A DNA stretch of 64,000 nt from Clostridia bacterium (GTDB taxonomy: Bacteria > Bacillota > Clostridia > Oscillospirales > CAG-272): assembly GCA_017387685.1 (NCBI GenBank), contig JAFOEU010000055.1, positions 89,989-153,988 on the forward strand, in the 5' to 3' direction. The notes beneath the pieces were generated by a model, which worked only from the letters and a program-made list of their open reading frames with translations, was not told the origin of the DNA and did no database searches. This document shows positions 1 through 64,000 of the stretch, piece after piece. Made by a program: the position numbers and the translations under genes. How positions within the stretch are numbered: position 1 is the first letter of the stretch; each line of letters begins with the position of its first letter.

Positions 1-1051
1 CACCCAGCTCTTCGGTGAGAGAATGTACATCTCCAATGCAACCGGATGCTCCTCTATCTGGGGCGGCTCCGCACCTGCAACTCCTTACACCGTTAACCGT
101 GAGAGCGGCCGCGGTCCCGCTTGGGGTAACTCCCTCTTCGAGGACAACGCAGAGCACGGTCTCGGTATCTCGATCGGTCAGAAGACCATCCGTGAGAAGC
201 TCATCAACAAGGTACGCGCTCTCGAGACTCCTTGCGAGCACTGCAAGTCCGTAATCGACACCTACCTCAATACTCTTGATGACGGTGAGGCTAACGCTCC
301 CGCAACCGCTGCACTCGTTGAGCTCCTTGAGGGCTGGGCAGCAGAGGGCTGTGAGGCATCCAAGGAAATCCTCGCAGAGAAGGAATACCTCGCTAAGAAG
401 TCCGTTTGGATCTTCGGCGGCGACGGATGGGCATACGATATCGGCTTCGGCGGTCTCGACCACGTTCTCGCATCGGGCGAGGATGTAAACGTAATGGTAT
501 TCGATACCGAGGTTTACTCCAACACCGGCGGACAGGCATCCAAGGCTTCCCAGATCGGTCAGGTAGCACAGTTCGCAGCTGCAGGTAAGGCAATCGGCAA
601 GAAGAATCTTGCAGAGATCGCAATGTCCTACGGTTACGTTTACGTAGCACAGGTTGCTATGGGTGCTGATATGAACCAGCTCCTCAAGGCACTCTCCGAG
701 GCTGAGGCATACCACGGTCCTTCTCTCGTTATCGGTTACGCTCCTTGTGAGATGCACGGTATCAAGGGCGGCATGTTCAACTGCCAGCTCGAGATGAAGA
801 GAGCGGTTGACGCAGGCTACTGGCAGATGTTCCGCTACAATCCTGCACTCAAGGCAGAGGGCAAGAATCCTCTCACCATCGACTCTAAGGAACCCACCGG
901 CGACTACCGCGAGTTCATCACCTCCGAGACTCGTTACAGCCGTCTTGCACAGCAGTTCCCCGAGAGAGCAGAGGCACTCTTCGCTAAGGCTGAAAACGCA
1001 GCTAAGGAAAAGTACGCAAGACTTGTTAAGTACGGCAAGCTCTTTGAGTAA
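1..1051 (+). CDS. nifJ: pyruvate:ferredoxin/flavodoxin oxidoreductase, C-terminal part (5' end lies outside the window)
   Basis: ORF 23..1051 stays open to the window edge. GGDGWAYDIGFGGLDHVLASGEDVNVMVFDTEVYSNTGGQASKA is the PFOR TPP-binding signature. A strong hairpin terminator follows. Confidence 0.9.
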   Translation, partial: TQLFGERMYISNATGCSSIWGGSAPATPYTVNRESGRGPAWGNSLFEDNAEHGLGISIGQKTIREKLINKVRALETPCEHCKSVIDTYLNTLDDGEANAPATAALVELLEGWAAEGCEASKEILAEKEYLAKKSVWIFGGDGWAYDIGFGGLDHVLASGEDVNVMVFDTEVYSNTGGQASKASQIGQVAQFAAAGKAIGKKNLAEIAMSYGYVYVAQVAMGADMNQLLKALSEAEAYHGPSLVIGYAPCEMHGIKGGMFNCQLEMKRAVDAGYWQMFRYNPALKAEGKNPLTIDSKEPTGDYREFITSETRYSRLAQQFPERAEALFAKAENAAKEKYARLVKYGKLFE

Positions 1052-1056
1052 GAGAT

Positions 1057-1098
1057 AAAACAACAAAACTCACCGCTTTGGCGGTGAGTTTTGTTGTT
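1057..1098 (+). terminator. intrinsic terminator of the PFOR gene
   Basis: An 18-bp stem AAAACAACAAAACTCACCGC / GCGGTGAGTTTTGTTGTT with loop TTTG, 6 nt after the stop codon. Confidence 0.8.
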
Positions 1099-1314
1099 AG
1101 TTGCTAGTTGCTAGTTACTAGTTGCTGGTTGAAGGTGAATTTCCGAGCCGACGGCTCGGAAATTTTTGATTTTATCAAAAACAGCGGAAAAGTTTTTGAG
1201 GTTTCTTAAGGAACTTTTTTCAAAAAGTTCCTTAAGTCGAGCTCCGCAGAGCTCGAAACTCCCTTTTGCGCTTCGAAGCGACGGCGCCCCGCCGGCGTTT
1301 CGGAAGGAGTAAAA
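1094..1314 (+). repeat. composite modular repeat: 6x TTGCTAG-type heptamers, AAGGTGAATTT junction hairpin, palindrome CTTAAGGAACTTTTTTCAAAAAGTTCCTTAAG, CCGCAG-loop hairpin and a conserved tail
   Basis: Heptamers lie at 1094-1135 and the junction hairpin at 1131-1167. The downstream modules recur in reverse orientation at 19198-19289, 25515-25656, 29104-29225 and 49300-49392. Confidence 0.85.
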
Positions 1315-1337
1315 CCACCGCTTTGGCGGTGGTTTTT
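1311..1337 (-). terminator. intrinsic terminator (usable on both strands) downstream of the AAA ATPase gene
   Basis: AAAACCACCGCTTTGGCGGTGGTTTTT. It has the same CACCGCTTTGGCGGTG core as the hairpin at 1071-1086. Confidence 0.7.
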
Positions 1338-1360
1338 GGTTCAGAAGTAAAAATATTCGA

Positions 1361-2575
1361 TTATATAGCGGAATCAAGCAAAAAATCTCGTATATTCATA
1401 TGAATTATTCCGTCTCGGCTGAAATCGAATTCATCCATTGAGAGCACGTATTTGGGATAATTGTCGGCAACACCGACGTATGCTCCAAATTCACGCTCCG
1501 CCGTTTTATCCGATGCCAGCATATAGCAGACTTGAATATATATGCGTTTCCCGTTTTTGTCGCAAACAAGATCAATTTCCTTGTCGCCGTTTTTGCCGAT
1601 GCTTATCTTGTAGCCTCGTCGGAGCATTTCGAGGCAAACGATGTTTTCGAGGATCAATTCTATATCGCGCGTGTTGTTACCGTATAACGCCTGACGAAGA
1701 CCGTGATCGGAAAGATAATATTTTTCGTTGATCTTAAGAATTTCCTTGCCTTGCAGATCCATTCGGTTGATCTTATAAAATAGGAATGCTTTTTCGCATG
1801 CGGCTAGGTAATTTATTATCGTATCCACCGAAGCAGGACGCTTTTCGCTTTTTAAATATGAGGCGATGCTGCTTGCCGAAAAGGTTCGTCCGATATTTGC
1901 GATCGCGTAAGCCATAATGCGCTCGAGCAGGTCGATATCGCGCAAATTGTTTCTTTTAACAATATCCTTTATGACAACAGAAGCATAAATATCCTTCAGA
2001 TACTGCATTTTTGCATTTTCATCGAAAGGTGCGGTCGCGAGGAAGGGAAGACCGCCGTATTTGACATATTGAGTGAAATATTCGCCGATGCCGAGCTTTT
2101 CTCCCGCGGCATTTCTCGCTTCACAATACTCGGAAAAGGAGAAAGGATATATAGAAAATTCAACGTAACGCCCCGAAAGAAGAGTCGCATATTCTCCGGA
2201 CAGCATTTTTGCATTAGAACCTGTGATATAAATGTCAACGTCGGAGTTTACGCGCAGGGAATTGACACATTTTTCCCAATCGGATACCTCTTGGATCTCA
2301 TCGAGAAACAAATAAACGCGTCCTTTTATATCATCTATCCGCTTTTTTAGATGATCGTGTAAAGCCTCAGCGTTCGTCAGACTCGAGTAAGTCATATCCT
2401 CAAAATTAATGGATATGAACTGCTCGGGTTCTATGCCAGAAGCCATCAATTCTTTCTTAATAAGCTCAAGCATTATTGATTTTCCGCTTCTGCGGACTCC
2501 GACAATAACCTTGATAAGCTCGGTTTGGTTGATAAAAGGCCTTATTTGTGAAATATAGCTGTCTCTGTTAATCAT
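1361..2575 (-). CDS. AAA+ ATPase, DUF4143-type
   Basis: Walker A is GVRRSGKS and Walker B is VYLFLDEIQ. ORF 1361..2638 is trimmed to the ATG at 2575, which is preceded by a GGGGTGA RBS. Confidence 0.75.
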   Translation of the reverse strand: MINRDSYISQIRPFINQTELIKVIVGVRRSGKSIMLELIKKELMASGIEPEQFISINFEDMTYSSLTNAEALHDHLKKRIDDIKGRVYLFLDEIQEVSDWEKCVNSLRVNSDVDIYITGSNAKMLSGEYATLLSGRYVEFSIYPFSFSEYCEARNAAGEKLGIGEYFTQYVKYGGLPFLATAPFDENAKMQYLKDIYASVVIKDIVKRNNLRDIDLLERIMAYAIANIGRTFSASSIASYLKSEKRPASVDTIINYLAACEKAFLFYKINRMDLQGKEILKINEKYYLSDHGLRQALYGNNTRDIELILENIVCLEMLRRGYKISIGKNGDKEIDLVCDKNGKRIYIQVCYMLASDKTAEREFGAYVGVADNYPKYVLSMDEFDFSRDGIIHMNIRDFLLDSAI

Positions 2576-2937
2576 TGATATCACCCCGCTTTGATTCAGA
2601 TCAATAAATATTATATCAAAAATATAATAGAAAGTCAAGTCCGATTTTGATAAATTATCGACTATAATCGAAATTATAGCGCATAATGCGAAAAGTTTCG
2701 ATTATAATCGAAATTAATAGTTTGCGTGTTAAGGCTTGTTTTGAGTAAAAAGCCTCATTAATATTTGATTCGTATCGCAATTAATGTCTTCCAAATGGCA
2801 ATTACACGTGCAAAAAAATGAAGCCGTGTTTGCTCGGCGCATTCATAAATTCGGGCAAAAATGAGTCAAAACGGCGAAAATGGGCAAAAATATGCAATAA
2901 AATGTTCGAATGAGTTGCAAAAAATTGCAAAAAGGTA

Positions 2938-2966
2938 TTGACAAATGAAGATAATTGTAGTATAAT
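2938..2966 (+). promoter_or_regulatory. sigma-A type promoter of serC-serA
   Basis: TTGACA (2938-2943), a 17-nt spacer, then TATAAT (2961-2966). Phased A-tracts lie upstream. Confidence 0.7.
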
Positions 2967-3007
2967 TTCAGCAATAACATTTTACCGCGTTAAAAAGGAG
3001 AAATATT

Positions 3008-4093
3008 ATGAGCAGAGTATATAACTTTTCCGCAGGTCCTTCCATGCTTCCCATTCCCGTTCTTGAGCGCGCGGCGGCAGAAATGCTTGAGTACGGCACA
3101 AGCGGTATGTCCGTTGCCGAGATGTCGCATAGATCAAAGGATTTCGAGCCCATCATCGCAAAGGCAGAGGCTGATCTGCGCAAGCTTATGAACATTCCCG
3201 ATGACTACGCCGTCCTCTTCCTTCAGGGTGGAGCTTCGACTCAGTTCGCCGCAGTACCCCTCAACCTTCTCCCCGTTGGCGGAACTGCTGACTATATCGT
3301 TTCGGGTCAGTTCTCGGGCAAGGCTTACGAGGAAGCTAAGAAGTACGGCGACGTTCGCCTTGTTGCCACATCCAAGCCCGACGGATTCTCCTATATCCCC
3401 GAGGTAAAGCGCGAGGATATCAATCCCGATGCCGCTTACGTTCACATTTGCTATAACAACACCATTTTCGGTACTAAATATAACTACATCCCCGATACCG
3501 GCGACGTTCCGCTCGTTGCCGATATGTCCTCCTGCATCATCTCCGAGCCCGTTGACGTAACTAAATTTGCCGTTATCTACGCGGGCGCGCAGAAGAATAT
3601 GGCTCCCGCGGGTATGACTCTCGTCATCGTCCGCAAGGATCTGCTTGGTAAGGCTCGTCCCGAGTGCCCCTCGATGCTCGATTGGAATATAATGGCTGAG
3701 AACGGCTCGATGTATAACACTCCCCCCTGCTACACCATCTATATGGCGGGACTCGTCTACGAGTGGATCGAATCGCTCGGCGGTCTTGAGGTTATGAAGG
3801 AGATGAACGCGAAAAAGGCGGCTCTGCTTTACGATTACCTCGATTCGCAGGACTATTACATCGCTCCCGTAAGAAAGGATTGCCGTTCGATGATGAACGT
3901 AACCTTCGTCACAGGAAACGCAGACCTCGACAAGAAATTTGCCTCCGAAGCTGAAAAGGCGGGACTCAAGAACATCAAGGGCCACCGCGTAGTCGGCGGT
4001 ATGCGCGCCTCGATCTACAACGCAATGCCCTACGAGGGCGTCGAAGCGCTCGTCGCGTTTATGAAGGACTTTGCAAAGAACAACCCCAAGTAA
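3008..4093 (+). CDS. serC: phosphoserine aminotransferase
   Basis: The N-terminus MSRVYNFSAGPSMLPIPVLERAAAEM and the 361-aa length are typical of SerC. The RBS is AAGGAG. Confidence 0.92.
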   Translation: MSRVYNFSAGPSMLPIPVLERAAAEMLEYGTSGMSVAEMSHRSKDFEPIIAKAEADLRKLMNIPDDYAVLFLQGGASTQFAAVPLNLLPVGGTADYIVSGQFSGKAYEEAKKYGDVRLVATSKPDGFSYIPEVKREDINPDAAYVHICYNNTIFGTKYNYIPDTGDVPLVADMSSCIISEPVDVTKFAVIYAGAQKNMAPAGMTLVIVRKDLLGKARPECPSMLDWNIMAENGSMYNTPPCYTIYMAGLVYEWIESLGGLEVMKEMNAKKAALLYDYLDSQDYYIAPVRKDCRSMMNVTFVTGNADLDKKFASEAEKAGLKNIKGHRVVGGMRASIYNAMPYEGVEALVAFMKDFAKNNPK

Positions 4094-4105
4094 GAGGAAA
4101 GAGCT

Positions 4106-5272
4106 ATGAAGAATATCAAGTTAATGAATAAAATCGCCGCTTGCGGTACCGATATTTTTGACCGCGCGGTATATAACGTCGCTGACGACTGTGCGGCGCC
4201 CGAGGCGATAATGGTTCGCTCCGCCGCGCTTCACGATATGGAATTCAACCCCGAGCTTCTCGCGATCGCGCGTTGCGGTGCGGGTGTCAACAATATTCCG
4301 ATCGACCGCTGCACCGAGGCGGGAGTTGTAGTTTTCAACACCCCCGGCGCGAATGCGAACGGCGTTAAGGAGCTCGTTATCTGCGCGCTGATGCTTGCAT
4401 CGCGTGACGTTATCGGCGGCGCAAATTGGTCCGAAACGCTTACAACCGACGTTGCAAAGACGGTAGAGAAGGGCAAATCCGCTTTCGCAGGCTGTGAGCT
4501 TCGCGGTAAGACTCTCGGAGTTATCGGTCTCGGCGCGATCGGAGCAATGGTCGCAAACGCCGCGATCGACCTTGGTATGAAGGTTATCGGCTACGACCCC
4601 TACCTGACCGTTGACGGAGCGTGGAGAATTTCCCGTGCGGTAGGCCACGCGGTCACAACCGACGAAATTTTTGAAAAGAGCGATTATATCACCCTCCACG
4701 TTCCCGCTGTTGAGGCAACGAAGGGTATGATCCGCAAGGAAAATATTGATAAGATGAAGGATGGCGTCAAGATCATCAACCTTGCGCGCGCGGATCTCGC
4801 GATCGCGGCTGATATCAAGGACGCAATCGCGGCGGGCAAGATCTCGGCGTACGTCACCGACTTCCCGACCGAGGAAACCCTCGGTGTCAAGGGCATCGTT
4901 AATATCCCCCACCTTGGTGCATCCACGGGTGAGAGCGAGGATAACTGCGCGATCATGGCGGCAAATCAGCTCGTTGAGTTCCTTTCCACGGGTAATATCA
5001 AGAATTCCGTCAACTTCCCCGCGATCGATCTTCCTCCCCACGACGGCAGAAACGTCCTTGTCCTCCACGCAAACGTACCCGCGACCATCGCAAAGATCAC
5101 GACCGCCGTTGCGGAAAAGGGCGTCAACATCGAGCACCTTTCCAATAAATCCCGCGGCAACAACGCTTGCACACTCCTTGCCCTCGCCGTCGGCACCACC
5201 GACGCAGAGATCGCCGAAATGAAGAAGGCTATCGAAGCAAACGCAGGCATCTGGAGAGTAGTCGTTATTTAA
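4106..5272 (+). CDS. serA: D-3-phosphoglycerate dehydrogenase with a C-terminal ACT-like domain
   Basis: 2-hydroxyacid dehydrogenase NAD site GVIGLGAIGAMVA. The protein is 388 aa and the gene lies directly downstream of serC. Confidence 0.88.
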   Translation: MKNIKLMNKIAACGTDIFDRAVYNVADDCAAPEAIMVRSAALHDMEFNPELLAIARCGAGVNNIPIDRCTEAGVVVFNTPGANANGVKELVICALMLASRDVIGGANWSETLTTDVAKTVEKGKSAFAGCELRGKTLGVIGLGAIGAMVANAAIDLGMKVIGYDPYLTVDGAWRISRAVGHAVTTDEIFEKSDYITLHVPAVEATKGMIRKENIDKMKDGVKIINLARADLAIAADIKDAIAAGKISAYVTDFPTEETLGVKGIVNIPHLGASTGESEDNCAIMAANQLVEFLSTGNIKNSVNFPAIDLPPHDGRNVLVLHANVPATIAKITTAVAEKGVNIEHLSNKSRGNNACTLLALAVGTTDAEIAEMKKAIEANAGIWRVVVI

Positions 5273-5575
5273 GTGCAGAGTTAAGAGTGCAGAGTGCAGA
5301 GTTGAGGTGGATTTTCAAGCTCCGCTTGAAAATCATTGGTGCTTTAATTTTGTGCGGTGCTGATGCAATTTACTGCTGTGCTGAAATACAGAGAATAAAA
5401 TAAAAATCTCGGATATTTCGAAGCTTCGCTTCGGATATCCGAGATTTTTTAATTTGTTATGACTTTGGCTATGTGAAATTTAATCAGCACATCACAAAAT
5501 TATTAATATGGAATTTTCGCCACGGCGAAAATTTCCCTTCAACTCTGCACTCTGCACTCTTAACTCTGCACTTGA
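5273..5575. repeat. complete foldback element filling the serA / lipoprotein convergent spacer
   Basis: 5273-5305 is the exact reverse complement of 5539-5571 (33 bp of GTGCAGA-type heptamers). Junction hairpins lie at 5310-5335 and 5511-5535. A nested inverted repeat surrounds the central terminator. Confidence 0.9.
5402..5450. terminator. bidirectional intrinsic terminator
   Basis: AAAAATCTCGGATATTTCGAAGC-TTCG-CTTCGGATATCCGAGATTTTTT, with an A-run and a T-run flanking a long stem. Confidence 0.85.
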
Positions 5576-7153
5576 TCATTCCTCTTCCTCTTCGTCAACG
5601 TCGATAAAAATGACCTTTACCTGCGCGCTGCCGCGCTTGGTGACCTTGAGGGAGCGGTTGCGCGATACGGTGTAGGTCTTTCCGTCCGCCGTTACGCGCG
5701 CGGAGAAGCTGAAGCCGACCGAGGCAACGTGTCCGTTTGAATCGAAGTTTATATAGGCTTTGGCATCGTCGCAGGAGGTAACGCTGATCACGTCGGCATA
5801 AATTCCCGCGGCAAGCAGAGCTTCGCGTGCGAGCATTATTTTACCTTCTTGATTGATCGAAAAGGAAAGTCGTTCCGCCGTGTATTCCTCTATGCGGGCG
5901 AAAGCCCAAAAGGGAAGCATTGAACGGTCAAAGGGCGCGGTCAGAGTAGACTCGAGATTTTTTGCATTAAAGGTTGTGTCGACGAATATGCTTCCGCTAT
6001 TTATCTGCGAGAAGGCACGGCGGCGGTTGAAATGCGTTAAAACACGCGTTTTGCCCGAGCCGGTGTCAAACACTCTCTCAAATGTCGCTCCGATCTTTTT
6101 GGCGTATGCGTAATCGATTTTTTCACTCAAATGGCGTTCAGCCGTGCCGCCGATACGGATATCGTCGTTCTCCTGCAGCTCGAAAGCCTGATATCGCCCG
6201 AAAAACGAGTCGACGTCAGCAAGCGCGGCTTCATAAATCGTGAGCGCGGCGGAGTCGGGGATCAGAACGTATGAGGTCATCGCGGGGAGCGTGAGAGAGT
6301 TCTTTTCGTTAATGCCGCTCTGCTCGGTGCGCGAGGTAAGACGAAAAGACAAAACGTGATTGCCACCCCGCTCCACATCCGCCTCGAGAGATAACACCTT
6401 CTCCCTCATATGCGCCGCGGTGTCGGTGACGTAGAGAAATTCGGCTTTGGTGATCCTGAGCTCATATTTCTCGGTCAAGCCGAGCATTTTAGCGATCTCG
6501 CCAATACCCTCGGTGGTGATCTTATCAAATTTCAAGGTTATATTCTCGCTGTCGACTTCAACAGTCCCGTCCTCGAAGGCGGTCATGGGAAAATAATTTC
6601 CCGCCAGCTTGGAGAAGGACGAGATATCGTATCCTCCGAAGCGGTAGTTGCCGAATTTTCCGCCGTAACAGAGAAATCCGTCGATCAAGAAATATTCCTC
6701 ACTCTCGCCGTCCGATGTGCGCCTGAATGAGGCGTTTCCATCGCTTGTGAGAAGCTCGGAGAAGATTTCGTGGCGTGAGTTTACCCCGCCCTGAACGATC
6801 TCGGTCACGGTTTGTGTTTTTCGTGTACACGACGTGTATACCTCAGAGAATCTTTCCGATACCTCAAAGATCGTCTGTGCGGGAAGAGTTGCCATTACGT
6901 CCACAAGGGAGGTTTCCTCGGGCTCGGTATACTCTGGCTCGGTATACTCGGGCTCGGTTTCTATCGGCTCTGTCTTTGGAGGCTCGGTCACTTCTGTTTC
7001 GGGGGAAGTGGTTTCGGGAGCGAGGGTGGTTTCGGGCTCGGGGAGCTCCGTGATAGATGCGCTGATGACCTCGCCCTCATAGGGCGGCGTCTCGACCGCA
7101 CATGCAGACAAAAGCAATGAGCACGCGAGGACGAGCGGGATCAGGCGCTTCAT
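5576..7153 (-). CDS. lipoprotein of unknown function with a Thr/Glu/Pro-rich linker
   Basis: Signal peptide and lipobox MKRLIPLVLACSLLLSAC. Contains a TEPEYTEPEYTEPE repeat. The start overlaps the upstream gene by 4 nt. Confidence 0.7.
   Translation of the reverse strand: MKRLIPLVLACSLLLSACAVETPPYEGEVISASITELPEPETTLAPETTSPETEVTEPPKTEPIETEPEYTEPEYTEPEETSLVDVMATLPAQTIFEVSERFSEVYTSCTRKTQTVTEIVQGGVNSRHEIFSELLTSDGNASFRRTSDGESEEYFLIDGFLCYGGKFGNYRFGGYDISSFSKLAGNYFPMTAFEDGTVEVDSENITLKFDKITTEGIGEIAKMLGLTEKYELRITKAEFLYVTDTAAHMREKVLSLEADVERGGNHVLSFRLTSRTEQSGINEKNSLTLPAMTSYVLIPDSAALTIYEAALADVDSFFGRYQAFELQENDDIRIGGTAERHLSEKIDYAYAKKIGATFERVFDTGSGKTRVLTHFNRRRAFSQINSGSIFVDTTFNAKNLESTLTAPFDRSMLPFWAFARIEEYTAERLSFSINQEGKIMLAREALLAAGIYADVISVTSCDDAKAYINFDSNGHVASVGFSFSARVTADGKTYTVSRNRSLKVTKRGSAQVKVIFIDVDEEEEE
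6919..6960 (-). repeat. in-frame 15-bp tandem repeat encoding EPEYT units
   Basis: GGCTCGGTATACTCT GGCTCGGTATACTCG GGCTCGGTTTC on the + strand. Confidence 0.7.
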
Positions 7154-7641
7154 TCCGCGTCTCCACAGCCCGCTGAGCGGAGGATATTGATCATTTCAGA
7201 GTCGGGCGAGAAGCGGATATAAGCGTGCGTCTCGCGCTCGGATACCTCGAATATCCAATGATCCTTGATAAAAATGCTCGGGCGGTGATCGAAAACGGGC
7301 GCGCCGTCGGGATTGAAGCCGTCGGACTTGATAAGTCTTGCGCCATCGAGCGAAACGCGAGAGAGGATTCGGCTCGTTTTGCCCCGGTTCTCGCGAACAA
7401 CGAGATCGGGTGCTCTGCCGTCCTCATTCGATTCGATCGAGTAGGTGAAAGAGAGCATACAGCGCGACCAGACGAGTATCGAGCCGAGTATCAGCGCGAA
7501 GGCGGCAACGTGAAGTGCGCTCGCCGCGGCGGGGATGATCTCCGCGATTATCGCAAGGATAAGACCGACGCCCGCGAGCGAATAAATGAGAATATTGCTG
7601 ATCTTGTCGCCGCGCTCGGGTGTGTAGGAGTAAATTATCAT
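7150..7641 (-). CDS. small membrane protein, unknown function
   Basis: ORF 7150..7740 is trimmed to the ATG at 7641, 1 nt after the tmk stop. Two hydrophobic helices are present (NILIYSLAGVGLILAIIAEII and LHVAAFALILGSILVW). Confidence 0.55.
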   Translation of the reverse strand: MIIYSYTPERGDKISNILIYSLAGVGLILAIIAEIIPAAASALHVAAFALILGSILVWSRCMLSFTYSIESNEDGRAPDLVVRENRGKTSRILSRVSLDGARLIKSDGFNPDGAPVFDHRPSIFIKDHWIFEVSERETHAYIRFSPDSEMINILRSAGCGDAE

Positions 7642-7642
7642 A

Positions 7643-8281
7643 TTATTTACCGATCGAGAGGGCAGAGAAGACCTGTGCCTTGATATCCTCGGAGACCTCG
7701 TCGATTCCGCGCGAGGCATCGATAACGACAACCTGTTCACCCTGCGCCTTCAGAAATTCGATCGCTTCAAGATAATTGCGGCGAATGCGCGCCTGCTTGT
7801 CATCGCCGTCGTAGATTTCCTTATCCGCGCGGTTTGCGTCGCGGCGAGCCTTGGTGACCTCGGTTGGGACGTCAAGGAAGACGAAAAGGTCGGGCTTCAT
7901 CGCCTCGATGCAGGGCTTGTTCATCGCGTAAATATCCGCCATCGAGATGCGCGACGTGGTGTTGTACGCCATATTCGAAAGATAATAGCGGTCGCAGACG
8001 ATGCTCGTGCCCGCCTCGACGAGGGGACGCATAAATTCGATGTGCTCAAGACGGTCGGCAACGTGGAGATACGCCATACTTTCGGTCAGAAACTTGACGC
8101 CGCCGTAAAGTCCCGAGCGAATGATCGCGCCCGCGGCGTTGCGTTCGTTCGGCTCGCGCTCATAAAGACAAGGTCTGCCCGTTGCCTCGGCAACAGCGGC
8201 ACGAAGACGCTCGGTCTGCGTGGTCTTGCCGCAACCGTCACAGCCCTCAAAAACTATAAAATATCCGCGTGTGTTTGTCAT
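7643..8281 (-). CDS. tmk: dTMP (thymidylate) kinase
   Basis: P-loop FEGCDGCGKTTQ. The protein is 212 aa and the RBS is AAAGAGG. Confidence 0.92.
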   Translation of the reverse strand: MTNTRGYFIVFEGCDGCGKTTQTERLRAAVAEATGRPCLYEREPNERNAAGAIIRSGLYGGVKFLTESMAYLHVADRLEHIEFMRPLVEAGTSIVCDRYYLSNMAYNTTSRISMADIYAMNKPCIEAMKPDLFVFLDVPTEVTKARRDANRADKEIYDGDDKQARIRRNYLEAIEFLKAQGEQVVVIDASRGIDEVSEDIKAQVFSALSIGK

Positions 8282-8315
8282 GGGATATACCTCTTTACAT
8301 ATTAATACAGTTTAT

Positions 8316-8344
8316 ATTATACCATATTTGTTGGGGTATGTCAA
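8316..8344 (-). promoter_or_regulatory. sigma-A type promoter of the tmk operon
   Basis: On the minus strand: TTGACA, a 17-nt spacer, then TATAAT. Confidence 0.65.
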
Positions 8345-8402
8345 GCATAATCACGTTCCGCCCACGGAACACTTTTCGGGGGTTGCACCGCCTGCGGGCG
8401 GC

Positions 8403-8517
8403 GCGCGATATGCCTTCGGCACGATATATCCGCTTCGCGGATACGATATACCTGAAGGCACGATATATTTCGCAGAAGCGAAATGTTAAGGTAAATTTCC
8501 GCCAAGGCGGAAATTTT
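8403..8517 (+). repeat. repeat arm variant: ACGATATAT word + mini-hairpin units ending in TTAAGGTAAATTTCCGCC-AA-GGCGGAAATTTT
   Basis: The units are GCCTTCGGC, CCGCTTCGCGG, CCTGAAGGC and TTCGCAGAAGCGAA, each preceded by a CGATATA word. The junction hairpin lies at 8486-8517. Confidence 0.8.
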
Positions 8518-8538
8518 CCGATTTTATATCAAAAAAGG

Positions 8539-8568
8539 TTTGACTTTTGCCCGAAAATGTTATATAAT
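8539..8568 (+). promoter_or_regulatory. sigma-A type promoter of araB
   Basis: TTGACT, a 17-18 nt spacer, then TATAAT. The near-palindrome GTATAAATATATAC (8574-8587) downstream could be an operator. Confidence 0.55.
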
Positions 8569-8607
8569 TATTCTGTATAAATATATACTTTTAAAAGGAC
8601 CAAAACT

Positions 8608-10263
8608 ATGAAAAAATATACCGTTGGAATAGATTTCGGAACGCTTTCGGGCAGAGCTGTGCTCGTTGACGTTATGACGGGCGAGGAGTGCGCAAGCGTC
8701 GTGATGGACTACCCTCACGCCGTCATCGACAGCATCCTTCCCGCGAGCGGTGAGGTGCTCCCGATCAATTGGGCACTCGAAGACCCGCGCGATTATCTCG
8801 CAGTTCTCGAATTTCTTTTCCCCGCGCTCTGCCGCGAGGCGGGCATCGAAAAGGAGCAGATCGTCGGTGTCGGCATCGACTTCACCTGCTGTACGATCCT
8901 TCCGATCAAAAAAGACGGCACCGCGCTCGTTTCTCTGCCCGAGTTTGAGCAGAATAAGCACGCCTACGTCAAGCTCTGGAAGCATCACGCCTCCCAGCCG
9001 TGGGCGGACCGTATGAACGAGGTTGCCGCAGAGCGAGGCGAGACCTTCGTCAATTATTTTGGCGGTAAGATATCGAGCGAATGGCTCTTCCCGAAGCTTC
9101 TCCAAACCGCAAAGGAAGCCCCCGAGGTCATAGAGGCGGCTGATTACTATATCGAGGCGGGAGATTGGCTCAATTTCTTGCTCACCGGCGTGCAGAAGCG
9201 CGGATATCTTTTCGCGTCCTACAAGGCGGAGTATCTGCCGGACGTCGGATACCCCTCCGACGAATATCTCGCGGCGGTCGATCCCGAGCTACCCGAGCTC
9301 GCGCACCGTCTGCTTGACGCCCCCATCGCGCAGATGGGCGAGTGCGTCGGTCGCGTTACCAAAGAGGCGGCTGAAAGATTCGGTCTTGCCGAGGGTACTG
9401 CCGTTGCCGCGTCGATCCCCGATGCCCACGTTGCCGCCCCCGCTGTTGGACTGACCAAGCCCGGCGATATTTACGGCATTTTCGGCACTTCCAATTGCTA
9501 TTTTACACTTGCTGATATTTACAGAGATATTGGCGGAATCTGCGGATACGTTCCCGACGGTCTTATGCCGGGTTACTTCGGCGTTGAAGCGGGACTTTGC
9601 GCCGTAGGCGACCATTTTGCGTGGGTTGTGGACAATCTTGCAACCGCAGAGGACAAGGCGGAAGCCGAGCAGCTCGGAATTCCCGTCATTCAGCTCCTCG
9701 TCCGCCGCGCGGCAAAGAAAAAGCCGGGCGAAACCGGACTTCTCGCCCTCGACTGGTGGAACGGAAACCGAAACATCCTCGTTGACGGCAATCTGACGGG
9801 ACTTTTGATCGGTATGACGCTCCGCACCAAGACCGATGATATCCTCCGCGCCCTTATTGAGGCGACCGCGTTTGCGACCAAGGTCATCATCGACCGTATG
9901 GAGGAATGCGGAATGAAGATCGACAGCCTCATCGCCGCGGGCGGAATCGCGCGCAAGGACGCATTTACGATGCAGGTCTACTCCGACGTCCTCGGCATCC
10001 CGATCAATGTAATTTCCTCAAAACAGGCTCCCGCACTCGGCAGTGCTATCTACGCCGCCGTTGCCGCAGGCGAATACCCCGACATTTTTGCCGCCTCCGA
10101 CGCTATGAAGAGCCCGATCTACAGCAGTTATACCCCCAATAAAGAGAACGAAAAGGTCTACTCCGCACTCTACCGCGAATACCTCACCCTTCACGACTAT
10201 TTCGGTCGCGGCGGGAACGACGTTATGAAGCGTTTGCTTAAGATCTCGCAGGGGGAGATTTAA
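8608..10263 (+). CDS. araB: FGGY-family sugar kinase, most likely L-ribulokinase
   Basis: The N-terminus GIDFGTLSGRAVLV and the 551-aa length match ribulokinases as I remember them. Confidence 0.75.
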   Translation: MKKYTVGIDFGTLSGRAVLVDVMTGEECASVVMDYPHAVIDSILPASGEVLPINWALEDPRDYLAVLEFLFPALCREAGIEKEQIVGVGIDFTCCTILPIKKDGTALVSLPEFEQNKHAYVKLWKHHASQPWADRMNEVAAERGETFVNYFGGKISSEWLFPKLLQTAKEAPEVIEAADYYIEAGDWLNFLLTGVQKRGYLFASYKAEYLPDVGYPSDEYLAAVDPELPELAHRLLDAPIAQMGECVGRVTKEAAERFGLAEGTAVAASIPDAHVAAPAVGLTKPGDIYGIFGTSNCYFTLADIYRDIGGICGYVPDGLMPGYFGVEAGLCAVGDHFAWVVDNLATAEDKAEAEQLGIPVIQLLVRRAAKKKPGETGLLALDWWNGNRNILVDGNLTGLLIGMTLRTKTDDILRALIEATAFATKVIIDRMEECGMKIDSLIAAGGIARKDAFTMQVYSDVLGIPINVISSKQAPALGSAIYAAVAAGEYPDIFAASDAMKSPIYSSYTPNKENEKVYSALYREYLTLHDYFGRGGNDVMKRLLKISQGEI

Positions 10264-10325
10264 GTGGCTAGTGACTAGTGGCTAGTGACTAGTGAAGGTG
10301 AATTTTCGCCAAAGGCGAAAATTTT
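10264..10325 (+). repeat. repeat arm: GTGGCTA/GTGACTA heptamers + AAGGTGAATTTTCGCC-AAA-GGCGAAAATTTT
   Basis: The arm starts on the nucleotide after the araB stop. It has five heptamers and then the junction hairpin. Confidence 0.85.
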
Positions 10326-10422
10326 CCGAATTAATTAATATACAAGTGCGAACATAGGCGCACTTGTATAGTACGAGTTACTATTTAACAAACGCATACA
10401 CCACCTTTCAAGGAGGATCATA

Positions 10423-10782
10423 ATGAAAAAACTCCCCCGCGAATCGGGCGTCGTGGTCGCTTGCGATTACAAAAAGATGCTTGCAATTCTGGATCATATC
10501 TTTTTCGATATATTTGACTCCAACGACAATTGCCTCGCCGCACTTTTGGGTGCTTGGTCACTCGACGTTATGTCCGACGGTGCGCCCGCCGATCTCGGTG
10601 ACTATGAAATCTGGCTCGAGTGCGAGTCGGAAAACAAGGATGCAGACGTCCGCACAAAAACTCTCGCCTTCCTCAACCGTTTCATTGAAACCTTCGGCTT
10701 CGATGAACTCAACAGCACCGTCGAAGAAGTGAAAAAACTCCCCGACACTCAAATCAAAATCCTGACCGAAAATATCAAATAA
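10423..10782 (+). CDS. hypothetical acidic 119-aa protein
   Basis: Strong RBS AAGGAGG. I recognise no motif. The gene is bracketed by two repeat arms. Confidence 0.55.
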   Translation: MKKLPRESGVVVACDYKKMLAILDHIFFDIFDSNDNCLAALLGAWSLDVMSDGAPADLGDYEIWLECESENKDADVRTKTLAFLNRFIETFGFDELNSTVEEVKKLPDTQIKILTENIK

Positions 10783-10786
10783 AATA

Positions 10787-10861
10787 CTTTTCGCCCACGG
10801 CGAAAAGTTACCATACCTTTTCCCTTTTCCCTTTTCCCTTTAACCTTTCCCCTCTTTCCCC
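10787..10861 (-). repeat. repeat arm (reverse orientation): hairpin CTTTTCGCC-CAC-GGCGAAAAG + GTTACC + CCTTTTC heptamers
   Basis: Heptamers occupy 10816-10861. The arm ends 10 nt before the ATG at 10872. Confidence 0.8.
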
Positions 10862-10871
10862 ATTTCAAACA

Positions 10872-11939
10872 ATGAACACCCTCAAAAAATACCTAAAGCG
10901 CTACTTCATCACCGCCATGTCCGCTATGGCGCAGGGACTTTTTGCCTCGCTTCTGATCGGAACGATTTTTAAAGCGCTCGGAATGATACCGCATCTCGGC
11001 GTGCTTGCCGATATCGGTGCATTTGCGCAGGCTGTCGCGGGTCCCGCGATGGCGGCGGCTATTGCTTTCGCGCTGAAATGTGATCCCCTTGTCATATTCT
11101 CTGCGGCGGCTGTCGGTTATGCCGCAAACGCGCAGGGCGGCGCGGGCGGTCCGCTTGCCGTGTTCTTCATCGCGATCATCGCGGTTGAGCTCGGTCAGCT
11201 CGTTTCAAAAAAGACAAAAGTCGATATCATCGTCACGCCCTTTGTGACGCTCCTCGTCGGCGGACTGCTTTCCGTGTTCGTCGCGCCCTCGATCGGCACG
11301 CTTGTCGGCTACGTCAGCACCTTCATCGGATGGGCGGCGACTCAGGCACCCTTCTTCACGGGACTTGCGGTTTCCGTCGTTATGGGAATCGCGCTGACAC
11401 TCCCGATTTCGTCTGCCGCAATCTGCGCGGGACTTGTCCTGACGGGTAGCATCGTTGCAGTAGGCTCGTCCGAGGGACTCGCAATCGCCGGCGGCGCGGC
11501 TGTTGCCGGATGCTGTGCGCAGATGGTGGGCTTTGCCGTCATCTCCTACCGCGACAACGGCGTCGGCGGTCTGCTCTCTCAGGGCATCGGCACAAGTATG
11601 CTCCAGATGCCTAATATAATAAGGAAGCCAATTATCTGGCTGCCCCCCATCATCGCCTCGGCGGTGACGGGACCGCTCGCGACCTGCACCTTCTCTATGA
11701 AAATGTACGGCGCGGCGATCAACTCGGGAATGGGCACTTGCGGTCTGCTCGGTCCTGTCGGTATCGTCCTCGGTTGGCTCGATCCCGCAAACGGATATCC
11801 GAGCGAGGTCGGAGCACTCGACTGGATAGGTCTTGCGCTCATCTGCTTCATTCTCCCCGCAGCTATTTCATACATTGTGTACATTCCGATGCGCCGTTTC
11901 GGTCTGATCAAGGACGGCGATATGAAGCTCGATAAATAA
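10872..11939 (+). CDS. PTS EIIC-domain membrane protein (PfoR / COG3641-like)
   Basis: A polytopic, Gly/Ala-rich 355-aa protein. The MGTSMLQMPNI region resembles the PfoR-type EIIC family from memory. There is no clear SD, and the start is preceded by the repeat arm. Confidence 0.55.
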   Translation: MNTLKKYLKRYFITAMSAMAQGLFASLLIGTIFKALGMIPHLGVLADIGAFAQAVAGPAMAAAIAFALKCDPLVIFSAAAVGYAANAQGGAGGPLAVFFIAIIAVELGQLVSKKTKVDIIVTPFVTLLVGGLLSVFVAPSIGTLVGYVSTFIGWAATQAPFFTGLAVSVVMGIALTLPISSAAICAGLVLTGSIVAVGSSEGLAIAGGAAVAGCCAQMVGFAVISYRDNGVGGLLSQGIGTSMLQMPNIIRKPIIWLPPIIASAVTGPLATCTFSMKMYGAAINSGMGTCGLLGPVGIVLGWLDPANGYPSEVGALDWIGLALICFILPAAISYIVYIPMRRFGLIKDGDMKLDK

Positions 11940-11954
11940 GAAAGGAATTTTATT

Positions 11955-12725
11955 ATGGCTGAAGATTACATCTACGATGATTACGAAGAAGAAGGCCCAC
12001 CCGCCCCGCTTTTCTGGAGGATACTCGGTAAGGTCATCAAATACTCTTTCATAGCTCTCATCGTTTTCATAAACGCATTTCTTCTCTGGCGCGTGCTTTT
12101 CTCGACCAACGAGCCGAGCGCGATCAAGACGGTCGCGGGCAATTCCTCGCTTGCGGCGGCTTGGGAGCAGTACGGCGGCGATGGATTTGCCCGTTATCAG
12201 GCGGAGCAGGACAATATCGCCACCGACGAGGACTGGCACGATCAGTTCGAGCTTGCAGAAGGCGAGATCAAAAAGAACGAATTCGCACAGTTTTTCCTGA
12301 CCGACGTCGTTTTCTTCCCCCGTGCGAATCAGACGCAGATCGTTCTGCGATATAACAAGAGCCTTCTCCCCCACATCGCGAAGGACTACGAGCTTGATGA
12401 AATTCCCGGCAAGAAGGACGATCTCTTTGACGTTACCCTTGTTGTTTATTACAAGAACGAGGAAGGCGACACAAAAAAGACTCGTATTGCATCAAACCTC
12501 GCCGAAATGGACACCACCTCGCTCTACACCTTCCGTCAGTACTATTTTGAGTCGATACCCGAGTTTTCGAGTATCAACAAGATGCAGGTGGAAATATACT
12601 ATAAGGGCGACGTTGATTATGGCGCAAAGCCCTATTCGGTAATCGAAATTTATGACAAGCTGCTCGAGCTGCAGAATTATCCCCTCGACAGTAAGGATAT
12701 CGCCGCTATCGAAGGCGCGAAATAA
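11955..12725 (+). CDS. membrane-anchored hypothetical protein
   Basis: Acidic N-terminus followed by one TM helix (YSFIALIVFINAFLLW). The RBS is AAAGGA. Confidence 0.55.
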   Translation: MAEDYIYDDYEEEGPPAPLFWRILGKVIKYSFIALIVFINAFLLWRVLFSTNEPSAIKTVAGNSSLAAAWEQYGGDGFARYQAEQDNIATDEDWHDQFELAEGEIKKNEFAQFFLTDVVFFPRANQTQIVLRYNKSLLPHIAKDYELDEIPGKKDDLFDVTLVVYYKNEEGDTKKTRIASNLAEMDTTSLYTFRQYYFESIPEFSSINKMQVEIYYKGDVDYGAKPYSVIEIYDKLLELQNYPLDSKDIAAIEGAK

Positions 12726-12734
12726 GGAGTCAAT

Positions 12735-13583
12735 ATGCATATTAATATCAATATCGGTACAAGTGAAAAGGATTTCAACACCGAAAAGAAGAAAAAGCTC
12801 ACACCCGAGCAGAAGACGAAGATCAAAAATGCGGTAAAATCGGGTTATGGAAAGCTCCGCGTTGCCGCGGGCAGACTTTATTCGACCGTTGAGGACAAGG
12901 TCTTTGACGGCAGATGCTTCCTCTCCGAGCTGAAAGAGGGGATCCTTGAAGACGTTGCTGCCGTCCGTGAGCGAGACCCCGCGGCGAGAAGCGACATTGA
13001 GGTCATGCTTCTCTATTCGGGCGTTCACGCGATGCTCGCATACCGCGTGGCGCATAAGCTTTACGTCAATGAAAAATTTCTCCCCGCGAGAGCGGTTTCA
13101 CAGCTTGCGCGATTCCTGACGGGAATTGAGATCCACCCCGGCGCGCAGATCGGTAAGCGACTTATGATCGACCACGGCTCGGGCGTCGTAATCGGCGAGA
13201 CCTGCATCATCGGCGACGATTGCACGATCTATCAGGGCGTAACCCTCGGCGGTACGGGTAAGGACACGGGCAAGCGACACCCCACACTCGGCAATAATGT
13301 AATGGTCGGCTCGGGCGCAAAGGTCCTCGGACCGTTCAAGATCGGCGACGGCGCGAAGATCGCGGCGGGCGCGGTGGTACTCAAAGAGATCCCCGCGGGC
13401 GCGACTGCAGTCGGCATCCCCGCGAAGGTAGTGCGCCGCAAGGGCGAACGCGTTGAGGAACAGCTCGACCAGATCCACATCCCCGACCCCGTATCGCAGC
13501 AACTCGGAGAGCTTGAGGCGAAGATAGCTGAACTTAAGAGCGAGATCGAGGAGCTCAAGAAGGGCGAGGAAAGTGCAGAGTGA
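12735..13583 (+). CDS. cysE: serine O-acetyltransferase with N- and C-terminal extensions
   Basis: RERDPAARS and hexapeptide repeats (IHPGAQIGKRLMIDHGSGVVIGETCIIGDDCTIYQGVTLGG). The RBS is AAGGAG. The last codons and the stop lie inside the heptamer repeat. Confidence 0.88.
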   Translation: MHININIGTSEKDFNTEKKKKLTPEQKTKIKNAVKSGYGKLRVAAGRLYSTVEDKVFDGRCFLSELKEGILEDVAAVRERDPAARSDIEVMLLYSGVHAMLAYRVAHKLYVNEKFLPARAVSQLARFLTGIEIHPGAQIGKRLMIDHGSGVVIGETCIIGDDCTIYQGVTLGGTGKDTGKRHPTLGNNVMVGSGAKVLGPFKIGDGAKIAAGAVVLKEIPAGATAVGIPAKVVRRKGERVEEQLDQIHIPDPVSQQLGELEAKIAELKSEIEELKKGEESAE

Positions 13584-13741
13584 AGAGTGCAGAATGCAGA
13601 GTTAAGGAGAATTTCCTTGCCTGCGGCTGCGGAAATTTTCAATTCTGATATAAACTCAACTCAAACTTTATAATAAAATTATTTTTCGCTTCAGCGAAAA
13701 ATTACCGTAACTCTGCACTCTGCACTCTGCATTCTGCACTG
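13573..13741. repeat. complete foldback element (GTGCAGA arms) between cysE and the GDPD gene
   Basis: Left heptamers lie at 13573-13607 with a hairpin to 13640. The right hairpin is at 13681-13703 and CTCTGCA heptamers at 13711-13741. Confidence 0.85.
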
Positions 13742-13807
13742 TTATGCTCAACAAAATCAAGAAAAACAAATTAAAATACAAAATACATCCGAAAGGAAAC
13801 AAAGAAA

Positions 13808-14554
13808 ATGGCAAAGACACTTACAGAACGCACACTCATCATCGCGCACCGCGGTGCTTCCGCTTACGCGCCCGAAAACACCATGCCCGCTTACGAGCTC
13901 GCAGCTAAAATGAAGGCTGACGGTATCGAAACCGACGTTCACTTCACCGCTGACGGCAAGATCGTAACCCTCCATGATGAAAAGATCGACCGTACCTCCA
14001 ACGGTCAGGGTCTCGTTACCGAGTACACCTACGAGGAGCTTCTTAACTTCGACTTCGGCCGCAAGTTCTCCCCCGACTTCAAGGGCACCAAGCTTCCCCT
14101 TATGGAAGACCTCTTCAACCTCTGCCGCGAGAACAATATGGTTTGTAACGTAGAGATCAAGTCCGCTGACCCCAAGATGCCCGCGGCTCTCCACGCTCTC
14201 GCAGAGAAGACCGGTATGCTCGATCTCGTTATCTACTCCTCCTTCGACCACGCTCAGCTCGAGCGTATGCTTGAGGTTAATCCCAAGGCGTTCGTAGCTC
14301 CCCTTTACAGCTTCAATATGGTCAAGCCTTGGGACTACGCTGAGAATATCGGCGCGCTTGCTTCCCACCCCAAGCACAACCAGCTCAAGCTTTACCCGAG
14401 CTACGTTGAGAAGTGCCACGAAAAGGGCATCCGCGTTCATCCTTGGACCGTTGACGATCCCGAGATCGCACAGTGGCTCGCAGACGTTGGCTGTGATGCA
14501 GTTATCACCAACAAGCCCGACCTCATGCGCGAGGTTTACGGTCTTACCGACTAA
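13808..14554 (+). CDS. glycerophosphodiester phosphodiesterase
   Basis: IAHRGASAYAPENTMPAY and ETDVHFTADGKIVTLHD are GDPD motifs. Confidence 0.85.
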   Translation: MAKTLTERTLIIAHRGASAYAPENTMPAYELAAKMKADGIETDVHFTADGKIVTLHDEKIDRTSNGQGLVTEYTYEELLNFDFGRKFSPDFKGTKLPLMEDLFNLCRENNMVCNVEIKSADPKMPAALHALAEKTGMLDLVIYSSFDHAQLERMLEVNPKAFVAPLYSFNMVKPWDYAENIGALASHPKHNQLKLYPSYVEKCHEKGIRVHPWTVDDPEIAQWLADVGCDAVITNKPDLMREVYGLTD

Positions 14555-14561
14555 TTTCTGA

Positions 14562-15584
14562 ATGAAAGAGATCATCACCGAGGCGCAGTTCCGCCGAAAT
14601 ATAAAAACGCCCGATGCGGCTTACATATTCTTCGGCGACGAGGATTACCTCAAGGGTAACGCGCTCTCGGTGGCGAAGAGTGAGCTTGTATCCCCCGAGG
14701 CGGAGATGTTTGACTACGTTCGCATCGAGCAGGCGGATTTTTCGCCCGAAAGCGTATCCGCCGCGCTCGCCGCGCCCCCGATGTTCGGGGAATACAGGCT
14801 CGTTGTCGCGTCCCTCGCCTTCACCGACCTCCGTGCCGCCGAGATAAACGCGCTTTGTGAGATCCTCGGCTCGCTCGAGGGGGAATCGGGCAACGTGTTC
14901 ATCATCTCGATTCCCGCGGGCGGTATCAACGTCGGAACGCCGAAAAAGATATCCTCGGAGCTCAAAAAGCTCTGCGAATATGCGCAAGGCGTGCGGTTTG
15001 ACCGCGTTCCCGCGGGCAAGCTTGCGGGATGGTGCGCTCGCCACTTCAAGGAAAACGGAGTTGACGCCGATGCGCGCGTCTGCGCCGCAACCGTTGATTT
15101 TTGCGGTACCGATATGTTCACCCTCGCCTCCGAGATCGACAAGATCTCCTATCTCGTTCTCGCGAGAGGACGGAAGGCGGTAATGGAGGACGACATTCGC
15201 GAGGCGGCGTGCGCTACCGAGGAATTCGATTCCTTCGCGCTTGCAAATGCCATCCTTGCGCGGAATATCCCGACCGCACTTGCCGTTCTTGACAAGATGA
15301 AGGCGGAAAAAGCCGAGCCCGTCCGTATTATGGCGGAGCTCATCCGCGTTATCTGCGATATGAATACGATCCTCGCCTGCCAGACGGCGGGTATGAATCA
15401 GAACGATATCGCCGCTGCAACGGGCATCAAGCCCTATCCGCTGGCGAAATACATCGGAGCGATGAAGAATATCGGCGCCGACGCCCTCACGCGCACGCTC
15501 GACCTCTGCACCGCCGCCGATGCGCAGACCAAAGGCTACGGCAAAGGCTACGTTCCGATCGAGCAGCTTATTTGTTCGATATAA
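14562..15584 (+). CDS. holA: DNA polymerase III delta subunit
   Basis: The 340-aa length and the N-terminal YIFFGDEDYLK region are typical of HolA. The SD is weak. Confidence 0.75.
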   Translation: MKEIITEAQFRRNIKTPDAAYIFFGDEDYLKGNALSVAKSELVSPEAEMFDYVRIEQADFSPESVSAALAAPPMFGEYRLVVASLAFTDLRAAEINALCEILGSLEGESGNVFIISIPAGGINVGTPKKISSELKKLCEYAQGVRFDRVPAGKLAGWCARHFKENGVDADARVCAATVDFCGTDMFTLASEIDKISYLVLARGRKAVMEDDIREAACATEEFDSFALANAILARNIPTALAVLDKMKAEKAEPVRIMAELIRVICDMNTILACQTAGMNQNDIAAATGIKPYPLAKYIGAMKNIGADALTRTLDLCTAADAQTKGYGKGYVPIEQLICSI

Positions 15585-15635
15585 AAAAACACTACCCTCA
15601 GCGCCTCGTTCACGACGCTAAGGGTAGTGTTTTTC
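15585..15635. terminator. bidirectional terminator between holA and the mgtC-like gene
   Basis: AAAAAACACTACCCTCAGCG...CGCTAAGGGTAGTGTTTTT. Confidence 0.8.
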
Positions 15636-15647
15636 ATTAGGTGGGTC

Positions 15648-16328
15648 CTAATACTGCACGGGGAGCGCCACAACGACGTCCTCGTTTTCCCCGGAGACCA
15701 AAAGGAGGGACTCGTAATCCTCGGGGGTTTTGAATTTGAATTCGAGACCGATATGATTGGCGATTCCGCTTTTCGCCGGCACAATATCTATCTTTTCAGC
15801 GTATTGCTTGGCAATTACGCAGAATTCCTTTGTTTTTGCCGAGTCAAAAAGCTCGACGTAGCAATAGTTAGTTTCTGTTTTCTTCGACTTCTTTTCAAGA
15901 TGGATAAAGAGCGTGATCGTAAGAAAAACTACTAAAAATGCCATAATGGCGGCTATGTAAAATCCGATTCCGATGGCAAGACCGATGCTTCCGGTTGCCC
16001 AAAGACCGGCGGCGGTGGTAAGTCCCGTGACTTGAGAGCGATTGCGCACGATGATCGTTCCGACGCCGAGGAATCCGATACCCGATATTACCTGCGCACC
16101 GACACGGAGCGGATCGGCGGTAAATCCGAGCACGCCTACCTCGTATATACCCGTCATAGCGGCTATACACGCACCGACGCAAACGAGAATGTGGGTGCGA
16201 AGACCCGCGGCGCGACCGTGGTATCCGCGCTCCATACCGATACAACCGCCGACGAGAAGCGCCAAGAGGATTCGAACCGGTACGCTTATAATATTAAGCT
16301 CTGTAAGAGTTTCGATGATTTCTTCCAA
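15648..16328 (-). CDS. MgtC/SapB family membrane protein
   Basis: GMERGYHGRAAGLRTHILVCVGA. The start is TTG with a GAGGA RBS inside the end of the upstream gene. Confidence 0.8.
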   Translation of the reverse strand: MEEIIETLTELNIISVPVRILLALLVGGCIGMERGYHGRAAGLRTHILVCVGACIAAMTGIYEVGVLGFTADPLRVGAQVISGIGFLGVGTIIVRNRSQVTGLTTAAGLWATGSIGLAIGIGFYIAAIMAFLVVFLTITLFIHLEKKSKKTETNYCYVELFDSAKTKEFCVIAKQYAEKIDIVPAKSGIANHIGLEFKFKTPEDYESLLLVSGENEDVVVALPVQY

Positions 16329-16334
16329 AGGATG

Positions 16335-16952
16335 TTATTCCTCACTTTCGATGTTGATCGGTACAAATTCGTGACCATCCGTTGCGTGATTTCCCCAAGC
16401 AAAGAACCAAGTCATAAATATAAGGCTTGCCAAAATGGTAAACACGTAGCTCGCCATACTTGTTATCTGTAAAAAGCCGTAGCAGAAAGTCGAATATATT
16501 ACAAAAATTGTAGTACTGATAGCAAATATTCTGAAATCGTATGTTGCTATCAGTGAAAGACCAACGAGGAATAGCATCAGCCCCGAAAGCTCGCCGATCT
16601 CCTCGCCAAACCAAAGATGGTTGCCCCAAAATATTGAAAGAAGGAAGAATACCATTCCAAAAACCAACATCAATGCGCCCGCAACCGTTTTCGGCTTGAA
16701 GTTGAGAGTAAGCTGGGGAATTATCTCAGCGGGCGGCTCTTTTTTTATTTCGGGCTTTTTTCCGAAAACGAGCTCGTCAAGTGAGATCTCAAAAAGCTCG
16801 CTCATTTTGATGATTCTATCCAGATCCGGAACAGCGGAATTGTTTTCCCATTTGGAAACCGACTGTCTTGAAACGTCGAGCGCGTTTGCAAGATCGGTTT
16901 GTGACATCGATTTTTTCGTTCGACAGTTATATATATTTTCGCCTAAATTCAT
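16335..16952 (-). CDS. XRE-family HTH regulator fused to a membrane domain
   Basis: HTH MSQTDLANALDVSRQSVSKWENNSAVP followed by about 4 hydrophobic helices. Trimmed to the ATG at 16952, which has a GGAGG RBS. Confidence 0.8.
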   Translation of the reverse strand: MNLGENIYNCRTKKSMSQTDLANALDVSRQSVSKWENNSAVPDLDRIIKMSELFEISLDELVFGKKPEIKKEPPAEIIPQLTLNFKPKTVAGALMLVFGMVFFLLSIFWGNHLWFGEEIGELSGLMLFLVGLSLIATYDFRIFAISTTIFVIYSTFCYGFLQITSMASYVFTILASLIFMTWFFAWGNHATDGHEFVPINIESEE

Positions 16953-17144
16953 TATTGCCTCCGTGAGGATCATTTTACTGCATATATTATACCACTATTT
17001 TGGTGTAAAGTCTACCAACCACGCTTGAAAATTTAGCAACCGGCGGTTTACATAGCTCAAAATCATAGTATTTTAGGCTAAAACCCTTGACTTTTTGCTA
17101 TAGGAGTGGTAGAATTATAAAAAATCGGTCACGGAGGCGAGACT

Positions 17145-18173
17145 GTGAAACAGTATCTTTTGCCCGAGGGGGGCAAGTTCTATAAAGTAAATATGCACAG
17201 CCATTCTACCTACTCCGACGGTCAGCAGACTCCGGAGGAATTGAAGGAATTATACAAATCCCGCGGATATTCCGCAATCGCATACACCGAGCACGAGGCG
17301 CTTTTCGATTTCACTCGCCTCAACGACGAGGACTTTCTCGCGATCACCTCATACGAATACGCGCTCGGCAATTACTCAAATCCCGCGCACTCCTTCTACG
17401 AGGGCAAGCCCACCTGCTTTTCCGACGTTGAGCAGATGCACCTGAATCTCTACGCGAAGGATCCTCATAACACGAAGCAGATATGCTTCAATCCGAAATT
17501 CATCGGCGAAAAGCAGAAGGCTTTGATCGGCGAGCCCGAATACGTCGGCACGCCCGATTACGAAAAGGTCTGGTCGATTGATTGCATCAACGAGATCATC
17601 AAAACAGCGCGAGAGAACGGATTCCTCGTTTGCTACAATCACCCCAACTGGTCGCTCAACACCTATGAAACCTATTCGAAGCTTGAAAATCTCAATATGC
17701 TCGAGATCAACAACGGCGCATCTAACCGGGGATCGGATATGGATTACACGCCCTACGTCTACGATCAGATGCTCCGACTCGGCAAGCGGATCGCCTCTGT
17801 TGGCGGTGACGACAACCACAGCACCATCCATTTCTTCAAGGCGTGGACGATGGTCAAGGCGGAATCCTTGACGCACGAAAATATTCTGAACGCTATCGAG
17901 GCAGGCGACTGCTACGCATCGTCGGGTCCCGAGATATACGAGCTCTACTACGAGGACGGCAGAGTTTATATCAAGTGCTCGGAGGCAGATGCCGTCCACC
18001 TCTACACCGCCGGCAGACGCCGCTCGCGCACGAACGAGGTCAAAAACAATGAATACGTCACCGAGGCGTCCTTCGAGATACTGCCCACCGATCAGTATTT
18101 CCGCCTGACAGTCAAGGATAAAAACGGAAAATACGCGAATACGAGAGCGTATTTTCTTGATGAATTGAAATAA
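17145..18173 (+). CDS. PHP-domain metal-dependent phosphoesterase
   Basis: VNMHSHSTYSDG is the PHP N-terminal motif. The start is GTG with a GGAGG RBS. Confidence 0.7.
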   Translation: MKQYLLPEGGKFYKVNMHSHSTYSDGQQTPEELKELYKSRGYSAIAYTEHEALFDFTRLNDEDFLAITSYEYALGNYSNPAHSFYEGKPTCFSDVEQMHLNLYAKDPHNTKQICFNPKFIGEKQKALIGEPEYVGTPDYEKVWSIDCINEIIKTARENGFLVCYNHPNWSLNTYETYSKLENLNMLEINNGASNRGSDMDYTPYVYDQMLRLGKRIASVGGDDNHSTIHFFKAWTMVKAESLTHENILNAIEAGDCYASSGPEIYELYYEDGRVYIKCSEADAVHLYTAGRRRSRTNEVKNNEYVTEASFEILPTDQYFRLTVKDKNGKYANTRAYFLDELK

Positions 18174-18176
18174 AAG

Positions 18177-18206
18177 CAAAACGGCTGATCATTGAATCAG
18201 CCGTTT
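18177..18206. terminator. bidirectional terminator
   Basis: AAAACGGCTGATCATTGAATCAGCCGTTTT. Confidence 0.75.
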
Positions 18207-18210
18207 TCGA

Positions 18211-18534
18211 TTAAATTTTCGCAAGGATTTGAAGGTCTTCAATCATTTGATTGAATTTTTCCATTCCCCAAAGTTCAATGAGTTTATCTATCGGGCAGAG
18301 GGAATCTTCCGTCAGATATTTTTGCGCAAACTCGCCGCCGTCATCAATACCTCGGTCATATTTCAAGTAATGAAGTATCAGCTCGGTCAATTCGAGAGGA
18401 TAAAGTGCCGAAGCTATATAAGCATAATCGCGTTCGCCGATAAGCTCGCGGAGCAGGTCGCATAGTGGGAGTGAAAGAAACAAGGGAGAATTTTCTTCGA
18501 GCTTATTAAAACCGGGATATTTGCAGTTTGCCAT
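18211..18534 (-). CDS. hypothetical 107-aa protein
   Basis: ORF 18211..18648 is trimmed to the ATG at 18534, which has a GAGGAG RBS. The upstream part of the ORF covers a terminator hairpin. Confidence 0.5.
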   Translation of the reverse strand: MANCKYPGFNKLEENSPLFLSLPLCDLLRELIGERDYAYIASALYPLELTELILHYLKYDRGIDDGGEFAQKYLTEDSLCPIDKLIELWGMEKFNQMIEDLQILAKI

Positions 18535-18745
18535 TTTTCTTCTCCTCAAATAAAAAGTGTTAAACAAAAAGTGCGCAGCCGAAGCCACGCACAAAAAACG
18601 TAGCTCCTTTTGCTGCGAAACAAGAAAACCTATACCTGAATTTAACACCCAAAGTATACGAAAACAGAGCGTACATTTTTATCATAGATAAAATGTACAC
18701 TTCAAGTGTATTCAATTCAGGAAACATATAGTTTTCCTGTTTCGC
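18535..18745 (-). promoter_or_regulatory. structured 5' leader L1 with an intrinsic terminator (riboswitch/attenuator-like, class unknown)
   Basis: Promoter TTTACA-17-TATAAT (18752-18780). Closing helix CUGCGAAACAGGAAAAC / GUUUUCUUGUUUCGCAG. Terminator GUGCGUGGC-UUCG-GCUGCGCAC-UUUUU (18566-18592). Confidence 0.55.
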
Positions 18746-18886
18746 AGATTTATTATATCACATTTTCTTTGATTTGTAAACAGTTTTTTGAAAAATGGAT
18801 TTAAGTTTTAGAAACTATATTTTATAAAAACGGATTCATAGCAGGGCGAGTTGCATCTTATATTTTTTCCAAAAACAACAGCACGT

Positions 18887-19070
18887 GTCATCCTGAGCGA
18901 AGCGTAAGCGTAGTCGAAGGATCTCGCGAAGCGTCCGGCACGTGGGTTTGGATGTGAATAATATCTCTGTAATAATTTTATTGATTCATATTGATAAAAT
19001 TCACAGCAGACATCAATATTGACCCGCTTCGCGAGATCCTTCGGCTACGCTTTGCTCCGCTCAGGATGAC
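18887..19070. mobile_element. MITE-like inverted repeat (about 46-bp arms, AT-rich centre)
   Basis: The left arm is GTCATCCTGAGCGAAGCGTAAGCGTAGTCGAAGGATCTCGCGAAGCG (18887-18933). The right arm (19025-19070) is its imperfect reverse complement. No ORF lies inside. Confidence 0.5.
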
Positions 19071-19127
19071 AGCGAAATGGAGTTTTTGCTAAAAATTCAA
19101 TTTACGGCTCGTAATAAAGTTATGTAT

Positions 19128-19174
19128 AAAAAAACTACGGATACCGCAGTCTGAACTCGGTATCCGTGGTTTTG
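19128..19174 (-). terminator. intrinsic terminator of the 22995-19316 operon
   Basis: On the minus strand: CCACGGATACCGAG...CGGTATCCGTAG followed by TTTTTT. Confidence 0.75.
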
Positions 19175-19197
19175 TATATGGAAAGAGTGAAGCGCAT

Positions 19198-19317
19198 TGG
19201 AGAGTTTCGCGCTCTGCGGAGGTCGACTTAAGGATATTCAAAAGCTTTCCCTCTGCTGTTGTCTTTTATTTGAATGAAAATTCACATTACCTCTGCCCTC
19301 TAACCTCTGCCCTTCTC
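19198..19317 (-). repeat. composite repeat (reverse orientation) ending in CCTCTGC heptamers that overlap the stop codon at 19316-19318
   Basis: GGAGAGTTTCG-GCGCTCTGCGGAGG-CGACTTAAGG...CTGCTGTTGTCTTTTATTTGAATGAAAATT, then CCTCTGC CCTCTAA CCTCTGC CCTTCTC. The junction hairpin is deleted in this copy. Confidence 0.75.
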
Positions 19318-20188
19318 AAAGGCTTGTTTTCGAAACGAGGTGCTTTGCTCTCTTTACCATAAATTCTACCGCGGTGGGGAAGAATTCGTTGTCGAATCCC
19401 TTGAGGAAGGCGTCAGCCTCGTAGGTGAATTCGCCGTCGTACTTGATATCCTCGAATGCCTTCATAATGTTATCCCAGTTCATCAGACCGAGTCCGGGGA
19501 TGGTGTGGCGGTCGCCCTGATAATCGTTATCGTGGAGGTGGACCGACTTGAGTCTGTCGTGACCGAGGATGCGGATGGTGTCCTCTGCCTCCTCGCCGAC
19601 GAGCGAGCAATGTCCGACGTCGAGGCAGGCAACTACCCACTCGCTGTCGATCGCGTCGATGAGCGCGGCGTGATCCTTCGCGAATCCCGCAACGTCGGTG
19701 CAGATGCACTTACGCTTGATTTCCTTCTGCCACATATTCTCAAGCGCGATCTTTACGCCGAGATTGCGTGCAAGCGGAACGAGCGACTTGTAATACTGAA
19801 TATTCAGCTCATTGATCTCATCCTCGTGACCGAGATAGGGCATCCAGTGGAGGGGATGAACGACCGCGATCTTAACGCCCATCATCGCGCTGATCTCAAG
19901 CGACTGCTCGACGCGGGGCTTCGCGATATTTTCGCGGATGTTTTCGTCTGCCCAAGCAAAGGAGAAGGGCGCGTGCGACTGATTGAAGATGATTCCGTTT
20001 GCATCGCAAAAAGCCTTTCGCTCTTCAACGAGCTTTCTCCAATCGCCTGCAATATAGGGGCTGTCATCGCGGATCATCTCGAAGAGGGAGAGATCGAGGC
20101 AATCGTAGCCCGCGTTTTTAAGGGTGAGGACTCCCTGTTCGAATCCAAGTCTGCCAACCGAATGACCGGTCTGTGTTGAAATAAGCAT
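19316..20188 (-). CDS. sugar phosphate isomerase/epimerase (xylose isomerase-like TIM barrel)
   Basis: A 290-aa protein with a family-typical pattern (HAPF...VVHP...ALEN...DVGH...HLHDN). Confidence 0.75.
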   Translation of the reverse strand: MLISTQTGHSVGRLGFEQGVLTLKNAGYDCLDLSLFEMIRDDSPYIAGDWRKLVEERKAFCDANGIIFNQSHAPFSFAWADENIRENIAKPRVEQSLEISAMMGVKIAVVHPLHWMPYLGHEDEINELNIQYYKSLVPLARNLGVKIALENMWQKEIKRKCICTDVAGFAKDHAALIDAIDSEWVVACLDVGHCSLVGEEAEDTIRILGHDRLKSVHLHDNDYQGDRHTIPGLGLMNWDNIMKAFEDIKYDGEFTYEADAFLKGFDNEFFPTAVEFMVKRAKHLVSKTSL

Positions 20189-20206
20189 GATTTTTGTTCC
20201 TTTCGG

Positions 20207-22246
20207 TTATTTCTTCTTGAAGTTTGCTGTAAAGGTTGTCGCTTTAGCGATCTTGACGTTGCCCGTTCCGGTGAGCGCACCGTCAGCGGTGGACCAACCC
20301 TCGAAGACGTAGCCGTCGAGGGGGATGACCTTGACGATAACGTTGCCCTTGCCGTCGTTTTCAAGCTCGATGCGTCCGCCCTCGCTTGCAACGATGCTTT
20401 GTGACTCAGCTATTGAGAAGACCAGCTTTGCCGTAGTGCCGTCGGGGTGCGTGATCTGAATATACTTACTGCACGCACGGGAGGTGAAGGTGATCGTTTC
20501 TGCCTTGACACCGTTTACGACGCTGTGTGTGGAAAGTCCGAGGATGCCCTCGTCCTTCTGGCTGAAATTGCAGGACTCGAGCTTTATGTCGTTGTTTTCA
20601 AACTTCAAGCCGTAAACGCCCTGGAATTTGAAAATGCCGTCCTTGACAGCGGGCTGACCGTTGCAGGTGACCTTATTGTCGGTGAAATTGATATTTCCCA
20701 TGTAATTCGTTGCCTTGAGATAACCCGAGAGCATATAGGGCTTGCTGTTGTAAGTATCCTGACGGAGAACGTTCTCTCTGAAAATGATGCCGGGAGTAAC
20801 GCTTGTGCCGGTTACGAGGATTACTCTCTTGTCCGAGCCTCTTTCGATCGTGAATTCGTTATTCGAAATATTCACGTTATGCGTGCCCGCCTGCTCAAAG
20901 GCGAAAGCTTTGGTGATCTTTTTGCCGTCGACGACGTTATTATAGGTCACGTCTGAGGTGTTGGGATAAAGAATTATAAACGCGGGGTTCGCTTCGGTGC
21001 AGAATTTATTGGAATCCTTGGTGGCAATAAAGGTGTTGCCCGTGATCTCAACGTTCGTGATGCTCGCGAAGCGGATCGCGGCGTAGGTCGGGCGGTCAAA
21101 GACGTTGTTGGTGATCTTGAAATTGTCCGCGACAGCCTCGTGTGCCGTTCCGTGGTGACCGATCGCGATGTGCGCGCCGGGGAGCTCATCGGAGGGGCCG
21201 AAATAGCAGGAGTCGATGGTGATATTTTTGCATCCGTAGAGCTCGCCGTAATCAAAGCGGACGGGAGCATTCTCGTGGTTGCTGCTGTGCGCGCCGGGAT
21301 GCGACTGCTCGATCTGAATGGTCTCGCGGGTAAAGGTATCGCCCCACTCAAAGCCCGCGAAGATGCAGTTGCGGATGGTGACGTCCTCACAGCCCGTCAC
21401 CTGAATGACGTGGTTGTTCTTGATATCCTTGAATATCATATTTTCGATCGTAATACCCTTACTCAAACCGAAAAGGAGGGTCGACTGGGTCGAATGATCG
21501 TTATCAATTACACCGCCGCTGACCGTGAAGTTAGAGGAACCGTTTCTGCCGAATTCCTTCATTTTCGTGTTGAGAATACGCGCAAGGATCAAAACGGTGA
21601 CCTCACCGTTCTTTACCTTTTCTGCAAGCTCGTCGGTGAAGCCTTCGCCCGCATCGGTGAAGCCCGAGTACATCTTCAGAGTTACGCCTTCGCGCATGGT
21701 GATGACCTTGATATTATAAAATCCGGGGTAGATAAAGATGGTACCGCCGCCCTTTTTCGAGGTACTGTCGATGAGGGACTGAAGCTTTGAGGACTGATCA
21801 GTCAGATTTGTCGATGTCTTGCTTCCCGTAATGCCGTATTTTGCGGCGCTGATGAATTCTTCCTCGCAAGGAAAAGCTTCATAAGTGATGCCGCCGTCTT
21901 CCGCAACCTTTGCCTTGATAGACGCCTTGTGACCGAAGCAGTCGAGAACCGCTATTTCGGTCTCGCCGACGTGGAGCGAGGTCAGGGTTACGTTGTAAGA
22001 ACGCGGAACAAGCTCCGCCGAGAGAATATTGGGGTCTGCGATCTCGAGAGAATACGCAGGAAAGCCCCAACCGGGATTGTTAACCGTTACGGTTGTGGAT
22101 TCAACGGGAATAAGCGCCGTTGTTTCGGGCGCGGGCGCGGTGGTGTCGGCTACCGTTGTTTCGACGGGCTCACCGTCGCCGCCGCAGGATACCGAAATCA
22201 ATGCAGTGAGGAGCAAAATAATTATTAAACTAAACTTTTTCATCAT
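20207..22246 (-). CDS. secreted lipoprotein with a right-handed beta-helix domain and a C-terminal Listeria/Bacteroides-type repeat
   Basis: Lipobox LLTALISVSC. Beta-helix repeats (VIQVTGCEDVTIRNCIF, ITIDSCYF). C-terminal GYVFEGWSTADG motif. Confidence 0.7.
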   Translation of the reverse strand: MMKKFSLIIILLLTALISVSCGGDGEPVETTVADTTAPAPETTALIPVESTTVTVNNPGWGFPAYSLEIADPNILSAELVPRSYNVTLTSLHVGETEIAVLDCFGHKASIKAKVAEDGGITYEAFPCEEEFISAAKYGITGSKTSTNLTDQSSKLQSLIDSTSKKGGGTIFIYPGFYNIKVITMREGVTLKMYSGFTDAGEGFTDELAEKVKNGEVTVLILARILNTKMKEFGRNGSSNFTVSGGVIDNDHSTQSTLLFGLSKGITIENMIFKDIKNNHVIQVTGCEDVTIRNCIFAGFEWGDTFTRETIQIEQSHPGAHSSNHENAPVRFDYGELYGCKNITIDSCYFGPSDELPGAHIAIGHHGTAHEAVADNFKITNNVFDRPTYAAIRFASITNVEITGNTFIATKDSNKFCTEANPAFIILYPNTSDVTYNNVVDGKKITKAFAFEQAGTHNVNISNNEFTIERGSDKRVILVTGTSVTPGIIFRENVLRQDTYNSKPYMLSGYLKATNYMGNINFTDNKVTCNGQPAVKDGIFKFQGVYGLKFENNDIKLESCNFSQKDEGILGLSTHSVVNGVKAETITFTSRACSKYIQITHPDGTTAKLVFSIAESQSIVASEGGRIELENDGKGNVIVKVIPLDGYVFEGWSTADGALTGTGNVKIAKATTFTANFKKK

Positions 22247-22995
22247 GATTTTACAAATTTAGCAGCTTCAAATGCCGCGCTGTAGAACTCATCGAGGCTC
22301 ATTTCGGGGATGCGCTTGACTTCAAGCGAAATTATGCCCTCGTAACCTTCAAGATTCTTTCGGACGTAATCCCAATCAACGCCCGTGCCGCGTCCGGGGA
22401 GGAGGTGTTCGTCGGCGTTGTAGATTCCGCTGTTATCGTGCAGATGGAGCGCGGCGAGCCTTGAGCGGTACTTCGGGAGCGCAAGCTTGGTCTGCGAGAA
22501 GCAGGACTCGTGACCGCTGTCGTAGCAGAATTTCAGGCGCGGGCAGTCGAGCTTGGCGTAAATGTAGTCGATAAAGTGGAAAAATCTCTGATTTTCAAGG
22601 CAGATATCGACGTTTGCGCGGTCGGCAACCTCAATAAGCCTTGCCATTCTGTCCATACCGATCTCGGAGATGGGCGGGTAATCGTTGCCCGAGGAAATAT
22701 GGAGAACCGCGCGCGGAATGCCAAACTTGCCGCACTCGGTAAAGTTTTCTTCAAGCATTTTGTAGGCAGCCTCGCCGTCAAGGTTGTCGCGCCAGAAGTT
22801 GTTGATGCCGTTCCAGGGCGCGTGGCAGTTGTTGATCTCAAGACCAACCTTGTGGATAATGTCGACCTGCTTTGCGTTGTCAAAAGTACCGCTGAGGCTG
22901 ATAAGCACCGCATCAAATCCCGCGCGCTTGATAGCCTCAAATGTAGCAGTAGGATCAGATTTCTGTTTTCCGGTATGAATGCCGTATTTGATCAT
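22243..22995 (-). CDS. sugar phosphate isomerase/epimerase (TIM barrel)
   Basis: A 250-aa protein with the pattern HAPW...VLHISSG...CLEN...DSGH...HLHDN. It overlaps the downstream gene by 4 nt. Confidence 0.75.
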   Translation of the reverse strand: MIKYGIHTGKQKSDPTATFEAIKRAGFDAVLISLSGTFDNAKQVDIIHKVGLEINNCHAPWNGINNFWRDNLDGEAAYKMLEENFTECGKFGIPRAVLHISSGNDYPPISEIGMDRMARLIEVADRANVDICLENQRFFHFIDYIYAKLDCPRLKFCYDSGHESCFSQTKLALPKYRSRLAALHLHDNSGIYNADEHLLPGRGTGVDWDYVRKNLEGYEGIISLEVKRIPEMSLDEFYSAAFEAAKFVKS

Positions 22996-23025
22996 AGTAA
23001 TGTCTTCCTTTTTGTGCTGTTATAG

Positions 23026-23150
23026 TCGGCTTCGCCGAGTGATAATCTCGCTTCGCGAGAGTGATAATCCGCCTGCGGCGGAGTGATAATTTCCGCTGCG
23101 CGGAAAATAAAGGTGAATTTTCTCGCCTTCGGCTCAAAAATTATTAAATT
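23026..23150 (+). repeat. repeat arm: 3x AGTGATAAT + mini-hairpin units, then AATAAAGGTGAATTTT and a degenerate hairpin
   Basis: TCGGCTTCGCCGA GTGATAAT CTCGCTTCGCGAG AGTGATAAT CCGCCTGCGGCGG AGTGATAAT TTCCGCTGCGCGGAA. Confidence 0.8.
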
Positions 23151-23230
23151 ACGGGAATTAAGTAATATTTTTAGTCTCTTTATACTGCGCCGTCCCCTAC
23201 AAGCTTTGGGTGAAGATTTAATTGAAATAT

Positions 23231-23264
23231 AAAAACGGAGCAACGCCAAAAAGACGTTGCTCCG
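23231..23264 (-). terminator. intrinsic terminator of fba
   Basis: On the minus strand: CGGAGCAACGTC-TTTTTGG-CGTTGCTCCG followed by TTTTT. Confidence 0.8.
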
Positions 23265-23273
23265 CAAACGAAA

Positions 23274-24233
23274 TTAAAGGGTATTGGAAGAGCCGAGAAC
23301 GTTGACGATCTTGTGGCGGACCATCTTCTTAACTTCCTCACGAGCAACCTTGAGATACTCTCTGGGGTCGAACGCTGCGGGGTTCTCGTTGAATACGCGG
23401 CGGATACCCGCGGTCATAGCGAGACGGATGTCGGAGTCGATGTTGATCTTACAAACAGCCATCTGAGCTGCGCGGCGAAGCTGCTCCTCGGGAATGCCTA
23501 CTGCATCGGGGAGCTGACCGCCGAGGGCATTGATCTCTGCAACGTATTCCTGGGGAACGGAGGATGCGCCGTGGAGAACGATGGGGAACTCGGGAAGACG
23601 CTTGCCGATCTCTTCAAGAATGTCAAAACGGAGAGGAGGAGGAACAAGGATGCCCTTCTCATTTCTGGTGCACTGTGCGGGAGTGAACTTATATGCGCCG
23701 TGGGAGGTACCGATGGAGATAGCGAGGGAGTCAACGCCGGTGCGGGTTACGAAATCCTCAACCTCTTCGGGACGGGTGTAGGAGGAGTGCTCAGCTACAA
23801 CGTCATCCTCAACGCCTGCGAGAACGCCGAGCTCGCCCTCAACAACGCATCCGCGTGCGTGAGCGTACTCAACGACCTTCTTGGTGAGAGCGATATTGTC
23901 TTCGTAGTCGAAGTGAGAACCGTCGATCATAACGGAGGTAAAGCCGCCGTCGATGCAGGACTTGCAGATCTCGAAATCTGCGCCGTGGTCAAGGTGAAGA
24001 GCGAAATCAACGCCGCTGTCCTCAGCTGCTGCGCGAGCGAGGCCCATGAGGTATGCGTGCTTAGCATACTTACGAGCGCCTGCGGAAACCTGAAGAACTA
24101 CGGGGGACTTCTCCTCTGCAGCTGCCTCGGTGATCGCCTGGATAATTTCCATGTTGTTAATGTTGAAAGCGCCGATAGCATAGCCGCCGGCATAAGCCTT
24201 CTTGAACATTTCCTTGGTTGTTACAAGTGCCAT
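23274..24233 (-). CDS. fba: class II fructose-1,6-bisphosphate aldolase
   Basis: The N-terminus MALVTTKEMFKKAYAGGYAIGAFNINNMEIIQAI, followed by LHLDHG. The protein is 319 aa and the RBS is AAGGAG. Confidence 0.92.
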   Translation of the reverse strand: MALVTTKEMFKKAYAGGYAIGAFNINNMEIIQAITEAAAEEKSPVVLQVSAGARKYAKHAYLMGLARAAAEDSGVDFALHLDHGADFEICKSCIDGGFTSVMIDGSHFDYEDNIALTKKVVEYAHARGCVVEGELGVLAGVEDDVVAEHSSYTRPEEVEDFVTRTGVDSLAISIGTSHGAYKFTPAQCTRNEKGILVPPPLRFDILEEIGKRLPEFPIVLHGASSVPQEYVAEINALGGQLPDAVGIPEEQLRRAAQMAVCKINIDSDIRLAMTAGIRRVFNENPAAFDPREYLKVAREEVKKMVRHKIVNVLGSSNTL

Positions 24234-24487
24234 TTTAAATCTCCTTGTGAGTTAATTTATTTCCACTCTATATTATACACTTTTTTTGTTAAGAAATCAA
24301 GATTTTCGGGGAATATTGTTTGGATATTTGAGAAAAAAACAGAAAAATCCCGCAATATGACGGGATTTTGGACAGAGCGCCATCTGTAGGCGAATTTTTT
24401 TATCTTAATTATATTTAGCACTTGGTTTTGCCCAGACAAGATCGAGAGCTTCTGTTCAGGTAATATTTAATGAGTGTTACAAAAATT

Positions 24488-24757
24488 TTACTCAGAAATA
24501 GCCTCTGTCAACATTTTTACTGCAAGCGAAAAGCCTTTGATAAATGAAACTTCCGCCTCGGTTAATGAGATCTCTGTGTGACAGGTACGAAGCCGATCGA
24601 GAACTTGTTTTCCGTCCGCGTCGAGCTTGTTCCATAGAATATTATAATAAGCATCGACCTTTTTATTCAACTCTCTTATTTTCTCATCGTCAGCATCTGT
24701 TTTATCTTTTATAGGGTGGATGTCTCCGCGCCAGAGTTCGGACAGTGTCTCTTTCAT
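24488..24757 (-). CDS. hypothetical 89-aa protein (resembles a small Firmicute DUF family from memory, unverified)
   Basis: The RBS is GGAGG. The protein is helical and charged. It is preceded by leader L2. Confidence 0.55.
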   Translation of the reverse strand: MKETLSELWRGDIHPIKDKTDADDEKIRELNKKVDAYYNILWNKLDADGKQVLDRLRTCHTEISLTEAEVSFIKGFSLAVKMLTEAISE

Positions 24758-24986
24758 TTTTCCGCCTCCAATACAAAAAGTGCGCAGCCGAAGCCGCGCA
24801 CCGAAAAACGCAAACTCCGATTGCTGCTACACAAACCGAAGTTAGATCTCAACCTTTTGGGTTCACTCCAACCGCGTGGAATCTGCGTTTTTGCCGATTT
24901 CATACGAATGGAGTGTTCGCCAAAAAAGGGTATAGTTATACAACTATGCCAAAAGATAGGAGATCATTTTATTCAGTTTGTGTAGC
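24758..24986 (-). promoter_or_regulatory. structured 5' leader L2 with an intrinsic terminator (paralogue of L1)
   Basis: Promoter TTTACA-17-TATAAT (24993-25021). Closing helix UUGCUACACAAAC / GUUUGUGUAGCAG. Terminator GUGCGCGGC-UUCG-GCUGCGCAC-UUUUU (24774-24802). Confidence 0.55.
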
Positions 24987-25116
24987 AAATATATTATAGC
25001 ATATTTTGGGCACTTTGTAAACACTTAATTGAAATTTTAGCGTAGTTTATAAAGTTTAACAAAAAGAAAATTCCCGCCGAAGCGGAAATTTTCTATATGC
25101 AAAATTATAAAAAGGA

Positions 25117-25145
25117 TTGACAAAATATAAAAACCGGTGTATAAT
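25117..25145 (+). promoter_or_regulatory. promoter of the candidate antitoxin sRNA
   Basis: TTGACA (25117-25122), a 17-nt spacer, then TATAAT (25140-25145). Confidence 0.65.
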
Positions 25146-25151
25146 AATAAC

Positions 25152-25237
25152 GTAGGAGCACCGATACGGTTGCTTCCTTACATGATTATCAAAAAGATAA
25201 CCGCAGTGTTGGTAGCAGGGCGGTTATCTTTTTTTGT
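25152..25237 (+). ncRNA. candidate antisense sRNA (type I antitoxin-like)
   Basis: It runs from the promoter at 25117 to the shared hairpin AGATAACCGC...GCGGTTATCT and its T-run (25195-25236). It is complementary to the 3' end of the toxin mRNA. Its 5' module CGUAGGAGCACCGAUACGGUUGCUUCC resembles the toxin 5' UTR. Confidence 0.5.
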
Positions 25238-25313
25238 TTTTAAAACAGGTTATAATGGCAATAATAAGCATAGCGATCTTAATAAGATCGTCCCATGTAA
25301 TATATTCTTCCAT
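25224..25313 (-). CDS. 29-aa hydrophobic peptide MEEYITWDDLIKIAMLIIAIITCFKNKKR (type I toxin / holin-like toxin candidate)
   Basis: Not in the ORF track because it is under 60 aa. The RBS GGAGGGAGG is sequestered in a 9-bp hairpin (25321-25342). It has its own promoter, TTGACA-17-TATAAA, at 25422-25450. The stop codon lies inside the shared terminator stem. Confidence 0.6.
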   Translation of the reverse strand: MEEYITWDDLIKIAMLIIAIITCFKNKKR

Positions 25314-25421
25314 AATACCACCTCCCTCCATACGGAGGAAGGCAAAAAAGATTACACTTCCTCCGAATTGAGAGGAAGCAACCGCACCGATATGGTACTC
25401 CTACGGGCTTTCGCCGAGTAT

Positions 25422-25450
25422 TTTATAGCACACTTGATATTTTTTGTCAA
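25422..25450 (-). promoter_or_regulatory. promoter of the toxin mRNA
   Basis: On the minus strand: TTGACA, a 17-nt spacer, then TATAAA. Confidence 0.6.
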
Positions 25451-25514
25451 TAAAAACGTTATGATAAGTAAAAAAGAAATGAAGGAGCAAAAATCTCCCG
25501 CAAGGGGAGATTTT

Positions 25515-25738
25515 ACTCCTTCCGAACAGCCGCCGGGGCGGCGTCTGTTCGAAGCGCGGAGGGAGTTTCGCCGTCTGCGGACGGCGACTTAAGGCTCTGC
25601 CTTAAGAAACCGCAAGTTTTTGAAAAAACTTGACTAAAACTTTCCCGCTATCTTTATTTCGCCGCAGGCGAATTATCACTCTCGCGAAGCGAGATTATAA
25701 CTCTGCCGTAGGCAGATTATCACTCGCGCTCTGCGCGA
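25515..25738 (-). repeat. composite repeat (reverse orientation) ending in ATTATCACT + mini-hairpin units
   Basis: ACTCCTTCCGAA...TTCGAAGCGC..GGGAGTTTCG-CCGTCTGCGGACGG-CGACTTAAGG...AAAACTTTCCCGCT, then the array at 25657-25738. The mazF ORF ends inside the array. Confidence 0.8.
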
Positions 25739-26156
25739 CAACCCCCGCCTCCGCCACAGCCGCAGGCTGTACCTCCACTCCCTCCCCATACGCTCCTGCG
25801 GGAGGCAGCACTATACCAAAGCTCACCGCGATCGCGTTGTTGACTCTATCCATCATCTCATCGTCGAGGTGTCCCATCCGCTCGCGCAGGCGGCGTTTGT
25901 CGAGCGTTCTGATCTGCTCGAGCAGTATCACCGAATCCCTCGCCAGTCCCGCGCGCTCGGCGTATATGTCGATATGTGTGGGCAGGCGCGTTTTGCTCAT
26001 TCGCGATGTAATTGCCGCCGCTATCACGGTCGGACTGTATTTATTCCCAACGTCGTTTTGTATTATCAGCACGGGCCGAAGTCCGCCCTGCTCCGAGCCG
26101 ACGACGGGCGAAAGATCTGCATAATATATATCCCCTCTGCGTATCTGCGAGTTCAT
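25695..26156 (-). CDS. mazF: MazF/EndoA-type endoribonuclease toxin with a ~35-aa C-terminal extension
   Basis: [44 protein letters not shown]...LPTHIDI...[17 protein letters not shown] is very close to B. subtilis EndoA as I remember it. The tail [37 protein letters not shown] has no counterpart there. Confidence 0.85.
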
Positions 26157-26339
26157 TTTCTTTCTCTTCCTTTCCTTGGTCTATCACTATTCTTGACCGC
26201 ATACGCATGTTTCAAACACCGAAGAAAGCTTTCGCTCTTGGAAATTTTTCCTCATTGTCATTATATGTCGGAAGAAAAGATATTGACTTTGAGATCGGAT
26301 GGTGATATAATTATAAAAAACTCACTCGGAGGTTCTGCT

Positions 26340-27149
26340 ATGAATTACTGGACACAATCAAAGGATAATATATACGTTGCCGCTCATCGCGGATGGAGCA
26401 CCGTTTACCCCGAAAATACTCTCCTCGCATTTAAAAAGGCTATCGAGATCGGTGTTGACCAGATCGAGACCGACGTTCGCATCACCCGCGACGGCGAGCT
26501 TGTCTGCATCCACGATGCCGCCGTCGACCGCACCACAAACGGCACGGGTAAGGTCTGCGACAAGACTCTCGCCGAGCTCAAAACTCTCGACGCAGGCTCT
26601 TGGAAGGGCGCGGAATTCGCGGGCGAGCGCATCCCCACCTTCATCGAGTTTATGGAGCTCGTCAAGGATCATCCCACGATGACCCTCGATATTGAGCTTA
26701 AGGAATACCCCGTTGACGGACGTGACGAGATCGCATACGAGGTCTGCGACCGCGTGCTTAAGATCATAGATGATTACGGCTTTACCGACCGCGTGGTCAT
26801 CAACACCTTCAACGGCAAGCTCCACGAATATATGGAAGAGAAGTACGGCTCGAAATACCGCCGCCACATCTACTACCCCCTCACCCACATGGGCAAGGTC
26901 AAGCGCGACCCCTACACCTCCTCGGCGTACTGCTGCTGTATGTTCCGCGCACTTTACAGCCCGATCAATATGGCGACAAAGGAGGAATTCGACCGTATGA
27001 TCGCTCTCGGAGTCCGTCCTTGGGCACCCGCGGGAGTCAAGACTCAGGAGCACGTTGACGAGGTCATCGCCTGCGGCGGCGAGCTTATCACTTGCAATAA
27101 TCCCGATGAGATCCTTGCATTTTTGAGAAACAGAGGAAAGCATAATTAA
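26340..27149 (+). CDS. glycerophosphodiester phosphodiesterase (second copy)
   Basis: ORF 25869..27149 is trimmed to the ATG at 26340, which has a GGAGG RBS and the promoter TTGACT-17-TATAAT (about 26284-26312). Contains the motifs AAHRGWSTVYPENT and ETDVRITRDGELVCIHD. Confidence 0.85.
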   Translation: MNYWTQSKDNIYVAAHRGWSTVYPENTLLAFKKAIEIGVDQIETDVRITRDGELVCIHDAAVDRTTNGTGKVCDKTLAELKTLDAGSWKGAEFAGERIPTFIEFMELVKDHPTMTLDIELKEYPVDGRDEIAYEVCDRVLKIIDDYGFTDRVVINTFNGKLHEYMEEKYGSKYRRHIYYPLTHMGKVKRDPYTSSAYCCCMFRALYSPINMATKEEFDRMIALGVRPWAPAGVKTQEHVDEVIACGGELITCNNPDEILAFLRNRGKHN

Positions 27150-27208
27150 GTGCAGAGTTCAGAGTGCAGAATGCAGAGTTAAGGTAAATTTTCGCGTTGC
27201 GAAAATTA
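27150..27208 (+). repeat. repeat arm: GTGCAGA heptamers + TTAAGGTAAATTTTCGC-GTT-GCGAAAATT
   Basis: The arm starts on the nucleotide after the stop codon. The AATTTTGTGCGGTGCTGAT module also seen at 5350 follows it. Confidence 0.85.
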
Positions 27209-27275
27209 TTTCTGCGATAATTTTGTGCGGTGCTGATAAGATTTTGTGCTGAATTGAAATTGGAAGAGTAAATTG

Positions 27276-27323
27276 AAAAACTCGGATATTTTGAAGCTGG
27301 GCTTCTCGATATCCGAGTTTCTT
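27276..27323. terminator. bidirectional terminator
   Basis: AAAAACTCGGATATTTTGAAGC...CTCGATATCCGAGTTTCTT. It has the same CTCGGATAT stem as the terminators at 5402 and 45224. Confidence 0.75.
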
Positions 27324-27329
27324 ATTTAT

Positions 27330-29090
27330 TTAGGGAAGGACTATCATAAGTCCGTTCGCGACTGCACGGAGTGAGCCGGCGGAGGGGCTGTTTTCGGTTA
27401 CGAGCTCTCCCTTTTCGTTTTTGAGGATGAAGGTACTCGATCCGCCGCCGTCGAGGTTGATCGCGTTGACGCAATCGAGGGTGGACATGATGTACGCGAG
27501 GTCGGCGAGAGACGCGCCGTTCGAGATCTCGGGCTGTCTGCCGTCAACGACGATGAGCACGATCGTTCCGTCCGAGGTCACGCCCGCCGCGGTACGGGGA
27601 TGGCGGGTGTCGGAGAATTCTGTTCCGATCGAGAGGTTGTCAGTGCCGCCGTTTTTGAGGATTATGTGCGAGCCGCCGACAGCGGTGAAGAGCTTGTCCT
27701 TATAGTTCGCGTATTCGGCAGAAGTACCCATAACGGCGTTGCCGTCGTTTGTGATTCCGAACCAGGGGCGTTCACCGGTGCCGCTGATAAACACGCCGTC
27801 CTTGATGCAAAGACCGCGCATCACATTCGTTCCGCCCATATCGAAGAAGTCGGCGTTGACTCCCGCGATAACGTTTTTGCCGTTCGAGATCGCGGAGGTG
27901 AGCTGTTTCTTCATATTTGCAACTGTACCCTTCTTGTCCGCGCTGTCGGAGGGCATCGTGGTCAGGATAGTCGCCGCGCCCGGCTTTATGCTGATAGCAT
28001 AAGCGCGAACGTTTGCGGAATTTTTATCGGTATAAACGATCTCGGTGTAGATGACGCCGGGTGCGACCTCGACCGAGGTTCTTGTTGCCTCGCGGAGCTT
28101 ATTCGTTCCGTTTGGAACGTGGAGTCCCGAGAGGTTTCGGCTGCCTGAAAGCTCGATCTTATATTCGCCCGAAACGCCTGTGGGCATATATTCATAGAGG
28201 AATCTTTGCGCGCCTGCCGCGCCTGCAGAATCGCCCTTGAAGTCGATAAAGATATTACCGTCCGCTTCTGTGATAAAATAGCGGTTTGTAGCGAAATACT
28301 TCTGATCGCCGTGGCTTCCGTCGGGCTTGCCACAGCCGTAGAATATCGCGGGACCGCCCTTATAGTTCGCAATCGGAACGGTTTTGAGGTTGACTCCGCA
28401 GACCTTGCTGATGCCCTGAATGATCAGATCGATATTCTTGCCGTTCTTTGTTGCATCGACGATCGAGTATTCGGAGATCTCGCGCTCGCCGAGCTGGAGG
28501 GAGGTTATCGGATAGCCATTTGTATAAAGCTGATTTTGACCTGCCTTGAGCTCTGCCGCCGTGCCCTCAGACGTGACCTTGCCGTTCTTGTCCTCGGTGT
28601 AGCCGAAGATATCCTTGAGGAAGTTTTCAACTGCGGTAACGGTCGATTCGGGCGAGCCGCCGCAGATGACGATCACGTTTTCGCTGACGATCTTATAGGT
28701 CCAATCGTAGTATGTAAGCGACTCGCGTGCCGCAACGGAATCGGCGCGGTTGGTTGCACCGACAAGTATTTCGTATTCGTTCGGAACGACCTCGGCACCC
28801 TTTTTGGTGAAGTCGGTCGTCATCGGGAGCTTGAAGCCCATCGCGCTTTCAAGACCGCGAGAGAGGAGCTGTATTGCCGCCACCTCGCTTGAATCCGAAT
28901 CGTCGGGTCGGACGAGTTTATAATCCGCCGTCAGGGAAAATGAGGGAGATTCGGTTTCGGGAGCGTCGGTGATAGCTTCGGTTATCTGTTCTGTTGTGAT
29001 CTCACCTTCGCCGCCCGTGCAGGATACAGCACCGAGCAGGATGCAGGCGAGCATAATAAGAGAAAGTAATCTCAAAAATTTATTTTTCAT
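27330..29090 (-). CDS. lipoprotein with a C-terminal phosphodiester glycosidase (NAGPA/DUF2233-like) domain
   Basis: Lipobox LLGAVSC. The C-terminal region GVNADFFDMGG...RTAAGVTSDGTIVLIVVDGRQ...NLDGGGSSTF is present. Confidence 0.7.
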   Translation of the reverse strand: MKNKFLRLLSLIMLACILLGAVSCTGGEGEITTEQITEAITDAPETESPSFSLTADYKLVRPDDSDSSEVAAIQLLSRGLESAMGFKLPMTTDFTKKGAEVVPNEYEILVGATNRADSVAARESLTYYDWTYKIVSENVIVICGGSPESTVTAVENFLKDIFGYTEDKNGKVTSEGTAAELKAGQNQLYTNGYPITSLQLGEREISEYSIVDATKNGKNIDLIIQGISKVCGVNLKTVPIANYKGGPAIFYGCGKPDGSHGDQKYFATNRYFITEADGNIFIDFKGDSAGAAGAQRFLYEYMPTGVSGEYKIELSGSRNLSGLHVPNGTNKLREATRTSVEVAPGVIYTEIVYTDKNSANVRAYAISIKPGAATILTTMPSDSADKKGTVANMKKQLTSAISNGKNVIAGVNADFFDMGGTNVMRGLCIKDGVFISGTGERPWFGITNDGNAVMGTSAEYANYKDKLFTAVGGSHIILKNGGTDNLSIGTEFSDTRHPRTAAGVTSDGTIVLIVVDGRQPEISNGASLADLAYIMSTLDCVNAINLDGGGSSTFILKNEKGELVTENSPSAGSLRAVANGLMIVLP

Positions 29091-29103
29091 TCTTTACCTC
29101 TGA

Positions 29104-29225
29104 GTTTTCCGCGGGGGGTTCGCGCTCTGCGGAGCGCGACTTAAGGAACTTTTTGAAAAAAGTTTCAGCCTGCTTGCAGGCATAGGATCATTCAAAAACT
29201 TTTCCGCTGATGTTTTTGCTTTTGG
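29104..29225 (-). repeat. composite repeat copy lacking the word array
   Basis: GGTTCG-CGCTCTGCGGAGCG-CGACTTAAGGAACTTTTTGAAAAAAGTT...AAAAACTTTTCCGCTGATGTTTTTG. Confidence 0.7.
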
Positions 29226-29227
29226 GG

Positions 29228-29791
29228 TTAGTCTATGGGGTTGCCTTCTTTGTCGAAGAGGGGGAGCTTTTCGAGGTAGATGAGGTCATCGCGCTTGGTC
29301 GCGTCGCCCTCGGCGAGGATCGCCATTCTGCCGCAGATGATACCGCCCGCCGCGTTTACGAGCTTTTCGATAGCAAGGAGGGATTCGCCCGTCGAGATAA
29401 CGTCATCGACGATGAGGATGCGCTTGCCCTTCATAAGGTCAGCATCCGCCTTATCAAGATAAAGCTTCTGCTCCTTTGCGGTGGTGATGGAGTTTACTGT
29501 GACCTCGAAAACGCCCGTCATATAGAGCTTTGCCGCCTTGCGCGCGAGGAAGTATTTCTGATTTCCCGCAAGTCTTGCCATTTCGTGAACGAGCGGAATG
29601 CCCTTCGCCTCGGCGGAGATGAGGTAATCGTATTCGGGCGCGAGATCGAGCATCTTCTGCGCGCAAGCGGTGGTCAGCTCGGGGTCACCGAAGATGACGA
29701 ATGCGCCGATCTGGAGATCATCGTTGAGCTTGCAGAGAGGGAGCGCGCGGTCAAGTCCCGCGATATTCATATTGTAATGTGTTTTAGCCAT
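29228..29791 (-). CDS. phosphoribosyltransferase family protein (purine PRTase-like)
   Basis: PRPP loop ILIVDDVISTGES. ORF 29228..29959 is trimmed to the ATG at 29791. Confidence 0.65.
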   Translation of the reverse strand: MAKTHYNMNIAGLDRALPLCKLNDDLQIGAFVIFGDPELTTACAQKMLDLAPEYDYLISAEAKGIPLVHEMARLAGNQKYFLARKAAKLYMTGVFEVTVNSITTAKEQKLYLDKADADLMKGKRILIVDDVISTGESLLAIEKLVNAAGGIICGRMAILAEGDATKRDDLIYLEKLPLFDKEGNPID

Positions 29792-29881
29792 GGTTTTTAC
29801 CGTCCTTGAATGAATTTTTCTTCCATATATAATTATACACGCGTGTGCGAAAAAGTCAAGTCCTTTTTGAATAAAAATGTG

Positions 29882-29910
29882 TTGACAAAGCCTTTTTGGT
29901 ATGGTAAAAT
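29882..29910 (+). promoter_or_regulatory. sigma-A type promoter
   Basis: TTGACA, a 17-nt spacer, then TGG-TAAAAT (extended -10). Confidence 0.6.
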
Positions 29911-29940
29911 AAATTATCCCTATGAAAGGAATGACATTTG

Positions 29941-31005
29941 ATGAAAAAGCTGTTTTCAATCTTCGCCATTATCCTGACCGCAATAATTTTTACAACTTCG
30001 GCTTTCGCCGCGCCGCGTGACGAGGCAGAGCCCGGCGAGGCTTACAATATAATCTACTACGAAGAATTTAATTACGACAATACGCAGGGCAACGATGCCG
30101 TGCTGAAGCTTCTCGGATGGAGCGCGCTTTCGAAGTCGGCTAAGACCGCGGTCACCGATCCGACGGCGAAGCTCTCTATCGTAAACGGCAAGCTTTACGT
30201 TAACAATAATATTAGCGGAGGCAAGGACTCCTATTTTATGATCCTGAACGATGATCAGATGACGTCACCGTGGATGGGGGACTACACCGTTCAGTTCGAC
30301 GTTACGCTTACATCGTCGGGCGACAATGCGCGCTATATCGCGCTTCTGACCGATTATGACGAGAGCACGAAGGGATATTATCATTCCTTCCACCTGCGCA
30401 TCAACGGCTCGGCGAATAATCAGGCGAGAATCAACAGCAATTGGACTACCTTTGACGCGCCCGGCAAGTATTACGCCGCCGATCAGGACGATACCGACGG
30501 CACGAGCACGATCGCAAAGAAGCTCCTCGGCAAGGATTTCGACGGCTCGCCTTTGCTTAAAAACGTCAGCCTGACCGTCAGAGTAGTCAATGAAAAGATG
30601 GATATCGGACCGCGAGTTTATATCAGAAACAATTCCGCGGGCGGAGATTTCGTTCTCGTTTCCCGCGCGGGCGGCGTTGAGGAGAGCGATATAACGAGCG
30701 GCGCGTACAGACAGACGGGCGGCAAGGCGATTACGCTTAAGGCGGGCGGTACGATCAACGGGTTCGTCGACAATATAGTCGTCTATCTCGGCAACGGAGA
30801 GCCCGTTTGGGAGGAGATCAAGATGCCCGAGACTACCGCAGAGCCCGAAACAACGACCGTGCCCGAGACTGTGGCACCCGAAACAGCATCCGCACCCGAA
30901 ACCGAACCGATGCCCGAATCTGAGGGATGCACCTCGACCGTATCCGCATCCGCGATAGTATTGATCGCTGTCGGCGCGGCGTTTGTGATGAGGAAAAGAA
31001 GATAA
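29941..31005 (+). CDS. secreted protein with a Pro/Glu/Thr-rich linker and a C-terminal TM anchor
   Basis: Signal peptide MKKLFSIFAIILTAIIFTTSAFA. The C-terminus is IVLIAVGAAFVMRKRR. No LPXTG motif was seen. Confidence 0.6.
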   Translation: MKKLFSIFAIILTAIIFTTSAFAAPRDEAEPGEAYNIIYYEEFNYDNTQGNDAVLKLLGWSALSKSAKTAVTDPTAKLSIVNGKLYVNNNISGGKDSYFMILNDDQMTSPWMGDYTVQFDVTLTSSGDNARYIALLTDYDESTKGYYHSFHLRINGSANNQARINSNWTTFDAPGKYYAADQDDTDGTSTIAKKLLGKDFDGSPLLKNVSLTVRVVNEKMDIGPRVYIRNNSAGGDFVLVSRAGGVEESDITSGAYRQTGGKAITLKAGGTINGFVDNIVVYLGNGEPVWEEIKMPETTAEPETTTVPETVAPETASAPETEPMPESEGCTSTVSASAIVLIAVGAAFVMRKRR

Positions 31006-31012
31006 TAAAGAT

Positions 31013-31048
31013 CAACCGCATTCCGAAAAAAGGAATGCGGTTGTTTTT
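31013..31048. terminator. bidirectional terminator
   Basis: CAACCGCATTCC-GAAAAAA-GGAATGCGGTTG followed by TTTTT. Confidence 0.8.
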
Positions 31049-32541
31049 CAGCAATAGTATATTTTTCCCTCGCGGTCGCCGAGGATTTCTTTTACGGCTT
31101 TTTCGGCGTTTTCGTCGAAAATGAGATCGTCGGGCTCGGAAATTTTGTTCTCGCCGTAGCGGCCAAGCACACCACCGCGATGTTGGATATAGGTATTTCC
31201 ATCCATTTTGGGGCAGGATGCTCCATCGAGTGCCACCGTGTGGATCATCCTATAAGCCGCGCGGTCGAAAATATTATTGCGGATGACGAAATTCCGCGCC
31301 GTGTTTGTGTAGCTCCAGCCTTTGATATGCGCGGGGGTGTGGGTATTGTGCCTCTGCTGACCCCAGCCGAAGCCGGAGCGACGGAGGATATTTCCCTCGA
31401 TCAAGCAACCGTCGATAACGCTGCCGTCCACGCCGCGGTTTTCGTCGAGAAAATACTCGATCGAATAAACGCAGTTTTCCACAAGGTTGCCGATGTATTT
31501 TATATTTTTCAGCTCGAAGGGCTTGCCGTTCGTAGTGATCTGATGCGTGATGCTCGCATCGTAGACCTGATAAATATAGCAATCCTTGACCGTATAACCG
31601 TCGCAACCGCCGTAGATCTCAATGCCGTTGCCGTAGCGGGTCACGCTGCCGCGACGTCCTTCGGGGTAGTTCGGGTCGGTACCCGCATAGTGCTGTATCG
31701 CTCCACCGATCCAGCCGATCTCACAGCCTTCAACGCGGAGATTTCGCGTTGTTCCCGCTGAAATTGCATGCGTTCCGACGTATTTTATGCAGATATTTTC
31801 GATAGTCACGCCCTCGTTTCTACCGACGAAAAACATATGTCTGCGCGTGAGGGATTCGATCGAACTGAAAACTTCACCCGGATTTCCCGCGTCACAGCGA
31901 AGATAAAGCTCGCCTCGCGACTCCCAATCGAGCGCGGGGATCGGAAAATCCTCGCCCTTGGAGGGCTTTTCGGTCAAAACCGAGTCGATCTTACAAAAAA
32001 CGTCAAGATCTTCGGTCATTTCCTCGGATATGATGAATTCTTTTTCCTCATCGTAACGGCAGACAAATCTGCCGCCGCGGTAAGAGGGTATCAGCTTGCG
32101 CGAGTGCGCCTCGCCGCCGTTGAAAACGAGCGTGCCGCAATCGAGCGCTTTTTCTTGCAGTTTCCAAACGTGCTTTTCAGAGTCGTAAATTTCCCACAGA
32201 TCAGGATCTGCATAGTTCTTCTCCGAGCCGTAAAGCCGTGGCTTTTCGCCCACTCCGTAAGCGCAATATTTAACCGACGGGCGGGTTTTGACGAATCCTC
32301 GGAAGACGTCACCGCGGCGGAATCGTACCTCGTCGCCCTCGGCAAACTCAAAGGACGAAACGCGGGAGAGGTTTTTCCAAGGGGTTGCCTCGCTTTTGCC
32401 GTCATTTTCATCGTCGCCGTCCGCACTTACGAAATATACACACCCGCACGACGTGGGTGCGTCGGGCAGGGTGAGGATTTCATTTTTACGTTTTTCGGCA
32501 AGCTTTTCTATCTCGGAGAGTATATTTTTGCCGTTTTTCAT
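31048..32541 (-). CDS. right-handed beta-helix repeat protein (no signal peptide seen)
   Basis: Repeated motifs of the GVTIENICIKY, NLRVEGCEIG and YTVKDCYIY type. The gene is translationally coupled to pepF (TGAttATG). Confidence 0.6.
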   Translation of the reverse strand: MKNGKNILSEIEKLAEKRKNEILTLPDAPTSCGCVYFVSADGDDENDGKSEATPWKNLSRVSSFEFAEGDEVRFRRGDVFRGFVKTRPSVKYCAYGVGEKPRLYGSEKNYADPDLWEIYDSEKHVWKLQEKALDCGTLVFNGGEAHSRKLIPSYRGGRFVCRYDEEKEFIISEEMTEDLDVFCKIDSVLTEKPSKGEDFPIPALDWESRGELYLRCDAGNPGEVFSSIESLTRRHMFFVGRNEGVTIENICIKYVGTHAISAGTTRNLRVEGCEIGWIGGAIQHYAGTDPNYPEGRRGSVTRYGNGIEIYGGCDGYTVKDCYIYQVYDASITHQITTNGKPFELKNIKYIGNLVENCVYSIEYFLDENRGVDGSVIDGCLIEGNILRRSGFGWGQQRHNTHTPAHIKGWSYTNTARNFVIRNNIFDRAAYRMIHTVALDGASCPKMDGNTYIQHRGGVLGRYGENKISEPDDLIFDENAEKAVKEILGDREGKIYYC

Positions 32542-32543
32542 AA

Positions 32544-34328
32544 TCAGATAAGCTTTGCGAGCTCGTCGACGGTCTCGTCGAAGATCTTCATCGCATCGCG
32601 AACGGTGTCGGGCTTGGTTAGATCGACACCCGCGATCTTGAGCTCCTCAAGCGGATAATCTGAGCCGCCGGTGGTGAGGAACTTGAGATAGTTCGAGGGA
32701 TCGCCGCCCTCCGCGATCTTGCCCGCGATTGCAACTGCCGAGCAGAAGCCGGTGGAGTACTGATAAACGTAGAACGCGCGGTAGAAGTGGGGGATATAGG
32801 ACCACTCGTACTGCATTACGTCATTGATCTCCGCGCCCTCGTAGTATTTGGTGATGAGTGCCTTATAAACTGCGTTAAGTGCCTGTGCAGTCAGGGGCTT
32901 GCCCGCCTCGCACATAGCGTGCGACTCGCGCTCAAATTCTGCAAAGAGTGTCTGACGGAGTACGGTGCCGCGGAAGCCCTCAAGGAAGTGGTTGAGGATA
33001 TACGCGCGCTTCTTCGGATCGGTCTCGGTCTTGAGGAGATACTTGGTGAGAAGGACCTCGTTGACGGTCGATGCGACCTCGGCAACCATTATGCGGTAGT
33101 CGTGGTTGACGTAATCCTGAGCCTCGCTCGAGAAGTAGGAGTGCATAGCGTGGCCGAGCTCGTGCGCGAGGGTGAAGGCATCGTCGAGGGTGTCGGTGTA
33201 GTTGAGCATAACGTAGGGGTGAACGCCGTAAACGCCCGCGGAGAACGCGCCGGTCGATTTGCCCTTGTTCTCGTAAACGTCGATCCAATGGTTGTTGTAC
33301 GCCTCGTCAAGGAGCGCAACGTATCTCTCGCCAAGGGGAGCGCAAGCCTTCTTTACGAGCTCCTTTGCGTTTTCGTAGGGCAGAGTTTCTGCAACGCCCT
33401 CAACGATCGGAACGTAGAGATCGAACATATCTACCTTTTCCTTGCCGAGTGCGCGAGCGCGGAGCTCGATATACTTCTTCATCGTGGGGATCGCCTCGTG
33501 GATCTCGTCGATGAGGTTGTTATAGACCGAAAGCGGAACGTTGCCTGCGGAAAGAGCCGCCTCGAGAGCCGAAGAATATCCGCGAGCCTTTGCGCGGAAG
33601 CAGTCGAACTTGACAGAACCGCCGTAGGTTGCCGCGATAGTGTTGATGAACTTCTTGTAGGTGCCGAACATCTTCTCGAAAGCGTCCTCGCGCACCTTGC
33701 GGCACTCGCTCTCGCGGTAAACGCCGAAGTTTCCGCCCGTGAGGGGAAGTTCCTCGCCATTCTCACCGATGACGTTCGGGAATTCCATATCAACGCCCGT
33801 GAGCATATCGTAAGCATCGCCGGGCGAAGACGCGCCCTCGCTCATACCCGCGAGAAGTGCCTCGCTCTTTTCGTCGAGAACGTGCTCTGCGGAGCGGATG
33901 AGGTCGGTGATCGTGAAGCGGTATTTTTCAAGGCGCGGGCAGGTGTCGAGGTAGGAAAGGAGCGTTTCCTTGCCGAGGGTGAGCATTTCAGGCTCGGAAT
34001 AGGAAACTGCGGTGCTGAACTTGACGTAAAGGCTCATTGCGCGAGCGGACATATCCTGATATTCGGGATCTGAGTTGTCGGCTTCCTTGTGAAGGAACGC
34101 GTAGCTGTAAGCCTTCTCAAACTTCTCGGCAACGCCGTAGATAGCGTCAAGACCGTCGGCGAGAGCTTCGGCGGATGCGGTGAGCTTGCCCTTATAGGAC
34201 GCGGCAACCTCGATAGCCTTTTCAGCCTCAACGAGCGCGGCTTCCCAATCAGCCTTTGTGGCAAAAATGTGCGAAAAATCCCACATAAATTCGGGATTCA
34301 TATCTTTTCTCTGTTTAGGTTCTTGCAT
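32544..34328 (-). CDS. pepF: oligoendopeptidase F (M3B)
   Basis: HELGHAMH zinc motif. The protein is 594 aa and the RBS is GGAGGA. Confidence 0.9.
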   Translation of the reverse strand: MQEPKQRKDMNPEFMWDFSHIFATKADWEAALVEAEKAIEVAASYKGKLTASAEALADGLDAIYGVAEKFEKAYSYAFLHKEADNSDPEYQDMSARAMSLYVKFSTAVSYSEPEMLTLGKETLLSYLDTCPRLEKYRFTITDLIRSAEHVLDEKSEALLAGMSEGASSPGDAYDMLTGVDMEFPNVIGENGEELPLTGGNFGVYRESECRKVREDAFEKMFGTYKKFINTIAATYGGSVKFDCFRAKARGYSSALEAALSAGNVPLSVYNNLIDEIHEAIPTMKKYIELRARALGKEKVDMFDLYVPIVEGVAETLPYENAKELVKKACAPLGERYVALLDEAYNNHWIDVYENKGKSTGAFSAGVYGVHPYVMLNYTDTLDDAFTLAHELGHAMHSYFSSEAQDYVNHDYRIMVAEVASTVNEVLLTKYLLKTETDPKKRAYILNHFLEGFRGTVLRQTLFAEFERESHAMCEAGKPLTAQALNAVYKALITKYYEGAEINDVMQYEWSYIPHFYRAFYVYQYSTGFCSAVAIAGKIAEGGDPSNYLKFLTTGGSDYPLEELKIAGVDLTKPDTVRDAMKIFDETVDELAKLI

Positions 34329-34430
34329 GGTTTTTTCCTCCGTGGATTTATTATACGGTATAATTATATCAAATTAATCGTAGGAATGCAATAGTTTTGG
34401 CGAAAAGAATGAATAAAAGGATAAGGTGAG

Positions 34431-34645
34431 AGGGGATAATAGAGATAAGTTGCTCCCGAAGGGAGCAGTGATAATCTCGCTTCGCGAGAGTGATAATCCG
34501 CCTTTCGGCGGAGTGATAATTTGCCTGCGGCAAAGTAAAGGTAAATTTCCTCGCTTTGCTCGGAAATTATCGAATGATTTATTTACTTTCAGCGAAGCTG
34601 AAATTATCACTCTCGCGAAGCGAGATCATCACTGCCCCTCGGGCA
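34431..34645. repeat. foldback element with AGTGATAAT + mini-hairpin arms (about 4 left units, 2 right units)
   Basis: The left arm is 34431-34535. The junction hairpin AAGGTAAATTTCCTCGC-TTTG-CTCGGAAATT is at 34536-34568. The right arm TTTCAGCGAAGCTGAAATTATCACTCTCGCGAAGCGAGATCATCACT is at 34587-34645. Confidence 0.8.
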
Positions 34646-34697
34646 CCTTATTCGGCGTGCGGTTTTTACATATTAAATTCACGAAAGGCATTTGATT

Positions 34698-35375
34698 ATG
34701 AAAAATCCTACACATTCCGCGCGCCGATTTCGCACTGCTGCATTTCTCACCTGCGCTTTGATCACGCTTTTGCTCATTTGCTTTCTCATTTTTTCGCTGA
34801 AATGGAACTCATTCTCAACCGATCCGATCTATTCGTCGGTTTTTCGTCTGCACATCCGCGCAAATTCCGATTCGGAGACGGATCAGGCACTCAAGCTCCA
34901 AGTCCGCGACGAGCTTTTGCCGTTCACGGCGGAGATTTTTGCCGAATGTAACGGTCTCGACGATGCCGTGTGCGTGGCAAATGACGAAAAGGATGCCATC
35001 ACCGATCATATAAACTCAACGCTTGCAAGCCTCGGATCCGATTATACGGCAAACGTTCGCATCGGTCGCGAAGAATTTCCCGAGCGCAACTACGGCGGTG
35101 AGATCTACCCCGCGGGCGAATACACCGCGTTGATCGTTGAGCTTGGTGAGGGCGAGGGACAAAACTGGTGGTGCGTGCTTTTTCCCTCGCTCTGCCTCTC
35201 GGCTGTCAAGGGTGAGGATTCGGTCGAAGCCTCGATCACGCCCGAGCAGTACGATGCAATATGCGCCCCCGCCAACAGCTCCGTTGAAACGCGCCCCGCA
35301 GATGCCGTGCCTATACCGAAATACCGCATAAAGTTCAAATTTCTCGAGCTGATCGGCGAGCTTTTTGAGAGGTAA
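34698..35375 (+). CDS. spoIIR: stage II sporulation protein R
   Basis: FRLHIRANSDSETDQALKLQVRDELL and GEGQNWWCVLFPSLCL are SpoIIR signatures. The ATG at 34698 is preferred over the TTG at 34692. Confidence 0.85.
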   Translation: MKNPTHSARRFRTAAFLTCALITLLLICFLIFSLKWNSFSTDPIYSSVFRLHIRANSDSETDQALKLQVRDELLPFTAEIFAECNGLDDAVCVANDEKDAITDHINSTLASLGSDYTANVRIGREEFPERNYGGEIYPAGEYTALIVELGEGEGQNWWCVLFPSLCLSAVKGEDSVEASITPEQYDAICAPANSSVETRPADAVPIPKYRIKFKFLELIGELFER

Positions 35376-35441
35376 GTATTGAAAAACTCTGTTTTCTGTG
35401 ATATAATAACTATATATTTTCAGAAAACAGAGGAAAAAATA

Positions 35442-36122
35442 ATGGCACACAAGAAACAGATTTCCCCCAGCCTGATGTGCGCGGATCTGCTCAATCTCGG
35501 CGCGGAGCTGAAGCTCCTTGAAAAGGCGGGCATTGAGTATCTCCACATCGACATTATGGACGGCGTTTACGTCCCCAACTACACCCTCGGAACCGATTTT
35601 GTAAAGCGCGTCAAGGCGGCAACGAGCATTCCGCTTGATATCCACATGATGGTAGAGCATCCCGGCTCGAAGCTCGATTGGTTCGAGTTCGGCGAGGGCG
35701 ACTACGTCTGCTTACATATCGAATCCGAGCCCCACATCCAGCGCGCGCTTCAGGCGATCAAGGCACGCGGCGCAAAGCCGATGGTGGCACTCAACCCCGG
35801 CACACCCATCACCGCGATCGAGGAGCTTCTTGACGTTATCGACGGCGTGCTTATTATGACCGTAAATCCCGGATTTGCGGGTCAGAAGCTCGTTCCCTCC
35901 ACCCTTTCGAAGATCACCCGTATGCGCGAGTACCTTGACGCGCACGGCTATCCCGATATCGAGATCGAGGTCGACGGCAACGTAAGCTTTGAAAATGCAA
36001 AGCTTATGACCGAGGCGGGCGCGGACATATTTGTCGCGGGCACCTCCTCCATCTACGCCAAGGGCGGCGATATGTTCGCAAACGCGGAGAAGCTCCGTGC
36101 GATCATTAACGGCAAAGAGTGA
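35442..36122 (+). CDS. ribulose-phosphate 3-epimerase family protein (Rpe/AlsE-like)
   Basis: ISPSLMCADLLNLGAELKLLEKAGIEYLHIDIMDGVYVPN, MTVNPGFAGQ. Trimmed to the ATG at 35442. Confidence 0.8.
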   Translation: MAHKKQISPSLMCADLLNLGAELKLLEKAGIEYLHIDIMDGVYVPNYTLGTDFVKRVKAATSIPLDIHMMVEHPGSKLDWFEFGEGDYVCLHIESEPHIQRALQAIKARGAKPMVALNPGTPITAIEELLDVIDGVLIMTVNPGFAGQKLVPSTLSKITRMREYLDAHGYPDIEIEVDGNVSFENAKLMTEAGADIFVAGTSSIYAKGGDMFANAEKLRAIINGKE

Positions 36123-36132
36123 TTTTAATAAC

Positions 36133-36168
36133 AAAAAATCCGGCTTGCAGGACGTAAGCCGGATTTTT
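36133..36168. terminator. bidirectional terminator
   Basis: AAAAAATCCGGCTTGCAGGACGTAAGCCGGATTTTT. Confidence 0.8.
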
Positions 36169-36170
36169 CT

Positions 36171-36776
36171 TTATAAAATTCCAAGTTTATTAAGTTCTTC
36201 GCGCAAGCACTCGGTCGTTGTAAACTGATGCGCGCGGAGTCCGCATTCGCGGGCGGCTTCGATGTTGAGCCCGAGATCGTCGACAAAGTAGGATTCCTCT
36301 GCCTTCAGATTATAGCGGTCAAGCATCAGCGGAAACGCCGTCCGCTCACGCTTGCGGGAGTGAAGCTCGTAGGAAACGCCTCTGCCGTCGAAGATCTGGA
36401 AGAAGTCGGCGAATTTTCCCCAATTGTATTCAAAACATTCGGGATAATCGGAAAGCAGATAAATTCCGTAGCCCTTCGCCTTCAGCTCCGCAAGAAGCTC
36501 GGGAATGCCCGCAATCATCGTATGATGGCGATACCATTCGTCAAAATAGCGGAGTCCGAGCTCACAGTCGCTATCATCAAGCGAGGCTTTGAGCCTTGAC
36601 TTGACCGTCTCTCCGTCGATCTCGCCGCGGTCGTAGACCGCCCATTCAGGAAGCAGAAACATCGCGCGGTGGATGCGCATTGCGCGTTCCTCATCCCCCG
36701 CCGCTTCGCGAAGCCAATCGAGTCCGCCAAAGCGCATAAGCGTGTCCGAGTAGTCGAAAATCAGATTTTTTATCAT
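36171..36776 (-). CDS. HAD-superfamily hydrolase
   Basis: The N-terminal motif IFDYSDTL is present. The protein is 201 aa. Confidence 0.7.
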   Translation of the reverse strand: MIKNLIFDYSDTLMRFGGLDWLREAAGDEERAMRIHRAMFLLPEWAVYDRGEIDGETVKSRLKASLDDSDCELGLRYFDEWYRHHTMIAGIPELLAELKAKGYGIYLLSDYPECFEYNWGKFADFFQIFDGRGVSYELHSRKRERTAFPLMLDRYNLKAEESYFVDDLGLNIEAARECGLRAHQFTTTECLREELNKLGIL

Positions 36777-38158
36777 TTTTTAGCCTTTTTCTTAAAGATC
36801 TTGCTTCTGAAAAGTAGGATATTCATTCCGGCAAAGAAGAGAACGAAGATGATGAAAACGAGGTAGGGCTTTGTGGGCGCGAGGGTTGCAAGGAACATCA
36901 TAGGGAATCCGAAGACGATCGCGGGGAAATTCTGGTATACCATATTATCCGACGCGGGGGTCTTGAATTCGCCGTCGATCTCACGAAGGAGGATTATACC
37001 CGTGCTCGCCGTGCCCGTCAGCATACCGTACATCATAAGGAACTGCTCCTCGTAATAGTCGGGGAAGAGCTTCTTCGCAATTATGCGGTTATAGATAAAG
37101 GTTGAAATCGCTCCGATTGCGCCGATAATGAGGATGATACCCCAAGAGCTCTCGAGAATGTCAAGTCTGATAGCCGCAACTCCCGCAACGACCATAAGGT
37201 CAAAGAAGAAATTCGACGCGCGGGTCATAAGGAAGTTGTTGGTGTATCTGCGGTGAATGATCTGCTTTTTGTGCAGAAAATTCATAACGAGCTTGATTAT
37301 GGTTGCGGTAAGTACGCCGAGGAGGAAGTTGAAGCCGTAAATGACCGATCTCATACCCGGAAGCAGATTTCCGAGCAGGAACATAAGCAGATAGGTTGCA
37401 ACGTAAGCCACGATGATGAGCGCGACCTGAACGGTGAACTTATCGATACTCTCCTGAAGCGGAATTTCTCCCTCGGGATCGACCTCTTCGGAGTGCGTGC
37501 TTCCGTCCGAACGCTTCGAAAGAACTATTCTGCCCCTCTTTTTCATAACGTTGAGGTGGACGACTCCGCCGATAGATGCGGAAAGGAATCCGAGCGCCGC
37601 GATAGTCAGACCAAAGCTCTTGCCGCCGACAAATCCGTGCTCGACCTCATAGATCGTGCCGTAGTTGAGCGCCTGACCCGTACCCTGACCGTAACCGAAG
37701 GGGAGAAGCACGCCTGCAGCCGCAAAGAAATCCTTGATAATGAAGGTACAAAGGATAGTGATTCCAAGTCCGAGTATACCCTGAAGCAGGTAGGTCGAAA
37801 CCGTTGTTACACCCGTGTTGAATATCTCGACCGAGCGTTTCTTTGTCAATTTTGAATTAGTCGTTTTGAATGACGATGCAATAAATCCGAGTGCCAGCGC
37901 GTGATATGTAATGACCTCAAGATGCGCTGTGCCGTTTGTGCCGAATGCCGCAGTGTCAAACATAACCTCGCCGGTTATTGCCTTATAGATCGCGGCAACG
38001 ATCAGAAGGATGATACCACCGATGACGGACGTAGGAGTCAGAGAGTCGCGAAGGAAGGGGATGCTGCGCTTGAGCATATTGCCCACGAGAAGGCTTCCGA
38101 GGAGCACCGCGAAGGTGTTGATCCAAGCCCATACACTAAAGTCCCAAAAATTGCTCAT
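36773..38158 (-). CDS. polytopic transporter, sodium/glutamate symporter (GltS/ESS)-like
   Basis: A 461-aa protein with about 10-12 hydrophobic segments. The family assignment is from memory of N-terminal similarity. Confidence 0.5.
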   Translation of the reverse strand: MSNFWDFSVWAWINTFAVLLGSLLVGNMLKRSIPFLRDSLTPTSVIGGIILLIVAAIYKAITGEVMFDTAAFGTNGTAHLEVITYHALALGFIASSFKTTNSKLTKKRSVEIFNTGVTTVSTYLLQGILGLGITILCTFIIKDFFAAAGVLLPFGYGQGTGQALNYGTIYEVEHGFVGGKSFGLTIAALGFLSASIGGVVHLNVMKKRGRIVLSKRSDGSTHSEEVDPEGEIPLQESIDKFTVQVALIIVAYVATYLLMFLLGNLLPGMRSVIYGFNFLLGVLTATIIKLVMNFLHKKQIIHRRYTNNFLMTRASNFFFDLMVVAGVAAIRLDILESSWGIILIIGAIGAISTFIYNRIIAKKLFPDYYEEQFLMMYGMLTGTASTGIILLREIDGEFKTPASDNMVYQNFPAIVFGFPMMFLATLAPTKPYLVFIIFVLFFAGMNILLFRSKIFKKKAKK

Positions 38159-39356
38159 TTTCGTCTCCTTTGGTTATGTTTTTATATCTGTGATAGATAT
38201 GTACGTATTTCAGCGCGTTGAAGCGTTTCGAGCCCTTGAGCTGATAGATCTTTCCGCCGTGGTAGATATTTGCCTTATTCTTACCGAGGACGGTGACTGC
38301 TGTCGTTTCGTCAAAGGGAAATTCGAGATCGACTCCCTCTCCGCGTGCCGTTATGCGGTTTCCGCAGAGAGTGATCTCGGCATCCTCGCAGAGCGGGACC
38401 TTGCGATCGTAAACGATAACCTCGGAGATACGCGCGCGGTCGGTGTAGATAGCATCCGAGCCGTATGCAGTGATATCGAGTGAGTTCATAAAGTCCTTTT
38501 GCGCATCGTACCAATTTGCAATAAACTTGAAGGGGAACTCAAATCCCACGCCCTCAAGCGTTTTGTTGGGAAGATATCTGATCTCGCGGTTACATTTCTT
38601 ACATTTAATTATATCGTCGTGGCTCTCAAACTCGGAAAGACCGCAATAGGGGCAGTAGTAGACCGCGCGCTCAAGATATTCGGCGAGCTTTTTGTGCTTG
38701 TATTCAAAATCCTCGCAAGCCTCGTCGATGTAAAGCGTGTCGCGGATGACGGCAAAAAGCTCGTCGTCGGTCATATTCGCATATTCCTCGGGCTGAACGG
38801 CGCGAGCGCAGTAAACCTTTATGTTGCCCTTGCGCACAACGTCACTCCAGCGCGGCTCGCTTCCGTAGCCGCCCTCGATGCGGTAGAGCAGAATCGGCAT
38901 GCCGAGCTTGCGGGCAAGCGAAACGATAGAGGGGTTCATATACTCGGTTCGTCCGCTGTAGGTGCGGTTGCCCTCGGGAGCGATGCAGATCGATCCGCCC
39001 TCCTTGGCTACCTTCAGGCAGTTGAGGATCGCGCGGATGTCCGTGGTCTGCTTCTTGATCGGGATCGGCGCGACAAGGTATTTGATCACCTTGGAGATCC
39101 ATCCGTTTGAGAAGATATCCTCGGTTGCCATATAGTAGACGGTTCCCTTCAGTGTCATACCGACGAAGAACTGGTCAAAGGGGGTCTGATGGTTGAGCAG
39201 AATGAGGTAGGGACGCTTTTCCTGCTCCTTGTATTTTTCTATCTTGATGCCGTACTTGAAATGAACGTAGGGTCTGACGATACAGTAAGCGATGTTCCGC
39301 ACGGCAAGATGCCGCCATTTACACCATTTTGTATCCTTTTTCTTCTTGTTCTTCAT
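38136..39356 (-). CDS. PlsC-type acyltransferase with a C-terminal zinc-ribbon-containing domain
   Basis: Acyltransferase motif LLNHQTPFDQ (HX4D). It also contains CPYCG...CKKC. Trimmed to the ATG at 39356. Confidence 0.7.
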   Translation of the reverse strand: MKNKKKKDTKWCKWRHLAVRNIAYCIVRPYVHFKYGIKIEKYKEQEKRPYLILLNHQTPFDQFFVGMTLKGTVYYMATEDIFSNGWISKVIKYLVAPIPIKKQTTDIRAILNCLKVAKEGGSICIAPEGNRTYSGRTEYMNPSIVSLARKLGMPILLYRIEGGYGSEPRWSDVVRKGNIKVYCARAVQPEEYANMTDDELFAVIRDTLYIDEACEDFEYKHKKLAEYLERAVYYCPYCGLSEFESHDDIIKCKKCNREIRYLPNKTLEGVGFEFPFKFIANWYDAQKDFMNSLDITAYGSDAIYTDRARISEVIVYDRKVPLCEDAEITLCGNRITARGEGVDLEFPFDETTAVTVLGKNKANIYHGGKIYQLKGSKRFNALKYVHIYHRYKNITKGDENEQFLGL

Positions 39357-39530
39357 ACTAACTCCAAACTTTATAATTAATAATATTATATAACATTTTC
39401 CCGCAATTGTCAAGAAAAACCGAATTTATGAATTATTATCACGAATTGTTGACCTATTTTGAGCTGAAAATATAGATTTTACGGTAAAAATGTGGTATAA
39501 TTGATTCAATATCAACTATGGAGCAAAATC

Positions 39531-41285
39531 ATGCATTCTATAAAACAGTCAATGCGGCGTCCCGCGAGGACTCTGCTCGGAATATTACTTATAACTCTCG
39601 CCGCGGCGGTGCTTTGCGTCTGCCTCGGACAGAGTCTTGCGGCGGGAGCGACGGACAGCCTGCTCGATGAAAAGTACCTCACCGTCGCATTCCCCTCCGA
39701 CCTCTACTCCCCCGAGGCACACGAATGGGCAGTTGCATACGCGGCAGAGCATCCCGAAATTATCAAGGAAATACGTTCCTCGGTCCTCGCATCGGCATAT
39801 ATTCAGAGTCTGGAGCACGAAAACTTCACCACACGCCTTCACTACACCGATGAGGACGGCGTGCGCGATATTTCCTACGCCCCTTTTGACCGAGCGGTAT
39901 TTGAAATCGAAGTAAAAGATATTGAAAAAGCGGGGACCGTTGTAGGCGAGATCATTTCGGTTATCGCGCTTGAAGACGGCTATTCCGATCCAACGGGATT
40001 TACGGTCAGATTTTCTTTGGAAAACGAGCTGACCGTCGGTGCGCATTACCTTGTTTCGACGGCGAATTACGTTGATCTCGACTATGTGCTCCGAAATTCG
40101 CTCTCGCAAAAGAAGCGTATCGAGCTTTTTCCCGCCTTCGATCACGAAAAGATCGAAATGCGCAGACAAGGCGCAAGGATAAAATACGGTCACCTTTTCA
40201 CAATGATATCCGATCAGGATCTCGAATACTACCGCCATGCGGAGTTCGAATGCGGTCCTATAGCTCCAAAGCAACTGGACTCTTCCGCAGAAGCGGCAAT
40301 CCTGAATTCGGAATGGGCAAAATACATTTCCGATCTTGAAATTTCCTATAATACCTTCCCCACCGTTGGCGTCGATTCCCTCGACGATCTCGCGCATTTC
40401 GCACGCGGCGGCGCGATGATCACAAGCGGACGAGCCTTTAGCGATGCCGAAACTGCAGACGGCGAGAAGGTCTGCATCATTTCCGAGGAGCTTGCGCTTC
40501 GCAACTCGCTTAAAATCGGCGATCGGATCGACGTCGCCTACTATCCAACTCCCGACGGCGAGCAATTCAACCCCGCCAATCCCGCTCCCGCGGTTTACGG
40601 CGGCGATGAGATCTGCGAAGCTATCTCCTATGAGATCGTCGGAATATACCGCAAGGGCGACCCTTGGGCGGTTACCGATTATCAAAATTTCACTCCGAAC
40701 ACGATTTTCGTACCTAAAAATTCGATAAATGCGCCCTATGCCGAGCCCGTCGGCGGTCTTTTCACCCTTTTTGTCCTTGAAAACGGTACTATGGAAGCTT
40801 TTGCACACGACGTGGCAGAGGCGGGATTTGACGAATACCTTTTCTTTGATGACAACGGATGGAGCGATATGCAACGCGGTATTTCGGAATACGGCGAGAG
40901 CGCAAACAAGATCGTTCCGCTCGGATTCGCCGTATGGAGCGTTGTTATTGCGCTGTTTCTGCTGCTCTACCCTGCGCGGCTCGGACGAGAGCTTGACACG
41001 ATGGATTCGCTTGGAGCCACGCGTGTCGGCAGAATCGGATTCGTGCTTTCATCATCCTCGATCATCCTTTTCGCGGGCAGTGTCCTTGGCTTCGGTGCCG
41101 GACTTCTGCTTTGGGATGTAGTCACCGCATTTCTTACCGCTTCGATAGACGGAGGACTCTCCCTCGGCGCATCGCTTACGGATTTTCTCGCGATAAGTGC
41201 GGCGCAATTTGCTATCGCGATCATCGCAGTTGCGATCCTATCCGTGCCGCTCACCCACTCGCGCGGACTCAAGCGCAGAAAGTGA
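39531..41285 (+). CDS. ABC transporter permease, FtsX/MacB-like
   Basis: N-terminal TM helix, a large extracytoplasmic domain and C-terminal FtsX-type helices. Trimmed to the ATG at 39531, which has a GGAG RBS. The promoter has the extended -10 TGGTATAAT (about 39493-39501). Confidence 0.75.
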   Translation: MHSIKQSMRRPARTLLGILLITLAAAVLCVCLGQSLAAGATDSLLDEKYLTVAFPSDLYSPEAHEWAVAYAAEHPEIIKEIRSSVLASAYIQSLEHENFTTRLHYTDEDGVRDISYAPFDRAVFEIEVKDIEKAGTVVGEIISVIALEDGYSDPTGFTVRFSLENELTVGAHYLVSTANYVDLDYVLRNSLSQKKRIELFPAFDHEKIEMRRQGARIKYGHLFTMISDQDLEYYRHAEFECGPIAPKQLDSSAEAAILNSEWAKYISDLEISYNTFPTVGVDSLDDLAHFARGGAMITSGRAFSDAETADGEKVCIISEELALRNSLKIGDRIDVAYYPTPDGEQFNPANPAPAVYGGDEICEAISYEIVGIYRKGDPWAVTDYQNFTPNTIFVPKNSINAPYAEPVGGLFTLFVLENGTMEAFAHDVAEAGFDEYLFFDDNGWSDMQRGISEYGESANKIVPLGFAVWSVVIALFLLLYPARLGRELDTMDSLGATRVGRIGFVLSSSSIILFAGSVLGFGAGLLLWDVVTAFLTASIDGGLSLGASLTDFLAISAAQFAIAIIAVAILSVPLTHSRGLKRRK

Positions 41286-41293
41286 GGCGAAAA

Positions 41294-42547
41294 ATGTTTA
41301 CCTATATTATTAAAAGACTCAAAAAAGGCGGACTTGCCACCTTTGGCGCATTCTTTTTCGCCGCGTTGATGACCTTTTCGCTCTGCGGACTCAGCGCCGC
41401 GGGCGAGGCAGAGATCAAAAAATACGAGGAAGCCTACAATACCCTCCCCGTCACGATGACGGTCACGAGCCTGACGGGCATCCGCCGCGACGGTCTTGAG
41501 ATCCCCTCTTGGGGCGTGAATGTCTTCAGCGATCCGTCAATTAAGAATCTCGTCAAGGACGTTGAGATCAAAATGACTCTTTCGGCGGGCGCGGACGGCG
41601 TGAAAGCCGCAAATACGGGCTTCGGTGCGACCGATGATGCGGAATTTGCGCTGAACGTAAAAAAGCTGATCGGATTGACCTCCCCCGCGCTCGATGGCGA
41701 CCTCGGCGAGGACGGCGTGACCTATTACGGCAATTATGATGCTTCAATGTTTCGCGTCGAAGCCGACAACACCTACGTTTCGGGCTCGGCGGGTGAGCAA
41801 AGAGAGCCGCTTTACATCGTTATTCCGCTCGAAATCTACGAAAAAGGCTGTGCGGCGGTCAATATGACCTTTTCCTACGATGATGCATTCGATTCCTTCC
41901 CGCGCTCAACCGTCACACGCGATTTTTACGTGATGGGTACGCACACGCTCGGCGACGGCATCTATTATTGCCCCTACAACACTCTCGTTCGAATAATGAA
42001 GGACATCGGAATGCCTCGTTACGCGGATTCGCTGACGGTCACGGTCGCTGATAACCACAAGCTCGACAAGGTCAAGGAGCACACCGCCGGGTGGTTTACC
42101 AAGCCGAGCCTCACCGCCAAGCGCGTTCCTTGGAATTATTCCTACTATTATTACTACCCCTTCGCGCTTGACATTGACGAATCCGCGCTCATCCGCGCGG
42201 GCGAGGTGATGAAAACGAATATTATGATCAATAAGCTCGGCACGGCTCTCGTCTTTGCGCTCTCTGCGGGCGCGGGATTCCTCGTCGGTTTCTTGATCGT
42301 CAACCGCCGAAAGCGCGAGATCATGCTGATGCGCACGATGGGCATGCCCGACCGAAGCGTTTTCCGCGATCTTTTCCTCGAGCAAGGACTTTGCTCCCTC
42401 GCGGGCGGACTCTTCGGCGGAGCCTTCTTCCTCTGGCATCCGCCGCTCAGGATAGCGCTCTTTTTGCTCCTCAATTACGCAGGACTTGCGCTGTCGCTTG
42501 TGATCTTCTTGAAGAAGAATCTCCTCACTGCGATAAAAGAAGACTGA
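41294..42547 (+). CDS. second FtsX-like ABC permease
   Basis: ORF 41111..42547 is trimmed to the ATG at 41294, which has a GAGG RBS. The C-terminus has REIMLMRTMGMP followed by TM helices. Confidence 0.7.
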   Translation: MFTYIIKRLKKGGLATFGAFFFAALMTFSLCGLSAAGEAEIKKYEEAYNTLPVTMTVTSLTGIRRDGLEIPSWGVNVFSDPSIKNLVKDVEIKMTLSAGADGVKAANTGFGATDDAEFALNVKKLIGLTSPALDGDLGEDGVTYYGNYDASMFRVEADNTYVSGSAGEQREPLYIVIPLEIYEKGCAAVNMTFSYDDAFDSFPRSTVTRDFYVMGTHTLGDGIYYCPYNTLVRIMKDIGMPRYADSLTVTVADNHKLDKVKEHTAGWFTKPSLTAKRVPWNYSYYYYYPFALDIDESALIRAGEVMKTNIMINKLGTALVFALSAGAGFLVGFLIVNRRKREIMLMRTMGMPDRSVFRDLFLEQGLCSLAGGLFGGAFFLWHPPLRIALFLLLNYAGLALSLVIFLKKNLLTAIKED

Positions 42548-42548
42548 C

Positions 42549-43058
42549 CGAGATCGGGTTAATCTCGCTTCGCTCGAGTTATAATCCGCCTTCGGCGGAG
42601 TGATAATCGCCTTGCGGCGAGTGATAATTTGCCTTCGGCAAAATGAAGGTAGATTTTCGCCGAGGCGAAAATCTTTGATTTAAATAATAAGCGATGTTAC
42701 AAATAAGCCTTCCCCGGCGGGGAAGGTGGCAGCCCTTGCGGCTGCCGGATGAGGGGATCGCCGTCTGTACCGCAGACACGACAAGCGTATATGCATTTTC
42801 ATATAATTGAAAATTTCCGCCTCGGCGGAAATTCACCTTTATTTTTCGCGCAGCGAAAATTATCATTCTCGCGAAGCGAGATTATCATTTTGCCGAAGGC
42901 AGATTATCACTCGCCGCAAGGCGATTATCACTCCGCCGAAGGCGGATTATCACTCGAGCAAAGCGAGATTATCACTCCGCCGAAGGCGGATTATCACTCG
43001 AGCGAAGCGAGATTATCACTCCGCCGAAGGCGGACCATCACTCGAGCGTCAGCGAGAT
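42549..43058. repeat. large foldback element inside the ABC transporter operon (3 left units, structured core, 9 right units)
   Basis: Left words start at 42577, 42599 and 42620, with the junction hairpin at 42645-42673. The right junction hairpin is at 42809-42841. Right words ATTATCAYT start at 42859, 42881, 42903, 42924, 42946, 42968, 42990, 43012 and 43034. Confidence 0.9.
42686..42790 (+). ncRNA. conserved structured motif, copy 1 (function and functional strand unknown)
   Basis: H1 is CCTTCCCC-GGC-GGGGAAGG (42708-42726). H2 is GGCAGCC-CTTGC-GGCTGCC (42728-42746). GGATGAGGGGATCGCC follows. H3 is GTCTG-TACCG-CAGAC (42763-42777). Confidence 0.4.
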
Positions 43059-43074
43059 AGAAAGGACTTCAAAA

Positions 43075-43743
43075 ATGAGCATTCAACTAAAAAACGTATC
43101 ATACAGCTACCGCGGCAAGTACCAGACCGTTCGCGCGGTGAATTCGGTCAGCTTTGATTTTGACGAGGGCAAGGTCTACGCCGTAATCGGCAAATCCGGT
43201 TCGGGAAAGACCACTCTCCTCTCGCTTATGGCGGGGCTTGATCTGCCGACCGAGGGTGATGTGATCGTTGACGGAAAATCGACCCGCAAATGGGATCGAA
43301 ACCGTATGCGCCGCGAGGCTGTCTCGGTAATTTATCAGAATTATAACCTTTTTCCGCTTTTGAGCGTAATTGAAAATATCCGCTACCCGCTTGATCTGCG
43401 CAAGGTAAAGCGCGCGAAAGCCGACGAGATTGCACGCCGTATGCGCGAGCGCGTCGAGCTTTCCGAGTCATACGACGACCGCCTCCCCGCGCATCTTTCG
43501 GGCGGTGAGCAACAGCGCGTCGCAATCGCACGCTCCCTCGCGCAGGGCAGTAAGATCATACTCGCAGACGAGCCGACGGGTAATCTTGACACCAAAAACA
43601 CCGAAAATATCGTAAATATCCTCAAAAAGCTTGCCCACGAGGACGGTGCGACCGTTATTATCGTCACACACGATCTCGCCGTCGCCGAAAAAGCCGACGT
43701 GGTTCTCCGTATGAGCGACGGTGAACTTGTTGACAAAGCTTGA
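43075..43743 (+). CDS. ABC transporter ATP-binding protein (MacB/LolD-type)
   Basis: Walker A GKSGSGKTT, signature LSGGEQQRVAIARSL, Walker B IILADEPT. Confidence 0.9.
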   Translation: MSIQLKNVSYSYRGKYQTVRAVNSVSFDFDEGKVYAVIGKSGSGKTTLLSLMAGLDLPTEGDVIVDGKSTRKWDRNRMRREAVSVIYQNYNLFPLLSVIENIRYPLDLRKVKRAKADEIARRMRERVELSESYDDRLPAHLSGGEQQRVAIARSLAQGSKIILADEPTGNLDTKNTENIVNILKKLAHEDGATVIIVTHDLAVAEKADVVLRMSDGELVDKA

Positions 43744-43779
43744 ATTTTGTGATATAATGTAGAAAATGGAGGTGAGAAT

Positions 43780-44541
43780 ATGATCTTAGCACTTGATATC
43801 GGCATTTCGATCATCAATATAGGCGGATTCGAGGGCGCCGCGCCGTCCTTTGTTGCGCATATTGCCTCGGATACCCGAAAAACCTCTGACGAATACGCCG
43901 TTTCTCTGCTGTCCATACTCTCGCTTCACTCTGTCGACCGCTCGGCGGTCACGGGCACCGTCATTTCGTCGGTTCTTCCCGAGCTGAATCCCGTCATCAA
44001 AAATGCTCTCGCCTTTCTGTTTGGAAAAGAGCCTCTGACGGTCGGCCCCGGTGTCAAGACGGGGATCGGCATCAGATGCGATATTCCGTCCTCGGTCGGC
44101 GGCGACCTCATTTGCGCCTCGCTTGCCGCGCATAAGCTCTACGGCTCGCCCTCGCTCATAGTCGATATCGACACGGCAACTAAAATGACGCTCGTCAATT
44201 CGGACGGCGCATTCGTCGGAACCTCGATCCTCCCCGGTATCCTTATGGGACTCGGCGCGCTTTCAAGCTCCGCGGCACTGCTGCCGACGGTCGAGCTCTC
44301 CGCGCCCGCACGCGTGATCGGCAAAAATACCGCCGACTGTATGCGCTCGGGAGTGATCTACGGCAACGCCTCGATGATCGACGGTATGATCGACCGCATA
44401 TTTGCCGAAAACGGCGAAATGCAGGTCATCGTCACGGGAAGTCAGGCTCACCTCGTCACGCCCTACCTCGCGCATTCCTTTATTTCCGACGAACACCTCG
44501 TCCTTCGCGGACTTTATCTTATTTATAACAAAAATAATTGA
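43780..44541 (+). CDS. coaX: type III pantothenate kinase
   Basis: The N-terminus MILALDIG and the 253-aa length match CoaX. The RBS is GGAGG. Confidence 0.8.
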   Translation: MILALDIGISIINIGGFEGAAPSFVAHIASDTRKTSDEYAVSLLSILSLHSVDRSAVTGTVISSVLPELNPVIKNALAFLFGKEPLTVGPGVKTGIGIRCDIPSSVGGDLICASLAAHKLYGSPSLIVDIDTATKMTLVNSDGAFVGTSILPGILMGLGALSSSAALLPTVELSAPARVIGKNTADCMRSGVIYGNASMIDGMIDRIFAENGEMQVIVTGSQAHLVTPYLAHSFISDEHLVLRGLYLIYNKNN

Positions 44542-44616
44542 ATATTTTCCCGATAGGGATGATATAAATTTATTCAGCGTTGTATCGCGAAAGCGAACGA
44601 CAGCAAGGAGGAATTT

Positions 44617-45213
44617 ATGAAAAACACCAAAAACTCTCAGCGCACCCGCAAGCTTGTTCTGAGCGCGATGATGACGGCTCTCGTTATCGTCTTTCAGCTG
44701 CTTGCAACCTACACAGCATTCTTCGGCCCGTTCTCGACCGCGATCGGACTCATTCCTATCGCAATAGGCGCGTGTCTGCTCGGCCCGCTCGTCGGCGCGT
44801 GGCTCGGATTTATATTCGGAATCATAGTTCTCGTAACCGGCGGCGCGACGCTCTTCTTCGCTTTCAGCGTTCCGGGAACAATAATTACCGTGCTTCTCAA
44901 GGGCGCGGCTTGCGGCTTCGTGGCGGGACTCGTATTCAAGCTTCTTGAGCCCAAGCTCAAATTCTTCGCGGCAATAATCGCATCGCTTCTTTGTCCTATC
45001 GTCAACACGGGCGTATTTCTGCTCGGAAGCGCGGTGTTCTTTATGCCCTACGCAGAGGCGATCGGCGAACTTGTTGGCATTGATAAAGCAGGCTTCGGCG
45101 TATTCATCGCCCTCGCATTCGGCAATTTTGTCATCGAAGTGCTTATGAACGGACTCCTTTCCCCCGTATTTGTAAGAATCTTGAAGATCGTTCAGCTGAC
45201 AAAAACAAAATAA
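44617..45213 (+). CDS. ECF transporter S component (substrate unknown; pantothenate is plausible from the coaX context)
   Basis: A 198-aa protein with about 6 TM helices. The N-terminal TRKLVLSAMMTALVIVFQ is typical of S components. Confidence 0.65.
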   Translation: MKNTKNSQRTRKLVLSAMMTALVIVFQLLATYTAFFGPFSTAIGLIPIAIGACLLGPLVGAWLGFIFGIIVLVTGGATLFFAFSVPGTIITVLLKGAACGFVAGLVFKLLEPKLKFFAAIIASLLCPIVNTGVFLLGSAVFFMPYAEAIGELVGIDKAGFGVFIALAFGNFVIEVLMNGLLSPVFVRILKIVQLTKTK

Positions 45214-45223
45214 ATACTTAAAC

Positions 45224-45264
45224 CGCTCGGATATTTTGACTTTTTCAGAATATCCGAGCTTTTT
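45224..45264 (+). terminator. intrinsic terminator
   Basis: GCTCGGATATTTTGACTTTTTCAGAATATCCGAGC followed by TTTTT. Confidence 0.8.
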
Positions 45265-45313
45265 ATTATCGTGATTTACAATATGTTCATAGAATGGTTA
45301 CAGAATGTTGATG

Positions 45314-45369
45314 TAAGAATGATTCCTATTTGATATAATAATGTCAGTAGGAAATAGGAACGATTCCTA
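45314..45369. promoter_or_regulatory. two Fur-family (PerR-like) 7-1-7 operator boxes
   Basis: TAAGAAT-G-ATTCCTA (45314-45328) and TAGGAAC-G-ATTCCTA (45355-45369) flank a TATAAT at 45334-45339. Confidence 0.55.
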
Positions 45370-45406
45370 CTTTAACGGAGAATCTTTTTCATGGGAGGAT
45401 GCGCGG

Positions 45407-45784
45407 ATGTCAAAGCAGAAAAAACTGATAACCGAAATACTTGCCGCGTCATACGCGCATCCGACCGCGTCGCAGATCTTTGAGGAGGCGCGAAAGCAAA
45501 TGCCGAACATCGCACTCGGCACGGTCTACCGCAATCTCGGAGTCCTCGTTGACGAGGGGACGATAGTCCGTCTATCGGTCACGGGTCAGCCCGACCGATT
45601 CGACCTTCCCGACGACGCGCATTGGCACGTTATCTGCGATAAGTGCGGGCAGGTCAAGGACATTCCCGTTGACCGCGACATTCTCGCGCGAATCGAGCGC
45701 GATGCGGACGAGGAGATAACTTCCTATCTGCTGACCGCGCACTGTACCTGTAAAAAATGCCGAGAGGCAGAATTAAATCAATAA
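45407..45784 (+). CDS. perR: Fur-family peroxide-responsive regulator
   Basis: A winged-helix region followed by the CxxC pairs (CDKCG, CTCKKC). Trimmed to the ATG at 45407, which has a GGGAGGA RBS. It lies upstream of rubrerythrin. Confidence 0.75.
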   Translation: MSKQKKLITEILAASYAHPTASQIFEEARKQMPNIALGTVYRNLGVLVDEGTIVRLSVTGQPDRFDLPDDAHWHVICDKCGQVKDIPVDRDILARIERDADEEITSYLLTAHCTCKKCREAELNQ

Positions 45785-45819
45785 ATTAAAAAATAAAGAT
45801 ATTTTTGGAGGACACAAAA

Positions 45820-46359
45820 ATGGAACTTAAGGGTTCAAGAACAGAACAGAATCTTCAGGCGGCTTTCGCAGGCGAATCGCAGGCGAGAAACAAGTACACC
45901 TACTACGCATCCAAGGCAAGAAAAGAGGGCTACGTTCAGATCGCTGACCTCTTTGAGGAGACCGCTAACAACGAAAAGGAGCACGCAAAGATCTGGTTCA
46001 AGCTCCTCCACGATGGCGAAGTACCCACCACTTCCGTCAACCTTCTCGATGCAGCAGAGGGCGAGAACTACGAGTGGACCGATATGTACGCAGAGTTTGC
46101 ACGCGTAGCAAAGGAAGAGGGCTTCACCAAGATCGCTTTCCTCTTTGAGAAGGTTGGCGAGATCGAGAAGCATCACGAAGAGAGATACCGCAAGCTTCTC
46201 GCAAACGTTGAGGGCGACCTCGTATTCTCCCGCGAGGGCGACACCGTATGGCAGTGCGCTAACTGCGGTCACATCGTAATCGGCAAGAAGGCGCCCGTAA
46301 AGTGCCCCGTTTGCGATCATCCTCAGGCATATTTCCAGGAGCTTGCACAGAATTATTAA
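45820..46359 (+). CDS. rbr: rubrerythrin
   Basis: Di-iron domain [18 protein letters not shown] and EKEHAKIW. The C-terminal rubredoxin is CANCG...CPVC. Confidence 0.92.
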
Positions 46360-46364
46360 TTAAA

Positions 46365-46432
46365 GTTACTAGTTGCTAGTTATTAGTTACTAGTTAAAGG
46401 TAAATTTCCGCCCCGATGGGGCGGAAATTTTT
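46365..46432 (+). repeat. repeat arm: GTTRCTA heptamers + TTAAAGGTAAATTTCCGCCCC-GAT-GGGGCGGAAATTTTT
   Basis: The arm begins 5 nt after the rbr stop. It matches the reverse-oriented arm at 48087-48153 at about 42 of 48 positions. Confidence 0.85.
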
Positions 46433-46439
46433 GATTTTA

Positions 46440-46469
46440 TTGACAATTACCTCTTTTTTATGGTATAAT
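46440..46469 (+). promoter_or_regulatory. sigma-A type promoter
   Basis: TTGACA, an 18-nt spacer, then TGG-TATAAT. Confidence 0.6.
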
Positions 46470-46505
46470 AAATATAACTATCCCCCATCCGAAAGGAAAA
46501 TTACG

Positions 46506-47012
46506 ATGTCTAAAATTAAAACTCTCTCGCTTTTCTTTGCTCTGACCTTGCTTCTCTGCGCTCTCGTTTCCTGCGCGGACGATCCTTACTACAAATTCGA
46601 CCGCAAGCTTGAACCCTTGACCGACGAGCAGATCGAGGAATGCAACTCGGCTTACAGAGAAGATTATTTCGGAGCTTACGACGAATATATTGCTTCCAAA
46701 TCCGAGGATATGCGCGAGCAGGCGGAAAAGGCATATTTCGGTATGAAATTCATTCAGAATAGCGTTTACAACCCCTATCTCGGCACCTTCAGCGGAGCGA
46801 TCGTCGTCGGCACTTCGATCCGCAACGAGAAAGAAACCTATATCATCGGCGTTACCGAATTTGAAATGGGCTCGCTGAAGAAGATCACCGTCTATAAGAA
46901 CGGTGAGTTTGTGTCGCTCTCGCAGGCATATAACAGCGGCTGGCTGACCGACGAGGATATCGCGGGCTTATCCGCAAGAATCGAAAAGTACGAAAAGGAA
47001 ATGAAAAAATGA
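46506..47012 (+). CDS. lipoprotein, unknown function
   Basis: Lipobox LLLCALVSC. Trimmed to the ATG at 46506. Confidence 0.65.
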   Translation: MSKIKTLSLFFALTLLLCALVSCADDPYYKFDRKLEPLTDEQIEECNSAYREDYFGAYDEYIASKSEDMREQAEKAYFGMKFIQNSVYNPYLGTFSGAIVVGTSIRNEKETYIIGVTEFEMGSLKKITVYKNGEFVSLSQAYNSGWLTDEDIAGLSARIEKYEKEMKK

Positions 47013-48088
47013 GATTCATATTCCCTCAAAACGGCGACTGCATAAATGCAAATGACGGCTTACCGCTCAAAGTACTCGTTGAAGCACCTGCCGATGGCGA
47101 TATTTACGTCGGCGGCGTGAAAGCCGAATTTTCGGACGGCGTGTGGAGTACAACCGTGCCGATTTCCGCATATAAAACCACTCTCACAGCCGAAAACAGA
47201 AAAAACGGCGATAACTGCGCCGTCACTCTGCTGAAATTTGCCGATCCCGTGGGCAAGTTCCGCCTCTCATCCGATGATAACATCCTCTTTTTGCAGGATA
47301 TTACGAAAAATCAGGATAAATACACCTCGATTTTCGATAACCCCTACCTCGCGCTTTACAAAAAAGCGCACGATCTCTACGGCGCGTGCATTCATCTCAA
47401 TCTGTTTTACGAATATATCCCCGACGAAAAATATTTCGCCGCCCATCCCGATTATTTCAATCTCTCGATGATGACGGACAAATTCAAGTCGGAATTCGAG
47501 GCGAATTCGGATTGGCTCAAGCTCGCATTCCACTCAAATGCCGAATTCCCCGATAAGCCGTATAAATTCGCGACCGCAGAGCAGATCACCGAGGATTTTC
47601 TCAAGATTCGCCGCGAGATCGTTCGCTTCGCGGGGGAGAGCTCGACGACGAACTCGACCACCGTTCATTTCGGTGCGGCGAACCGCGAGGTCGTCCGCGC
47701 ACTCCACGCCCTCGGTCTGCGCTCGCTGACGGGGTATTTCAGACGCAATGCAAAGGGCGAACCGAGCGTTTCCTACTATTTTGAGGACGAAAGGCTTGAA
47801 CATATCGGCTCGCGCGACTTCTGGTACGATGAGAGCGAGGATATGATCTTCGCGCAGATCGATCTTGTGCTCAATGAAAAGACCTACTCCGACGTGATGG
47901 AAGCCCTCCCGAGGATCGCGGACGATCCGCACCGCGGCGGTTTCATCTCGCTGATGATCCACGAGCAGTATTTCCACCCCGACTACCGCCGCCACCTCCC
48001 CGATTTCGAGGCACGCGTGCTTGATTCTTGTGCATTCTTGCATAAGAGGGGATACATTGGCGAGCATATATCAAATATTACAAAATAA
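47009..48088 (+). CDS. hypothetical 359-aa protein
   Basis: It overlaps the upstream gene by ATGA. I recognise no motif with confidence. Confidence 0.5.
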   Translation: MRFIFPQNGDCINANDGLPLKVLVEAPADGDIYVGGVKAEFSDGVWSTTVPISAYKTTLTAENRKNGDNCAVTLLKFADPVGKFRLSSDDNILFLQDITKNQDKYTSIFDNPYLALYKKAHDLYGACIHLNLFYEYIPDEKYFAAHPDYFNLSMMTDKFKSEFEANSDWLKLAFHSNAEFPDKPYKFATAEQITEDFLKIRREIVRFAGESSTTNSTTVHFGAANREVVRALHALGLRSLTGYFRRNAKGEPSVSYYFEDERLEHIGSRDFWYDESEDMIFAQIDLVLNEKTYSDVMEALPRIADDPHRGGFISLMIHEQYFHPDYRRHLPDFEARVLDSCAFLHKRGYIGEHISNITK

Positions 48089-48153
48089 AAAATCCGCTCG
48101 AAAATCGAGCGGATTTTTACCTTTAACCAGCAACTAACAACTAGCAACTAGCA
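48087..48153 (-). repeat. repeat arm (reverse orientation): hairpin/terminator AAAAAATCCGCTCG-AAAA-CGAGCGGATTTTT + ACCTTTAACC + AACTAGC-type heptamers
   Basis: The arm ends 7 nt before the stop of the minus-strand transporter gene. The hairpin also serves as terminator for the + gene ending at 48088. Confidence 0.85.
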
Positions 48154-48160
48154 ACTTTTA

Positions 48161-49150
48161 TCAGAACGCTCCTCCCATACGAAGCAGGAAGGTTACGAGG
48201 AACACGGTGAGTGCCGATGCGAGGGTGGACCAGACTACGAGCTGACCCGCAAGGGTGACGTCGCCGCCCATTTCCTGTACCATAGGTACGCTGGGAACTG
48301 CAACGGGGGTTGCGAATGCCGCAACGAGGGTTGCGAACTGCGCGGGAGTAAAGCGGTCGCGCAGGAAAATGAATGCAATGCCGAGGACGAGTGCGGGAAC
48401 GATAACGGTACGGGTGAGAGTACCGAAAATGATCTCCTTTTTGAGTGCCGCAACTGCGGAGAACTCAAACTGCGCGCCGAGAACGAGGAGTGCAAGCGGG
48501 ATCGCGAGGTCTGCGAGGTAATTGAGTACCTGGAAGAGCGGTCCGATGTTCGAGAGCTTGAAGGTGATTCCCGCAGGCTCGAATATAAATGTGCGTACCG
48601 CAACGCAAGCGAGTGCGGCAAAAATACCGATGATAAGAGGGTTCTTGATGATGTCAAGAACGATCTTGAGGGGCGAAACCTTTTCGCCGCTGTCGTTGCC
48701 GAGCGCGGAAAGGCTGATGACTGCGAGCACGTTGAAGCAGGGGATAAGCGCGGCGGAAAGAATGGTCGCCGCCATCATACCCTCGTCACCGTAAAGCGAG
48801 CCTGCAAGCGGAATACCGATCAGGGAGTAACCCGAGCGGAAGATCGCCTGAACGAGAACGCCGACGCGGTCCTTTTTGCCCGCGATGAGCAGACAAGCGG
48901 GGATGGAAAGTCCGAAAATAACGAAAAGCGCGATAAGACAGTAGCCGATGAAGCCGAAATCGACGTCCGAAAGCTTCATATCGTAGATCTTAACGAAGAG
49001 CATTACGGGCATGAACGCGCGGAAAACGAGCTTGTTTGCCTTCTTGGCAAAATCCTCATCCATCATGCCGATCTTTTTGAAGAAATAGCCGACAACAACG
49101 GCGAGAACGATGGGCGCAACTGCGGAAAGAGCGAAAATTAACGAATCCAT
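48161..49150 (-). CDS. AEC (auxin efflux carrier) family transporter
   Basis: A 329-aa polytopic protein. The N-terminus is MDSLIFALSAVAPIVLAVVVGYFFKK. Trimmed to the ATG at 49150. Confidence 0.75.
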   Translation of the reverse strand: MDSLIFALSAVAPIVLAVVVGYFFKKIGMMDEDFAKKANKLVFRAFMPVMLFVKIYDMKLSDVDFGFIGYCLIALFVIFGLSIPACLLIAGKKDRVGVLVQAIFRSGYSLIGIPLAGSLYGDEGMMAATILSAALIPCFNVLAVISLSALGNDSGEKVSPLKIVLDIIKNPLIIGIFAALACVAVRTFIFEPAGITFKLSNIGPLFQVLNYLADLAIPLALLVLGAQFEFSAVAALKKEIIFGTLTRTVIVPALVLGIAFIFLRDRFTPAQFATLVAAFATPVAVPSVPMVQEMGGDVTLAGQLVVWSTLASALTVFLVTFLLRMGGAF

Positions 49151-49299
49151 AGAATTTACCTTTCTTCCTATTTTATATAACCACAATATTTTACCACTTT
49201 TTCCCCCGCGCTTCAAGTACAAATATTGACGATTTTATACATTTTATGCTAATATTTTTGTGCCAAGTGCTGTTGCGCCGTCTGTGGTCGGCACGGGGT

Positions 49300-49455
49300 G
49301 ACAAGACAGAGTCGCAGCTTGCCGCAGGCAAGTGTGAACTTCTTGAAAAAGTTCGATCAAAACTTACCGCTGCTGTTGTCTTTTATTTGATTGAAAATTT
49401 CCGAGCAAAGCGAGGAAATTCTCCTTAACTCTGCACTCTGCATTCTGCACTCTGT
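49300..49455 (-). repeat. composite repeat (reverse orientation) ending in CTCTGCA heptamers
   Basis: CTTGCCGCAGGCAAG...GAACTTCTTGAAAAAGTTC...AAAACTTACCGCTGCTGTTGTCTTTTATTTGATTGAAAATTTCCGAGC-AAAG-CGAGGAAATTCTCCTTAA, followed by the heptamers. Confidence 0.8.
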
Positions 49456-49473
49456 ATTTTGCCTCCTCAAATA

Positions 49474-49502
49474 TTGACAACTCGCCAAAATAATGATATA
49501 AT
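49474..49502 (+). promoter_or_regulatory. sigma-A type promoter of the sulfatase gene
   Basis: TTGACA, a 17-nt spacer, then TATAAT. Confidence 0.65.
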
Positions 49503-49531
49503 TAATTGTAAAAAATTCCACGGAGGCAGAA

Positions 49532-50992
49532 ATGAAACCCAAGCATATACTTATCATAATGACCGACCAGTGCCGCGCCGATGCGCTCGGTGCTTACGGC
49601 AACACATACGCGCAGACGCCCGCTATCGACGAGATCGCCGAGGGTGCCGCGATATTTAACCGCGCCGTCACGCCCTCACCCGTTTGCGTTCCCGCGCGTC
49701 TTTCGCTCCTTGCGGGACAGTACGTCAACCGCACGGGTAACGCCAACAATAATCCCAAGACCTGCTACACCGGCGAGGGATTCTATTCTATGCTGACAAA
49801 GGCGGGCTTTGAGTCCTGCTGTGTCGGCAAGATGCACCACGTCTGGGACAGATACGGTCTGATGGGCTTCGGAAGCCGTCATACTCAGGAGGAGCTTTCA
49901 CACCCCGATGACGATTACACTCAGTATATTATGAATTCGCCCTATAAGAACGTCTTCGACTACAACGGCATGCGCAGCGAGATGTATTACGTTCCGCAAG
50001 TCAGCCAGCTCCCCGCAGAGGCGCATCCGACACAGTGGATCGGCGACCGCTCGGTTGAGTTCATCGAGAAATGCGATCCCGAAAAGCCGATGTTCCTGAT
50101 GTCCTCCTTCATTCATCCGCATCCCCCGTTCTGCCCGCCCGCGCCCTGGCATAAGCTTTTCCGTGAAATGCCCGAGGCTCCTTTCGTTCCCGAGGAGACG
50201 CCCGATCTGAAATATCTCTTCCCGCCCGCGTTCGATCTTGATAATTCGATGGATATGACCGATATGGATATCCGCCGCGCGAAGAATTTCTACTACGCCT
50301 GCGTTTCCTTTATGGACTATCAGATCGGAAGGATCACCGATGCGCTCAAGGCTAAGGGAATGTACGACGACACCGCCATCCTCTTTATTGCCGACCACGG
50401 TGAGACTCTCGGCGACTACCGCCACACGGGCAAGCGCACGATGCTTTCCTGCGCAAACCGAATCCCCTTCATCCTCCGCGTGCCCGGAATGGAGGGCGGC
50501 GAGAGGAGCGATCCCGTTTCGCTCGTTGACGTCGCGCCCACTCTCCTTTCGCTCTTCGGAGTGGACTACGATCCCGCCGAGTTTGACGGAATCGATATCC
50601 TCTCGGGCAAGCATTCCGAGGTATATTCGCAGTACGAATGCGGCGAGAAGGCTTGCTATATGGTCGCGGGAGCCGAGGATAAGCTGATCTATAACGCCTC
50701 GAACAATAAATACGCTTATTTTGCCGAATGCCCCGAGCATATCGACCGCTACGCCGAGGGCGGCGAGCGAGTTGAATATCTCAAGGCTCTGCTTGACGCG
50801 CACATCGCGGCGGACAGATGCTCCGAGGCAAAGAACCCGAACAAGGGTGCCGGAAAGGCAGAGAAAAAGGAAAAGATCCACGGCTTCGGCCACGCGCGAA
50901 TGGACCATCAGGCGCGCCACGACGAGGAAGCTGCATGCATCCCCCCACAGTATAAGATCGACCTCCGCAGATTTGTGGGGGACGATACGTAA
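49532..50992 (+). CDS. Cys-type sulfatase (no signal peptide seen)
   Basis: ILIIMTDQCRADALG and the formylglycine motif CVPAR. Confidence 0.85.
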   Translation: MKPKHILIIMTDQCRADALGAYGNTYAQTPAIDEIAEGAAIFNRAVTPSPVCVPARLSLLAGQYVNRTGNANNNPKTCYTGEGFYSMLTKAGFESCCVGKMHHVWDRYGLMGFGSRHTQEELSHPDDDYTQYIMNSPYKNVFDYNGMRSEMYYVPQVSQLPAEAHPTQWIGDRSVEFIEKCDPEKPMFLMSSFIHPHPPFCPPAPWHKLFREMPEAPFVPEETPDLKYLFPPAFDLDNSMDMTDMDIRRAKNFYYACVSFMDYQIGRITDALKAKGMYDDTAILFIADHGETLGDYRHTGKRTMLSCANRIPFILRVPGMEGGERSDPVSLVDVAPTLLSLFGVDYDPAEFDGIDILSGKHSEVYSQYECGEKACYMVAGAEDKLIYNASNNKYAYFAECPEHIDRYAEGGERVEYLKALLDAHIAADRCSEAKNPNKGAGKAEKKEKIHGFGHARMDHQARHDEEAACIPPQYKIDLRRFVGDDT

Positions 50993-50998
50993 TTGAAT

Positions 50999-51042
50999 AA
51001 AAATCAGGTAGCTTTTACTAAGGTCAAAGCTACCTGATTTTT
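50999..51042. terminator. bidirectional terminator
   Basis: AAAAATCAGGTAGCTTTTACTAAGGTCAAAGCTACCTGATTTTTT. Confidence 0.8.
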
Positions 51043-51044
51043 TA

Positions 51045-51515
51045 TTAATTTCTCTGTTCCTTCTCCGCATCGATCGCGATGACGAGCGCGAGTGCGGGGA
51101 GGGCGTCGGATTCGCTCGCTACGTCGATGGAGTAGGTGTCGGTCCAGTTGAAAAGCTCCTTTGAAATTACCGCCCTTTGAGTGCCGTCTGCGCCGCAGAT
51201 CGAGTAATCCCATTCCATAAAGTCGCCCTCGATGTCCCATCCCTTGTAGTCTATGGTGAAACGCGGATGGAAGAAGGAAAATTCCTTGCGGACACAGCCG
51301 ACTTGTTCCTCACCGATGTAGATATCAAAGGTCGTAAGCCAAGAAAACAGTCTTTGCTCAACCGTCGCAACCTCGTTTTCGTAGCGATCAAAGATCTTGA
51401 GGCATTTGCCCCACGATAGCTGACCCTTGACGGTGAAGACGGTATTGCCGCAATCGTCATAGACGTCGTAGCTGTCAAACCACGAAAAGGCTCTCTGCTT
51501 GAAAAGTAGCTTCAT
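51045..51515 (-). CDS. LURP-one-related / tubby C-terminal-like (DUF567) protein
   Basis: A 156-aa protein. The pattern FSWFDSYDVYDDCGNTVFTVKG...FDIY resembles this family from memory. Confidence 0.55.
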   Translation of the reverse strand: MKLLFKQRAFSWFDSYDVYDDCGNTVFTVKGQLSWGKCLKIFDRYENEVATVEQRLFSWLTTFDIYIGEEQVGCVRKEFSFFHPRFTIDYKGWDIEGDFMEWDYSICGADGTQRAVISKELFNWTDTYSIDVASESDALPALALVIAIDAEKEQRN

Positions 51516-51517
51516 AT

Positions 51518-52357
51518 TTATACCTTCTTGGTCTCGCCGGGCGCGATCGAGGAGATCTCTCCGTTATAGAAGTACCAGAGCGTGCGCGCGGTGGGGTTCA
51601 TGACGATCGAGCCGTCGACCGAGTAAACGAGGCTTTCGAAGTCCTTGACGTATTCGAAAATTTCGATGTTGGTAGCGTACCAGATATCCTCTCTGCCGCC
51701 CATAAACTCTGCGAATTCCTCGATGACGTTCCAGTTGTCGTCGCCCTCGAACTCGTAGGTGTGACCCCAGACGTAGAAGAGCTTTGCGGGGTCCTTGGTG
51801 ACCTTCATATCGGCAAACTTACGGGCGTATTCCATAAGCTTCGGGTCGGTATGCTTGCAGGTTGCGGGCAGACGGAGCCAGTCGCGCGGGATGTTGAAGC
51901 TGCCGGTGACGGCGGTGGTGCGCGCGTAGAGAATGCCGCAAGCGCGGAGAACCTCTACCACGGTATCGTTGTGAGTTCCGTAAGGATAAGCCATACCGCG
52001 GATGATCTTGCCGAAGAGAGATTCGAGGTTTTCGCGGTCCTTGACGATCTCGTAAGCGATGCGCTCTGCGGGCATGTGCTCGAGGCGGGGATGAGTCAGC
52101 GCGTGAACGGCAACCTCGTGACCGCCCTTCGAATAAAGCTCTGCGACTTGTTTTTCGTTCATGGGGCGATGGATCTGACCGGGCGCGTAAACCTTGCCCT
52201 CGGGAGCAAATCTGCCCGAATTGAGGTTGAATGTACCCTTAAGTCCGTTTTTGTCAAGAATTTCGATGAACTTAATGTCCTGATCGACGCCGTCGTCGTA
52301 GCTGAAGGTCAGCGCTTTCGCAACGCCGCCGGGATATCTCATAAATAACTGTGCCAT
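51518..52357 (-). CDS. polysaccharide deacetylase (NodB/CE4) family protein
   Basis: FSYDDG and HALTHP motifs. ORF 51518..52534 is trimmed to the ATG at 52357, which has an AAAGGAGG RBS. The upstream part of the ORF is repeat array. Confidence 0.75.
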   Translation of the reverse strand: MAQLFMRYPGGVAKALTFSYDDGVDQDIKFIEILDKNGLKGTFNLNSGRFAPEGKVYAPGQIHRPMNEKQVAELYSKGGHEVAVHALTHPRLEHMPAERIAYEIVKDRENLESLFGKIIRGMAYPYGTHNDTVVEVLRACGILYARTTAVTGSFNIPRDWLRLPATCKHTDPKLMEYARKFADMKVTKDPAKLFYVWGHTYEFEGDDNWNVIEEFAEFMGGREDIWYATNIEIFEYVKDFESLVYSVDGSIVMNPTARTLWYFYNGEISSIAPGETKKV

Positions 52358-52588
52358 AGTATGACCTCCTTTGAGTGTTGAGATAATTGTATCACAAAAC
52401 GGAGGAAAATGCAATAGGGTAGGGGAAATATCTCGCGAAGCGAGAGTTATAATCTCGCTTACGCTCGAGTGATGATCCGCCTTGCGGCGGAGTGATAATC
52501 TCGCTTCGCTCGAGTGATAATTTGCCTGCGGCAAAGTTAAGGTGGATTTTCGCCGAGGCGAAAATCTCGATTTTTATTAAAATAATTT

Positions 52589-52695
52589 GCAAGTCTGTCA
52601 TATCTGCGGTACAGACTTCGATCTCCTCATCCACCACTGCCGTGGTCCCCCTTCCCCGCTGGGGAAGGCTGATTTTGAACATCGCTTATCATTTC
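52589..52695 (-). ncRNA. conserved structured motif, copy 3 (inverted relative to copies 1 and 2)
   Basis: The reverse complement reads GCCTTCCCC-AGC-GGGGAAGG, then GACCAC-GGCA-GTGGT, then GGATGAGGAGATCGAA, then GTCTGT...ACAGAC. H2 has a different sequence but still pairs. Confidence 0.4.
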
Positions 52696-52824
52696 TAAAC
52701 TTCGTTAAGTACGCTAATCATATCAAGAAAATGATAAAAACAAAATATATTTACAACTATTTTGCTAATTATGAGTAAGGAAATATAATTATCGAGTCTT
52801 TCTGCGGTGCTATATCACTATAAC

Positions 52825-52916
52825 ATATGTTCGCAGTTGCTATATAAGCCTTCCCCAGCGGGGAAGGTGGCAGCCCTTGGGGCTGACGGATGAGGAGACC
52901 GAAGTCTGTACTAGAC
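52825..52916 (+). ncRNA. conserved structured motif, copy 2
   Basis: CCTTCCCC-AGC-GGGGAAGG (52849-52867), GGCAGCC-CTTGG-GGCTGAC, GGATGAGGAGACCGAA, GTCT-GTACT-AGAC. Confidence 0.4.
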
Positions 52917-53147
52917 GAGGAATAGAGGCACTTATTATTTAATAAATATCGAAGATTTTCGCCGAGGCGAAAATCAACCTTAACTTTGCCGCAGGCAAAT
53001 TATCACTCGAGCGAAGCGAGATTATCACTCCGCCGAAGGCGGATTATCACTCTCGCGTAAGCAAGATTATCACTCCGCCGCAAGGCGGATTATCACTCTC
53101 GCGTAAGCGAGATTATCACTCCGCCGCAAGGCGGATTATCACTAAAT

Positions 53148-53180
53148 AAAATCAACCGAGCCTCGGCTCGGTTGATTTTA
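53148..53180 (-). terminator. intrinsic terminator of ftsH
   Basis: AAAATCAACCGAGCC-TCGG-CTCGGTTGATTTT. Confidence 0.8.
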
Positions 53181-53181
53181 T

Positions 53182-55188
<2,007 letters not shown>

Positions 55189-55209
55189 ATGGGTGTGTAG
55201 CCTTTCGTA

Positions 55210-55758
55210 TTAGTTCGAGTATACTTCTTCTTTAAGCACTCCGATGAAGGGAAGAGTGCGGTATTTTTCATCGTAATCAAGACCGTAGCCGACGACGAAT
55301 TCATCGGGAATGATCTTACCGACGTAGTCGGGAGTGAAGTCAACGACGCGGCGGTCGGGCTTGTCGAGCATAGTGCAGGTTTTTACGCTTCTTGCGCCCG
55401 CAAGCTTGAGGTATTCAACGAGATAAGAGAGCGTACGTCCGCTGTCGATGATATCCTCGATAACGAGAATGTCGAGGTTGGCGAGATCTGAGCGATGGAG
55501 GTCGAGCATAATATTGATCTTACCCGAGGATGCGGTTCCGCTACCGTAGGAGGATACCTTCATAAAGTCGATCTCAACGGGACGCTCGATCTTCTTCATA
55601 AGATCGCCCATAAAGACGACGCTTCCCTTGAGGATGCAGAGGAGGAGGAGACCCTTTGAGCGGTCGGCGTAATCGCGGTCGATCTCTGCGGCGATGCGCG
55701 ATACGGTGGCGTCTATTTCAGCCTCGGAAACGAGGGTGTAAGCAATGTCGTTCTTCAT
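55210..55758 (-). CDS. hpt: hypoxanthine phosphoribosyltransferase
   Basis: PRPP loop ILVIEDIIDSGRTL. The gene sits between tilS and ftsH. Trimmed to the ATG at 55758. Confidence 0.88.
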   Translation of the reverse strand: MKNDIAYTLVSEAEIDATVSRIAAEIDRDYADRSKGLLLLCILKGSVVFMGDLMKKIERPVEIDFMKVSSYGSGTASSGKINIMLDLHRSDLANLDILVIEDIIDSGRTLSYLVEYLKLAGARSVKTCTMLDKPDRRVVDFTPDYVGKIIPDEFVVGYGLDYDEKYRTLPFIGVLKEEVYSN

Positions 55759-55774
55759 TTTTTCTCTCCTTATA

Positions 55775-56773
55775 TTATATATGTTTTTCGATTTCCGCAA
55801 TCACGCCCGCGGCGTATTCCGCAAAGCCGAGATCGTTCGGGTGGAGTCTGCCGTCCCAGAAGAATTCGGGACACTGCGGCATAAAGGGGCGGGCGTCGAT
55901 AACGGTAAATCCGTTTTTCTCTGCGACCTCTCTGATAAACTCGCAAGCCTCGTCGAGTGATCCCTCGTATTTCTGCTTGCCCGATTTTGCATCGGCGCGC
56001 CAGATGGGAAGGATGGCGAACTTCTTCGCATCGGGGTATGTGCGTCCCGCTTTTGCGAAAAATTCCTCACAGCGGGGATGGAAATAGGATTTCACGGTGC
56101 CCGACCAGTCGTTGGTTCCGTATGCGACGGTGACAACGTCGGGGCGGTATTCGGTGTCCTCAAGCACGATCTCGGGAACAAAACGCTCGCCGCCGATCGC
56201 CTGATTGACCGTGTATGCATCAAAATGAGAGGTGATGCGGTTAACGTAGGACTTTGAAGCAAATGCGGCATCATAGCCCTGAGTGATCGAGTCGCCGAAG
56301 CAGAGGAGCTTCATCTTGTAATTGATGGGGGTGAAGCTTGCGCCGTCGTCGAGCTCGATATTCGAGAGCCTTGCCGAGGCGAGATTGGGCAGCCAAAGGG
56401 TGATGCGGTGCTCCTTACCGTCGGGGACGATGTAATCGGAGACCTTCAGCGAGATGTGACCGCGCTTGATCCACGCTACTTCCTCACCGAGATGCTTGCG
56501 GATGATACCGTCGACGCAGACGTCGAAATAATAGTATGTGCGGCTTGAGCCGTAATCTGCAGAAAAATCGGCTTCAAATTTGTCCGAGTCGGTCATAAAG
56601 TCAAGTCTGATGCTCGAGGTTGCCTTCGATTTGAGGCGTAAGCCAGCAGAACCGCCGTTATAGTGCTCGCGGGCTTTTGCTTCAAAGCGGTGGAAGACGA
56701 ATTCGCCGCCCTCCTCGGTGATCTCAAGCGCACCCGCAGTTATCTTTTTTACGTCATCAAGTGTAAGCTTCAT
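55775..56773 (-). CDS. SGNH/GDSL hydrolase (carbohydrate esterase-like)
   Basis: Block I LLCFGDSITQG. Trimmed to the ATG at 56773, which has a GGAGG RBS. Confidence 0.7.
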   Translation of the reverse strand: MKLTLDDVKKITAGALEITEEGGEFVFHRFEAKAREHYNGGSAGLRLKSKATSSIRLDFMTDSDKFEADFSADYGSSRTYYYFDVCVDGIIRKHLGEEVAWIKRGHISLKVSDYIVPDGKEHRITLWLPNLASARLSNIELDDGASFTPINYKMKLLCFGDSITQGYDAAFASKSYVNRITSHFDAYTVNQAIGGERFVPEIVLEDTEYRPDVVTVAYGTNDWSGTVKSYFHPRCEEFFAKAGRTYPDAKKFAILPIWRADAKSGKQKYEGSLDEACEFIREVAEKNGFTVIDARPFMPQCPEFFWDGRLHPNDLGFAEYAAGVIAEIEKHI

Positions 56774-56786
56774 TTGAGCCTCCTGA

Positions 56787-58094
56787 TCAATCAAGAAAAT
56801 ATTGTAATGTTAAGGTGTTGCCTCGGTATCCGTCGGCAACGCCGAGGAAGGGAACCCAGACGATCTCGTCACCCGAGCAGATGACGGGGAGAGAATGGCG
56901 TTCGGAAAGCCCGATATGAGAGGCTTTTTCGGAGATCAGCTTTTTAACGCTTCGGTGCATACCGCCGATGAGGATGCGATCCCCCTCGCGCCGTGGGCGT
57001 GCGTGTAGCTGTCCTTTTATTTTATCAGCATTAATAAGAGCCGATGTTGATAAATTGTAAACATGCGCGGAAGTATTTGTCAATTCGCCGCTAACAAGAA
57101 TCAACTTTCCGTGAGGTAGCGTATTTTCGCCCTCGCGGAGAGCGATCTCCCGCCAATCGGGATAGGTCGCGGATGCTTTTTCTCTTGCGTCGGCACGGAA
57201 AACCATACGCCCGCCCGAATATTCTGCAATGACCGAGCCGGGGAGCGTTACCGCACCGCATTTTGCCTTTGCTATCTCGAGCATTTTTGAGACGTGGATC
57301 GCTTCGGGCGAAGCGCCCGCGCGGTAAGCTCCGAGAGCCACGGCGCGCGCCGCGATCGGTCGGGGAAGGGATGCGACAGTGTCGCAATCAAGCGGATCCG
57401 CATATTTTTGAGCCTCGGCATCGAGATATTCCGCATCGAGCCGCGCGGATTCGGTGAAGCGGAGAAAAGCCGAGAGAAATTCGGGATTGATCTCGCAAAG
57501 CTCGGGCAGGATATTCCTCCGCACGCGGTTGCGCGGATAAGAAACGTCCGAGTTGGTGGAATCCGTAACGAAAGCGAAGCCGTTTTCGCGGCAGAAGCAT
57601 ATAATTTCTTCCTTTTTATATATAAGCAAGGGTCTTTGCACCTCACCGAAGGCGAGAGGGCGCGCGGGCGCTATCCCGCAAGCACCCGAAAGAGTGCATC
57701 CACGAGTCAGCGAAAGAATGAGTGTTTCGGCGTTGTCATCCGCATTGTGTGCGGTGAGCAGAACGTCGATCGAGCCCTCGCGCATAACCTTTTCGAAAAA
57801 GGAATATCGCACGCGCCTTGCGGCTTCCTCAAGGCTCTCGCCCTCAGCCTTTGCCTCGGCGGGGACGTCTGCACGGAGGAGATGAAGCTTTACCGAATGC
57901 TTTTCGCAAAGCTCGCGGCAAAATGCCTCATCGCGGTCGGCTTCCTCGCCGCGGATGCCGTGGTTTATGTGCGCGGCTGAAAAGTCGTATCCACCGCCAC
58001 GCAAAAGGTGAAAAAGGCAGACCGAATCCGCGCCGCCCGATAGCCCGAGGAGATACTTTTTTCCCCGTTCGAGCGAGAGGGTGGGATATTTCAT
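56787..58094 (-). CDS. tilS: tRNA(Ile)-lysidine synthase
   Basis: PP-loop LGLSGGADS. The protein is 435 aa. Confidence 0.88.
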   Translation of the reverse strand: MKYPTLSLERGKKYLLGLSGGADSVCLFHLLRGGGYDFSAAHINHGIRGEEADRDEAFCRELCEKHSVKLHLLRADVPAEAKAEGESLEEAARRVRYSFFEKVMREGSIDVLLTAHNADDNAETLILSLTRGCTLSGACGIAPARPLAFGEVQRPLLIYKKEEIICFCRENGFAFVTDSTNSDVSYPRNRVRRNILPELCEINPEFLSAFLRFTESARLDAEYLDAEAQKYADPLDCDTVASLPRPIAARAVALGAYRAGASPEAIHVSKMLEIAKAKCGAVTLPGSVIAEYSGGRMVFRADAREKASATYPDWREIALREGENTLPHGKLILVSGELTNTSAHVYNLSTSALINADKIKGQLHARPRREGDRILIGGMHRSVKKLISEKASHIGLSERHSLPVICSGDEIVWVPFLGVADGYRGNTLTLQYFLD

Positions 58095-58097
58095 ATT

Positions 58098-59498
58098 TTA
58101 CATACCCGCAGGCGGCTCTGCGGGCAGGGGTGCGCCACCGCCGGGAGCTCCGCCGTCATCGCGTTTGTCGATAGAGTAGAAGGTGGTGTAGCGTCCGATC
58201 CAGTTGAGATAGACCGTACCCGTCGAGCCGTGACGGTTTTTCGCCACAATGATCTCGGCGACGGGAGTCTGATTCATATCTACCTTCTTTTTATCACCCG
58301 CATCCTGATAGTATTCGTCGCGGTAGATGAAGATAACGGTATCCGCGTCCTGCTCGATAGATCCCGATTCACGAAGGTCGGAGAGCATCGGTCGCTTCGA
58401 GGTGCGTCCCTCGGTACCTCTGGAGAGCTGTGAGCAGCAGATGATCGGAACGTGAAGCTCCTTTGCCATCAGCTTGAGGTTACGCGAGATGTCGGCAACC
58501 TCGTTTACACGGTTGTCGGTGTGCTTGTCGCCCTGCATAAGCTGAAGGTAGTCGATAACGACGAGACCGATCTTGCCCTCGCGGCGAAGCTTTGCCTTCA
58601 TACCCGACGCGGTGATGTTCGCGGTATCGTCGATGAGCACGTTTACGCCCGCGAGGTCAACGACCGAGTTTGCGAGCTTCTGCCAGTCCTCGGAGGAGAG
58701 GCGGCCGGTACGCATATTGTAGCTGTCTACCATCGCGTAGGATGAGAGCATACGCTGAACGAGCTGCTCGGCGGACATTTCGAGCGAGAAGATCGCGACC
58801 TTTTCCTTCGTTCTGCGCGCGTAGTTGAGCGCGATATTCAGACAGAAGGAGGTCTTACCCATACCGGGACGCGCACCGACGAGCACAAGGTCACTCTGGC
58901 CGATGCCCGCGAGGGTGGTGTCGAGGTCGCCGTAGCCCGTCTGAATACCGTCGAAGGCGTTCGGATCGTCGTAAAGGATCGAGAGATTGCGGAAGATCTG
59001 CTCGAGCATCGCGGTCATCGTGACGAAGCCGCGGCTGTCGCGTCCCATTGCGATCTCGGACATCTGTGCGGCGGCGTATTCGATAAGCTCGCCGACGTTT
59101 TCCTGCTCGGAATAAGCGCGTTCACTGATATTTCCGCAGGTCTCGATAAGACGGCGCATAAGGCTCTTTTCGATAACTATGCGCGCGTAATCCTTGATAT
59201 TGAGCGCGTTGGGAACCGCATCGGCGAGCGTTTTGAGGTAGACCTCTGCCTCGTCGCGGCGGTATACGTTATCCTTTTCGAGCACGTCGAGAAGCGTGAC
59301 GTGGTCGATGTCGTGGTTGAGGAGCGAGAGCTGCTTCATTGCCGCGTAGATCTGACGGTGCTCCGAAAGATGAAAATCCTCGGGGCGAACGGTATCCGAG
59401 ATCTGCGAGAGCGCGGGCGGGTCGATAAGGATCGAGCCGAGAAGCGCCTGCTCCGCAAGCATCGAAAAGGGAAGCTTTTTGATAATATCCTGATTCAT
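58098..59498 (-). CDS. dnaB: replicative DNA helicase
   Basis: Walker A GARPGMGKTSF and the N-terminal LPFSMLAEQALLGSIL region. The protein is 466 aa. Confidence 0.93.
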   Translation of the reverse strand: MNQDIIKKLPFSMLAEQALLGSILIDPPALSQISDTVRPEDFHLSEHRQIYAAMKQLSLLNHDIDHVTLLDVLEKDNVYRRDEAEVYLKTLADAVPNALNIKDYARIVIEKSLMRRLIETCGNISERAYSEQENVGELIEYAAAQMSEIAMGRDSRGFVTMTAMLEQIFRNLSILYDDPNAFDGIQTGYGDLDTTLAGIGQSDLVLVGARPGMGKTSFCLNIALNYARRTKEKVAIFSLEMSAEQLVQRMLSSYAMVDSYNMRTGRLSSEDWQKLANSVVDLAGVNVLIDDTANITASGMKAKLRREGKIGLVVIDYLQLMQGDKHTDNRVNEVADISRNLKLMAKELHVPIICCSQLSRGTEGRTSKRPMLSDLRESGSIEQDADTVIFIYRDEYYQDAGDKKKVDMNQTPVAEIIVAKNRHGSTGTVYLNWIGRYTTFYSIDKRDDGGAPGGGAPLPAEPPAGM

Positions 59499-59523
59499 TT
59501 TAAAGTCCCTTGAGTAATTTTAA

Positions 59524-59970
59524 TTACTTTTTGCAAACGAGGACGTTGATCTTGGCTACAACATCGGTGTAGAGCTTTGCCTCAACGGTATAGTTGCCGT
59601 AGGAGCGGATGGGATGCTCGAGGTTCATCTTGCGGCGGTCGATGTCGATGCCGTGCTGAGCCTTGAGCGCTTCGGCGATGTCCTTTGCGGTGATCGAGCC
59701 GTAGAGCTTTTCGTCAGCTCCGCAGGCTACGGGGATCTTTACGAGAACCTCGGCGAGCTTCGATGCGATCTCCTGCGCAGCTGCGCGCTCTGTCTCGATC
59801 TTATGAAGGCGGGAAGCCTCCTTGTTCTTTGCCTCATTGAGTGCCTTTGCGTCTGCGATGATAGCGAGCTTGCGCGCGAGAAGGAAGTTGCGCGCGTAGC
59901 CGTCGGAAACCTCGATGATGTCGCCCTTTTTGCCCTGAGCCTTTACGTCCTGTGTAAGAATTACTTTCAT
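59524..59970 (-). CDS. rplI: 50S ribosomal protein L9
   Basis: [30 protein letters not shown]. Confidence 0.95.
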
Positions 59971-60000
59971 TGTTTATATTCTCCTTGTGATGTTATTCAA

Positions 60001-62025
60001 TCAGTTATTCTCGCTGTCGAGATAGGTGTCGATGGCTTTCTTGAGCTTTTCGATCACCTCGCGAGAGGTTGCGTTCTTGAGTTGTGCTCCGGCGGAATCG
60101 TAATGTCCGCCACCGCCGAGCTTTTCAATAATGAGCTGTACGTTTATTCTGCCGTTTGAGCGCGCAGAGATGACTATCGAATCGTCGGTGCGGATAAGTA
60201 CGAACGATGCGTCGATATTTTGTATGGTAAGAAGTGTGTCTGCCGTCTTCGATGCCGCGATTCGGTCGTCCGAGCTTCCGTCGCTTTCGTGAACGGTTAT
60301 AGCGATTCGTTCGCGGTAAAGCCGAACCTCGCTTCCGAGCCTCGACTCGGTCATAAAGCTTTCGAGATCGGCAAAGAAGAAGGTCCGCGCGAATTCGGGA
60401 TCGGCACCCATACTGCGAAGGTAAAGCGCGGCTGAGAAGGTGCGCTCGGATGTGGTTCGTGTGAAATTCTTTGTGTCGAGCATAATGCCCGAGAGAAGCA
60501 GATTTGCCTCGTGGCGCGAGAGCTTGGCATTTCCCGCAGCCTCGCCCATAGCGGCGATCTCGATGATCTCGCTGACGAGCTCACTTGCCGAGGAGGCGGA
60601 GGGCTCGATGTAGGCAATGAGCGGCTCCCTGTCAAATTCCGCGATCTTGCGGTGGTGGTCTATAATGATTCTGTTGTAAACGCCGGATACGATCTCGGGA
60701 GCCTCAACGATGCTAAGGTTATTTACGTCAGAGAGGATGAGAAGTGTATCCGAGCGTATGAGATCGAGTCCGCGCGCTGTTCCGATAAAGATATCCTCGT
60801 ATTCGGGGTGTGCCTCGATAAGCTTTTCAGTCGACCGCTTGTAGTTGGAATTTTGCTTATCCATAACGATCTTGACGTTCTGATTGTAGCTGAGCGCGAG
60901 TCGCGCGATTCCGACCGCCGAGCCGATCGAGTCGAAGTCGGGGGTTCGGTGTCCCATTATCAGCACGTTGCCTGCTGAGGAGATATGCTCGATAAGCTTA
61001 TCCGTGATAACACGGGAGCGTATTTTGGTTCGTTTTTGCTTGATTTTTGTTTTTCCGCCGAAAAATTCGATTCCGCTTTCGGTACGTACCGCCGCTTGAT
61101 CGCCTCCGCGCTGAAGTGCGGTTTCAAGAGCCGCGAGAGCGTTTCTGTTTCGCTCCTCAAGGTCGGCGCCGGCGTTACTTACACCCATCGAAATAGTGAC
61201 CGACATTCCCCCGTCGCCGAAATGCACGTCACGAACGCGGTCGAGTATGTCAAAGTGGCTTTCAAGGCAATCGGAGAGACGGTTTTTGGGGAATACAGCG
61301 AGATATTTTTCTCGGTCATATTCACGAAGAAGACCGCCGATGGAGAGCACCCACTCGGAAATGATCTCCTCAACCTGTGCTGCTGCCTCTCGATATGAGC
61401 CTTTGACGTATTGGGTCAGATCCTCGAGGTTATCAACCGTGATATAAGCAAATACGGGGCTTTCCGAGTCGACCTTTTTCTCAAGTGCTTCGATTTCTGA
61501 GCGATCCTCGAGCGTGGTCATCCAATAATCGCGGTCGTGCGCCTCCATAAGGTAGGCGTAGGTATAGAACTTTTTATCGGAAACGGTAACGATCTTTCTG
61601 CCGGTTGCGGTGATGATCTCGCTCATCGGCACGCCCGAAATCACGGAAAAGTTCTTTCCCGAAAGCGCCATCTGGTTCGCGGCGCCACAGAGCTCAAGCA
61701 TTTTTTTGTTAGCCCAGAGGATCTTTCCCTCTGAGGTGGTCACCACGGAGGGGAAATCCACCTCGCGGACAACCTCACTGATAAGGTGCTCGAGTGATTT
61801 TGCCGTTTCCTCGGTTTTGATTTTTTTATGCGCGAGGTAAGCGAAATAGCAGATCAATACCTCAAATGCGAGAAAAACGATGATGAAAACGAGTGCGATC
61901 AGTATTACGGGTATCTCGGTAAGCGCCGCCGCAAGCAGGGCTACGATCAAAAGCACGAGACCCGTGCCCGCGCTCATCAGCGTCAGATCGAACGAGCTGA
62001 TATCGTAATGTTTGTTTGAAGACAT
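60001..62025 (-). CDS. gdpP: DHH/DHHA1 phosphodiesterase of the GdpP (YybT) type, cyclic-di-AMP phosphodiesterase
   Basis: Two N-terminal TM helices, a central degenerate GGDEF-like region, a DHH motif (IIIDHHR) and a GGGH motif. The yybS-gdpP-rplI-dnaB synteny supports the call. Confidence 0.85.
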   Translation of the reverse strand: MSSNKHYDISSFDLTLMSAGTGLVLLIVALLAAALTEIPVILIALVFIIVFLAFEVLICYFAYLAHKKIKTEETAKSLEHLISEVVREVDFPSVVTTSEGKILWANKKMLELCGAANQMALSGKNFSVISGVPMSEIITATGRKIVTVSDKKFYTYAYLMEAHDRDYWMTTLEDRSEIEALEKKVDSESPVFAYITVDNLEDLTQYVKGSYREAAAQVEEIISEWVLSIGGLLREYDREKYLAVFPKNRLSDCLESHFDILDRVRDVHFGDGGMSVTISMGVSNAGADLEERNRNALAALETALQRGGDQAAVRTESGIEFFGGKTKIKQKRTKIRSRVITDKLIEHISSAGNVLIMGHRTPDFDSIGSAVGIARLALSYNQNVKIVMDKQNSNYKRSTEKLIEAHPEYEDIFIGTARGLDLIRSDTLLILSDVNNLSIVEAPEIVSGVYNRIIIDHHRKIAEFDREPLIAYIEPSASSASELVSEIIEIAAMGEAAGNAKLSRHEANLLLSGIMLDTKNFTRTTSERTFSAALYLRSMGADPEFARTFFFADLESFMTESRLGSEVRLYRERIAITVHESDGSSDDRIAASKTADTLLTIQNIDASFVLIRTDDSIVISARSNGRINVQLIIEKLGGGGHYDSAGAQLKNATSREVIEKLKKAIDTYLDSENN

Positions 62026-62040
62026 CGGATGGTTGCTCCT

Positions 62041-63168
62041 TTATCTGTTGATTTTGGACTTGATCCTTTTTGCAAGCTCGGAATAGAAGGGCATCAGCGA
62101 TTTTGCCGTGCCGAGGGACATGAAAAATGCAAAGGCGAGGGAGGATGCGAGAATGAATATCATAGCGATTGCCGCGCCCGCGACCTTTCTGCGCGCGGGG
62201 AGGTGCGCGAAAAGCTTATTAGTAAGGAAGGAGTATGCAGTCTGCGTGCCGAGCACCGTAAAGGGAAGCGCGAGTGCAACGACAACGTTGTCGCAAACGG
62301 CGCCCCACATCTCAAATTTTCCGCCCTCAATAGAGAATGCCGCAGAAAGGAAAAAGCAGGCGAGAAATACGAAGCCGTTGATGGGCGAGATCGAGACGGT
62401 GCGCATCTCCTCGGGAATATCCTCGCTGAGGCCTGAGGAGTTGAGAAGCGATACGGTAAGCGTTGCAGCGAGAAAGCAGATCGCCGTTGCCGCGGTAAAG
62501 ATCAGCGCCGGAAGAATGTTGACGAGGTAAGCCGCGAGCATTTGAGCGGTTTCCTCCTCGATGATGTAGAATTGCTCGTTGATGCTCATATAGAGATCGG
62601 TGATGTATGTGCGCACACTCTCGCCGACAGCGGCAAGATCACCGCCGAGGCAGAGGAATATTACAACGCCGCAGGTTGAGAGAAGAACGGCGGAGATTCC
62701 CGCGGTCGATCCGATTCCGTAGCGCGGTAGCATAAGAGCAAGGAGAAAGCCGAACGCGACACAGGCGATCGCGATGAGGGCAATGGTAGGATTGAGCACG
62801 AATGCGCCGCAAGCATAGGCAACGACGGCTGCACCGAGGGCAAAATACCATTTGCCGATGAGGGTGAGGTAAGCGGTTGAGGCAACCGCAAAGATCGCGC
62901 CGACGTAGAGCGCGGGGAGGGAAAGACTTCCCGTTGCCATCAGCTCAAGGAGAGCGGGCAGAAGTATGCCGCAAACGGGCAGGATGTCGCGCGCGATCAT
63001 AAAAATGAGCGCGGAAGCAATGAAAAGTGCTATCCCGCAAAATACGGGGACCTCAAAAAAGAGAGGGGTGAGCGTGCATATAAGAATGGCAACCGAAAAG
63101 ATCAGCACAAGCGCCGTCTTCGGCTTGTAGCTGCCGAATATTCTGTTTTCGCTTTTTGTGTTTTGCAT
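62041..63168 (-). CDS. DUF2232 (YybS-like) membrane protein
   Basis: A polytopic 375-aa protein at the conserved position upstream of gdpP. Confidence 0.7.
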   Translation of the reverse strand: MQNTKSENRIFGSYKPKTALVLIFSVAILICTLTPLFFEVPVFCGIALFIASALIFMIARDILPVCGILLPALLELMATGSLSLPALYVGAIFAVASTAYLTLIGKWYFALGAAVVAYACGAFVLNPTIALIAIACVAFGFLLALMLPRYGIGSTAGISAVLLSTCGVVIFLCLGGDLAAVGESVRTYITDLYMSINEQFYIIEEETAQMLAAYLVNILPALIFTAATAICFLAATLTVSLLNSSGLSEDIPEEMRTVSISPINGFVFLACFFLSAAFSIEGGKFEMWGAVCDNVVVALALPFTVLGTQTAYSFLTNKLFAHLPARRKVAGAAIAMIFILASSLAFAFFMSLGTAKSLMPFYSELAKRIKSKINR

Positions 63169-63370
63169 AAGCGATATTACTCCGATTATATAATATTACA
63201 TTATAATATTGTATCATATTTTTTTATATTTGTAAATAGTAAAATATTGAATATGGAATGAATTTTGAGTGAAAGAGCGAATTTTATTACGATCATGCGA
63301 CATCCGACACAGGTTTTGCAAAAAAATTCGCGAAAATTTCTAAAATACAGGTATTTTTTTCGCAAACCTC

Positions 63371-63399
63371 TTGCATTTTTATAATTCTTGTGATATAAT
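63371..63399 (+). promoter_or_regulatory. sigma-A type promoter of the rimP operon
   Basis: TTGCAT, a 17-nt spacer, then TATAAT. Confidence 0.6.
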
Positions 63400-63422
63400 A
63401 TATATGTACGATTAGAGTGATT

Positions 63423-63456
63423 GAGAGTGGGCGCCAAGTCCACTCTCATTTTCTCG
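63423..63456 (+). promoter_or_regulatory. leader hairpin (possible attenuator) upstream of the rimP operon
   Basis: GAGAGTGG-GCGCCAAG-TCCACTCTC followed by ATTTTCTCG. Confidence 0.4.
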
Positions 63457-63483
63457 AATAGATATTTTTGTCGGAGGTGCGAA

Positions 63484-63786
63484 ATGAAACCTCAAAAGGC
63501 ACAAAAACCGCAGAAGCCGGGGAAGCCGATCGAGCCGCAGCCTATGCATCCCGCGCAGCCGCCGCAAAAGCCGCAGAAACCTCTGCGCCCACTCGTAAGC
63601 CTCCCCGAGCTCATCGCGGAGAATATCGAGAACAAAAAGCGTCTTAAAAAAGAGCTGAAGAATTTTAAGAAAACTCTTAAAAGAGAAGAAAAGACGGCGA
63701 AGGCAACCCTCAAATGGGTCAAGCGGGAAAAGAAAAATCTTAAAAAACTGAAAAAACAGAAGAAAAAAGAGAAAAAGAAGAAATGA
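63484..63786 (+). CDS. 100-aa low-complexity protein (Pro/Gln-rich N-terminus, Lys-rich C-terminus)
   Basis: RBS GGAGG. The sequence runs KPQKAQKPQKPGKP...KKLKKQKKKEKKKK. Its stop overlaps the rimP ATG. Confidence 0.45.
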   Translation: MKPQKAQKPQKPGKPIEPQPMHPAQPPQKPQKPLRPLVSLPELIAENIENKKRLKKELKNFKKTLKREEKTAKATLKWVKREKKNLKKLKKQKKKEKKKK

Positions 63787-64000
63787 AGAAAGAGCTTACG
63801 GGAGTTGCCGCGAGAGTTTACCCCCTGATCGAAAACACCGTGCGCGAGTGCGGCTGTGAGATCTGGGACCTTGAATTTGTCAAGGAAGGCGCGGACAGAA
63901 TACTCCGCATCACCATCGACACCGACCGCGAGGGCGGCATCGGCATTGAAGACTGCGAGCGCGTAAACCGCGCAGTCGATCCCATTCTCGACGAGACCGA
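63783..64000 (+). CDS. rimP: ribosome maturation factor RimP, N-terminal part (3' end outside the window)
   Basis: My own translation gives MKKELTGVAARVYPLIENTVRECGCEIWDLEFVKEGADRILRITIDTDREGGIGIEDCERVNRAVDPILDET. The frame is open to the window end, so it is absent from the ORF track. Confidence 0.8.
   Translation, partial: MKKELTGVAARVYPLIENTVRECGCEIWDLEFVKEGADRILRITIDTDREGGIGIEDCERVNRAVDPILDET

Follow-up and report, generated by a model that had tools for sequence, protein, structure and literature searches.

Transcriptional riboswitches in which a long-range pseudoknot adjoins the terminator are exemplified by the ZTP (pfl) class, and in Clostridia the c-di-GMP riboswitches (GEMM-I/II) occur in many copies per genome before surface, adhesin and heterogeneous genes, the regulon profile of a global signal. 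Here we compare with these and other described systems two minus-strand leaders, L1 (18565-18782) and L2 (24774-25023), from a 64-kb window, by which we mean the whole stretch of DNA that was analyzed. In each, a promoter close to the consensus is followed by a long closing helix and by a terminator block that is nearly identical between the two. Based on structure models, we think it probable that L1 and L2 belong to one cis-acting transcription-attenuator RNA family of riboswitch-like layout, previously undescribed as far as checked.

As in ZTP RNAs, a structured domain in the 5'-UTR precedes an intrinsic terminator, and a strand located 3' of the main domain folds back to pair with it; this pairing would decide terminator formation. 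Unlike in ZTP RNAs, the pseudoknot would favor termination (OFF), a local hairpin competes with the long-range helix of 14-15 bp, and the downstream genes have no metabolic theme. The T-box resembles the present leaders in being a large Firmicutes leader family before many different genes, with variable upstream stems and a conserved 3' block in which anti-terminator and terminator helices compete. However, our leaders lack the Stem I specifier architecture, an Rfam T-box match and, in the family consensus, the T-box sequence motif; the P4 loop lacks the conservation expected of a specifier, and neither aminoacyl-tRNA synthetase nor amino-acid genes lie downstream. With GEMM-I/II the leaders share a position before surface and heterogeneous genes, but their fold and conserved nucleotides are unrelated to those RNAs, again with no Rfam match. 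Indeed, Rfam 15 (4227 models) gave no gathering-score match anywhere in the window and, in E-value mode over 18400-25300, nothing on L1 or L2; a typical family member (L078) reached a best E-value of 0.41, with an unrelated microRNA model. Rfam, including its T-box, c-di-GMP and raiA entries, thus offered no known family for these leaders, in agreement with an earlier sequence-only reading of the window, which had seen neither a T-box nor a known aptamer class.

That reading had also described the same promoter, a long-range closing helix, near-identical terminators and an attenuator- or riboswitch-type layout in both leaders, all of which we find again. TTTACA, a 17-nt spacer and the -10 box lie where it had put them, the -10 element being of the extended type (Table 1), and the RNA of L1 is predicted from its promoter to start about 5-7 nt 3' of the -10 element, on the first bases of P1. 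The closing helix P1 has 17 bp in L1, one G-U among them, and 13 bp in L2, an exact 28-mer covers the terminator in both, and promoter, structured domain and intrinsic terminator stand directly before the RBS. The spacing given for the 3' block, 20-30 nt before the RBS in both leaders, has to be corrected to about 18 nt in L1 and about 5 nt in L2, counted from the end of the U-tract. The folding energies are -74.1 kcal/mol for L1 (z = -7.8) and -91.1 kcal/mol for L2 (z = -8.1), with -14.1 and -16.7 kcal/mol for the respective terminator hairpins. The encoded proteins are, as had been proposed, unrelated and uncharacterized: the 107-aa protein behind L1, a member of a small family of 15 cluster representatives, matches no Pfam family, and the protein behind L2 is a DUF6809 protein. 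In relatives, orthologues of the 107-aa gene (56-61% protein identity) each carry their own leader, and DUF6809 genes follow the same leader family in three further genomes of the sample.

Table 1. Features of leaders L1 and L2 and of the genes behind them, with positions in the 64-kb window
Leader	Feature	Position	Strand	Remarks
L1	-35 box TTTACA	18775-18780	-	direct sequence reading
L1	extended -10 TGATATAAT	18752-18760	-	spacer to -35 box 17 nt
L1	P1 5' strand CUGCGAAACAGGAAAAC	18731-18747	-	partner 18613-18629
L1	junction UGAAUA	18709-18714	-	internal loop, P1/P1b to P2; AAUA near-invariant in alignment A2
L1	X1: segment A (AGUGUAC) and P4 5' strand (AUUUUAUC)	18687-18701	-	local partner of S
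L1	switch strand S GAUAAAAAUGUACGCUCU	18666-18683	-	matches family core; P4 3' strand 18675-18683, segment B 18666-18674
L1	segment C GUAUACUU	18652-18659	-	pairs with A as P3, leaving B free
L1	P1 3' strand GUUUUCUUGUUUCGCAG	18613-18629	-	fold and direct reading
L1	X2 GGAGCUACGUUUUUU	18593-18607	-	alternative partners: S (long-range) or terminator 5' arm and loop (anti-terminator)
L1	intrinsic terminator GUGCGUGGC-UUCG-GCUGCGCAC	18571-18592	-	then U5 at 18566-18570
L1	downstream gene: RBS GAGGAGA 18541-18547; 107-aa ORF 18211-18534	18211-18547	-	
L2	promoter: -35 TTTACA 25016-25021; extended -10 TGCTATAAT 24993-25001	24993-25021	-	
L2	P1 5' strand UUGCUACACAAAC 24976-24988; junction UGAAUA 24970-24975	24970-24988	-	P1 partner 24824-24836
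L2	switch strand S GGCAAAAACGCAGAUUCC	24878-24895	-	segment B at 24878-24886
L2	P1 3' strand GUUUGUGUAGCAG	24824-24836	-	fold and direct reading
L2	X2 GGAGUUUGCGUUUUU	24804-24818	-	direct reading
L2	intrinsic terminator GUGCGCGGC-UUCG-GCUGCGCAC	24780-24801	-	then U5 at 24775-24779
L2	downstream gene: RBS GGAGG 24765-24769; 89-aa DUF6809 protein 24488-24757	24488-24769	-	PF20648, E = 1.6e-16

The promoter block and the terminator 28-mer common to L1 and L2 each have two exact matches in the 64-kb window, with none expected; GCAGCAA-NN-GGAG alone is not significant there (two found, 1.2 expected). A covariance model built from other genomes and free of the terminator identified exactly two sites in the window, the two leaders, at 66.9 bits (E = 3e-11) and 23.6 bits (E = 0.009). 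Beyond the window, a search of species-representative genomes with a 22-nt terminator sequence matched at least 120 stretches, and the terminator-free model found 130 copies in these terminator-matched loci; this sample was ascertained through the terminator sequence, so that terminator invariance within it is partly built in. Metagenome loci were picked by the S core, independent of the terminator; about 40% of the 18-mer matches were unrelated, lying within protein-coding sequence, and were discarded. Among 120 metagenome loci, the 100 that were scanned yielded 72 further copies. The family RNA, about 145-215 nt long, is thus represented at more than 200 loci in Oscillospirales genomes and gut or rumen metagenomes. 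L1 and L2, which had been taken for a paralogous pair, are indeed two copies of one family, but the pair is not private to this genome, as the family has hundreds of copies. Viral contigs gave no match to the leader family, nor was it found in a literature search by sequence and topic or in the first 200 of the 408 supplement files of a human-microbiome structured-RNA catalogue.

In our model of the family, a strong sigma-A promoter starts the RNA on the first bases of P1, and the transcript then forms a rod, P1-P2-P3-P4, with a UGAAUA/GAAA internal loop after P1. By its complementarity, the switch strand S (GUAAAAAUGCAUGCUCU), composed of the P4 3' strand and segment B, can pair either with the local strand X1 or with the long-range strand X2 (GGAGCUAUGCGUUUUU), which lies 5-6 nt past the 3' end of P1. 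Pairing of S with X2 gives 14-15 bp and a pseudoknot relative to P1. Comparison of leaders, which the sequence-only reading had recommended, shows that several helices covary. In a MAFFT alignment of 64 sequences, unfitted to any structure (A2), 94.9% of the cells of P1 are paired, with both-side changes in 6 of 8 pairs; the corresponding values are 79.6% and 7 of 7 for P3, 84.6% and 3 of 7 for P4, 80.7% and 10 of 14 for X1:S, and 95.6% and 9 of 14 for S:X2. For the whole structure, including P1, P3 and S:X2, the observed values exceeded those of all 500 shuffles, and slid partners paired in only 33-58% of cells. Moreover, RNAalifold proposed the S:X2 helix unprompted. P2 is variable in sequence but retains complementarity (mean duplex energy -11.5 kcal/mol with its own strand, -4.4 kcal/mol with that of another member), its own partner being the better one in 63 of 64 copies. 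P1 shows strand flips (GC 41, CG 11, UA 4, AU 2), and changes in S:X2 are almost all of the transition type, as expected if X2 must suit both S and the G/U-rich terminator arm. A conserved covarying domain (P1, P2, P3, P4 and S:X2) is thus situated between promoter and RBS, as in riboswitches. The P1 length of 12-17 bp is unusual for a ligand-gated P1.

In L1, S and X2 form 14 bp with one bulged C. L2 belongs to a long subfamily with an insertion in place of the simple P3/P4 arrangement; here AAAAACGCAGAUUCC and X2 are complementary without interruption for 15 bp, and such a contiguous 15-bp S:X2 helix is also present in 4 of 6 other aligned long-subfamily copies (all read by hand). A 15-bp helix that links the interior of a closed P1 domain to sequence outside it carries topological costs that energy models ignore. 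Among other origins and structures considered for these elements, a MITE or terminal-inverted-repeat origin of the closing helix was rejected, as the helix covaries between orthologues and paralogues. A retron, guide RNA or phage was discarded as well, with no RT or nuclease gene nearby and no viral-contig match, as was a U-A-U triple helix of the two U-tracts with the A-tract of S, in which both U strands would be antiparallel to the A strand and strand polarity hence wrong.

These data bear on the suggestion that L1 and L2 are paralogous leaders with different sensor interiors on a common platform for a protein or sRNA anti-terminator. Conservation is highest in the 3' block, and a factor acting in trans on every copy might exist. 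However, the interiors are homologous, sharing the S strand, the UGAAUA junction and a P1 consensus, and one terminator-free covariance model finds both leaders; the conserved core of S, UGAAUA and X2 is present in each, which contradicts the claim that only the expression platform is common. Nor does the 3' block act merely as a terminator plus a protein site, since its GGAG...UUUUU part, X2, pairs with an internal strand with covariation and doubles as the 5' half of the anti-terminator. In addition, no PRD/CAT or ANTAR domain was detected among 20 neighboring proteins scanned. We consider leaders with different interiors highly improbable. A search of the 64-kb window for a trans partner of S or X2 found none. 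As in the RAT/LicT-SacY and ANTAR/EutV-NasR systems, the presumed anti-terminator is formed throughout the regulon by a conserved sequence that lies immediately ahead of the terminator 5' arm and overlaps it. Unlike those systems, the leader family has neither the two-hexaloop pattern nor the RAT palindrome, and it has a large covarying upstream domain that they do not need; a cognate regulator might, however, be encoded in another part of the genome.

At the terminator, X2 and the terminator 5' arm plus loop form about 11 bp with 94.6% pairing; at 7 of the 11 positions only the X2 strand varies, always in a wobble-compatible manner. The duplex of X2 with the terminator arm has an energy of -12.5 kcal/mol, compared to -6.1 kcal/mol for shuffled X2 (p = 2e-28). 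Member-specific co-variation of the two strands was considered and set aside, being only weak: pairing X2 with its own rather than other members' terminator arms makes a difference of only -0.8 kcal/mol, and terminator position 6 (U/C) is associated with X2 position 7 (A/G) at an odds ratio of 3 (p = 0.053). The proposed anti-terminator is therefore based on conserved complementarity and wobble tolerance, with clear double compensation being weak. In L1, RNAfold pairs GGAGCUACG(U) with (G)CGUGGCUUC in the MFE and centroid structures alike, and in L2 the local hairpin of X2 and the terminator 5' arm has an energy of -9.5 kcal/mol.

When folds of 82 members were computed for transcripts ending before the terminator 3' arm, the anti-terminator formed in all 82; full-length folds without the pseudoknot gave the terminator in 32 and the anti-terminator in 50. 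The local hairpin energies across the family are -14.7 kcal/mol for the terminator and -11.8 kcal/mol for the anti-terminator. Taken together, these folding counts and energies indicate that the two states are close in energy. In the computed structures, S and the terminator 5' arm would be mutually exclusive partners of X2, as in an expression platform. The terminator itself cannot be called invariant, as the genome sample chosen with its 22-mer had suggested: among 45 members sampled independently of the terminator, the 22-mer is exact in 9 and has at most two mismatches in 22, the rest being compensatory variants. All 45 nevertheless have a GC hairpin with a U-tract behind it, and the stem shows compensatory variants. 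The canonical hairpin also acts as an ordinary gene-end terminator at two loci, L055 and L058.

We suggest that the S:X2 helix together with the terminator corresponds to OFF and the X1:S hairpin together with X2:T5' to ON (T5' and T3' being the terminator arms). On the OFF route, segment C would hold A in P3 and leave B free; B would capture X2, allowing the terminator to form and transcription to stop before the gene. On the ON route, S would be kept in the X1:S hairpin, so that the emerging terminator 5' arm catches X2 and RNA polymerase reads through. The choice between the folds is probably kinetic and presumably governed by a single shared effector, which would act on either the P1-P3 domain or the pseudoknot. 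This chain of mutually exclusive helices (C-A, X1-S, S-X2, X2-T5', T5'-T3'), with the terminator last, resembles the 1:2 / 2:3 / 3:4 logic of trp and pyr attenuators. In contrast to trp leaders, no leader peptide is possible, as the RNA begins inside P1 and there is no conserved ORF; the only SD-like GGAG in the leaders is 2-3 nt from AUG/GUG/UUG-like triplets in X2, and these triplets are absent in L1 (read by hand). A peptide running through the terminator (MRGFGCALF...) was likewise dismissed: its frame and stop differ among orthologues, and conservation includes wobble positions, placing it at the RNA level. Inspection of the family alignments by eye revealed no PyrR- or TRAP-type repeat motif.

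Across the family, the -35 box has at most two mismatches in 95 of 138 copies and the -10 box at most one in 118 of 138, with the TG extension in 117 of 138 and a distance of 5 nt from -10 to UGCG in 111 of 138. A same-strand ORF with an SD-like sequence follows 109 of 131 copies (83%), usually 20-35 nt past the U-tract, a gap so short that it leaves no room for a separate promoter. In the other 22 (for example L124, L112 and L115), an obvious downstream ORF is absent or the copies are tandem, and these would also fit stand-alone RNAs. The copies might be multicopy, independently transcribed sRNAs of about 150-210 nt acting in trans, for example as a protein sponge or partner, with downstream expression as incidental read-through. 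The near-consensus promoter at a fixed distance with a strong terminator behind, a 5' end buried within P1, which would stabilize the RNA, tandem copies with no genes between them, the 22 copies in which no ORF was detected, and the gene-end use of the hairpin at the two loci named above agree with such a role. Nonetheless, we judge it unlikely, given the 83% of copies with an RBS and ORF close behind on the same strand, the retention by orthologous genes of their own leader, and the conserved anti-terminator complementarity and near-equal fold energies, which would be purposeless in a pure sRNA gene.

Among 101 downstream proteins, 16 are BspA-type LRR_5 proteins, 8 HTH_3, 4 DUF6809, 3 AMP-binding and 2 YpsA SLOG proteins, many have no family, and about 23 begin with a lipobox-like signal; the genes are thus heterogeneous, comprising BspA-type LRR surface proteins, lipoproteins, XRE regulators and DUF6809 proteins, and no single metabolite or pathway theme was found among the 101. 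With one leader standing before genes so diverse, a global signal is to be expected rather than one tied to a single pathway, and the gene set points to such a signal. The same heterogeneity, the lack of a ligand theme and the close likeness of promoter and 3' block among copies would also suit a constitutive cassette, that is, a promoter with a 5' stabilizer and a leaky terminator that spread by duplication or recombination and confers fixed expression with no sensing. We regard such a cassette as very unlikely: several helices covary independently, including two mutually exclusive partners of one strand, P2 covaries in sequence-diverged copies, and the structures are kept despite far sequence divergence, which argues for selection on a switch, unlike recent copying. 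Moreover, the copies show no viral-contig match and no terminal repeats of the mobile-element type.

Based on these models, the leaders appear to constitute a new orphan riboswitch-like attenuator class. Among candidate effectors, we rank a small molecule or second messenger first, followed by an RNA-binding protein. More tentatively, and with some doubt on our part, they might represent an orphan riboswitch class not seen before, or else a regulon of the same breadth run by RNA and protein together, through which gut and rumen Oscillospirales would jointly switch dozens of genes in each genome for cell-surface and accessory functions (BspA-type LRR proteins, lipoproteins, XRE regulators, DUF6809). 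A single global signal within the cell, for instance a second messenger, would then act through kinetically controlled competition between the 15-bp pseudoknot and the anti-terminator.

Oscillospirales (Ruminococcaceae, Oscillospiraceae, Acutalibacteraceae) are abundant, mostly uncultured bacteria of gut and rumen, and to our knowledge almost nothing is known about their gene regulation. The leaders form a well-populated orphan class in which both alternative partners of one strand are supported by clear covariation, which makes the family a good system for studies of co-transcriptional switching and for ligand hunting. Its covariance model would improve the annotation of many metagenome-assembled genomes, in which these leaders are now unannotated intergenic sequence. 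If the proposal is true, one promoter-bearing leader RNA before hundreds of surface-protein, lipoprotein and regulator genes would amount to a large unseen regulon and would provide a handle on surface remodeling in Oscillospirales.

Both leaders, L1 and L2, which precede minus-strand genes for a 107-residue and an 89-residue protein, carry the promoter layout that the sequence-only reading had described for these intergenic regions, and the closing helix it had claimed is real in each (L1, 17 bp; L2, 13 bp). Within the 64-kb window, the promoter block and the 28-nt terminator block common to L1 and L2 are each found exactly twice (0 expected by chance), and both leaders fold far more stably than shuffled sequences (z = -7.8 for L1, -8.1 for L2). 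The surroundings are ordinary chromosome (fba, holA, a GDPD gene, MgtC, a MazF toxin). The L2 gene product is a DUF6809 protein, while no Pfam family was found for the protein behind L1. The L2 promoter region has the PemK/MazF-type toxin gene directly upstream. A perfect hairpin with T and A runs on its flanks, GAAAATTTCCGC-TTCG-GCGGGAATTTTC, sits about 40 nt 5' of the L2 -35 element and looks like a bidirectional terminator insulating the leader promoter. Tandem mini-hairpin arrays (22-23-nt period; short GC stem, CUUCG- or GAAG-type loop, then a GUGAUAAU spacer) lie in intergenic regions of the window, one of them with a sub-threshold Rfam Gut-1 match (RF01706; 34 bits, gathering score 50, E = 7.8e-4). 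At the ends of many genes in the window, terminator-like hairpins (GGAAATTTTC...) directly adjoin short tandem repeats of AGTGCAGAGT or AGTTGCTAGTT type, which represent repeat families D6, D11 and D12.

Coordinates of the leaders, their promoter elements and other features in the window and in sampled loci
Feature	Sequence	Position	Strand	Remark
L1 leader	window	18565-18782	-	
L1 -35	window	18775-18780	-	TTTACA, read in sequence
L1 extended -10	window	18752-18760	-	TGATATAAT, 17-nt spacer after -35
L2 leader	window	24774-25023	-	
L2 -35	window	25016-25021	-	arrangement as in L1
L2 extended -10	window	24993-25001	-	arrangement as in L1
Perfect hairpin	window	25059-25093		
PemK/MazF-type toxin gene	window	25695-26156	-	E = 1.2e-36
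Mini-hairpin arrays	window	23017-23104, 25651-25740, 34483-34651, 42560-43072, 52439-53150		
Short tandem repeats	window	5266-5316, 10257-10307, 13566-13616, 27143-27193, 1099-1175, 46364-46440		
Tandem family members	L124	6396-7057		
Tandem family members	L015	3703-4232		
Lone terminator hairpin	L055	4219-4240	-	
Lone terminator hairpin	L058	7365-7386	-	
Leader with different terminator	L073	6222-6436 (also given as 6259-6436)	-	long subfamily

L1 and L2 are no isolated pair; by their sequences, both belong to a single family. The 107-residue protein has only 15 relatives. At three independent orthologous loci of its gene (56-61% protein identity, gene neighbourhoods partly different) the leader is always kept: the promoter is shared, the closing helix covaries and the 3' block is identical. 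Species-representative genomes were scanned with the 22-nt terminator as query, which ascertains this genome sample by its terminator; at least 120 stretches matched. Among the matches listed, nearly all fall in Oscillospirales bins (Oscillospiraceae, Acutalibacteraceae, Ruminococcus CAG bins, Ruminiclostridium, 'Eubacteriales'), conserve the 40 nt 5' of the terminator as well (UUGUGUCGCAGCAAUCGGAGYURUGCRUUUUUCG) and have an RBS and ORF within a few tens of nt 3' of it. The complete element, of ~145-215 nt, starts 5 nt after a near-consensus extended -10, with UGCGACACAA-n-UGAAUA. A covariance model built from the part upstream of the terminator only (R1) matched 130 copies in the sampled genome loci and exactly two sites in the window, L1 and L2. 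Their interiors are homologous and alignable, L2 belonging to a longer subfamily that carries an insertion; this contradicts the earlier view that the interiors differ and only the expression platform is common.

Two or three members stand in tandem in L124, L112, L115, L088 and L015; no gene separates them, and every copy has a promoter and a terminator of its own. In L015, a truncated remnant (MSKFGK*) of the gene behind the second copy is found after the first, which suggests duplication then decay. In L055 and L058, an ABC-transporter ATPase gene has the canonical 22-nt hairpin at its end, with no other part of the leader and directly upstream of a leader promoter; these hairpins may be remnants of a decayed copy.

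Helices P1-P4 of the rod were assessed on 64 typical, non-redundant members aligned with plain MAFFT, without fitting to a structure. P1 was paired in 94.9% of cells, with six of eight pairs changed on both sides and with strand flips (GC 41, CG 11, UA 4, AU 2). The corresponding values were 79.6% and seven of seven for P3, which joins segments A and C, and 84.6% and three of seven for P4. P2 varies in length and sequence, with complementarity always kept: each copy's own duplex averages -11.5 kcal/mol vs -4.4 with another member's strand, the own partner being better in 63/64. A conserved internal loop between P1 and P2 places UGAAUA opposite GAAA.

One internal strand, S (GUAAAAAUGCAUGCUCU; the P4 3' strand plus segment B), has two partners. 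RNAalifold picked unprompted a long-range helix of S with X2 (GGAGCUAUGCRUUUUU), located just 3' of P1; in the same alignment this helix is 95.6% paired, with both-side changes in 9 of 14 pairs. Read by hand, it comprises 15 contiguous bp in five of seven aligned long-subfamily copies, L2 among these, and 14 bp with one bulge in L1. The local partner X1 (segment A plus the P4 5' strand), a near-repeat of X2, pairs with S in 80.7%, with double changes in 10 of 14 pairs. A constitutive promoter-leader cassette, which we consider very improbable, leaves unexplained why one strand covaries with two mutually exclusive partners. Unlike in P1, substitutions in S:X2 are almost all transitions, as expected if X2 must fit both S and the G/U-rich terminator arm.

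X2 is complementary to the terminator 5' arm (T5') and the first loop bases (UGCGUGGCUUC; 94.6% paired). Seven of 11 positions of X2:T5' vary, on the X2 side only and always wobble-compatibly, and the duplex energy is -12.5 kcal/mol vs -6.1 for shuffled X2 (p = 2e-28). Direct covariation is borderline (odds ratio 3, p = 0.053), with an own-versus-cross energy difference of 0.8 kcal/mol. When transcripts are truncated immediately 5' of the terminator 3' arm, this anti-terminator folds in 82/82 members; full-length folds, by a method that cannot include the pseudoknot, gave the terminator in 32 and the anti-terminator in 50. Given this split and the close local hairpin energies (-14.7 vs -11.8 kcal/mol, respectively), the two outcomes are finely balanced.

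Because the genome sample was drawn with the 22-mer as query, its apparent terminator invariance is in part an ascertainment effect. Metagenomes were sampled with the S core instead, and ~40% of matches, being unrelated coding sequence, were dropped. The resulting 45 non-redundant members (from human gut, goat, rumen and bioreactor samples) all carry a GC-rich hairpin and, after it, a U-tract; the exact 22-mer occurs in only nine, 22 have at most two mismatches, and the remainder are compensatory stem variants. The conserved parts, UGCG(U/C) and GCUUC, are the bases pairing with X2. Four further copies, recovered by the model and not by the 22-mer, behave likewise. One of them, the L073 leader, has a completely different terminator (GAGCGUUGAC-UACG-GUUGACGCUC), and its altered X2 (GGAGUUUGCGCUUUU) still pairs with its own S and with the new arm. 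The 18-mer GGTAAAARTGCATGCTCT lies inside coding-like sequence (...CCCATATCTTTTTCATCAAAAAAG..., judged by eye from untranslated flanks) in L129, L147, L153, L158, L162, L165 and ~40 other loci from unrelated metagenomes; these matches were treated as coincidental.

A same-strand ORF with an SD-like sequence follows 109 of 131 copies, typically 20-35 nt after the U-tract. Such tight coupling to downstream RBSs, together with the conserved anti-terminator, argues against the main alternative, a family of stand-alone small RNAs, which draws support from the tandem arrays and from some copies that lack an ORF and which we regard as unlikely.

These analyses establish the leader helices and their mutual exclusivity, and we think it likely that the leaders act by an attenuator mechanism. 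We infer an order of events in which X1:S would be the first to form as transcription proceeds. On the OFF route, segment C would take segment A (P3), exposing segment B as a toehold for X2 to pair with S; the terminator 5' arm would stay free, the terminator would form and the gene would be OFF. On the ON route, S would be kept in X1:S, and X2 would be captured by the next emerging sequence, the terminator 5' arm, giving read-through. The balance would depend on a common effector that targets either the P1-P3 domain or the pseudoknot; its nature and the direction (ligand to OFF) are guesses. A true effector-sensing regulon switch, be it a riboswitch class or an RNA-plus-protein regulon, is a more tentative proposal.

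Functionally, the family resembles a transcriptional riboswitch or classical multi-hairpin attenuator, and in distribution (many copies, heterogeneous genes) T-box leaders or clostridial c-di-GMP riboswitches; it belongs to none of these classes. The T-box sequence is absent, and the RNA, as it starts within P1, offers no usable leader ORF. The pattern of RAT or ANTAR systems is also absent, and no such protein is encoded nearby. The family matches nothing in Rfam: with Rfam 15, the window yields no hit at gathering scores, and neither leader gains one in E-value mode. The family is absent from IMG/VR viral contigs. Its sequence had no match in literature full text outside subscription journals and unnamed catalogue entries, nor in a large catalogue of structured RNAs from the human microbiome, of whose 408 supplement files the first 200 were covered.

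The 101 distinct downstream proteins include 16 BspA-type leucine-rich-repeat surface proteins, eight small XRE-type HTH proteins, four DUF6809 proteins, three AMP-binding ligases and two SLOG/YpsA proteins; ~23 start with a lipoprotein-type signal peptide, and many lack a family. They share no metabolic theme, and the signal, if any is sensed, is global. The family constitutes a widespread, riboswitch-like class of probable transcription attenuators that is apparently undescribed.

Follow-up and report, generated by a model that had tools for sequence, protein, structure and literature searches.

Judged from its sequence and from those of its relatives, a 335-base stretch of the window (the whole 64,000 nucleotides of clostridial DNA that were analysed) is a real, conserved gene pair, comprising a gene for a predicted 29-residue membrane peptide and a convergent gene for a small RNA (sRNA), with one terminator serving both. 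The peptide ORF occupies positions 25224–25313 of the minus strand and encodes MEEYITWDDLIKIAMLIIAIITCFKNKKR, with the ATG codon at 25313 and the TAA stop codon (25226–25224) within the terminator stem. The start was assigned to 25313 because an in-frame ATG further upstream (25331) sits inside the Shine-Dalgarno (SD) sequence and is not conserved. As proposed in the initial annotation of this DNA, the peptide has a hydrophobic core (KD(11), 3.05) and a basic tail.

The promoter of the peptide gene (25422–25450, minus strand) consists of TTGACA (25450–25445), a 17-nt spacer, and an extended −10 element, TGcTATAAA (25430–25422; TATAAA, 25427–25422). The TTGACA-17-TATAAA promoter of the initial annotation thus lies at exactly the position given for it and is conserved in about 20 homologous loci; the −35 element, the TG, and the −10 element are kept in the 20 loci, and the spacer is variable. 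Our promoter scanner missed it because of just the last base of the −10 element, which is A. The sRNA promoter, TTGACA-17-TATAAT (25117–25145, plus strand), was likewise found as annotated; it matches the consensus at 12 of 12 positions, and its hexamers are conserved and its spacer variable in the 20 loci. The window contains 14 promoters with at most one mismatch to the consensus, where 0.16 would be expected, and 24993–25450 alone holds three of them. With the transcription start taken to be 7 nt after the −10 element and the 3′ end taken to follow the U-run of the terminator, the predicted peptide mRNA is approximately 230 nt long (25186–25415, minus strand). Its predicted fold has an energy of −79.3 kcal/mol (z = −5.7).

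The 5′ untranslated region (UTR) of the predicted mRNA is about 102 nt long, in agreement with the earlier estimate of about 100 nt, but it contains four local hairpins instead of the two that had been described. At its extreme 5′ end is a GNRA hairpin, P0 (GGCGAAAGCC; 25406–25415, minus strand), with the loop variants GAAA, GCAA, and GUAA. In L023, L036/L039, L041, and L042 (L numbers designate individual loci), P0 is swapped whole for a different hairpin, so that a 5′-terminal hairpin is retained; P0 is likely a stabilizer of the 5′ end. It is followed by a 32-nt module, CGTAGGAGTACCATATCGGTGCGGTTGCTTCC (25374–25405, minus strand), which includes an AGGAG that resembles an SD sequence, as well as an inner hairpin and the beginning of an anti-SD element, designated a. 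This module is invariant across 13 loci, and in the diverged loci it varies in concert with a module of the sRNA described below.

Four elements of the minus strand appear to lock the SD sequence. Anti-SD element a (GCTTCCTCT; 25371–25379) can pair either with the SD-like element b (GGAGGAAG; 25357–25364) in a local hairpin or with the SD element itself, d (GGAGGGAGG; 25321–25329), in a nested fold. Element d is located 7 nt upstream of the ATG codon, and a second anti-SD element, c (CCTTCCTCC; 25334–25342), is conserved in all loci. The hairpin that had been proposed to bury the ribosome-binding site, CCTTCCTCC-GTAT-GGAGGGAGG, was found at 25342–25321, and an SD-burying structure is conserved in about 20 loci. 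For the 5′ UTR of the window, the fold with local a:b and c:d hairpins has a predicted energy of −41.2 kcal/mol and the nested fold, with b:c inside a:d, one of −43.3 kcal/mol; the best fold in which the SD is unpaired reaches −32.5 kcal/mol. Opening the SD therefore costs 9–11 kcal/mol relative to the SD-closed folds. The SD is predicted to be paired in all of the 13 mRNAs that were folded, with an unpaired probability of at most 0.35 and mostly below 0.1.

Covariation distinguishes one helix of the nested fold. In the alignment of 20 sequences, two pairs flanking GGAGGAAG and CCUUCCUC, which extend the b:c helix, show changes on both sides in 12 cells, compared with 4.5 ± 1.5 in shuffled alignments; none of the 500 shuffles reached as high a count, and the b:c helix is thus supported. 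The covariation score of the nested fold is 0.153 vs 0.112. No double-sided compensatory change was detected in the local hairpins of the 5′ UTR in the same 20 sequences, which are too similar for such a test. In the distant locus L041, all four SD and anti-SD elements are altered together (CUUCCUUG and CAAGGAAG or CAAGGGAGG), so that both of the SD-closed folds remain possible there.

On the plus strand, the predicted sRNA (25152–25241) consists of a 5′ hairpin module, a variable linker, and the terminator. In agreement with the initial annotation, its end is placed at the common hairpin; its predicted length is about 88–90 nt rather than the approximately 85 nt given there. The predicted fold of the sRNA has an energy of −33.2 kcal/mol (z = −4.7). 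The 5′ module (GTAGGAGCACCGATACGGTTGCTTCC; 25152–25177) is a same-sense copy of the mRNA module and carries the anti-SD sequence CUUCC. The bidirectional terminator (25191–25233, both strands) has perfect 14-bp arms (25191–25204 and 25220–25233) and a 15-nt variable top, and it is flanked by T-runs on both sides, that on the plus strand being T7GT5. A shared hairpin with U-runs on both strands had been claimed, and it is present and recurs in about 20 loci, every one of which keeps the stem and varies in the loop; in several, the U-run that follows it on the mRNA side is short. The KNKK codons of the peptide ORF template the U-run of the sRNA. Since the sRNA ends at the same terminator, it is perfectly complementary to the last approximately 55 nt of the mRNA, comprising five to six codons, the stop codon, and the terminator. 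The predicted overlap does include the last codons of the ORF, as had been noted, but extends over about 52–56 nt (25186 or 25190 to 25241) and not about 48 nt. A covariance model of the sRNA, R1, found exactly one copy in each locus (55–105 bits) and matched no other part of the window. Pairing in the sRNA hairpins is 96.7% across the alignment, and no double-sided compensatory change was observed in a fixed register, the sequences again being too similar for the test; the support for these hairpins is their stability and conservation, not covariation. A search of positions 24000–26500 against Rfam with cmscan (E up to 10) returned no antitoxin RNA family, such as RatA, the SR4 type, par RNAII, or SprF, and only matches at the level of chance.

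Homologous loci that agree in their parts and in the order of the parts were found in assemblies of ruminant-gut Clostridia, 20 of them distinct and full and another three more distant. Two ruminant-gut metagenome contigs carry close copies, L002 being identical to the window and L006 97% identical. A scan of one genome per species for the 5′-module pattern gave eight true loci in seven metagenome-assembled genomes (MAGs) of Clostridia/Eubacteriales, one of which holds a tandem pair and another two unlinked copies. A scan of metagenomes with a relaxed module pattern gave three true and 12 chance matches, and seven more distinct loci were reached through proteins retrieved by a peptide search with a concatenated query. 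The loci from these scans and searches were all confirmed with an nhmmer profile. In the 20-locus alignment, both −35/−10 pairs, all stems, the ORF, the terminator arms, and the sRNA module are conserved; differences between loci lie in the promoter spacers, all hairpin loops, the linker of the sRNA, and the terminator top, and also within the ORF. The three distant loci, L041, L042, and L043, keep the order of the parts with most of the sequence changed. Where a genome has more than one copy, the terminator loops of these always differ (L013a vs L013b; L008 vs L011). No paralogue was detected elsewhere in the window by tblastn, blastn, or the covariance model. The locus gave no blastn hit in phages or plasmids, a peptide of class B, defined below, gave none by tblastn in plasmids, and nothing was found in viral contigs with the DNA pattern or the peptide patterns.

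The peptides fall into two classes, A (the type in the window) and B (MYITWEALFLFCTLVVAIIALVIDINKKR). Toxin class and terminator type, if we may anticipate the name, recombine independently, as seen in L013b (class A) and L021 (class B), which have the same terminator. Within the two classes, pN/pS is 0.15 and 0.28, values that do not change when the six final codons, where the ORF overlaps the sRNA, are excluded; the peptide evolves under purifying selection. In L006, the ORF has many differing positions and an in-frame 3-nt deletion, and over the sRNA and terminator this locus matches the window at 100% identity. Loss of the ORF from loci that retain the RNA structures had been named as evidence that would speak against the gene; the ORF is kept in about 20 homologous loci. 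A profile search of 1.84 billion representative sequences retrieved homologues from 133 cluster representatives. Gene callers read in frame through the 5′ UTR of many of these relatives, which are consequently listed as longer "proteins".

The two RNAs begin with a similar module, as the initial annotation pointed out, and the similarity takes the form of an inverted repeat (25151–25178 vs 25373–25405). Together with both promoters, the modules make up one long imperfect inverted repeat with arms of about 65–75 nt. Because the repeat is inverted at the DNA level, both RNAs open with the same hairpin and anti-SD module, and since this module combines a hairpin with an anti-SD sequence, its two copies are not only alike but also complementary. 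Sequence changes in the diverged loci are shared by the two RNAs. In L031, L032, L034, L036, and L039, GUAGGAG is changed to CAGGGAC in the mRNA, with AGAGGGAC in the sRNA; mRNA and sRNA alike have GUAGAAG in L038, GGUCACUUCC in L041, AUAGAGCGUAUCAC...GCUCCCA in L043, and GCUGCUGGCA...GGCUCCCC in L042. A similarity matrix places every diverged sRNA module nearest to the mRNA module of its own locus. The 3′ arm of the sRNA module is anti-SD-like in spite of its changed sequence: ACCUCU in L031, CACUUCCUC in L041, and GCUCCCA in L043. The best predicted duplex between the sRNA and the 5′ UTR joins module to module, with −29 to −33 kcal/mol, about 2.5 standard deviations below shuffled sequences. 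Pairing of a CUUCCU in the sRNA with the toxin SD had been suggested; the anti-SD CUUCC is indeed present in the sRNA module, whose best predicted duplex is the one with the mRNA module.

We tentatively suggest that the antitoxin is a trans-acting copy of the cis-repressor of the mRNA. An inverted duplication would have placed one hairpin and anti-SD module at the 5′ ends of both RNAs, and the two copies would have been held alike within a locus while diverging between loci. Once the two RNAs are tethered by the 3′ duplex, the sRNA module might take over or reinforce the sequestration of the SD, or swap strands with that of the mRNA, and orthogonality between paralogues might come from the terminator loops, which recombine freely. 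If this is true, such an antitoxin would represent a design principle undescribed for par, bsrG/SR4, or txpA/RatA; no description of the RNA design with a shared 5′ module was found in the literature searched. The identity of the modules might instead be a by-product of gene conversion after inverted duplication of a promoter and leader, with the sRNA acting only through its 3′ overlap and its 5′ hairpin serving as a stabilizer, an explanation that we regard as plausible without being probable. Concerted change is the product expected of conversion, the inverted repeat takes in the promoters as a duplication would, and the duplex prediction is only modestly better than for shuffles. On the other hand, the modules stay identical within a locus where the adjacent promoter spacers differ freely, and the 3′ arm of the sRNA remains an anti-SD sequence in L031, L041, and L043, where its sequence has changed. 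This alternative touches one step of the mechanism and not the identity of the locus.

The family to which the peptide belongs was examined with profile searches. The peptide had been likened to the short "holin-like toxin" peptides, a label with which some members of the TxpA family are annotated (Fozo et al., PMC2887945). The HMM search against Pfam toxin families that the initial annotation proposed as a check gave no match for the window peptide, and no Pfam or NCBIfam model matched it at E up to 10. Among class A variants, the closest scored 14.1 bits on PF16935 (Hol_Tox), below the gathering threshold of 23.3 bits. Class B peptides, whose loci share the UTR, terminator, and sRNA with the class A loci, scored 24–31 bits, above the threshold. 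The sequences taken as TxpA and BsrG scored 31 and 34 bits, respectively, on the same model; the BsrG query was verified to be 100% identical to the SPbeta copy. A comparison of the class A and class B profiles by hhalign gave a probability of 94% (E = 1.4e-7), and 58 of the 89 trimmed wider relatives matched Hol_Tox (E up to 0.01). The likeness to holin-like toxins therefore holds for the sister class and most of these relatives and not for the window peptide itself. Comparison of the family profile with BsrG by hhalign found nothing, so that the evidence for the family link consists of marginal HMM scores, obtained with short hydrophobic peptides. On the basis of these scores, we class the window peptide as a putative divergent relative of the TxpA/BsrG family, to which it does not belong by the Pfam threshold.

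From these sequence comparisons, we consider that the locus is probably a type I toxin-antitoxin module that is carried on the chromosome and is of the same kind as TxpA/BsrG (Pfam Hol_Tox). The whole anatomy is equally compatible with a gene for a small membrane protein that has a physiological role in the membrane and is regulated by a cis-antisense RNA, the sRNA only tuning its level. The loci are mostly chromosomal, lying amid housekeeping genes and not on recognizable mobile elements, and some TxpA-like or candidate toxins, such as YhzE-2, proved to be non-toxic (PMC2887945). Nevertheless, we think a non-toxic role unlikely: the relatives of the peptide belong to the Pfam family of the proven toxins TxpA and BsrG, and a very strong promoter with a multiply locked SD is typical of type I loci, as are multiple copies, presence/absence polymorphism, and tandem paralogues with distinct loops.

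The unit occurs in several genomic surroundings. In the window, it is flanked on one side by mazF (25695–26156) and on the other by a DUF6809 gene (24488–24757) and an aldolase gene. Related strains are without a block of about 1.1 kb (approximately 24350–25470) that holds the locus and the DUF6809 gene; in other species, the unit is found at the mazF-aldolase site without DUF6809, or inverted, and also at five or more unrelated sites. We rejected an association of the locus with DUF6809, as the two are neighbours in just four genomes and in differing orders, and dependence on mazF was rejected, as related strains carry mazF without the locus. The occurrence in at least six genomic contexts, with both orientations at one site, the presence/absence polymorphism, and the imperfect inverted-repeat arms at both ends are also what would be seen if the unit were a MITE-like non-autonomous element with terminal inverted repeats, in which the promoters and the ORF are incidental. 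We rejected this explanation as highly improbable: no target-site duplications were seen at the boundaries, the ends coincide exactly with functional promoter hexamers separated by variable spacers, the ORF is under purifying selection, and the genomes sampled contain only one or two copies each. A 151-aa ORF on the plus strand (25137–25592), called by the gene caller (4642–5097 in L002), covers the sRNA, two promoters, and the strand opposite the toxin gene. It has next to no chance of being the true gene, with the small ORF and the RNAs as artefacts, and was rejected, for it begins inside the −10 box, runs through the terminator, and has no Pfam match; of 19 homologous loci, only two keep it open, and in the other 17 stops break it in every frame. 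The initial annotation had rightly called it probably spurious. Gene callers systematically mis-annotate loci of this kind, either as a long antisense ORF or as a toxin ORF stretched through the 5′ UTR.

By analogy with par and bsrG/SR4, the following order of events seems most likely for the toxin-antitoxin module. The strong promoter would yield the mRNA of about 230 nt, protected by its 5′ hairpin and encoding the 29-aa single-helix membrane peptide. This primary mRNA would be stable and translationally inert, since its SD would be paired with anti-SD sequences of its own 5′ UTR, the five elements (AGGAG, a, b, c, and the SD) being able to pair in at least two SD-closed ways. The convergent promoter would produce the sRNA of about 90 nt, terminating at the common bidirectional terminator. 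Pairing of the sRNA with the mRNA may begin at the variable terminator loops and zip through about 55 nt, and the duplex would lead to decay by an RNase III-type enzyme, keep the mRNA locked, or both. The 5′ domain of the tethered sRNA may then pair with the SD region or the mRNA module, possibly strengthening the block of translation. Upon loss of the short sRNA, the mRNA would be activated, and the peptide would presumably damage the membrane. Such a locus would constitute a compact natural RNA device, in which a multi-state SD lock is combined with an antitoxin bearing the same anti-SD module. It could serve as an orthogonal post-transcriptional switch, for which natural loop variants exist.

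The initial annotation compared the locus with the enterococcal par system. In par, the RNA I/RNA II system of Enterococcus faecalis pAD1 that encodes Fst and has chromosomal homologues, convergent promoters share one bidirectional intrinsic terminator, whose complementary loops can begin pairing; a stem-loop hides the SD, the extreme 5′ end is structured, and a second element lies near the 5′ ends of both RNAs (PMC7472228). The window has the convergent promoters and shared terminator, together with a predicted SD-hiding stem-loop and a predicted 5′-protecting hairpin, and the proposed par layout is thus borne out, but the toxin and the type of repeat differ. [quoted passage not shown] In contrast, the repeats of the window are inverted and place the same sequence in both RNAs, and complementarity arises only through the module being a hairpin with an anti-SD sequence. 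The window peptide has neither a match to PF13955, the only model matched by Fst, nor a PxxxG motif, and its tail is basic (KNKKR) where that of Fst is acidic.

The resemblance to bsrG/SR4 and txpA/RatA of Bacillus subtilis concerns the toxin and the position of the antitoxin. In these systems as in the window, the known or putative toxin is a small peptide of one helix whose N-terminal part bears a [T][Y/W][E/D]xL motif and whose C-terminus is rich in lysine, and a convergent antitoxin overlaps the 3′ end of the toxin mRNA. The terminator loop of bsrG has 12 nt (UGCUACCAACAC) in common with that of the window. The SD of bsrG is partly sequestered in the mRNA, and SR4 acts on both decay and translation (PMC3834814). 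The overlap of SR4 is 123 nt and SR4 has its own terminator, whereas the predicted overlap of about 55 nt in the window is made up of the shared terminator and five to six codons; in addition, no inverted repeat joins the RNA 5′ ends of bsrG/SR4, unlike in the window.

By its description, a locus of Enterococcus faecalis, EF3263, is also similar. It encodes a TxpA-like toxin with a short 3′-overlapping antisense RNA of about 110 nt (PMC2887945) and adjoins mazEF, which includes a mazF-family gene (PMC6563280). The window likewise combines a putative TxpA-family toxin, a short 3′-overlapping antisense RNA, and an adjacent mazF-family gene, but it has no ORF of the size of mazE, and related strains carry mazF without the type I locus. 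According to a 2019 review, homologues of known type I toxins are rarely found in Clostridia (PMC6563280). Judging from the sequence comparisons, the locus is likely to represent a previously undescribed branch of the TxpA/BsrG ("holin-like") type I systems, which would extend this toxin family into uncultured Clostridia of the ruminant gut.

The putative type I toxin-antitoxin locus lies within a block of about 1.1 kb (window about 24350-25470) that is absent from the related strains L001, L003, and L004. The block also contains a DUF6809 gene (24488-24757), a promoter (24993-25021), and a terminator-like hairpin (25065-25094). Comparison of the window with L001, L003, and L004 revealed no visible target duplications at this block. 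A mazF/PemK gene was called on the minus strand at 25695-26156, and a search for a MazE-sized ORF upstream of it found none. In related strains, mazF is present without the type I locus. For E. faecalis, a TxpA-like type I locus has been reported that adjoins mazEF and shows regulatory cross-talk (PMC6563280).

The C-terminus of the mazF/PemK gene product as called reaches one of the hairpin arrays of the window. The repeat unit of these arrays is 22 nt long: its linker, GAGTGATAAT(C/T), is conserved, and is joined to a GC-rich mini-hairpin of approximately 11 nt that varies. The linker pattern located units on the plus strand at 23037-23091, 34488-34521, 42576-42629, and 52444-52522, and on the minus strand at 25671-25725, 34602, 42902-43021, and 52998-53121. 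Linkers of the GAGTGATAAT(C/T) type accounted for 27 of the 29 matches in the pattern scan of the window, where 0.37 matches were expected. Rfam Gut-1 gave a weak, sub-threshold match at 25646-25725. Comparable arrays with differing linkers flank the type I locus in two homologous loci, L014 and L009.

In the homologous locus L013 (2861-3774), the module occurs twice in tandem in the same orientation with 584 nt between the copies. The toxin belongs to class B in one copy (a sister peptide passing Pfam Hol_Tox, PF16935) and to class A, the window type, in its neighbour; the two copies are unlike in their terminator loops and linkers. L006 (1-203) is a contig end of GCA_017390105.1 that breaks exactly at the toxin SD, and its sRNA and terminator are identical to those of the window, whereas its ORF is strongly diverged. 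This pattern could result from recombination with a paralogue or from an assembly break at a repeat. Elsewhere, one family member lies directly downstream of a HipA_C kinase gene (L038, 515-1741), and a serine recombinase gene is found close to a second member (L031, 5097-6240); such settings may connect the family with further TA systems or with mobile elements.

In public gene calls, the toxin ORF is extended in frame through the 5' UTR (P0002, P0004, P0005, P0008, P0012, P0016, P0019, and many further homologous proteins). Motifs that recur in these "proteins", among them ..AVAS.. and ..FAFLRKEGGG.., in fact stem from the conserved anti-SD and SD elements of the RNA.

The terminator loop of the window toxin (25217-25206, minus strand) and that of the bsrG mRNA of phage SPbeta (L045, 612-623) have 12 nt in common (TGCTACCAACAC), and the loop motif CU[AU]CCA[AC] was found in 17 of the 23 family loci. 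This likeness to bsrG may reflect kinship at the RNA level or a common kissing-loop motif.

Follow-up and report, generated by a model that had tools for sequence, protein, structure and literature searches.

A composite repeat of inverted hairpin arrays between the permease and ATPase genes of a clostridial ABC transporter operon, and its relation to Gut-1

The window analysed here is a 64-kb stretch of clostridial DNA that contains an ABC transporter operon with a hairpin-rich spacer between its second permease gene and its ATPase gene. The second FtsX-family permease (41294-42547, + strand) was assigned by Pfam PF02687, by its translation and by orthologues with 56-99% identity. Its C-terminus (...AIKED*) is intact and matches that of the orthologues, and its stop codon is the TGA at 42545-42547. 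Downstream, an intact gene (43075-43743, + strand) encodes an ABC ATPase of 222 aa (Pfam PF00005, ABC_tran, E = 4e-35), and the protein is identical on seven metagenome contigs. These limits of the spacer, the permease stop at 42545-42547 and the ATPase ATG at 43075, had been proposed by an earlier sequence-only reading and hold against the sequence and the Pfam FtsX and ABC_tran assignments. The RBS noticed in front of the ATPase is also present, one base to the right of its estimated position: it reads AGAAAGGA at 43059-43066 on the + strand, directly after the last hairpin of the spacer. This RBS is native to the ATPase gene, since an orthologous operon devoid of the element (L114) has one as well, and the element does not obstruct it. 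The view that the spacer is filled by one composite element of 510 bp was borne out, in an operon that was ancestrally tight (spacers of 35-134 nt in relatives). The element at 42560-43058 is flanked by GGGTTA on its left side and AGAAAGG on its right, and the open reading frames that overlap its arrays are repeat artefacts.

The element is composed of two inverted arms made of units in which a ATTATCACT word is joined to a 13-nt mini-hairpin. Four layers succeed each other inwards from either end: a terminal hairpin of the type ATCTCGCT-NNN-GCTCGAG, the array, an innermost hairpin (TTGCC-loop-GGCAA), and a junction with the consensus (A/G)(A/T)(A/G)AAGGTRRATTT that leads into a hairpin with AAATTT/AAATTT flanks, a variable G+C core and a T-rich tail. 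The left arm (42562-42645, + strand), delimited by inverted-repeat and repeat-family analysis, opens with the terminal hairpin ATCTCGCTTCGCTCGAG and contains three reverse-oriented words, AGTTATAAT at 42577 and AGTGATAAT at 42599 and 42620, which alternate with mini-hairpins of the forms CCGCC-TTC-GGCGG, CGCC-TTGC-GGCG and TTGCC-TTC-GGCAA. The three units initially counted in this arm agree with its three words; because there are four mini-hairpins, the count was slightly low. The arm gives way to the left junction (42646-42684, + strand; terminator scan and junction covariance model), which reads AAGGTAGATTT and continues into a hairpin at 42651-42674. This hairpin has a 10-bp stem with four G-C pairs and is directly followed by the T-run TTGATTTAAA, the sequence make-up of an intrinsic terminator. 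In the junction covariance model, whose training set included this site, it scores 62.3 bits (E = 6e-9). The right junction (42812-42859, minus strand; terminator scan) reads AATAAAGGTGAATTT on the minus strand, followed by a hairpin at 42833-42812 and by TTTCAATT; it obtains 60.4 bits on the minus strand at 42795-42847 in the junction model and has an extra hairpin, TTTTCGCGCAGCGAAAA, at its side (42843-42859). Both of the terminator-like junction hairpins anticipated for the element, at 42651-42674 and 42812-42833, are therefore present.

The right arm (42859-43058, + strand) was resolved by Tandem Repeats Finder (TRF), a word scan and inverted-repeat analysis into nine units, each with a 9-nt word and a 12-14-nt hairpin. 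The words conform to ATTATCAYT, the ninth being ACCATCACT, and start at 42859, 42881, 42903, 42924, 42946, 42968, 42990, 43012 and 43034, with successive spacings of 22, 22, 21, 22, 22, 22, 22 and 22, positions that confirm nine units at a strict 21-22-bp period. The final hairpin ends at 43056 and is followed by AT at 43057-43058, and the terminal hairpin, CTCGAGCGTCAGCGAGAT, is of the same type as that of the left arm. In composition, the right arm is made up of the junction, an extra hairpin and unit 1, after which units 2-5 mirror the left arm; units 4-5, 6-7 and 8-9 are three tandem copies of a 44-bp dimer, two of which lie beyond the mirrored stretch. The suggestion that a dimer of about 44 bp is the real unit is right for units 4-9, because TRF favours the 44-bp period over the 22-bp one at 42859-43058 (scores of 277 vs 159), and does not extend to units 1-3, which carry other hairpins. 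Over 87 nt the two arms are 97% complementary, as expected for the terminal inverted repeats of a MITE. The ATTATCACT word occurs 26 times in the 64-kb window, counting both strands, against 0.29 occurrences expected from dinucleotide shuffles. The element is not an assembly artefact, since identical flank-repeat junctions recur in independent metagenome contigs.

The centre of the element contains a second interspersed repeat (42686-42790, minus strand), recognised from two more copies in the window and from metagenome matches. On the minus strand it reads ..GTCTGCGGTACAGAC-GGCGATCC-CCTCATCC-[GGCAGCC GCAAG GGCTGCC]-A-CCTTCCCC GCC GGGGAAGG-CTTATTTGT, and its general form is GATCC-CCTCATCC-[covarying hairpin]-CCTTCCCC-GCC-GGGGAAGG-CTTATTTGT. 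The two other copies both lie in a sister element described below (52600-52680 on the + strand and 52830-52900 on the minus strand). An exact-pattern scan placed this repeat at 120 or more metagenome loci, many of them from human gut, and it is also found on two viral contigs of IMG/VR; its copies often form inverted pairs with two alternative middle hairpins. It matched no Rfam family, and literature searches by sequence string did not retrieve it. In the present element it is either cargo or a nested insertion. The centre also contains a sigma-70-like promoter match directed toward the ATPase, ACGACA-18 nt-TATAAT (42778-42807, + strand), which agrees with the consensus at 10 of 12 positions. 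This promoter-like site is conserved in a second strain (L006) and is absent from the corresponding place of the sister copy (52900-52950). On the + strand, the right junction and the hairpin next to it are also weakly terminator-like, and could impede a transcript that started there toward the ATPase.

The constraint acting on the units was addressed with inter-word segments drawn from 56 units (27 distinct) of the window and of two related MAGs. Almost all of these segments form perfect 5-bp stems, in which an invariant C-G pair closes loops that, on the ATTATCACT strand, are GNRA tetraloops or GNA triloops (GAA > GCA > AAA, GTA). Among 18 distinct 22-nt units, 91% of cells were paired vs 67% after shuffling, double (compensatory) changes numbered 22 vs 8.8 in shuffles, and the observed covariation score was matched by none of 500 shuffles. 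The word is thus kept as sequence and the segment between words as structure. The junction hairpin shows compensatory changes in four of its seven pairs. A T-rich tail of at least four T, counted on fixed alignment columns, is located on the inward-reading strand in 15 of 23 arms vs 4 of 23 on the other strand, and the asymmetry between G-U and A-C pairs, taken as a test for the functional strand, offered few informative cells. If the whole spacer were carried on one RNA, its predicted fold would reach -298 kcal/mol (z = -22), and the minimum-energy structure would be an arm-arm duplex of about 110 bp. The initial image of independent, stacked hairpins was consequently not upheld by the prediction.

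A strongly conserved word combined with covarying stems might also be expected of a binding platform. According to this possibility, the arrays would be bound by an oligomeric RNA- or ssDNA-binding protein, following the logic of HutP or TRAP, that controls termination at the junction, which would turn each arm into a conditional terminator or insulator. The arrangement of (G/U)AG(U) motifs, either 7 nt apart in arms made of heptamers or 22 nt apart with the hairpin as a compact spacer, directly upstream of a terminator-like hairpin, fits this proposal. However, words vary widely between array flavours (AGTGATAAT, ACGATATAT, AGTGCAG, GGGAAAA), no alternative antiterminator pairing is evident, around half of the arms face away from any incoming transcript, and no candidate protein was identified, so a platform of this kind is considered quite improbable.

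The element is not alone in the window, where five hairpin-array loci, this one included, adjoin unrelated genes. One of them is the sister composite element (52423-53143), which has four words in its left arm and seven in its right, together with two junctions and two convergent CCTCATCC modules; its arms are 86-89% identical to those at 42560-43058. A short copy without cargo (34460-34650) has 3 + 2 words and one junction hairpin. The remaining two are solo arms on the + strand: one with three words and a junction (23029-23159), lying upstream of a minus-strand gene, about 30 nt from its start, and one with three words (25660-25745) that overlaps a MazF/PemK open reading frame at its 3' end. 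The covariance model identified 18 junction modules in the 64 kb (E <= 0.02), three of them outside its training set. The junction with its hairpin is also joined to heptamer arrays (AGTGCAG, AGTGACT/AGTGGCT, AGTTACT/GTTGCTA and GGGAAAA) and to hairpin units of a third flavour, whose word is ACGATATAT. Altogether, about twenty arms populate the window, at a density of approximately one per 3.5 kb, and the arrays often begin 0-3 nt from a stop codon or end beside an RBS. A role of the arrays as suppliers of stop codons in all frames was discarded, as it fails for the AGTGCAG, GGGAAAA and ACGATATAT flavours. The 22-bp period corresponds to two helical turns, and the inverted arrays flank an AT-rich centre with a promoter-like site, features that would be compatible with iterons or centromere-like repeats of an origin or partition site. 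Against this, some twenty arms are spread among ordinary chromosomal genes over 64 kb, there are solo arms and heptamer variants, the segment between words is constrained as a hairpin and not as sequence, and no rep or par genes are nearby; an origin or partition function is thus extremely unlikely.

Regarding the origin of these copies, identity between arms is higher within an element (96.6% and 91%) than between elements (80-89%), arms at different loci and in different species have the terminal hairpin ATCTCGCTTCGCTCGAG in common, and the internal cargo segments are themselves repeated between loci. Like MITEs, these elements are small, non-coding, dispersed and polymorphic for presence and absence. 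The target-site duplication of MITEs was not seen: none was recognised at the ends of the element at 42560-43058, and the flanks of five other arm ends were neither shared nor duplicated. The window and the related loci revealed no transposase or other partner gene, and an ORF enclosed by arms in locus L066 has no Pfam match. The solo arms at 23029 and 25740 were also considered as the ends of a 2.7-kb composite transposon, an idea that was rejected because a class II aldolase and a DUF6809 gene, but no transposase, lie between them.

To determine whether the spacer is normally short, as the sequence-only reading had proposed to ask, orthologues of the second permease were traced to contigs at 86, 81, 80, 74 and 56% identity. 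In three of them the ATPase follows after a spacer of 35 nt (L117, 56%), 89 nt (L114, 86%) or 134 nt (L116, 74%), without the element. The other two (L115, 81%; L258, 80%) have no ATPase gene there, the permease being followed by a canonical TTGACA-17-TATAAT promoter and the next gene. The hairpin-array element is absent after the permease in all five (L117, L114, L116, L115 and L258), so its insertion is lineage-specific. The ancestral spacer cannot be reconstructed, because the closest empty site (L114, 86%) holds a different small palindrome, which is related to another repeat module of the window. The element is carried by strains whose ATPase is identical or whose permease is 99% identical, and their short-read contigs break inside it.

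The number of units appears to vary between strains and species, judging from the assembled sequences. The second strain (L006) has four units vs nine, in a short-read assembly whose repeats may have collapsed, and the orthologous site of the short copy in a sister species (L054, 7190-7404, about 87% DNA identity) has 4 + 3 vs 3 + 2 words. When 185,579 representative genomes were scanned for three GTGATAAT words spaced 20-22 bp apart, 107 stretches were retrieved, and true relatives of these arrays were only found in two species-level MAGs named 'Eubacteriales bacterium' (JAZRGT01 and JAZTXK01). The other stretches are unrelated tandem repeats of Bacteroidales, Gemmatales, Saprospiraceae and others. 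In IMG/VR viral contigs, the scan gave only coding or unrelated repeats and no arrays of the type seen in the window.

These comparisons bear directly on the proposal that the element serves to regulate this operon, which was not borne out: the element belongs to a dispersed family, of which the 64 kb contain five hairpin-array loci and 18 junction modules. A dedicated cis-regulatory attenuator that sets the ratio of permease to ATPase would be in keeping with the exact position of the element between stop codon and RBS and with an intact ATPase gene whose protein does not vary across the seven contigs. Nevertheless, the element is missing from all the orthologous operons examined, two related lineages even lack an ATPase gene at this position, and the family adjoins unrelated genes throughout the window, which makes a dedicated attenuator very unlikely.

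The element is probably a composite, non-coding, non-autonomous interspersed repeat, of the same kind as BOX, SPRITE, Correia and BIME elements, that entered the short spacer between permease and ATPase, and would be a passenger, selfish or neutral, that influences expression as a side effect, and not a regulator specific to the transporter. It would have arrived as one copied unit whose inverted terminal repeat measures about 87 nt, and its right arm would have grown later by tandem duplication of the 44-bp dimer. Concerning its effect on the operon, transcripts leaving the second permease face a terminator-like hairpin with TTGATTT, and attenuation or uncoupling of the ATPase is for this reason a reasonable expectation. 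Its presence probably leaves the two halves of the operon transcriptionally uncoupled. In the scheme that we propose, which also draws on the effects of BIME, BOX and SPRITE elements (PMC3049150), permease transcripts would largely stop at the terminator-like hairpin of the left junction or be cut within the element, read-through RNA would fold arm against arm into the duplex of about 110 bp and would probably be cut by RNase III, as occurs at Correia elements, and the ATPase would be expressed from the promoter-like site in the centre of the element or from processed read-through. Taken jointly, these three steps are slightly more likely than not.

A relationship with a described RNA family emerged from Rfam. 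Although the gathering-level search of the window returned no family, at a permissive threshold the GAGUGAUAAU strand of every arm matches Gut-1 (RF01706). Scores are 20-36 bits for the arms of the window and up to 38.4 bits in related loci, all of them below the gathering cut-off of 50 bits, with E-values from 3e-5 to 7e-3. Among these sub-threshold matches are one of 30.4 bits in the left arm (42576-42654) and two of 32.5 and 26.3 bits on the minus strand of the right arm. Matches to rsmX, MIR7533 and SorY were rejected as echoes of hairpins or inverted repeats. Gut-1 was described as a likely non-coding RNA, a candidate sRNA found exclusively in human-gut metagenomes, and the original paper inferred its expression as a small RNA (Weinberg et al. 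2010, PMC2864571). Model alignment, the unit table and covariation indicate that the arms contain the Gut-1 feature of at least three tandem short hairpins with a linker of the GUGA(A/U)AU type. In addition, the published seed alignment read with its flanks reveals an inverted partner array in four of five sequences, with the pattern (hairpin + GUGAUAUU)n ... (AAUAUCAC + hairpin)n, and on the far side of two seeds there is a heptamer array whose junction is UUAAGGU. The inverted partner array and the innermost UUGCC-UGC-GGCA hairpin are shared between Gut-1 seeds and the window (34512-34545 and 52513-52545). Gut-1 and the window arms therefore have a common architecture, as the seeds themselves show inverted partner arrays. 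The element is thus a divergent relative of Gut-1, and Gut-1 itself is probably an arm of such an element, because the seeds are inverted arrays with the same innermost hairpin. Literature searches with the strings ATTATCACT and CCTTCCCCGC and with Gut-1/RF01706 gave nothing apart from the 2010 paper.

The classification of Gut-1 as an sRNA raises the alternative that each arm is an sRNA gene of the Gut-1 type, transcribed inwards from promoters formed by word pairs, ended by the junction terminator and acting in trans, for instance as a sponge for an RNA-binding protein. Apart from the Rfam matches on the GAGUGAUAAU strand, neighbouring words on that strand do give promoter-like GTGATA-17/18-GATAAT matches, and the junction hairpin and T-run are located downstream on it. 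However, the heptamer arms share the junction and terminator without promoter-like pairs, many arrays begin at an upstream stop codon or abut an RBS and so leave no room for an outside promoter, the GNA/GNRA loops are on the opposite strand, the scores fall under the Rfam cut-off, and the density of arms in the window suits a repeat better than a gene. Independent sRNA genes are accordingly judged unlikely.

Considering the interspersed repeat favoured here, hairpin termini, the lack of target duplication and GNA loops of the DNA type give a hint that the family spreads by a hairpin- or ssDNA-based mechanism. A bolder version holds that the arms, and Gut-1 with them, are DNA substrates of an undescribed ssDNA-hairpin mobilisation system (HUH/Y1-like) in gut Clostridia. 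This stems from the fact that the C(GNA)G and GNRA loops on the ATTATCACT strand are hyperstable DNA mini-hairpin types, and it is a speculative proposal, unlikely to be correct. If it were true, the tandem arrays would be by-products, and the family as a whole would insulate transcription in both directions as mobile elements, tolerated or exploited by the host across the genome.

Irrespective of their mode of spread, small repeats of this sort, of which uncultured gut Clostridia appear to carry a dense and nested collection, can split operons, extend reading frames, as in the case of MazF, and break short-read assemblies. They consequently matter for the annotation of MAGs, for operon prediction and for the interpretation of metatranscriptomes. 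For the transporter itself, the insertion amounts to a natural experiment that asks how much uncoupling of its ATPase an ABC operon can tolerate.

Several known repeat systems share part of these properties. REP sequences are imperfectly palindromic, measure about 35 nt and bear a GTAG head; they alternate in orientation, are linked to RAYT transposases and generate no target-site duplication. Like REPs and BIMEs, the present arrays are clusters of extragenic palindromic hairpins, often placed in 3' UTRs or within operons, where such hairpins can make upstream mRNA more stable or attenuate the genes downstream; an attenuator role has been reported for BIME/REP (PMC3049150). The analogy with REP drawn at first is nonetheless loose, as the units here are 22 nt long, include a 9-nt linear word, are directly oriented in each arm and lack a GTAG head, and no RAYT was seen. 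BOX elements are modular non-coding repeats with variable tandem boxB units, and SPRITEs are terminator-like (Croucher et al. 2011, PMC3049150). The family described here resembles both in being modular, non-coding, highly folded, intergenic and often nested, with variable tandem units (PMC3049150). SPRITEs in particular are mobile, similar to rho-independent terminators and enriched where the 3' ends of convergent genes lie, and several arm pairs of the window are similarly placed (5272/5572). In BOX, however, the tandem units are internal and the terminal modules unique, whereas here the tandem units are terminal and the junction and terminator internal; BOX also makes target-site duplications, of which none is seen at these arms, and similarity in sequence to this element is not expected.

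Correia elements of Neisseria have paired terminal repeats that are cut by RNase III, and create promoters (PMC2649163, PMC10969869). As small inverted-repeat elements that insert within transcription units, they offer a model for the fate of the arm-arm duplex proposed here, but their simple terminal repeats are 26 bp long, they show a TA duplication and an IHF site, and they have neither tandem hairpin arrays nor internal terminators. In Geobacter uraniireducens the Chunjie MITE, whose copies vary in size, lies inside a phosphate-uptake operon (PMC2516098, summarised in PMC10969869), a case of a MITE within an operon that does not destroy it; as far as these accounts describe it, Chunjie differs in its conserved terminal inverted repeats and direct repeats (TSDs) and in having no hairpin-array arms. 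A further parallel is provided by Gut-1. The linker word is different and the arrays of the window are longer (up to nine units vs three in the model), and Gut-1 has not been described as the arm of an inverted, terminator-bearing interspersed repeat. In turn, both are made of tandem short hairpins with a purine-rich conserved linker (GUGAAAU or GUGAUAUU in Gut-1, GAGUGAUAAU here), and both come from gut habitats. An Rfam family that has had no function since 2010 thereby gains a genomic context, in which Gut-1 looks like the arm of a modular, terminator-carrying inverted repeat and not like a free-standing sRNA gene.

The boundary between permease 2 and the ABC ATPase, where the hairpin-array element lies (window 42560-43058), is a rearrangement hotspot. 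In the locus of the permease 2 orthologue of 86% identity (L114), the spacer is occupied by a 60-nt palindromic remnant (6262-6322) of a structured, roughly 170-nt repeat module. In two lineages with permeases of 81% and 80% identity (L115, 6255-6313; L258, 1815-1900), the ATPase gene is missing 3' of permease 2, which is succeeded instead by a canonical promoter (TTGACA-17-TATAAT) and then by the next gene. The ~170-nt module comprises several hairpins (..ACAGCGGAAAAG..CTTAAG..), adjoins arms, and is found at window 25480-25643 and 1170-1330 (reverse) and in two other fetched loci (L066, 2930-3100; L094, 1141-1300).

Eleven arms of the window (1093-1181, 5272-5351, 5495-5572, 10263-10340, 10769-10860, 13572-13654, 13664-13740, 27149-27224, 46364-46446, 48074-48156 and 49382-49455) possess a junction and terminator-like hairpin identical in kind to those of the element, with 4-6 tandem heptamers (AGTGCAG, AGTGACT/AGTGGCT, AGTTACT/GTTGCTA, GGGAAAA) in place of the 22-nt hairpin units. 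Several of them start at the upstream gene's stop codon or a few nucleotides away (0-3 nt at 5270, 5575, 10260, 27146, 46360 and 48160), and in the arm at 13572 this codon falls inside the array. In a third arm flavour, present at window 8395-8532 and in the sister species (L054, 6230-6410), the word ACGATATAT (opposite strand ATATCGTAT) alternates with short hairpins; as in other arms, the window copy is attached to the AAGGTAAATTT junction. An internal segment between arms, with copies at 5330-5450 and 27210-27330, consists of TTTTGTGCGGTGCTGAT ... and a large bidirectional terminator (AAAAATCTCGGATAT..ATATCCGAGATTTTT); even these native-looking terminators belong to the repeats.

A second repeat occupies the centre of the element (42686-42790) and recurs at 52600-52680 and 52830-52900 and in L118, L119 and L137-L256. 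Its layout is CCTCATCC-hairpin-CCTTCCCCGCNGGGGAAGG, the hairpin being either type 1 (ACCGC..GCGGT-CCC) or type 2 (GTCACGGC..GCCGTGCCA), and copies are frequently paired in inverted orientation, one having a type 1 and the other a type 2 hairpin. Pattern scans revealed that it is very common, in at least 120 metagenome stretches, many of human gut origin, as well as in two IMG/VR contigs; it corresponds to no Rfam family, and no literature record of it was found. GTAG-headed REP-like palindromes (GTAGGGGACGGCGCC..GGCGCCGTCCCCTAC), recurrent in these genomes and metagenome loci (L054, 5040-5480; window ~23180; L119, ~1950; several of L149-L253), are a further repeat family, possibly of RAYT type.

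Reading frames also run into the arrays. The 153-aa MazF/PemK toxin ORF at 25695-26156 (-), in which the Pfam domain covers residues 6-113, has a C-terminal tail that enters a hairpin-array arm and terminates within it, and its end seems to have been altered by arm insertion. Long spurious ORFs cross the arrays (42749-43060 (+), 42579-42866 (-), 25630-26124 (+)), because no stop codon occurs on the ATTATCACT strand, in contrast to its complement, where each word contains TGA TAA; gene callers may annotate these ORFs as hypothetical proteins.

Unrelated phyla have their own tandem arrays containing GTGATAAT, with a period of 20-22 bp: Candidatus Onthomorpha (L007, L025, L029, L034, L035, L087, L109), Prevotella (L014, L043) and Gemmatales (L011, L013, L020 and others). 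The palindromic unit GTGATAATGGTATTATCAC, present in Bacteroidales, is one example, and these arrays may be analogous elements. In the heptamer arms of the window, UAG or GAG is found at 7-nt intervals, a spacing shared with HutP binding sites.

Follow-up and report, generated by a model that had tools for sequence, protein, structure and literature searches.

Compound roles as transcription terminators and as protectors of transcript 3' ends are established for REP elements. Pneumococcal BOX, Neisseria Correia and enterobacterial ERIC elements are composites of optional modules with inverted symmetry, which form stable transcribed structures and affect the expression of neighboring genes. In mycobacteriophages, start-associated sequences and stoperators are motifs of 13 to 17 bp that are not known to reach high copy numbers in host chromosomes. 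Gut-1 is an orphan candidate noncoding RNA known only from human gut metagenomes (Weinberg et al. 2010, PMC2864571).

The motif analyzed here lies in a 64,000-nt stretch of DNA from a Clostridia bacterium, which we refer to as a whole as the window. The window is ordinary chromosome, with genes for DnaB, ribosomal protein L9, FtsH, fructose-bisphosphate aldolase and SpoIIR, and its sequence is identical to one ENA gut-type metagenome contig. We call the strand that reads in the order hairpin 1, hairpin 2, GGATGAGG the layout strand and its reverse complement the opposite strand. The repeating unit, or arm, comprises an invariant hairpin (CCTTCYCC/GGRGAAGG, 8 to 9 bp), a linker of 1 to 3 nt, a variable hairpin and then GGATGAGG. 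The preliminary description of this DNA had reported three copies, and both the hairpin-1 pattern GCCTTCCCCRGCGGGGAAGG and the core GGATGAGGRGAYCGMMGTCTGTAC match three sites, all as reported, whereas shuffles of the window give an expectation of 0.00 to 0.01 matches. A covariance model with 46 related copies as input, searched against the window with filters off, likewise recovered these three copies at 73.8 to 81 bits (E <= 1e-26), with a runner-up match of 14.7 bits. The copies had been described as a structured motif of ~100 nt; each is not a self-contained RNA of that size but one arm of a composite, many-copy palindromic repeat whose arms normally form inverted pairs. Both loci in the window are nested palindromes. 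Locus A (42560-43058) runs from a left array through an AT-footed terminal hairpin, a single arm, a conserved tail and another terminal hairpin to an inverted array, and locus B (52437-53144) is framed likewise but encloses two divergent arms, between which lies a 176-nt AT-rich spacer. The parts of both loci, followed by arrays that lack arms, are as follows; all copies and array loci are intergenic, lying between open reading frames (ORFs).

42560-42650, plus strand: locus A left array, a tandem repeat of 22-nt units (short hairpin and AGTGATAAT) reading inward; Gut-1 (RF01706) 30.4 bits
42651-42674, no strand: locus A inner terminal hairpin AGATTTTCGCCGAGGCGAAAATCT, an AT-footed palindrome, terminator-like on both strands
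42706-42770, plus strand: arm copy 1, with hairpin 1 at 42707-42726 (hairpin-1 pattern), hairpin 2 at 42728-42746 and the GGATGAGG core at 42747-42770 (match to GGATGAGGRGAYCGMMGTCTGTAC); 73.8 bits
42771-42810, plus strand: locus A family-specific tail CGCAGACACGACAAGCGTATATGCATTTTCATATAATTGA, conserved as YGCAGAWAWGACAAGCGTAYAT-TTTTWAATAAAAT in 30 close copies
42811-42834, no strand: locus A outer terminal hairpin AAATTTCCGCCTCGGCGGAAATT, with CACCTT after it
42843-43058, plus strand: locus A right array, ~9.6 units of ATTATCACTC plus hairpin, inverted relative to the left array; Gut-1 26-32.5 bits, minus strand
52437-52535, plus strand: locus B left array; Gut-1 20 bits
52544-52567, no strand: locus B terminal hairpin GGATTTTCGCCGAGGCGAAAATCT
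52609-52670, minus strand: arm copy 3, with hairpin 1 at 52650-52669 (hairpin-1 pattern), hairpin 2 (ACCAC/GTGGT) at 52633-52646, the core at 52609-52632 (match to GGATGAGGRGAYCGMMGTCTGTAC) and its tail at 52568-52608; 79.8 bits
52671-52846, no strand: locus B spacer, asymmetric and AT-rich, between the divergent arms, with a Y block (GTTTAGAAATGATAAGCGATGTTCAAAATC) beside copy 3 and an X block (CTATATCACTATAACATATGTTCGCAGTTGCTATATA) beside copy 2
52847-52911, plus strand: arm copy 2, with hairpin 1 at 52848-52867 (hairpin-1 pattern), hairpin 2 at 52869-52887 and the core at 52888-52911 (match to GGATGAGGRGAYCGMMGTCTGTAC); 81 bits
52953-52975, no strand: locus B terminal hairpin AGATTTTCGCCGAGGCGAAAATC, with AACCTT after it
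52985-53144, plus strand: locus B right array, ~6.4 units; Gut-1 22.7-36.1 bits, minus strand
23029-23140, plus strand: armless array with a terminal hairpin, left member of a pair bracketing 23.1-25.7 kb
25650-25730, plus strand: armless array, right member of the pair begun at 23029
34445-34640, no strand: inverted pair of arrays with terminal hairpins, armless

The element shares with REP, BIME and REPIN sequences an extragenic position, many copies per genome (three in the 64-kb window), an arrangement in inverted doublets that form a long hairpin, and a mosaic build with other modules. As in those systems, copies are frequent at gene 3' ends or between the genes of an operon, structure is kept while sequence drifts, and relatives differ in the copies they carry. 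However, the arm is a two-hairpin unit of ~60 nt, whereas a REP is a single hairpin of ~35 nt; the GTAG-type 5' guide at the foot is absent, the arm feet being AGCC/GGCT and TGG/GGATGAGG; and REP families are normally lineage-specific, whereas the core of this motif is nearly identical in Clostridia, Proteobacteria and phages. No RAYT (Y1 transposase) was found among the listed Pfam matches of 59 ORFs of the window and 109 phage ORFs. Given the missing GTAG foot, the lack of a RAYT among those matches and the broad distribution, we regard the element as REP/BIME-like in its working and not as a member of the family. BOX, Correia and ERIC elements are similar in their modular build and inverted symmetry but have no sequence relationship to it and are not known outside one genus or family. 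Like start-associated sequences and stoperators, the phage arms sit in short intergenic gaps in one orientation with respect to the genes, often ~12 nt before a ribosome-binding site; those elements, however, are short sequence motifs and not two-hairpin modules. The motif is an interspersed palindromic repeat and not a new ribozyme-like RNA.

Hairpins 1 and 2 fold in each window copy on both strands, with modest z-scores of -2.1 to -2.7. The exchange of hairpin 2 among copies was correctly described: it is GGCAGCC/GGCTGCC in copy 1 and ACCAC/GTGGT in copy 3, so that sequences differ and pairing is kept, and copy 2 has GGCAGCC/GGCTGAC with one G.A mismatch. The third hairpin is kept in the close family, but its conservation does not extend beyond it. 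An earlier proposal of two mutually exclusive folds did not survive alignment, in which the GTCT/RGAY hairpin is broken in relatives with A or G at the Y position. We searched Rfam 15 at gathering and E-value thresholds with the window and 31 related loci. The whole window gave zero matches at gathering thresholds, and E-value mode gave zero for the motif itself; the related loci likewise gave no match to the motif, and a tRNA/tmRNA search found none. The motif therefore has no family in Rfam 15, in agreement with the preliminary description, and the hammerhead, twister, riboswitch and tRNA-like models were all unmatched.

The flanking arrays do resemble a known model. They score 20 to 36 bits against Gut-1 RF01706 (best 36.1, 32.5 and 30.4), under the gathering score of 50; the arrays are accordingly Gut-1-like but fail the threshold, and the resemblance is confined to the flanks, so that the motif is not Gut-1. 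Gut-1 and the arrays both consist of short GC hairpins in series, with UUCG-like loops and a constant A/U-rich linker (GUGAUAAU in the window arrays, GUGAAAU in Gut-1), and both come from the human gut. The GGAUGAGG/CCUCAUCC core was absent from the Gut-1 alignment as published and from the flanking sequence supplied with it. These sub-threshold relatives of an orphan motif are here placed in a genomic context, where they form optional outer parts of a larger element. A scan with GATTATCACTC gave 30 matches against 1.15 expected. The terminal-hairpin module of the AGATTTTCGCCGAGGCGAAAATCT type closes most arms in related genomes. Copy 1 is a solo arm, with a truncated Y-type block upstream at 42689-42705. 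Next to the right array of locus A are the ribosome-binding site and start codon (ATG) of the ABC ATPase gene at 43075.

Several further observations concern the surroundings of the arrays. Contigs from five other samples, compared with window positions 42993-43075, start within 19 to 220 nt upstream of the ABC ATPase gene (L152-L156); assemblies are therefore interrupted at these arrays. The polysaccharide deacetylase gene has a good extended -10 promoter (TTGCAT-N17-TGTGATACAAT; 52395-52440, minus strand), situated between the gene and the locus B left array, so that the locus B element sits between this promoter and the ftsH terminator at 53154-53173. The array pair at 34445-34640, upstream of spoIIR, presents as an "empty" frame of the composite element. 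The Gut-1-like arrays at 23029-25730 bracket 2.6 kb with a fructose-bisphosphate aldolase gene (23274-24233, minus strand) and a DUF6809 ORF (24497-24760, minus strand). The same 2.6-kb stretch holds a small hydrophobic ORF at ~25235-25320 (minus strand) and complementary segments at ~25150-25230 and 25340-25410, which together resemble a type I toxin-antitoxin pair.

We looked for relatives with an exact-pattern scan of one genome per species, which returned 28 loci. Three of these (L017, L029 and L030, the latter two viral) are chance matches within coding DNA; the remaining 25 hold ~44 copies in metagenome-assembled genomes (MAGs) of gut Clostridia from human, goat, sheep and roe deer. At least 25 arms lie on 12 contigs of one related MAG, whose syntenic genes are 83 to 93% identical to those of the window, and a single 63-nt arm sequence is identical at five recovered loci. 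Nearly every locus is an inverted pair, either divergent (head-to-head, as at locus B) or convergent (tail-to-tail); cores are 210 to 370 nt apart in head-to-head pairs and 33 or ~128 nt apart in tail-to-tail pairs. The head-to-head spacer is asymmetric, with X and Y blocks conserved over 19 pairs. In close relatives the outward end of every arm carries the common tail and terminal hairpin, with arrays or other hairpin repeats optional, and some relatives have long insertions within hairpin 2. Since arms are set as inverted pairs, their GGATGAGG strands complement each other, which allows a pair to fold up as a single long hairpin. The window pair folds in this way with an energy of -144 kcal/mol as RNA (z = -11.6) and -73 kcal/mol as DNA (z = -10.2); in this fold the 24-nt GGATGAGG...GTAC strands pair mutually, and hairpin 1 of one arm pairs with hairpin 1 of the other.

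The presence of the element varies between relatives. A pair in a related MAG lies between two convergent genes where the window equivalent (31008-31042) is a simple terminator only, and a second pair was located at a synteny break (L014). In a comparison with miniature inverted-repeat transposable elements (MITEs), which have terminal inverted repeats and a target-site duplication, the terminal hairpins and ...CCTT ends are inverted repeats; no direct duplication was seen at 13 pairs, and the single filled-versus-empty comparison is not clean. In MAG JAZRGT01 (L001-L016), hairpins of the form GGCTGAG-N15-20-CTCAGCC followed by CGAATATTATAAGG replace the 22-nt arrays (e.g., L007 at 2830-2870 and 3310-3350). 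Tail-to-tail pairs of five ruminant-gut MAG loci (L021, L024, L027, L010 and L006) are flanked by the inverted repeat TTCAAATTTTGATTTGTCGG / GACAAATCCCAATTT and have a conserved inner region of 115 nt with a good promoter-like TTGAAA-N17-TAATAT.

A wider pattern, in which only hairpin 1, the linker and GGATGAGG were fixed, matched more than 120 stretches in metagenomes and more than 120 in viral contigs, with ~7 expected by chance for the metagenome scan (a rough estimate). The pattern fixed 22 bases, which limits what its matches say about conservation outside those bases. Features that it did not demand are present all the same: complementarity of hairpin 1 and of hairpin 2 within each arm, a downstream ...CCCTCATC strand that pairs with GGATGAGGG, and two more hairpins that mirror hairpins 1 and 2. 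Because MAFFT alignments placed two classes of hairpin 2 out of register, a fault inherited by the covariance model, we counted hairpin pairs by script instead. Hairpin 1 is nearly invariant, with 1427 of 1439 pairs formed. The sequence of hairpin 2 takes 117 different forms over the 172 unique arms, and 969 of 1128 hairpin-2 pairs (86%) are Watson-Crick.

By BLAST, a GC-rich form of the motif occurs in replicons of Rhizobium, Shinella, Azospirillum, Xanthomonas and Aeromonas, unannotated throughout; up to 30 places in one Shinella replicon have a match, and one Xanthomonas copy lies between sufB and sufC. No match was found by BLAST in 5,426 genomes of E. coli. The viral contigs that bear arms encode terminase, portal, tail and scaffold proteins and are thus genuine tailed phages. 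As many as 14 arms, all in one orientation, occur within 14 kb (L276), and arms are sometimes in head-to-tail tandem. In tandem phage arms (L276, L161 and L264), hairpin 1 and the linkers are constant and hairpin 2 differs in each unit. We judged 41 arms that appeared to lie inside ORFs of GC-rich contigs to be spurious, a product of crude ORF calling. Literature searches by sequence strings and on RIME/REP returned no specific description of the motif.

Wobble pairs at first appear to favor the layout strand, on which G.U pairs number 26 against 9 A.C; however, a single position, which has G.A in most copies, accounts for the bulk of the excess, and wobble pairs therefore do not settle the strand. 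Gene context is more informative. Complete tail-to-tail elements (median 145 nt) have gene ends on one side in 37 of 63 cases and on the other in 41 of 63, whereas gene starts number 8 to 9 of 63. In the close family, a gene on the opposite strand ends on the GGATGAGG side of 30 of 49 arms, compared with 8 of 49 for the same strand. In phages, an opposite-strand gene starts just past hairpin 1 in 71 of 147 arms, compared with 10 of 147 for a same-strand start after GGATGAGG. In the close family, the opposite strand continues after hairpin 1' with C-U-U-A-U-U-U-A, at a T fraction of 0.51 against a background of 0.25. At least four T in the next 8 nt follow hairpin 1' in 68% of family copies, in a tract that is interrupted and is absent in phage copies. 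A terminator scan called 42726-42708 (minus strand) for copy 1 and 52650-52668 (plus strand) for copy 3. The earlier suggestion that hairpin 1 looks like a terminator on the opposite strand thus has the better-supported orientation. Gene context, together with the U-rich tail, makes the reverse complement of the layout the most probable sense of any transcript, in which a CU-rich strand would be followed by the variable hairpin and then by a very stable hairpin with a U-rich tail. The pattern has exceptions. An upstream co-oriented gene exists for window copy 2 only, which lies downstream of ftsH, and not for copies 1 and 3; several arms stand directly ahead of genes in the layout orientation; and the right array of locus A, next to the ABC ATPase ribosome-binding site, must be transcribed in the other sense. 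The phage tail after hairpin 1' is G-rich and not U-rich, and termination therefore cannot be a universal role.

The element most likely ends or stabilizes transcripts, and a function as ribozyme or riboswitch is less probable. The full proposal is that of a modular palindromic repeat, REP/BIME-like (REPIN-like) and dispersed through intergenic DNA, that works as terminator and transcript protector; we judge its chances to be about even. The element would act on opposite-strand transcripts, presenting the CU-rich strand, hairpin 2' and then hairpin 1' with its C-U-U-A-U-U-U-A tail. Transcription would be stopped or attenuated there, and the remaining block of stable 3' hairpins would shield the upstream message. 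Where both arms are transcribed, the resulting long duplex would be a natural target of double-strand RNase. The repeat may multiply and reshuffle as non-autonomous DNA. In this lineage each arm is extended outward by the conserved tail, the AT-footed terminal hairpin and the optional 22-nt Gut-1-like arrays.

The exchange of hairpin 2 had been called hard to explain without selection on structure in RNA or single-stranded DNA, and indeed the structure of hairpin 2 is kept where its sequence is not. However, template switching at quasi-palindromes during replication can copy one arm from the other and change both sides in one step, and may give both changes here. The kept hairpin thus means either that the hairpin-forming state matters or that a mutational mechanism maintains it, and selection on RNA is not implied. 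The gene-orientation bias is the better argument for a role at the RNA level.

The same opposite-strand reading could describe a stand-alone, trans-acting small RNA, which we think rather unlikely. Its CU-rich seed GAUCUCCUCAUCC, which resembles an anti-Shine-Dalgarno sequence, would precede a middle hairpin and hairpin 1' as terminator, and the Gut-1-like array may be its 5' part. An order of seed, hairpin, and GC hairpin with U-rich tail does fit a small RNA, as does the occurrence of the UUCG-type array loops in the inward-reading orientation, and Gut-1 has itself been proposed as a noncoding RNA (PMC2864571). A scan and inspection by eye of the X/Y spacer and the regions outside the arms nevertheless gave no convincing upstream promoter, only wrong spacings or unconserved hexamers, and the locus A array adjoins a coding gene. 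Dozens of copies per genome and inverted pairing are both unusual for small RNA genes, and the seed is complementary to the partner arm, by which it would be sequestered.

It is unlikely, too, that the hairpins matter solely as single-stranded DNA, whether as substrates of a hairpin-recognizing transposase or recombinase or as self-perpetuating quasi-palindromes with no RNA role. The dyad symmetry of the pairs is perfect, head-to-head and tail-to-tail alike, the window pair has its strong DNA fold, and the wobble pairs, when hairpin 2 is counted without its variable second pair, give no clear strand signal. The variation in presence among relatives and the pair found where a rearrangement breaks synteny also speak for this reading. 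Against it stand the strong gene-orientation bias in phages (71/147 versus 10/147) and the T tract that borders complete elements on one side (10 of 11 aligned cases). Moreover, no associated enzyme appears among the listed Pfam matches of the window and the phage ORFs; for the window, the 25 listed of 64 Pfam families include no transposase, REP-associated or other. Y1 transposases are also few in Rhizobiales (PMC6006769), which argues in the same direction.

A 5' leader on the layout strand (riboswitch, translational element or self-cleaving ribozyme) is very improbable. A ribosome-binding site and ATG do follow 15 to 60 nt past the motif in L011/L026, L019 and L015/L022, some G.U pairs have the layout orientation, and GGAUGAG is similar to the hammerhead CUGAUGA; however, the genes that follow are unrelated to one another, the neighbors being housekeeping or phage genes; none of the Rfam ribozymes or riboswitches matched; and most gene context favors the other strand. 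We rejected a riboswitch or other cis leader on the ground that the neighbors do not form one gene class. A hammerhead was likewise rejected: where the model's gathering score is 48.5, the best relative reached 16.3 bits (E = 0.85), GAAA is missing where it is needed, GGAUGAGG pairs with its own complement, and the window had no hit. No evidence of self-cleavage or ligand sensing was found. Sub-threshold matches to the hammerhead model, like those to the Rsm models, were judged to be noise.

It is barely plausible that the arms serve as decoys for CsrA or another RNA-binding protein of wide conservation, since, although GGAUG is part of the preferred CsrA site, GGAUGAGG is conserved across phyla and there are sub-threshold matches to the Rsm clan (rsmX 18.7 bits, RsmW 14 bits), these matches have E-values of ~0.5 to 4, the GGA lies outside hairpin loops, and the GGAUGAGG strand is paired with the partner arm.

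The conservation of a two-hairpin core across phyla and phages, in a motif absent from Rfam 15, is truly puzzling. The conserved core sequence hints at a partner. We tentatively suggest, while considering it doubtful on balance, that the order hairpin 1, U, hairpin 2, GGAUGAGG defines an undescribed, very widespread structured nucleic-acid element, that recognition by a conserved cellular or phage-encoded partner explains its sharing among Clostridia, Proteobacteria and tailed phages, and that the composites in the window are one lineage's elaboration of it. If so, a single two-hairpin module fills intergenic space in distant bacteria and their phages, and the repeat may set transcript ends and stability in gut anaerobes. 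The repeat would also matter for annotation, as it breaks assemblies and seeds spurious ORFs.

The window also holds what looks like a second class of intergenic paired repeat. Tandem heptamers (AGTGCAG, 4.4 copies) are paired with their reverse complement (ACTCTGC, 4.4 copies) at a distance of 100 to 240 nt, at the 3' ends of convergent genes. Such arrays pair at 5272-5302 with 5542-5572 and at 13572-13602 with 13710-13740, and occur also at 27149-27179 and 49428-49462. Further heptamer arrays, of GTTGCTA, AGTGACT, CCTTTTC, AGTTACT and AACTAGC, lie at 1093, 10263, 10816, 46364 and 48125.
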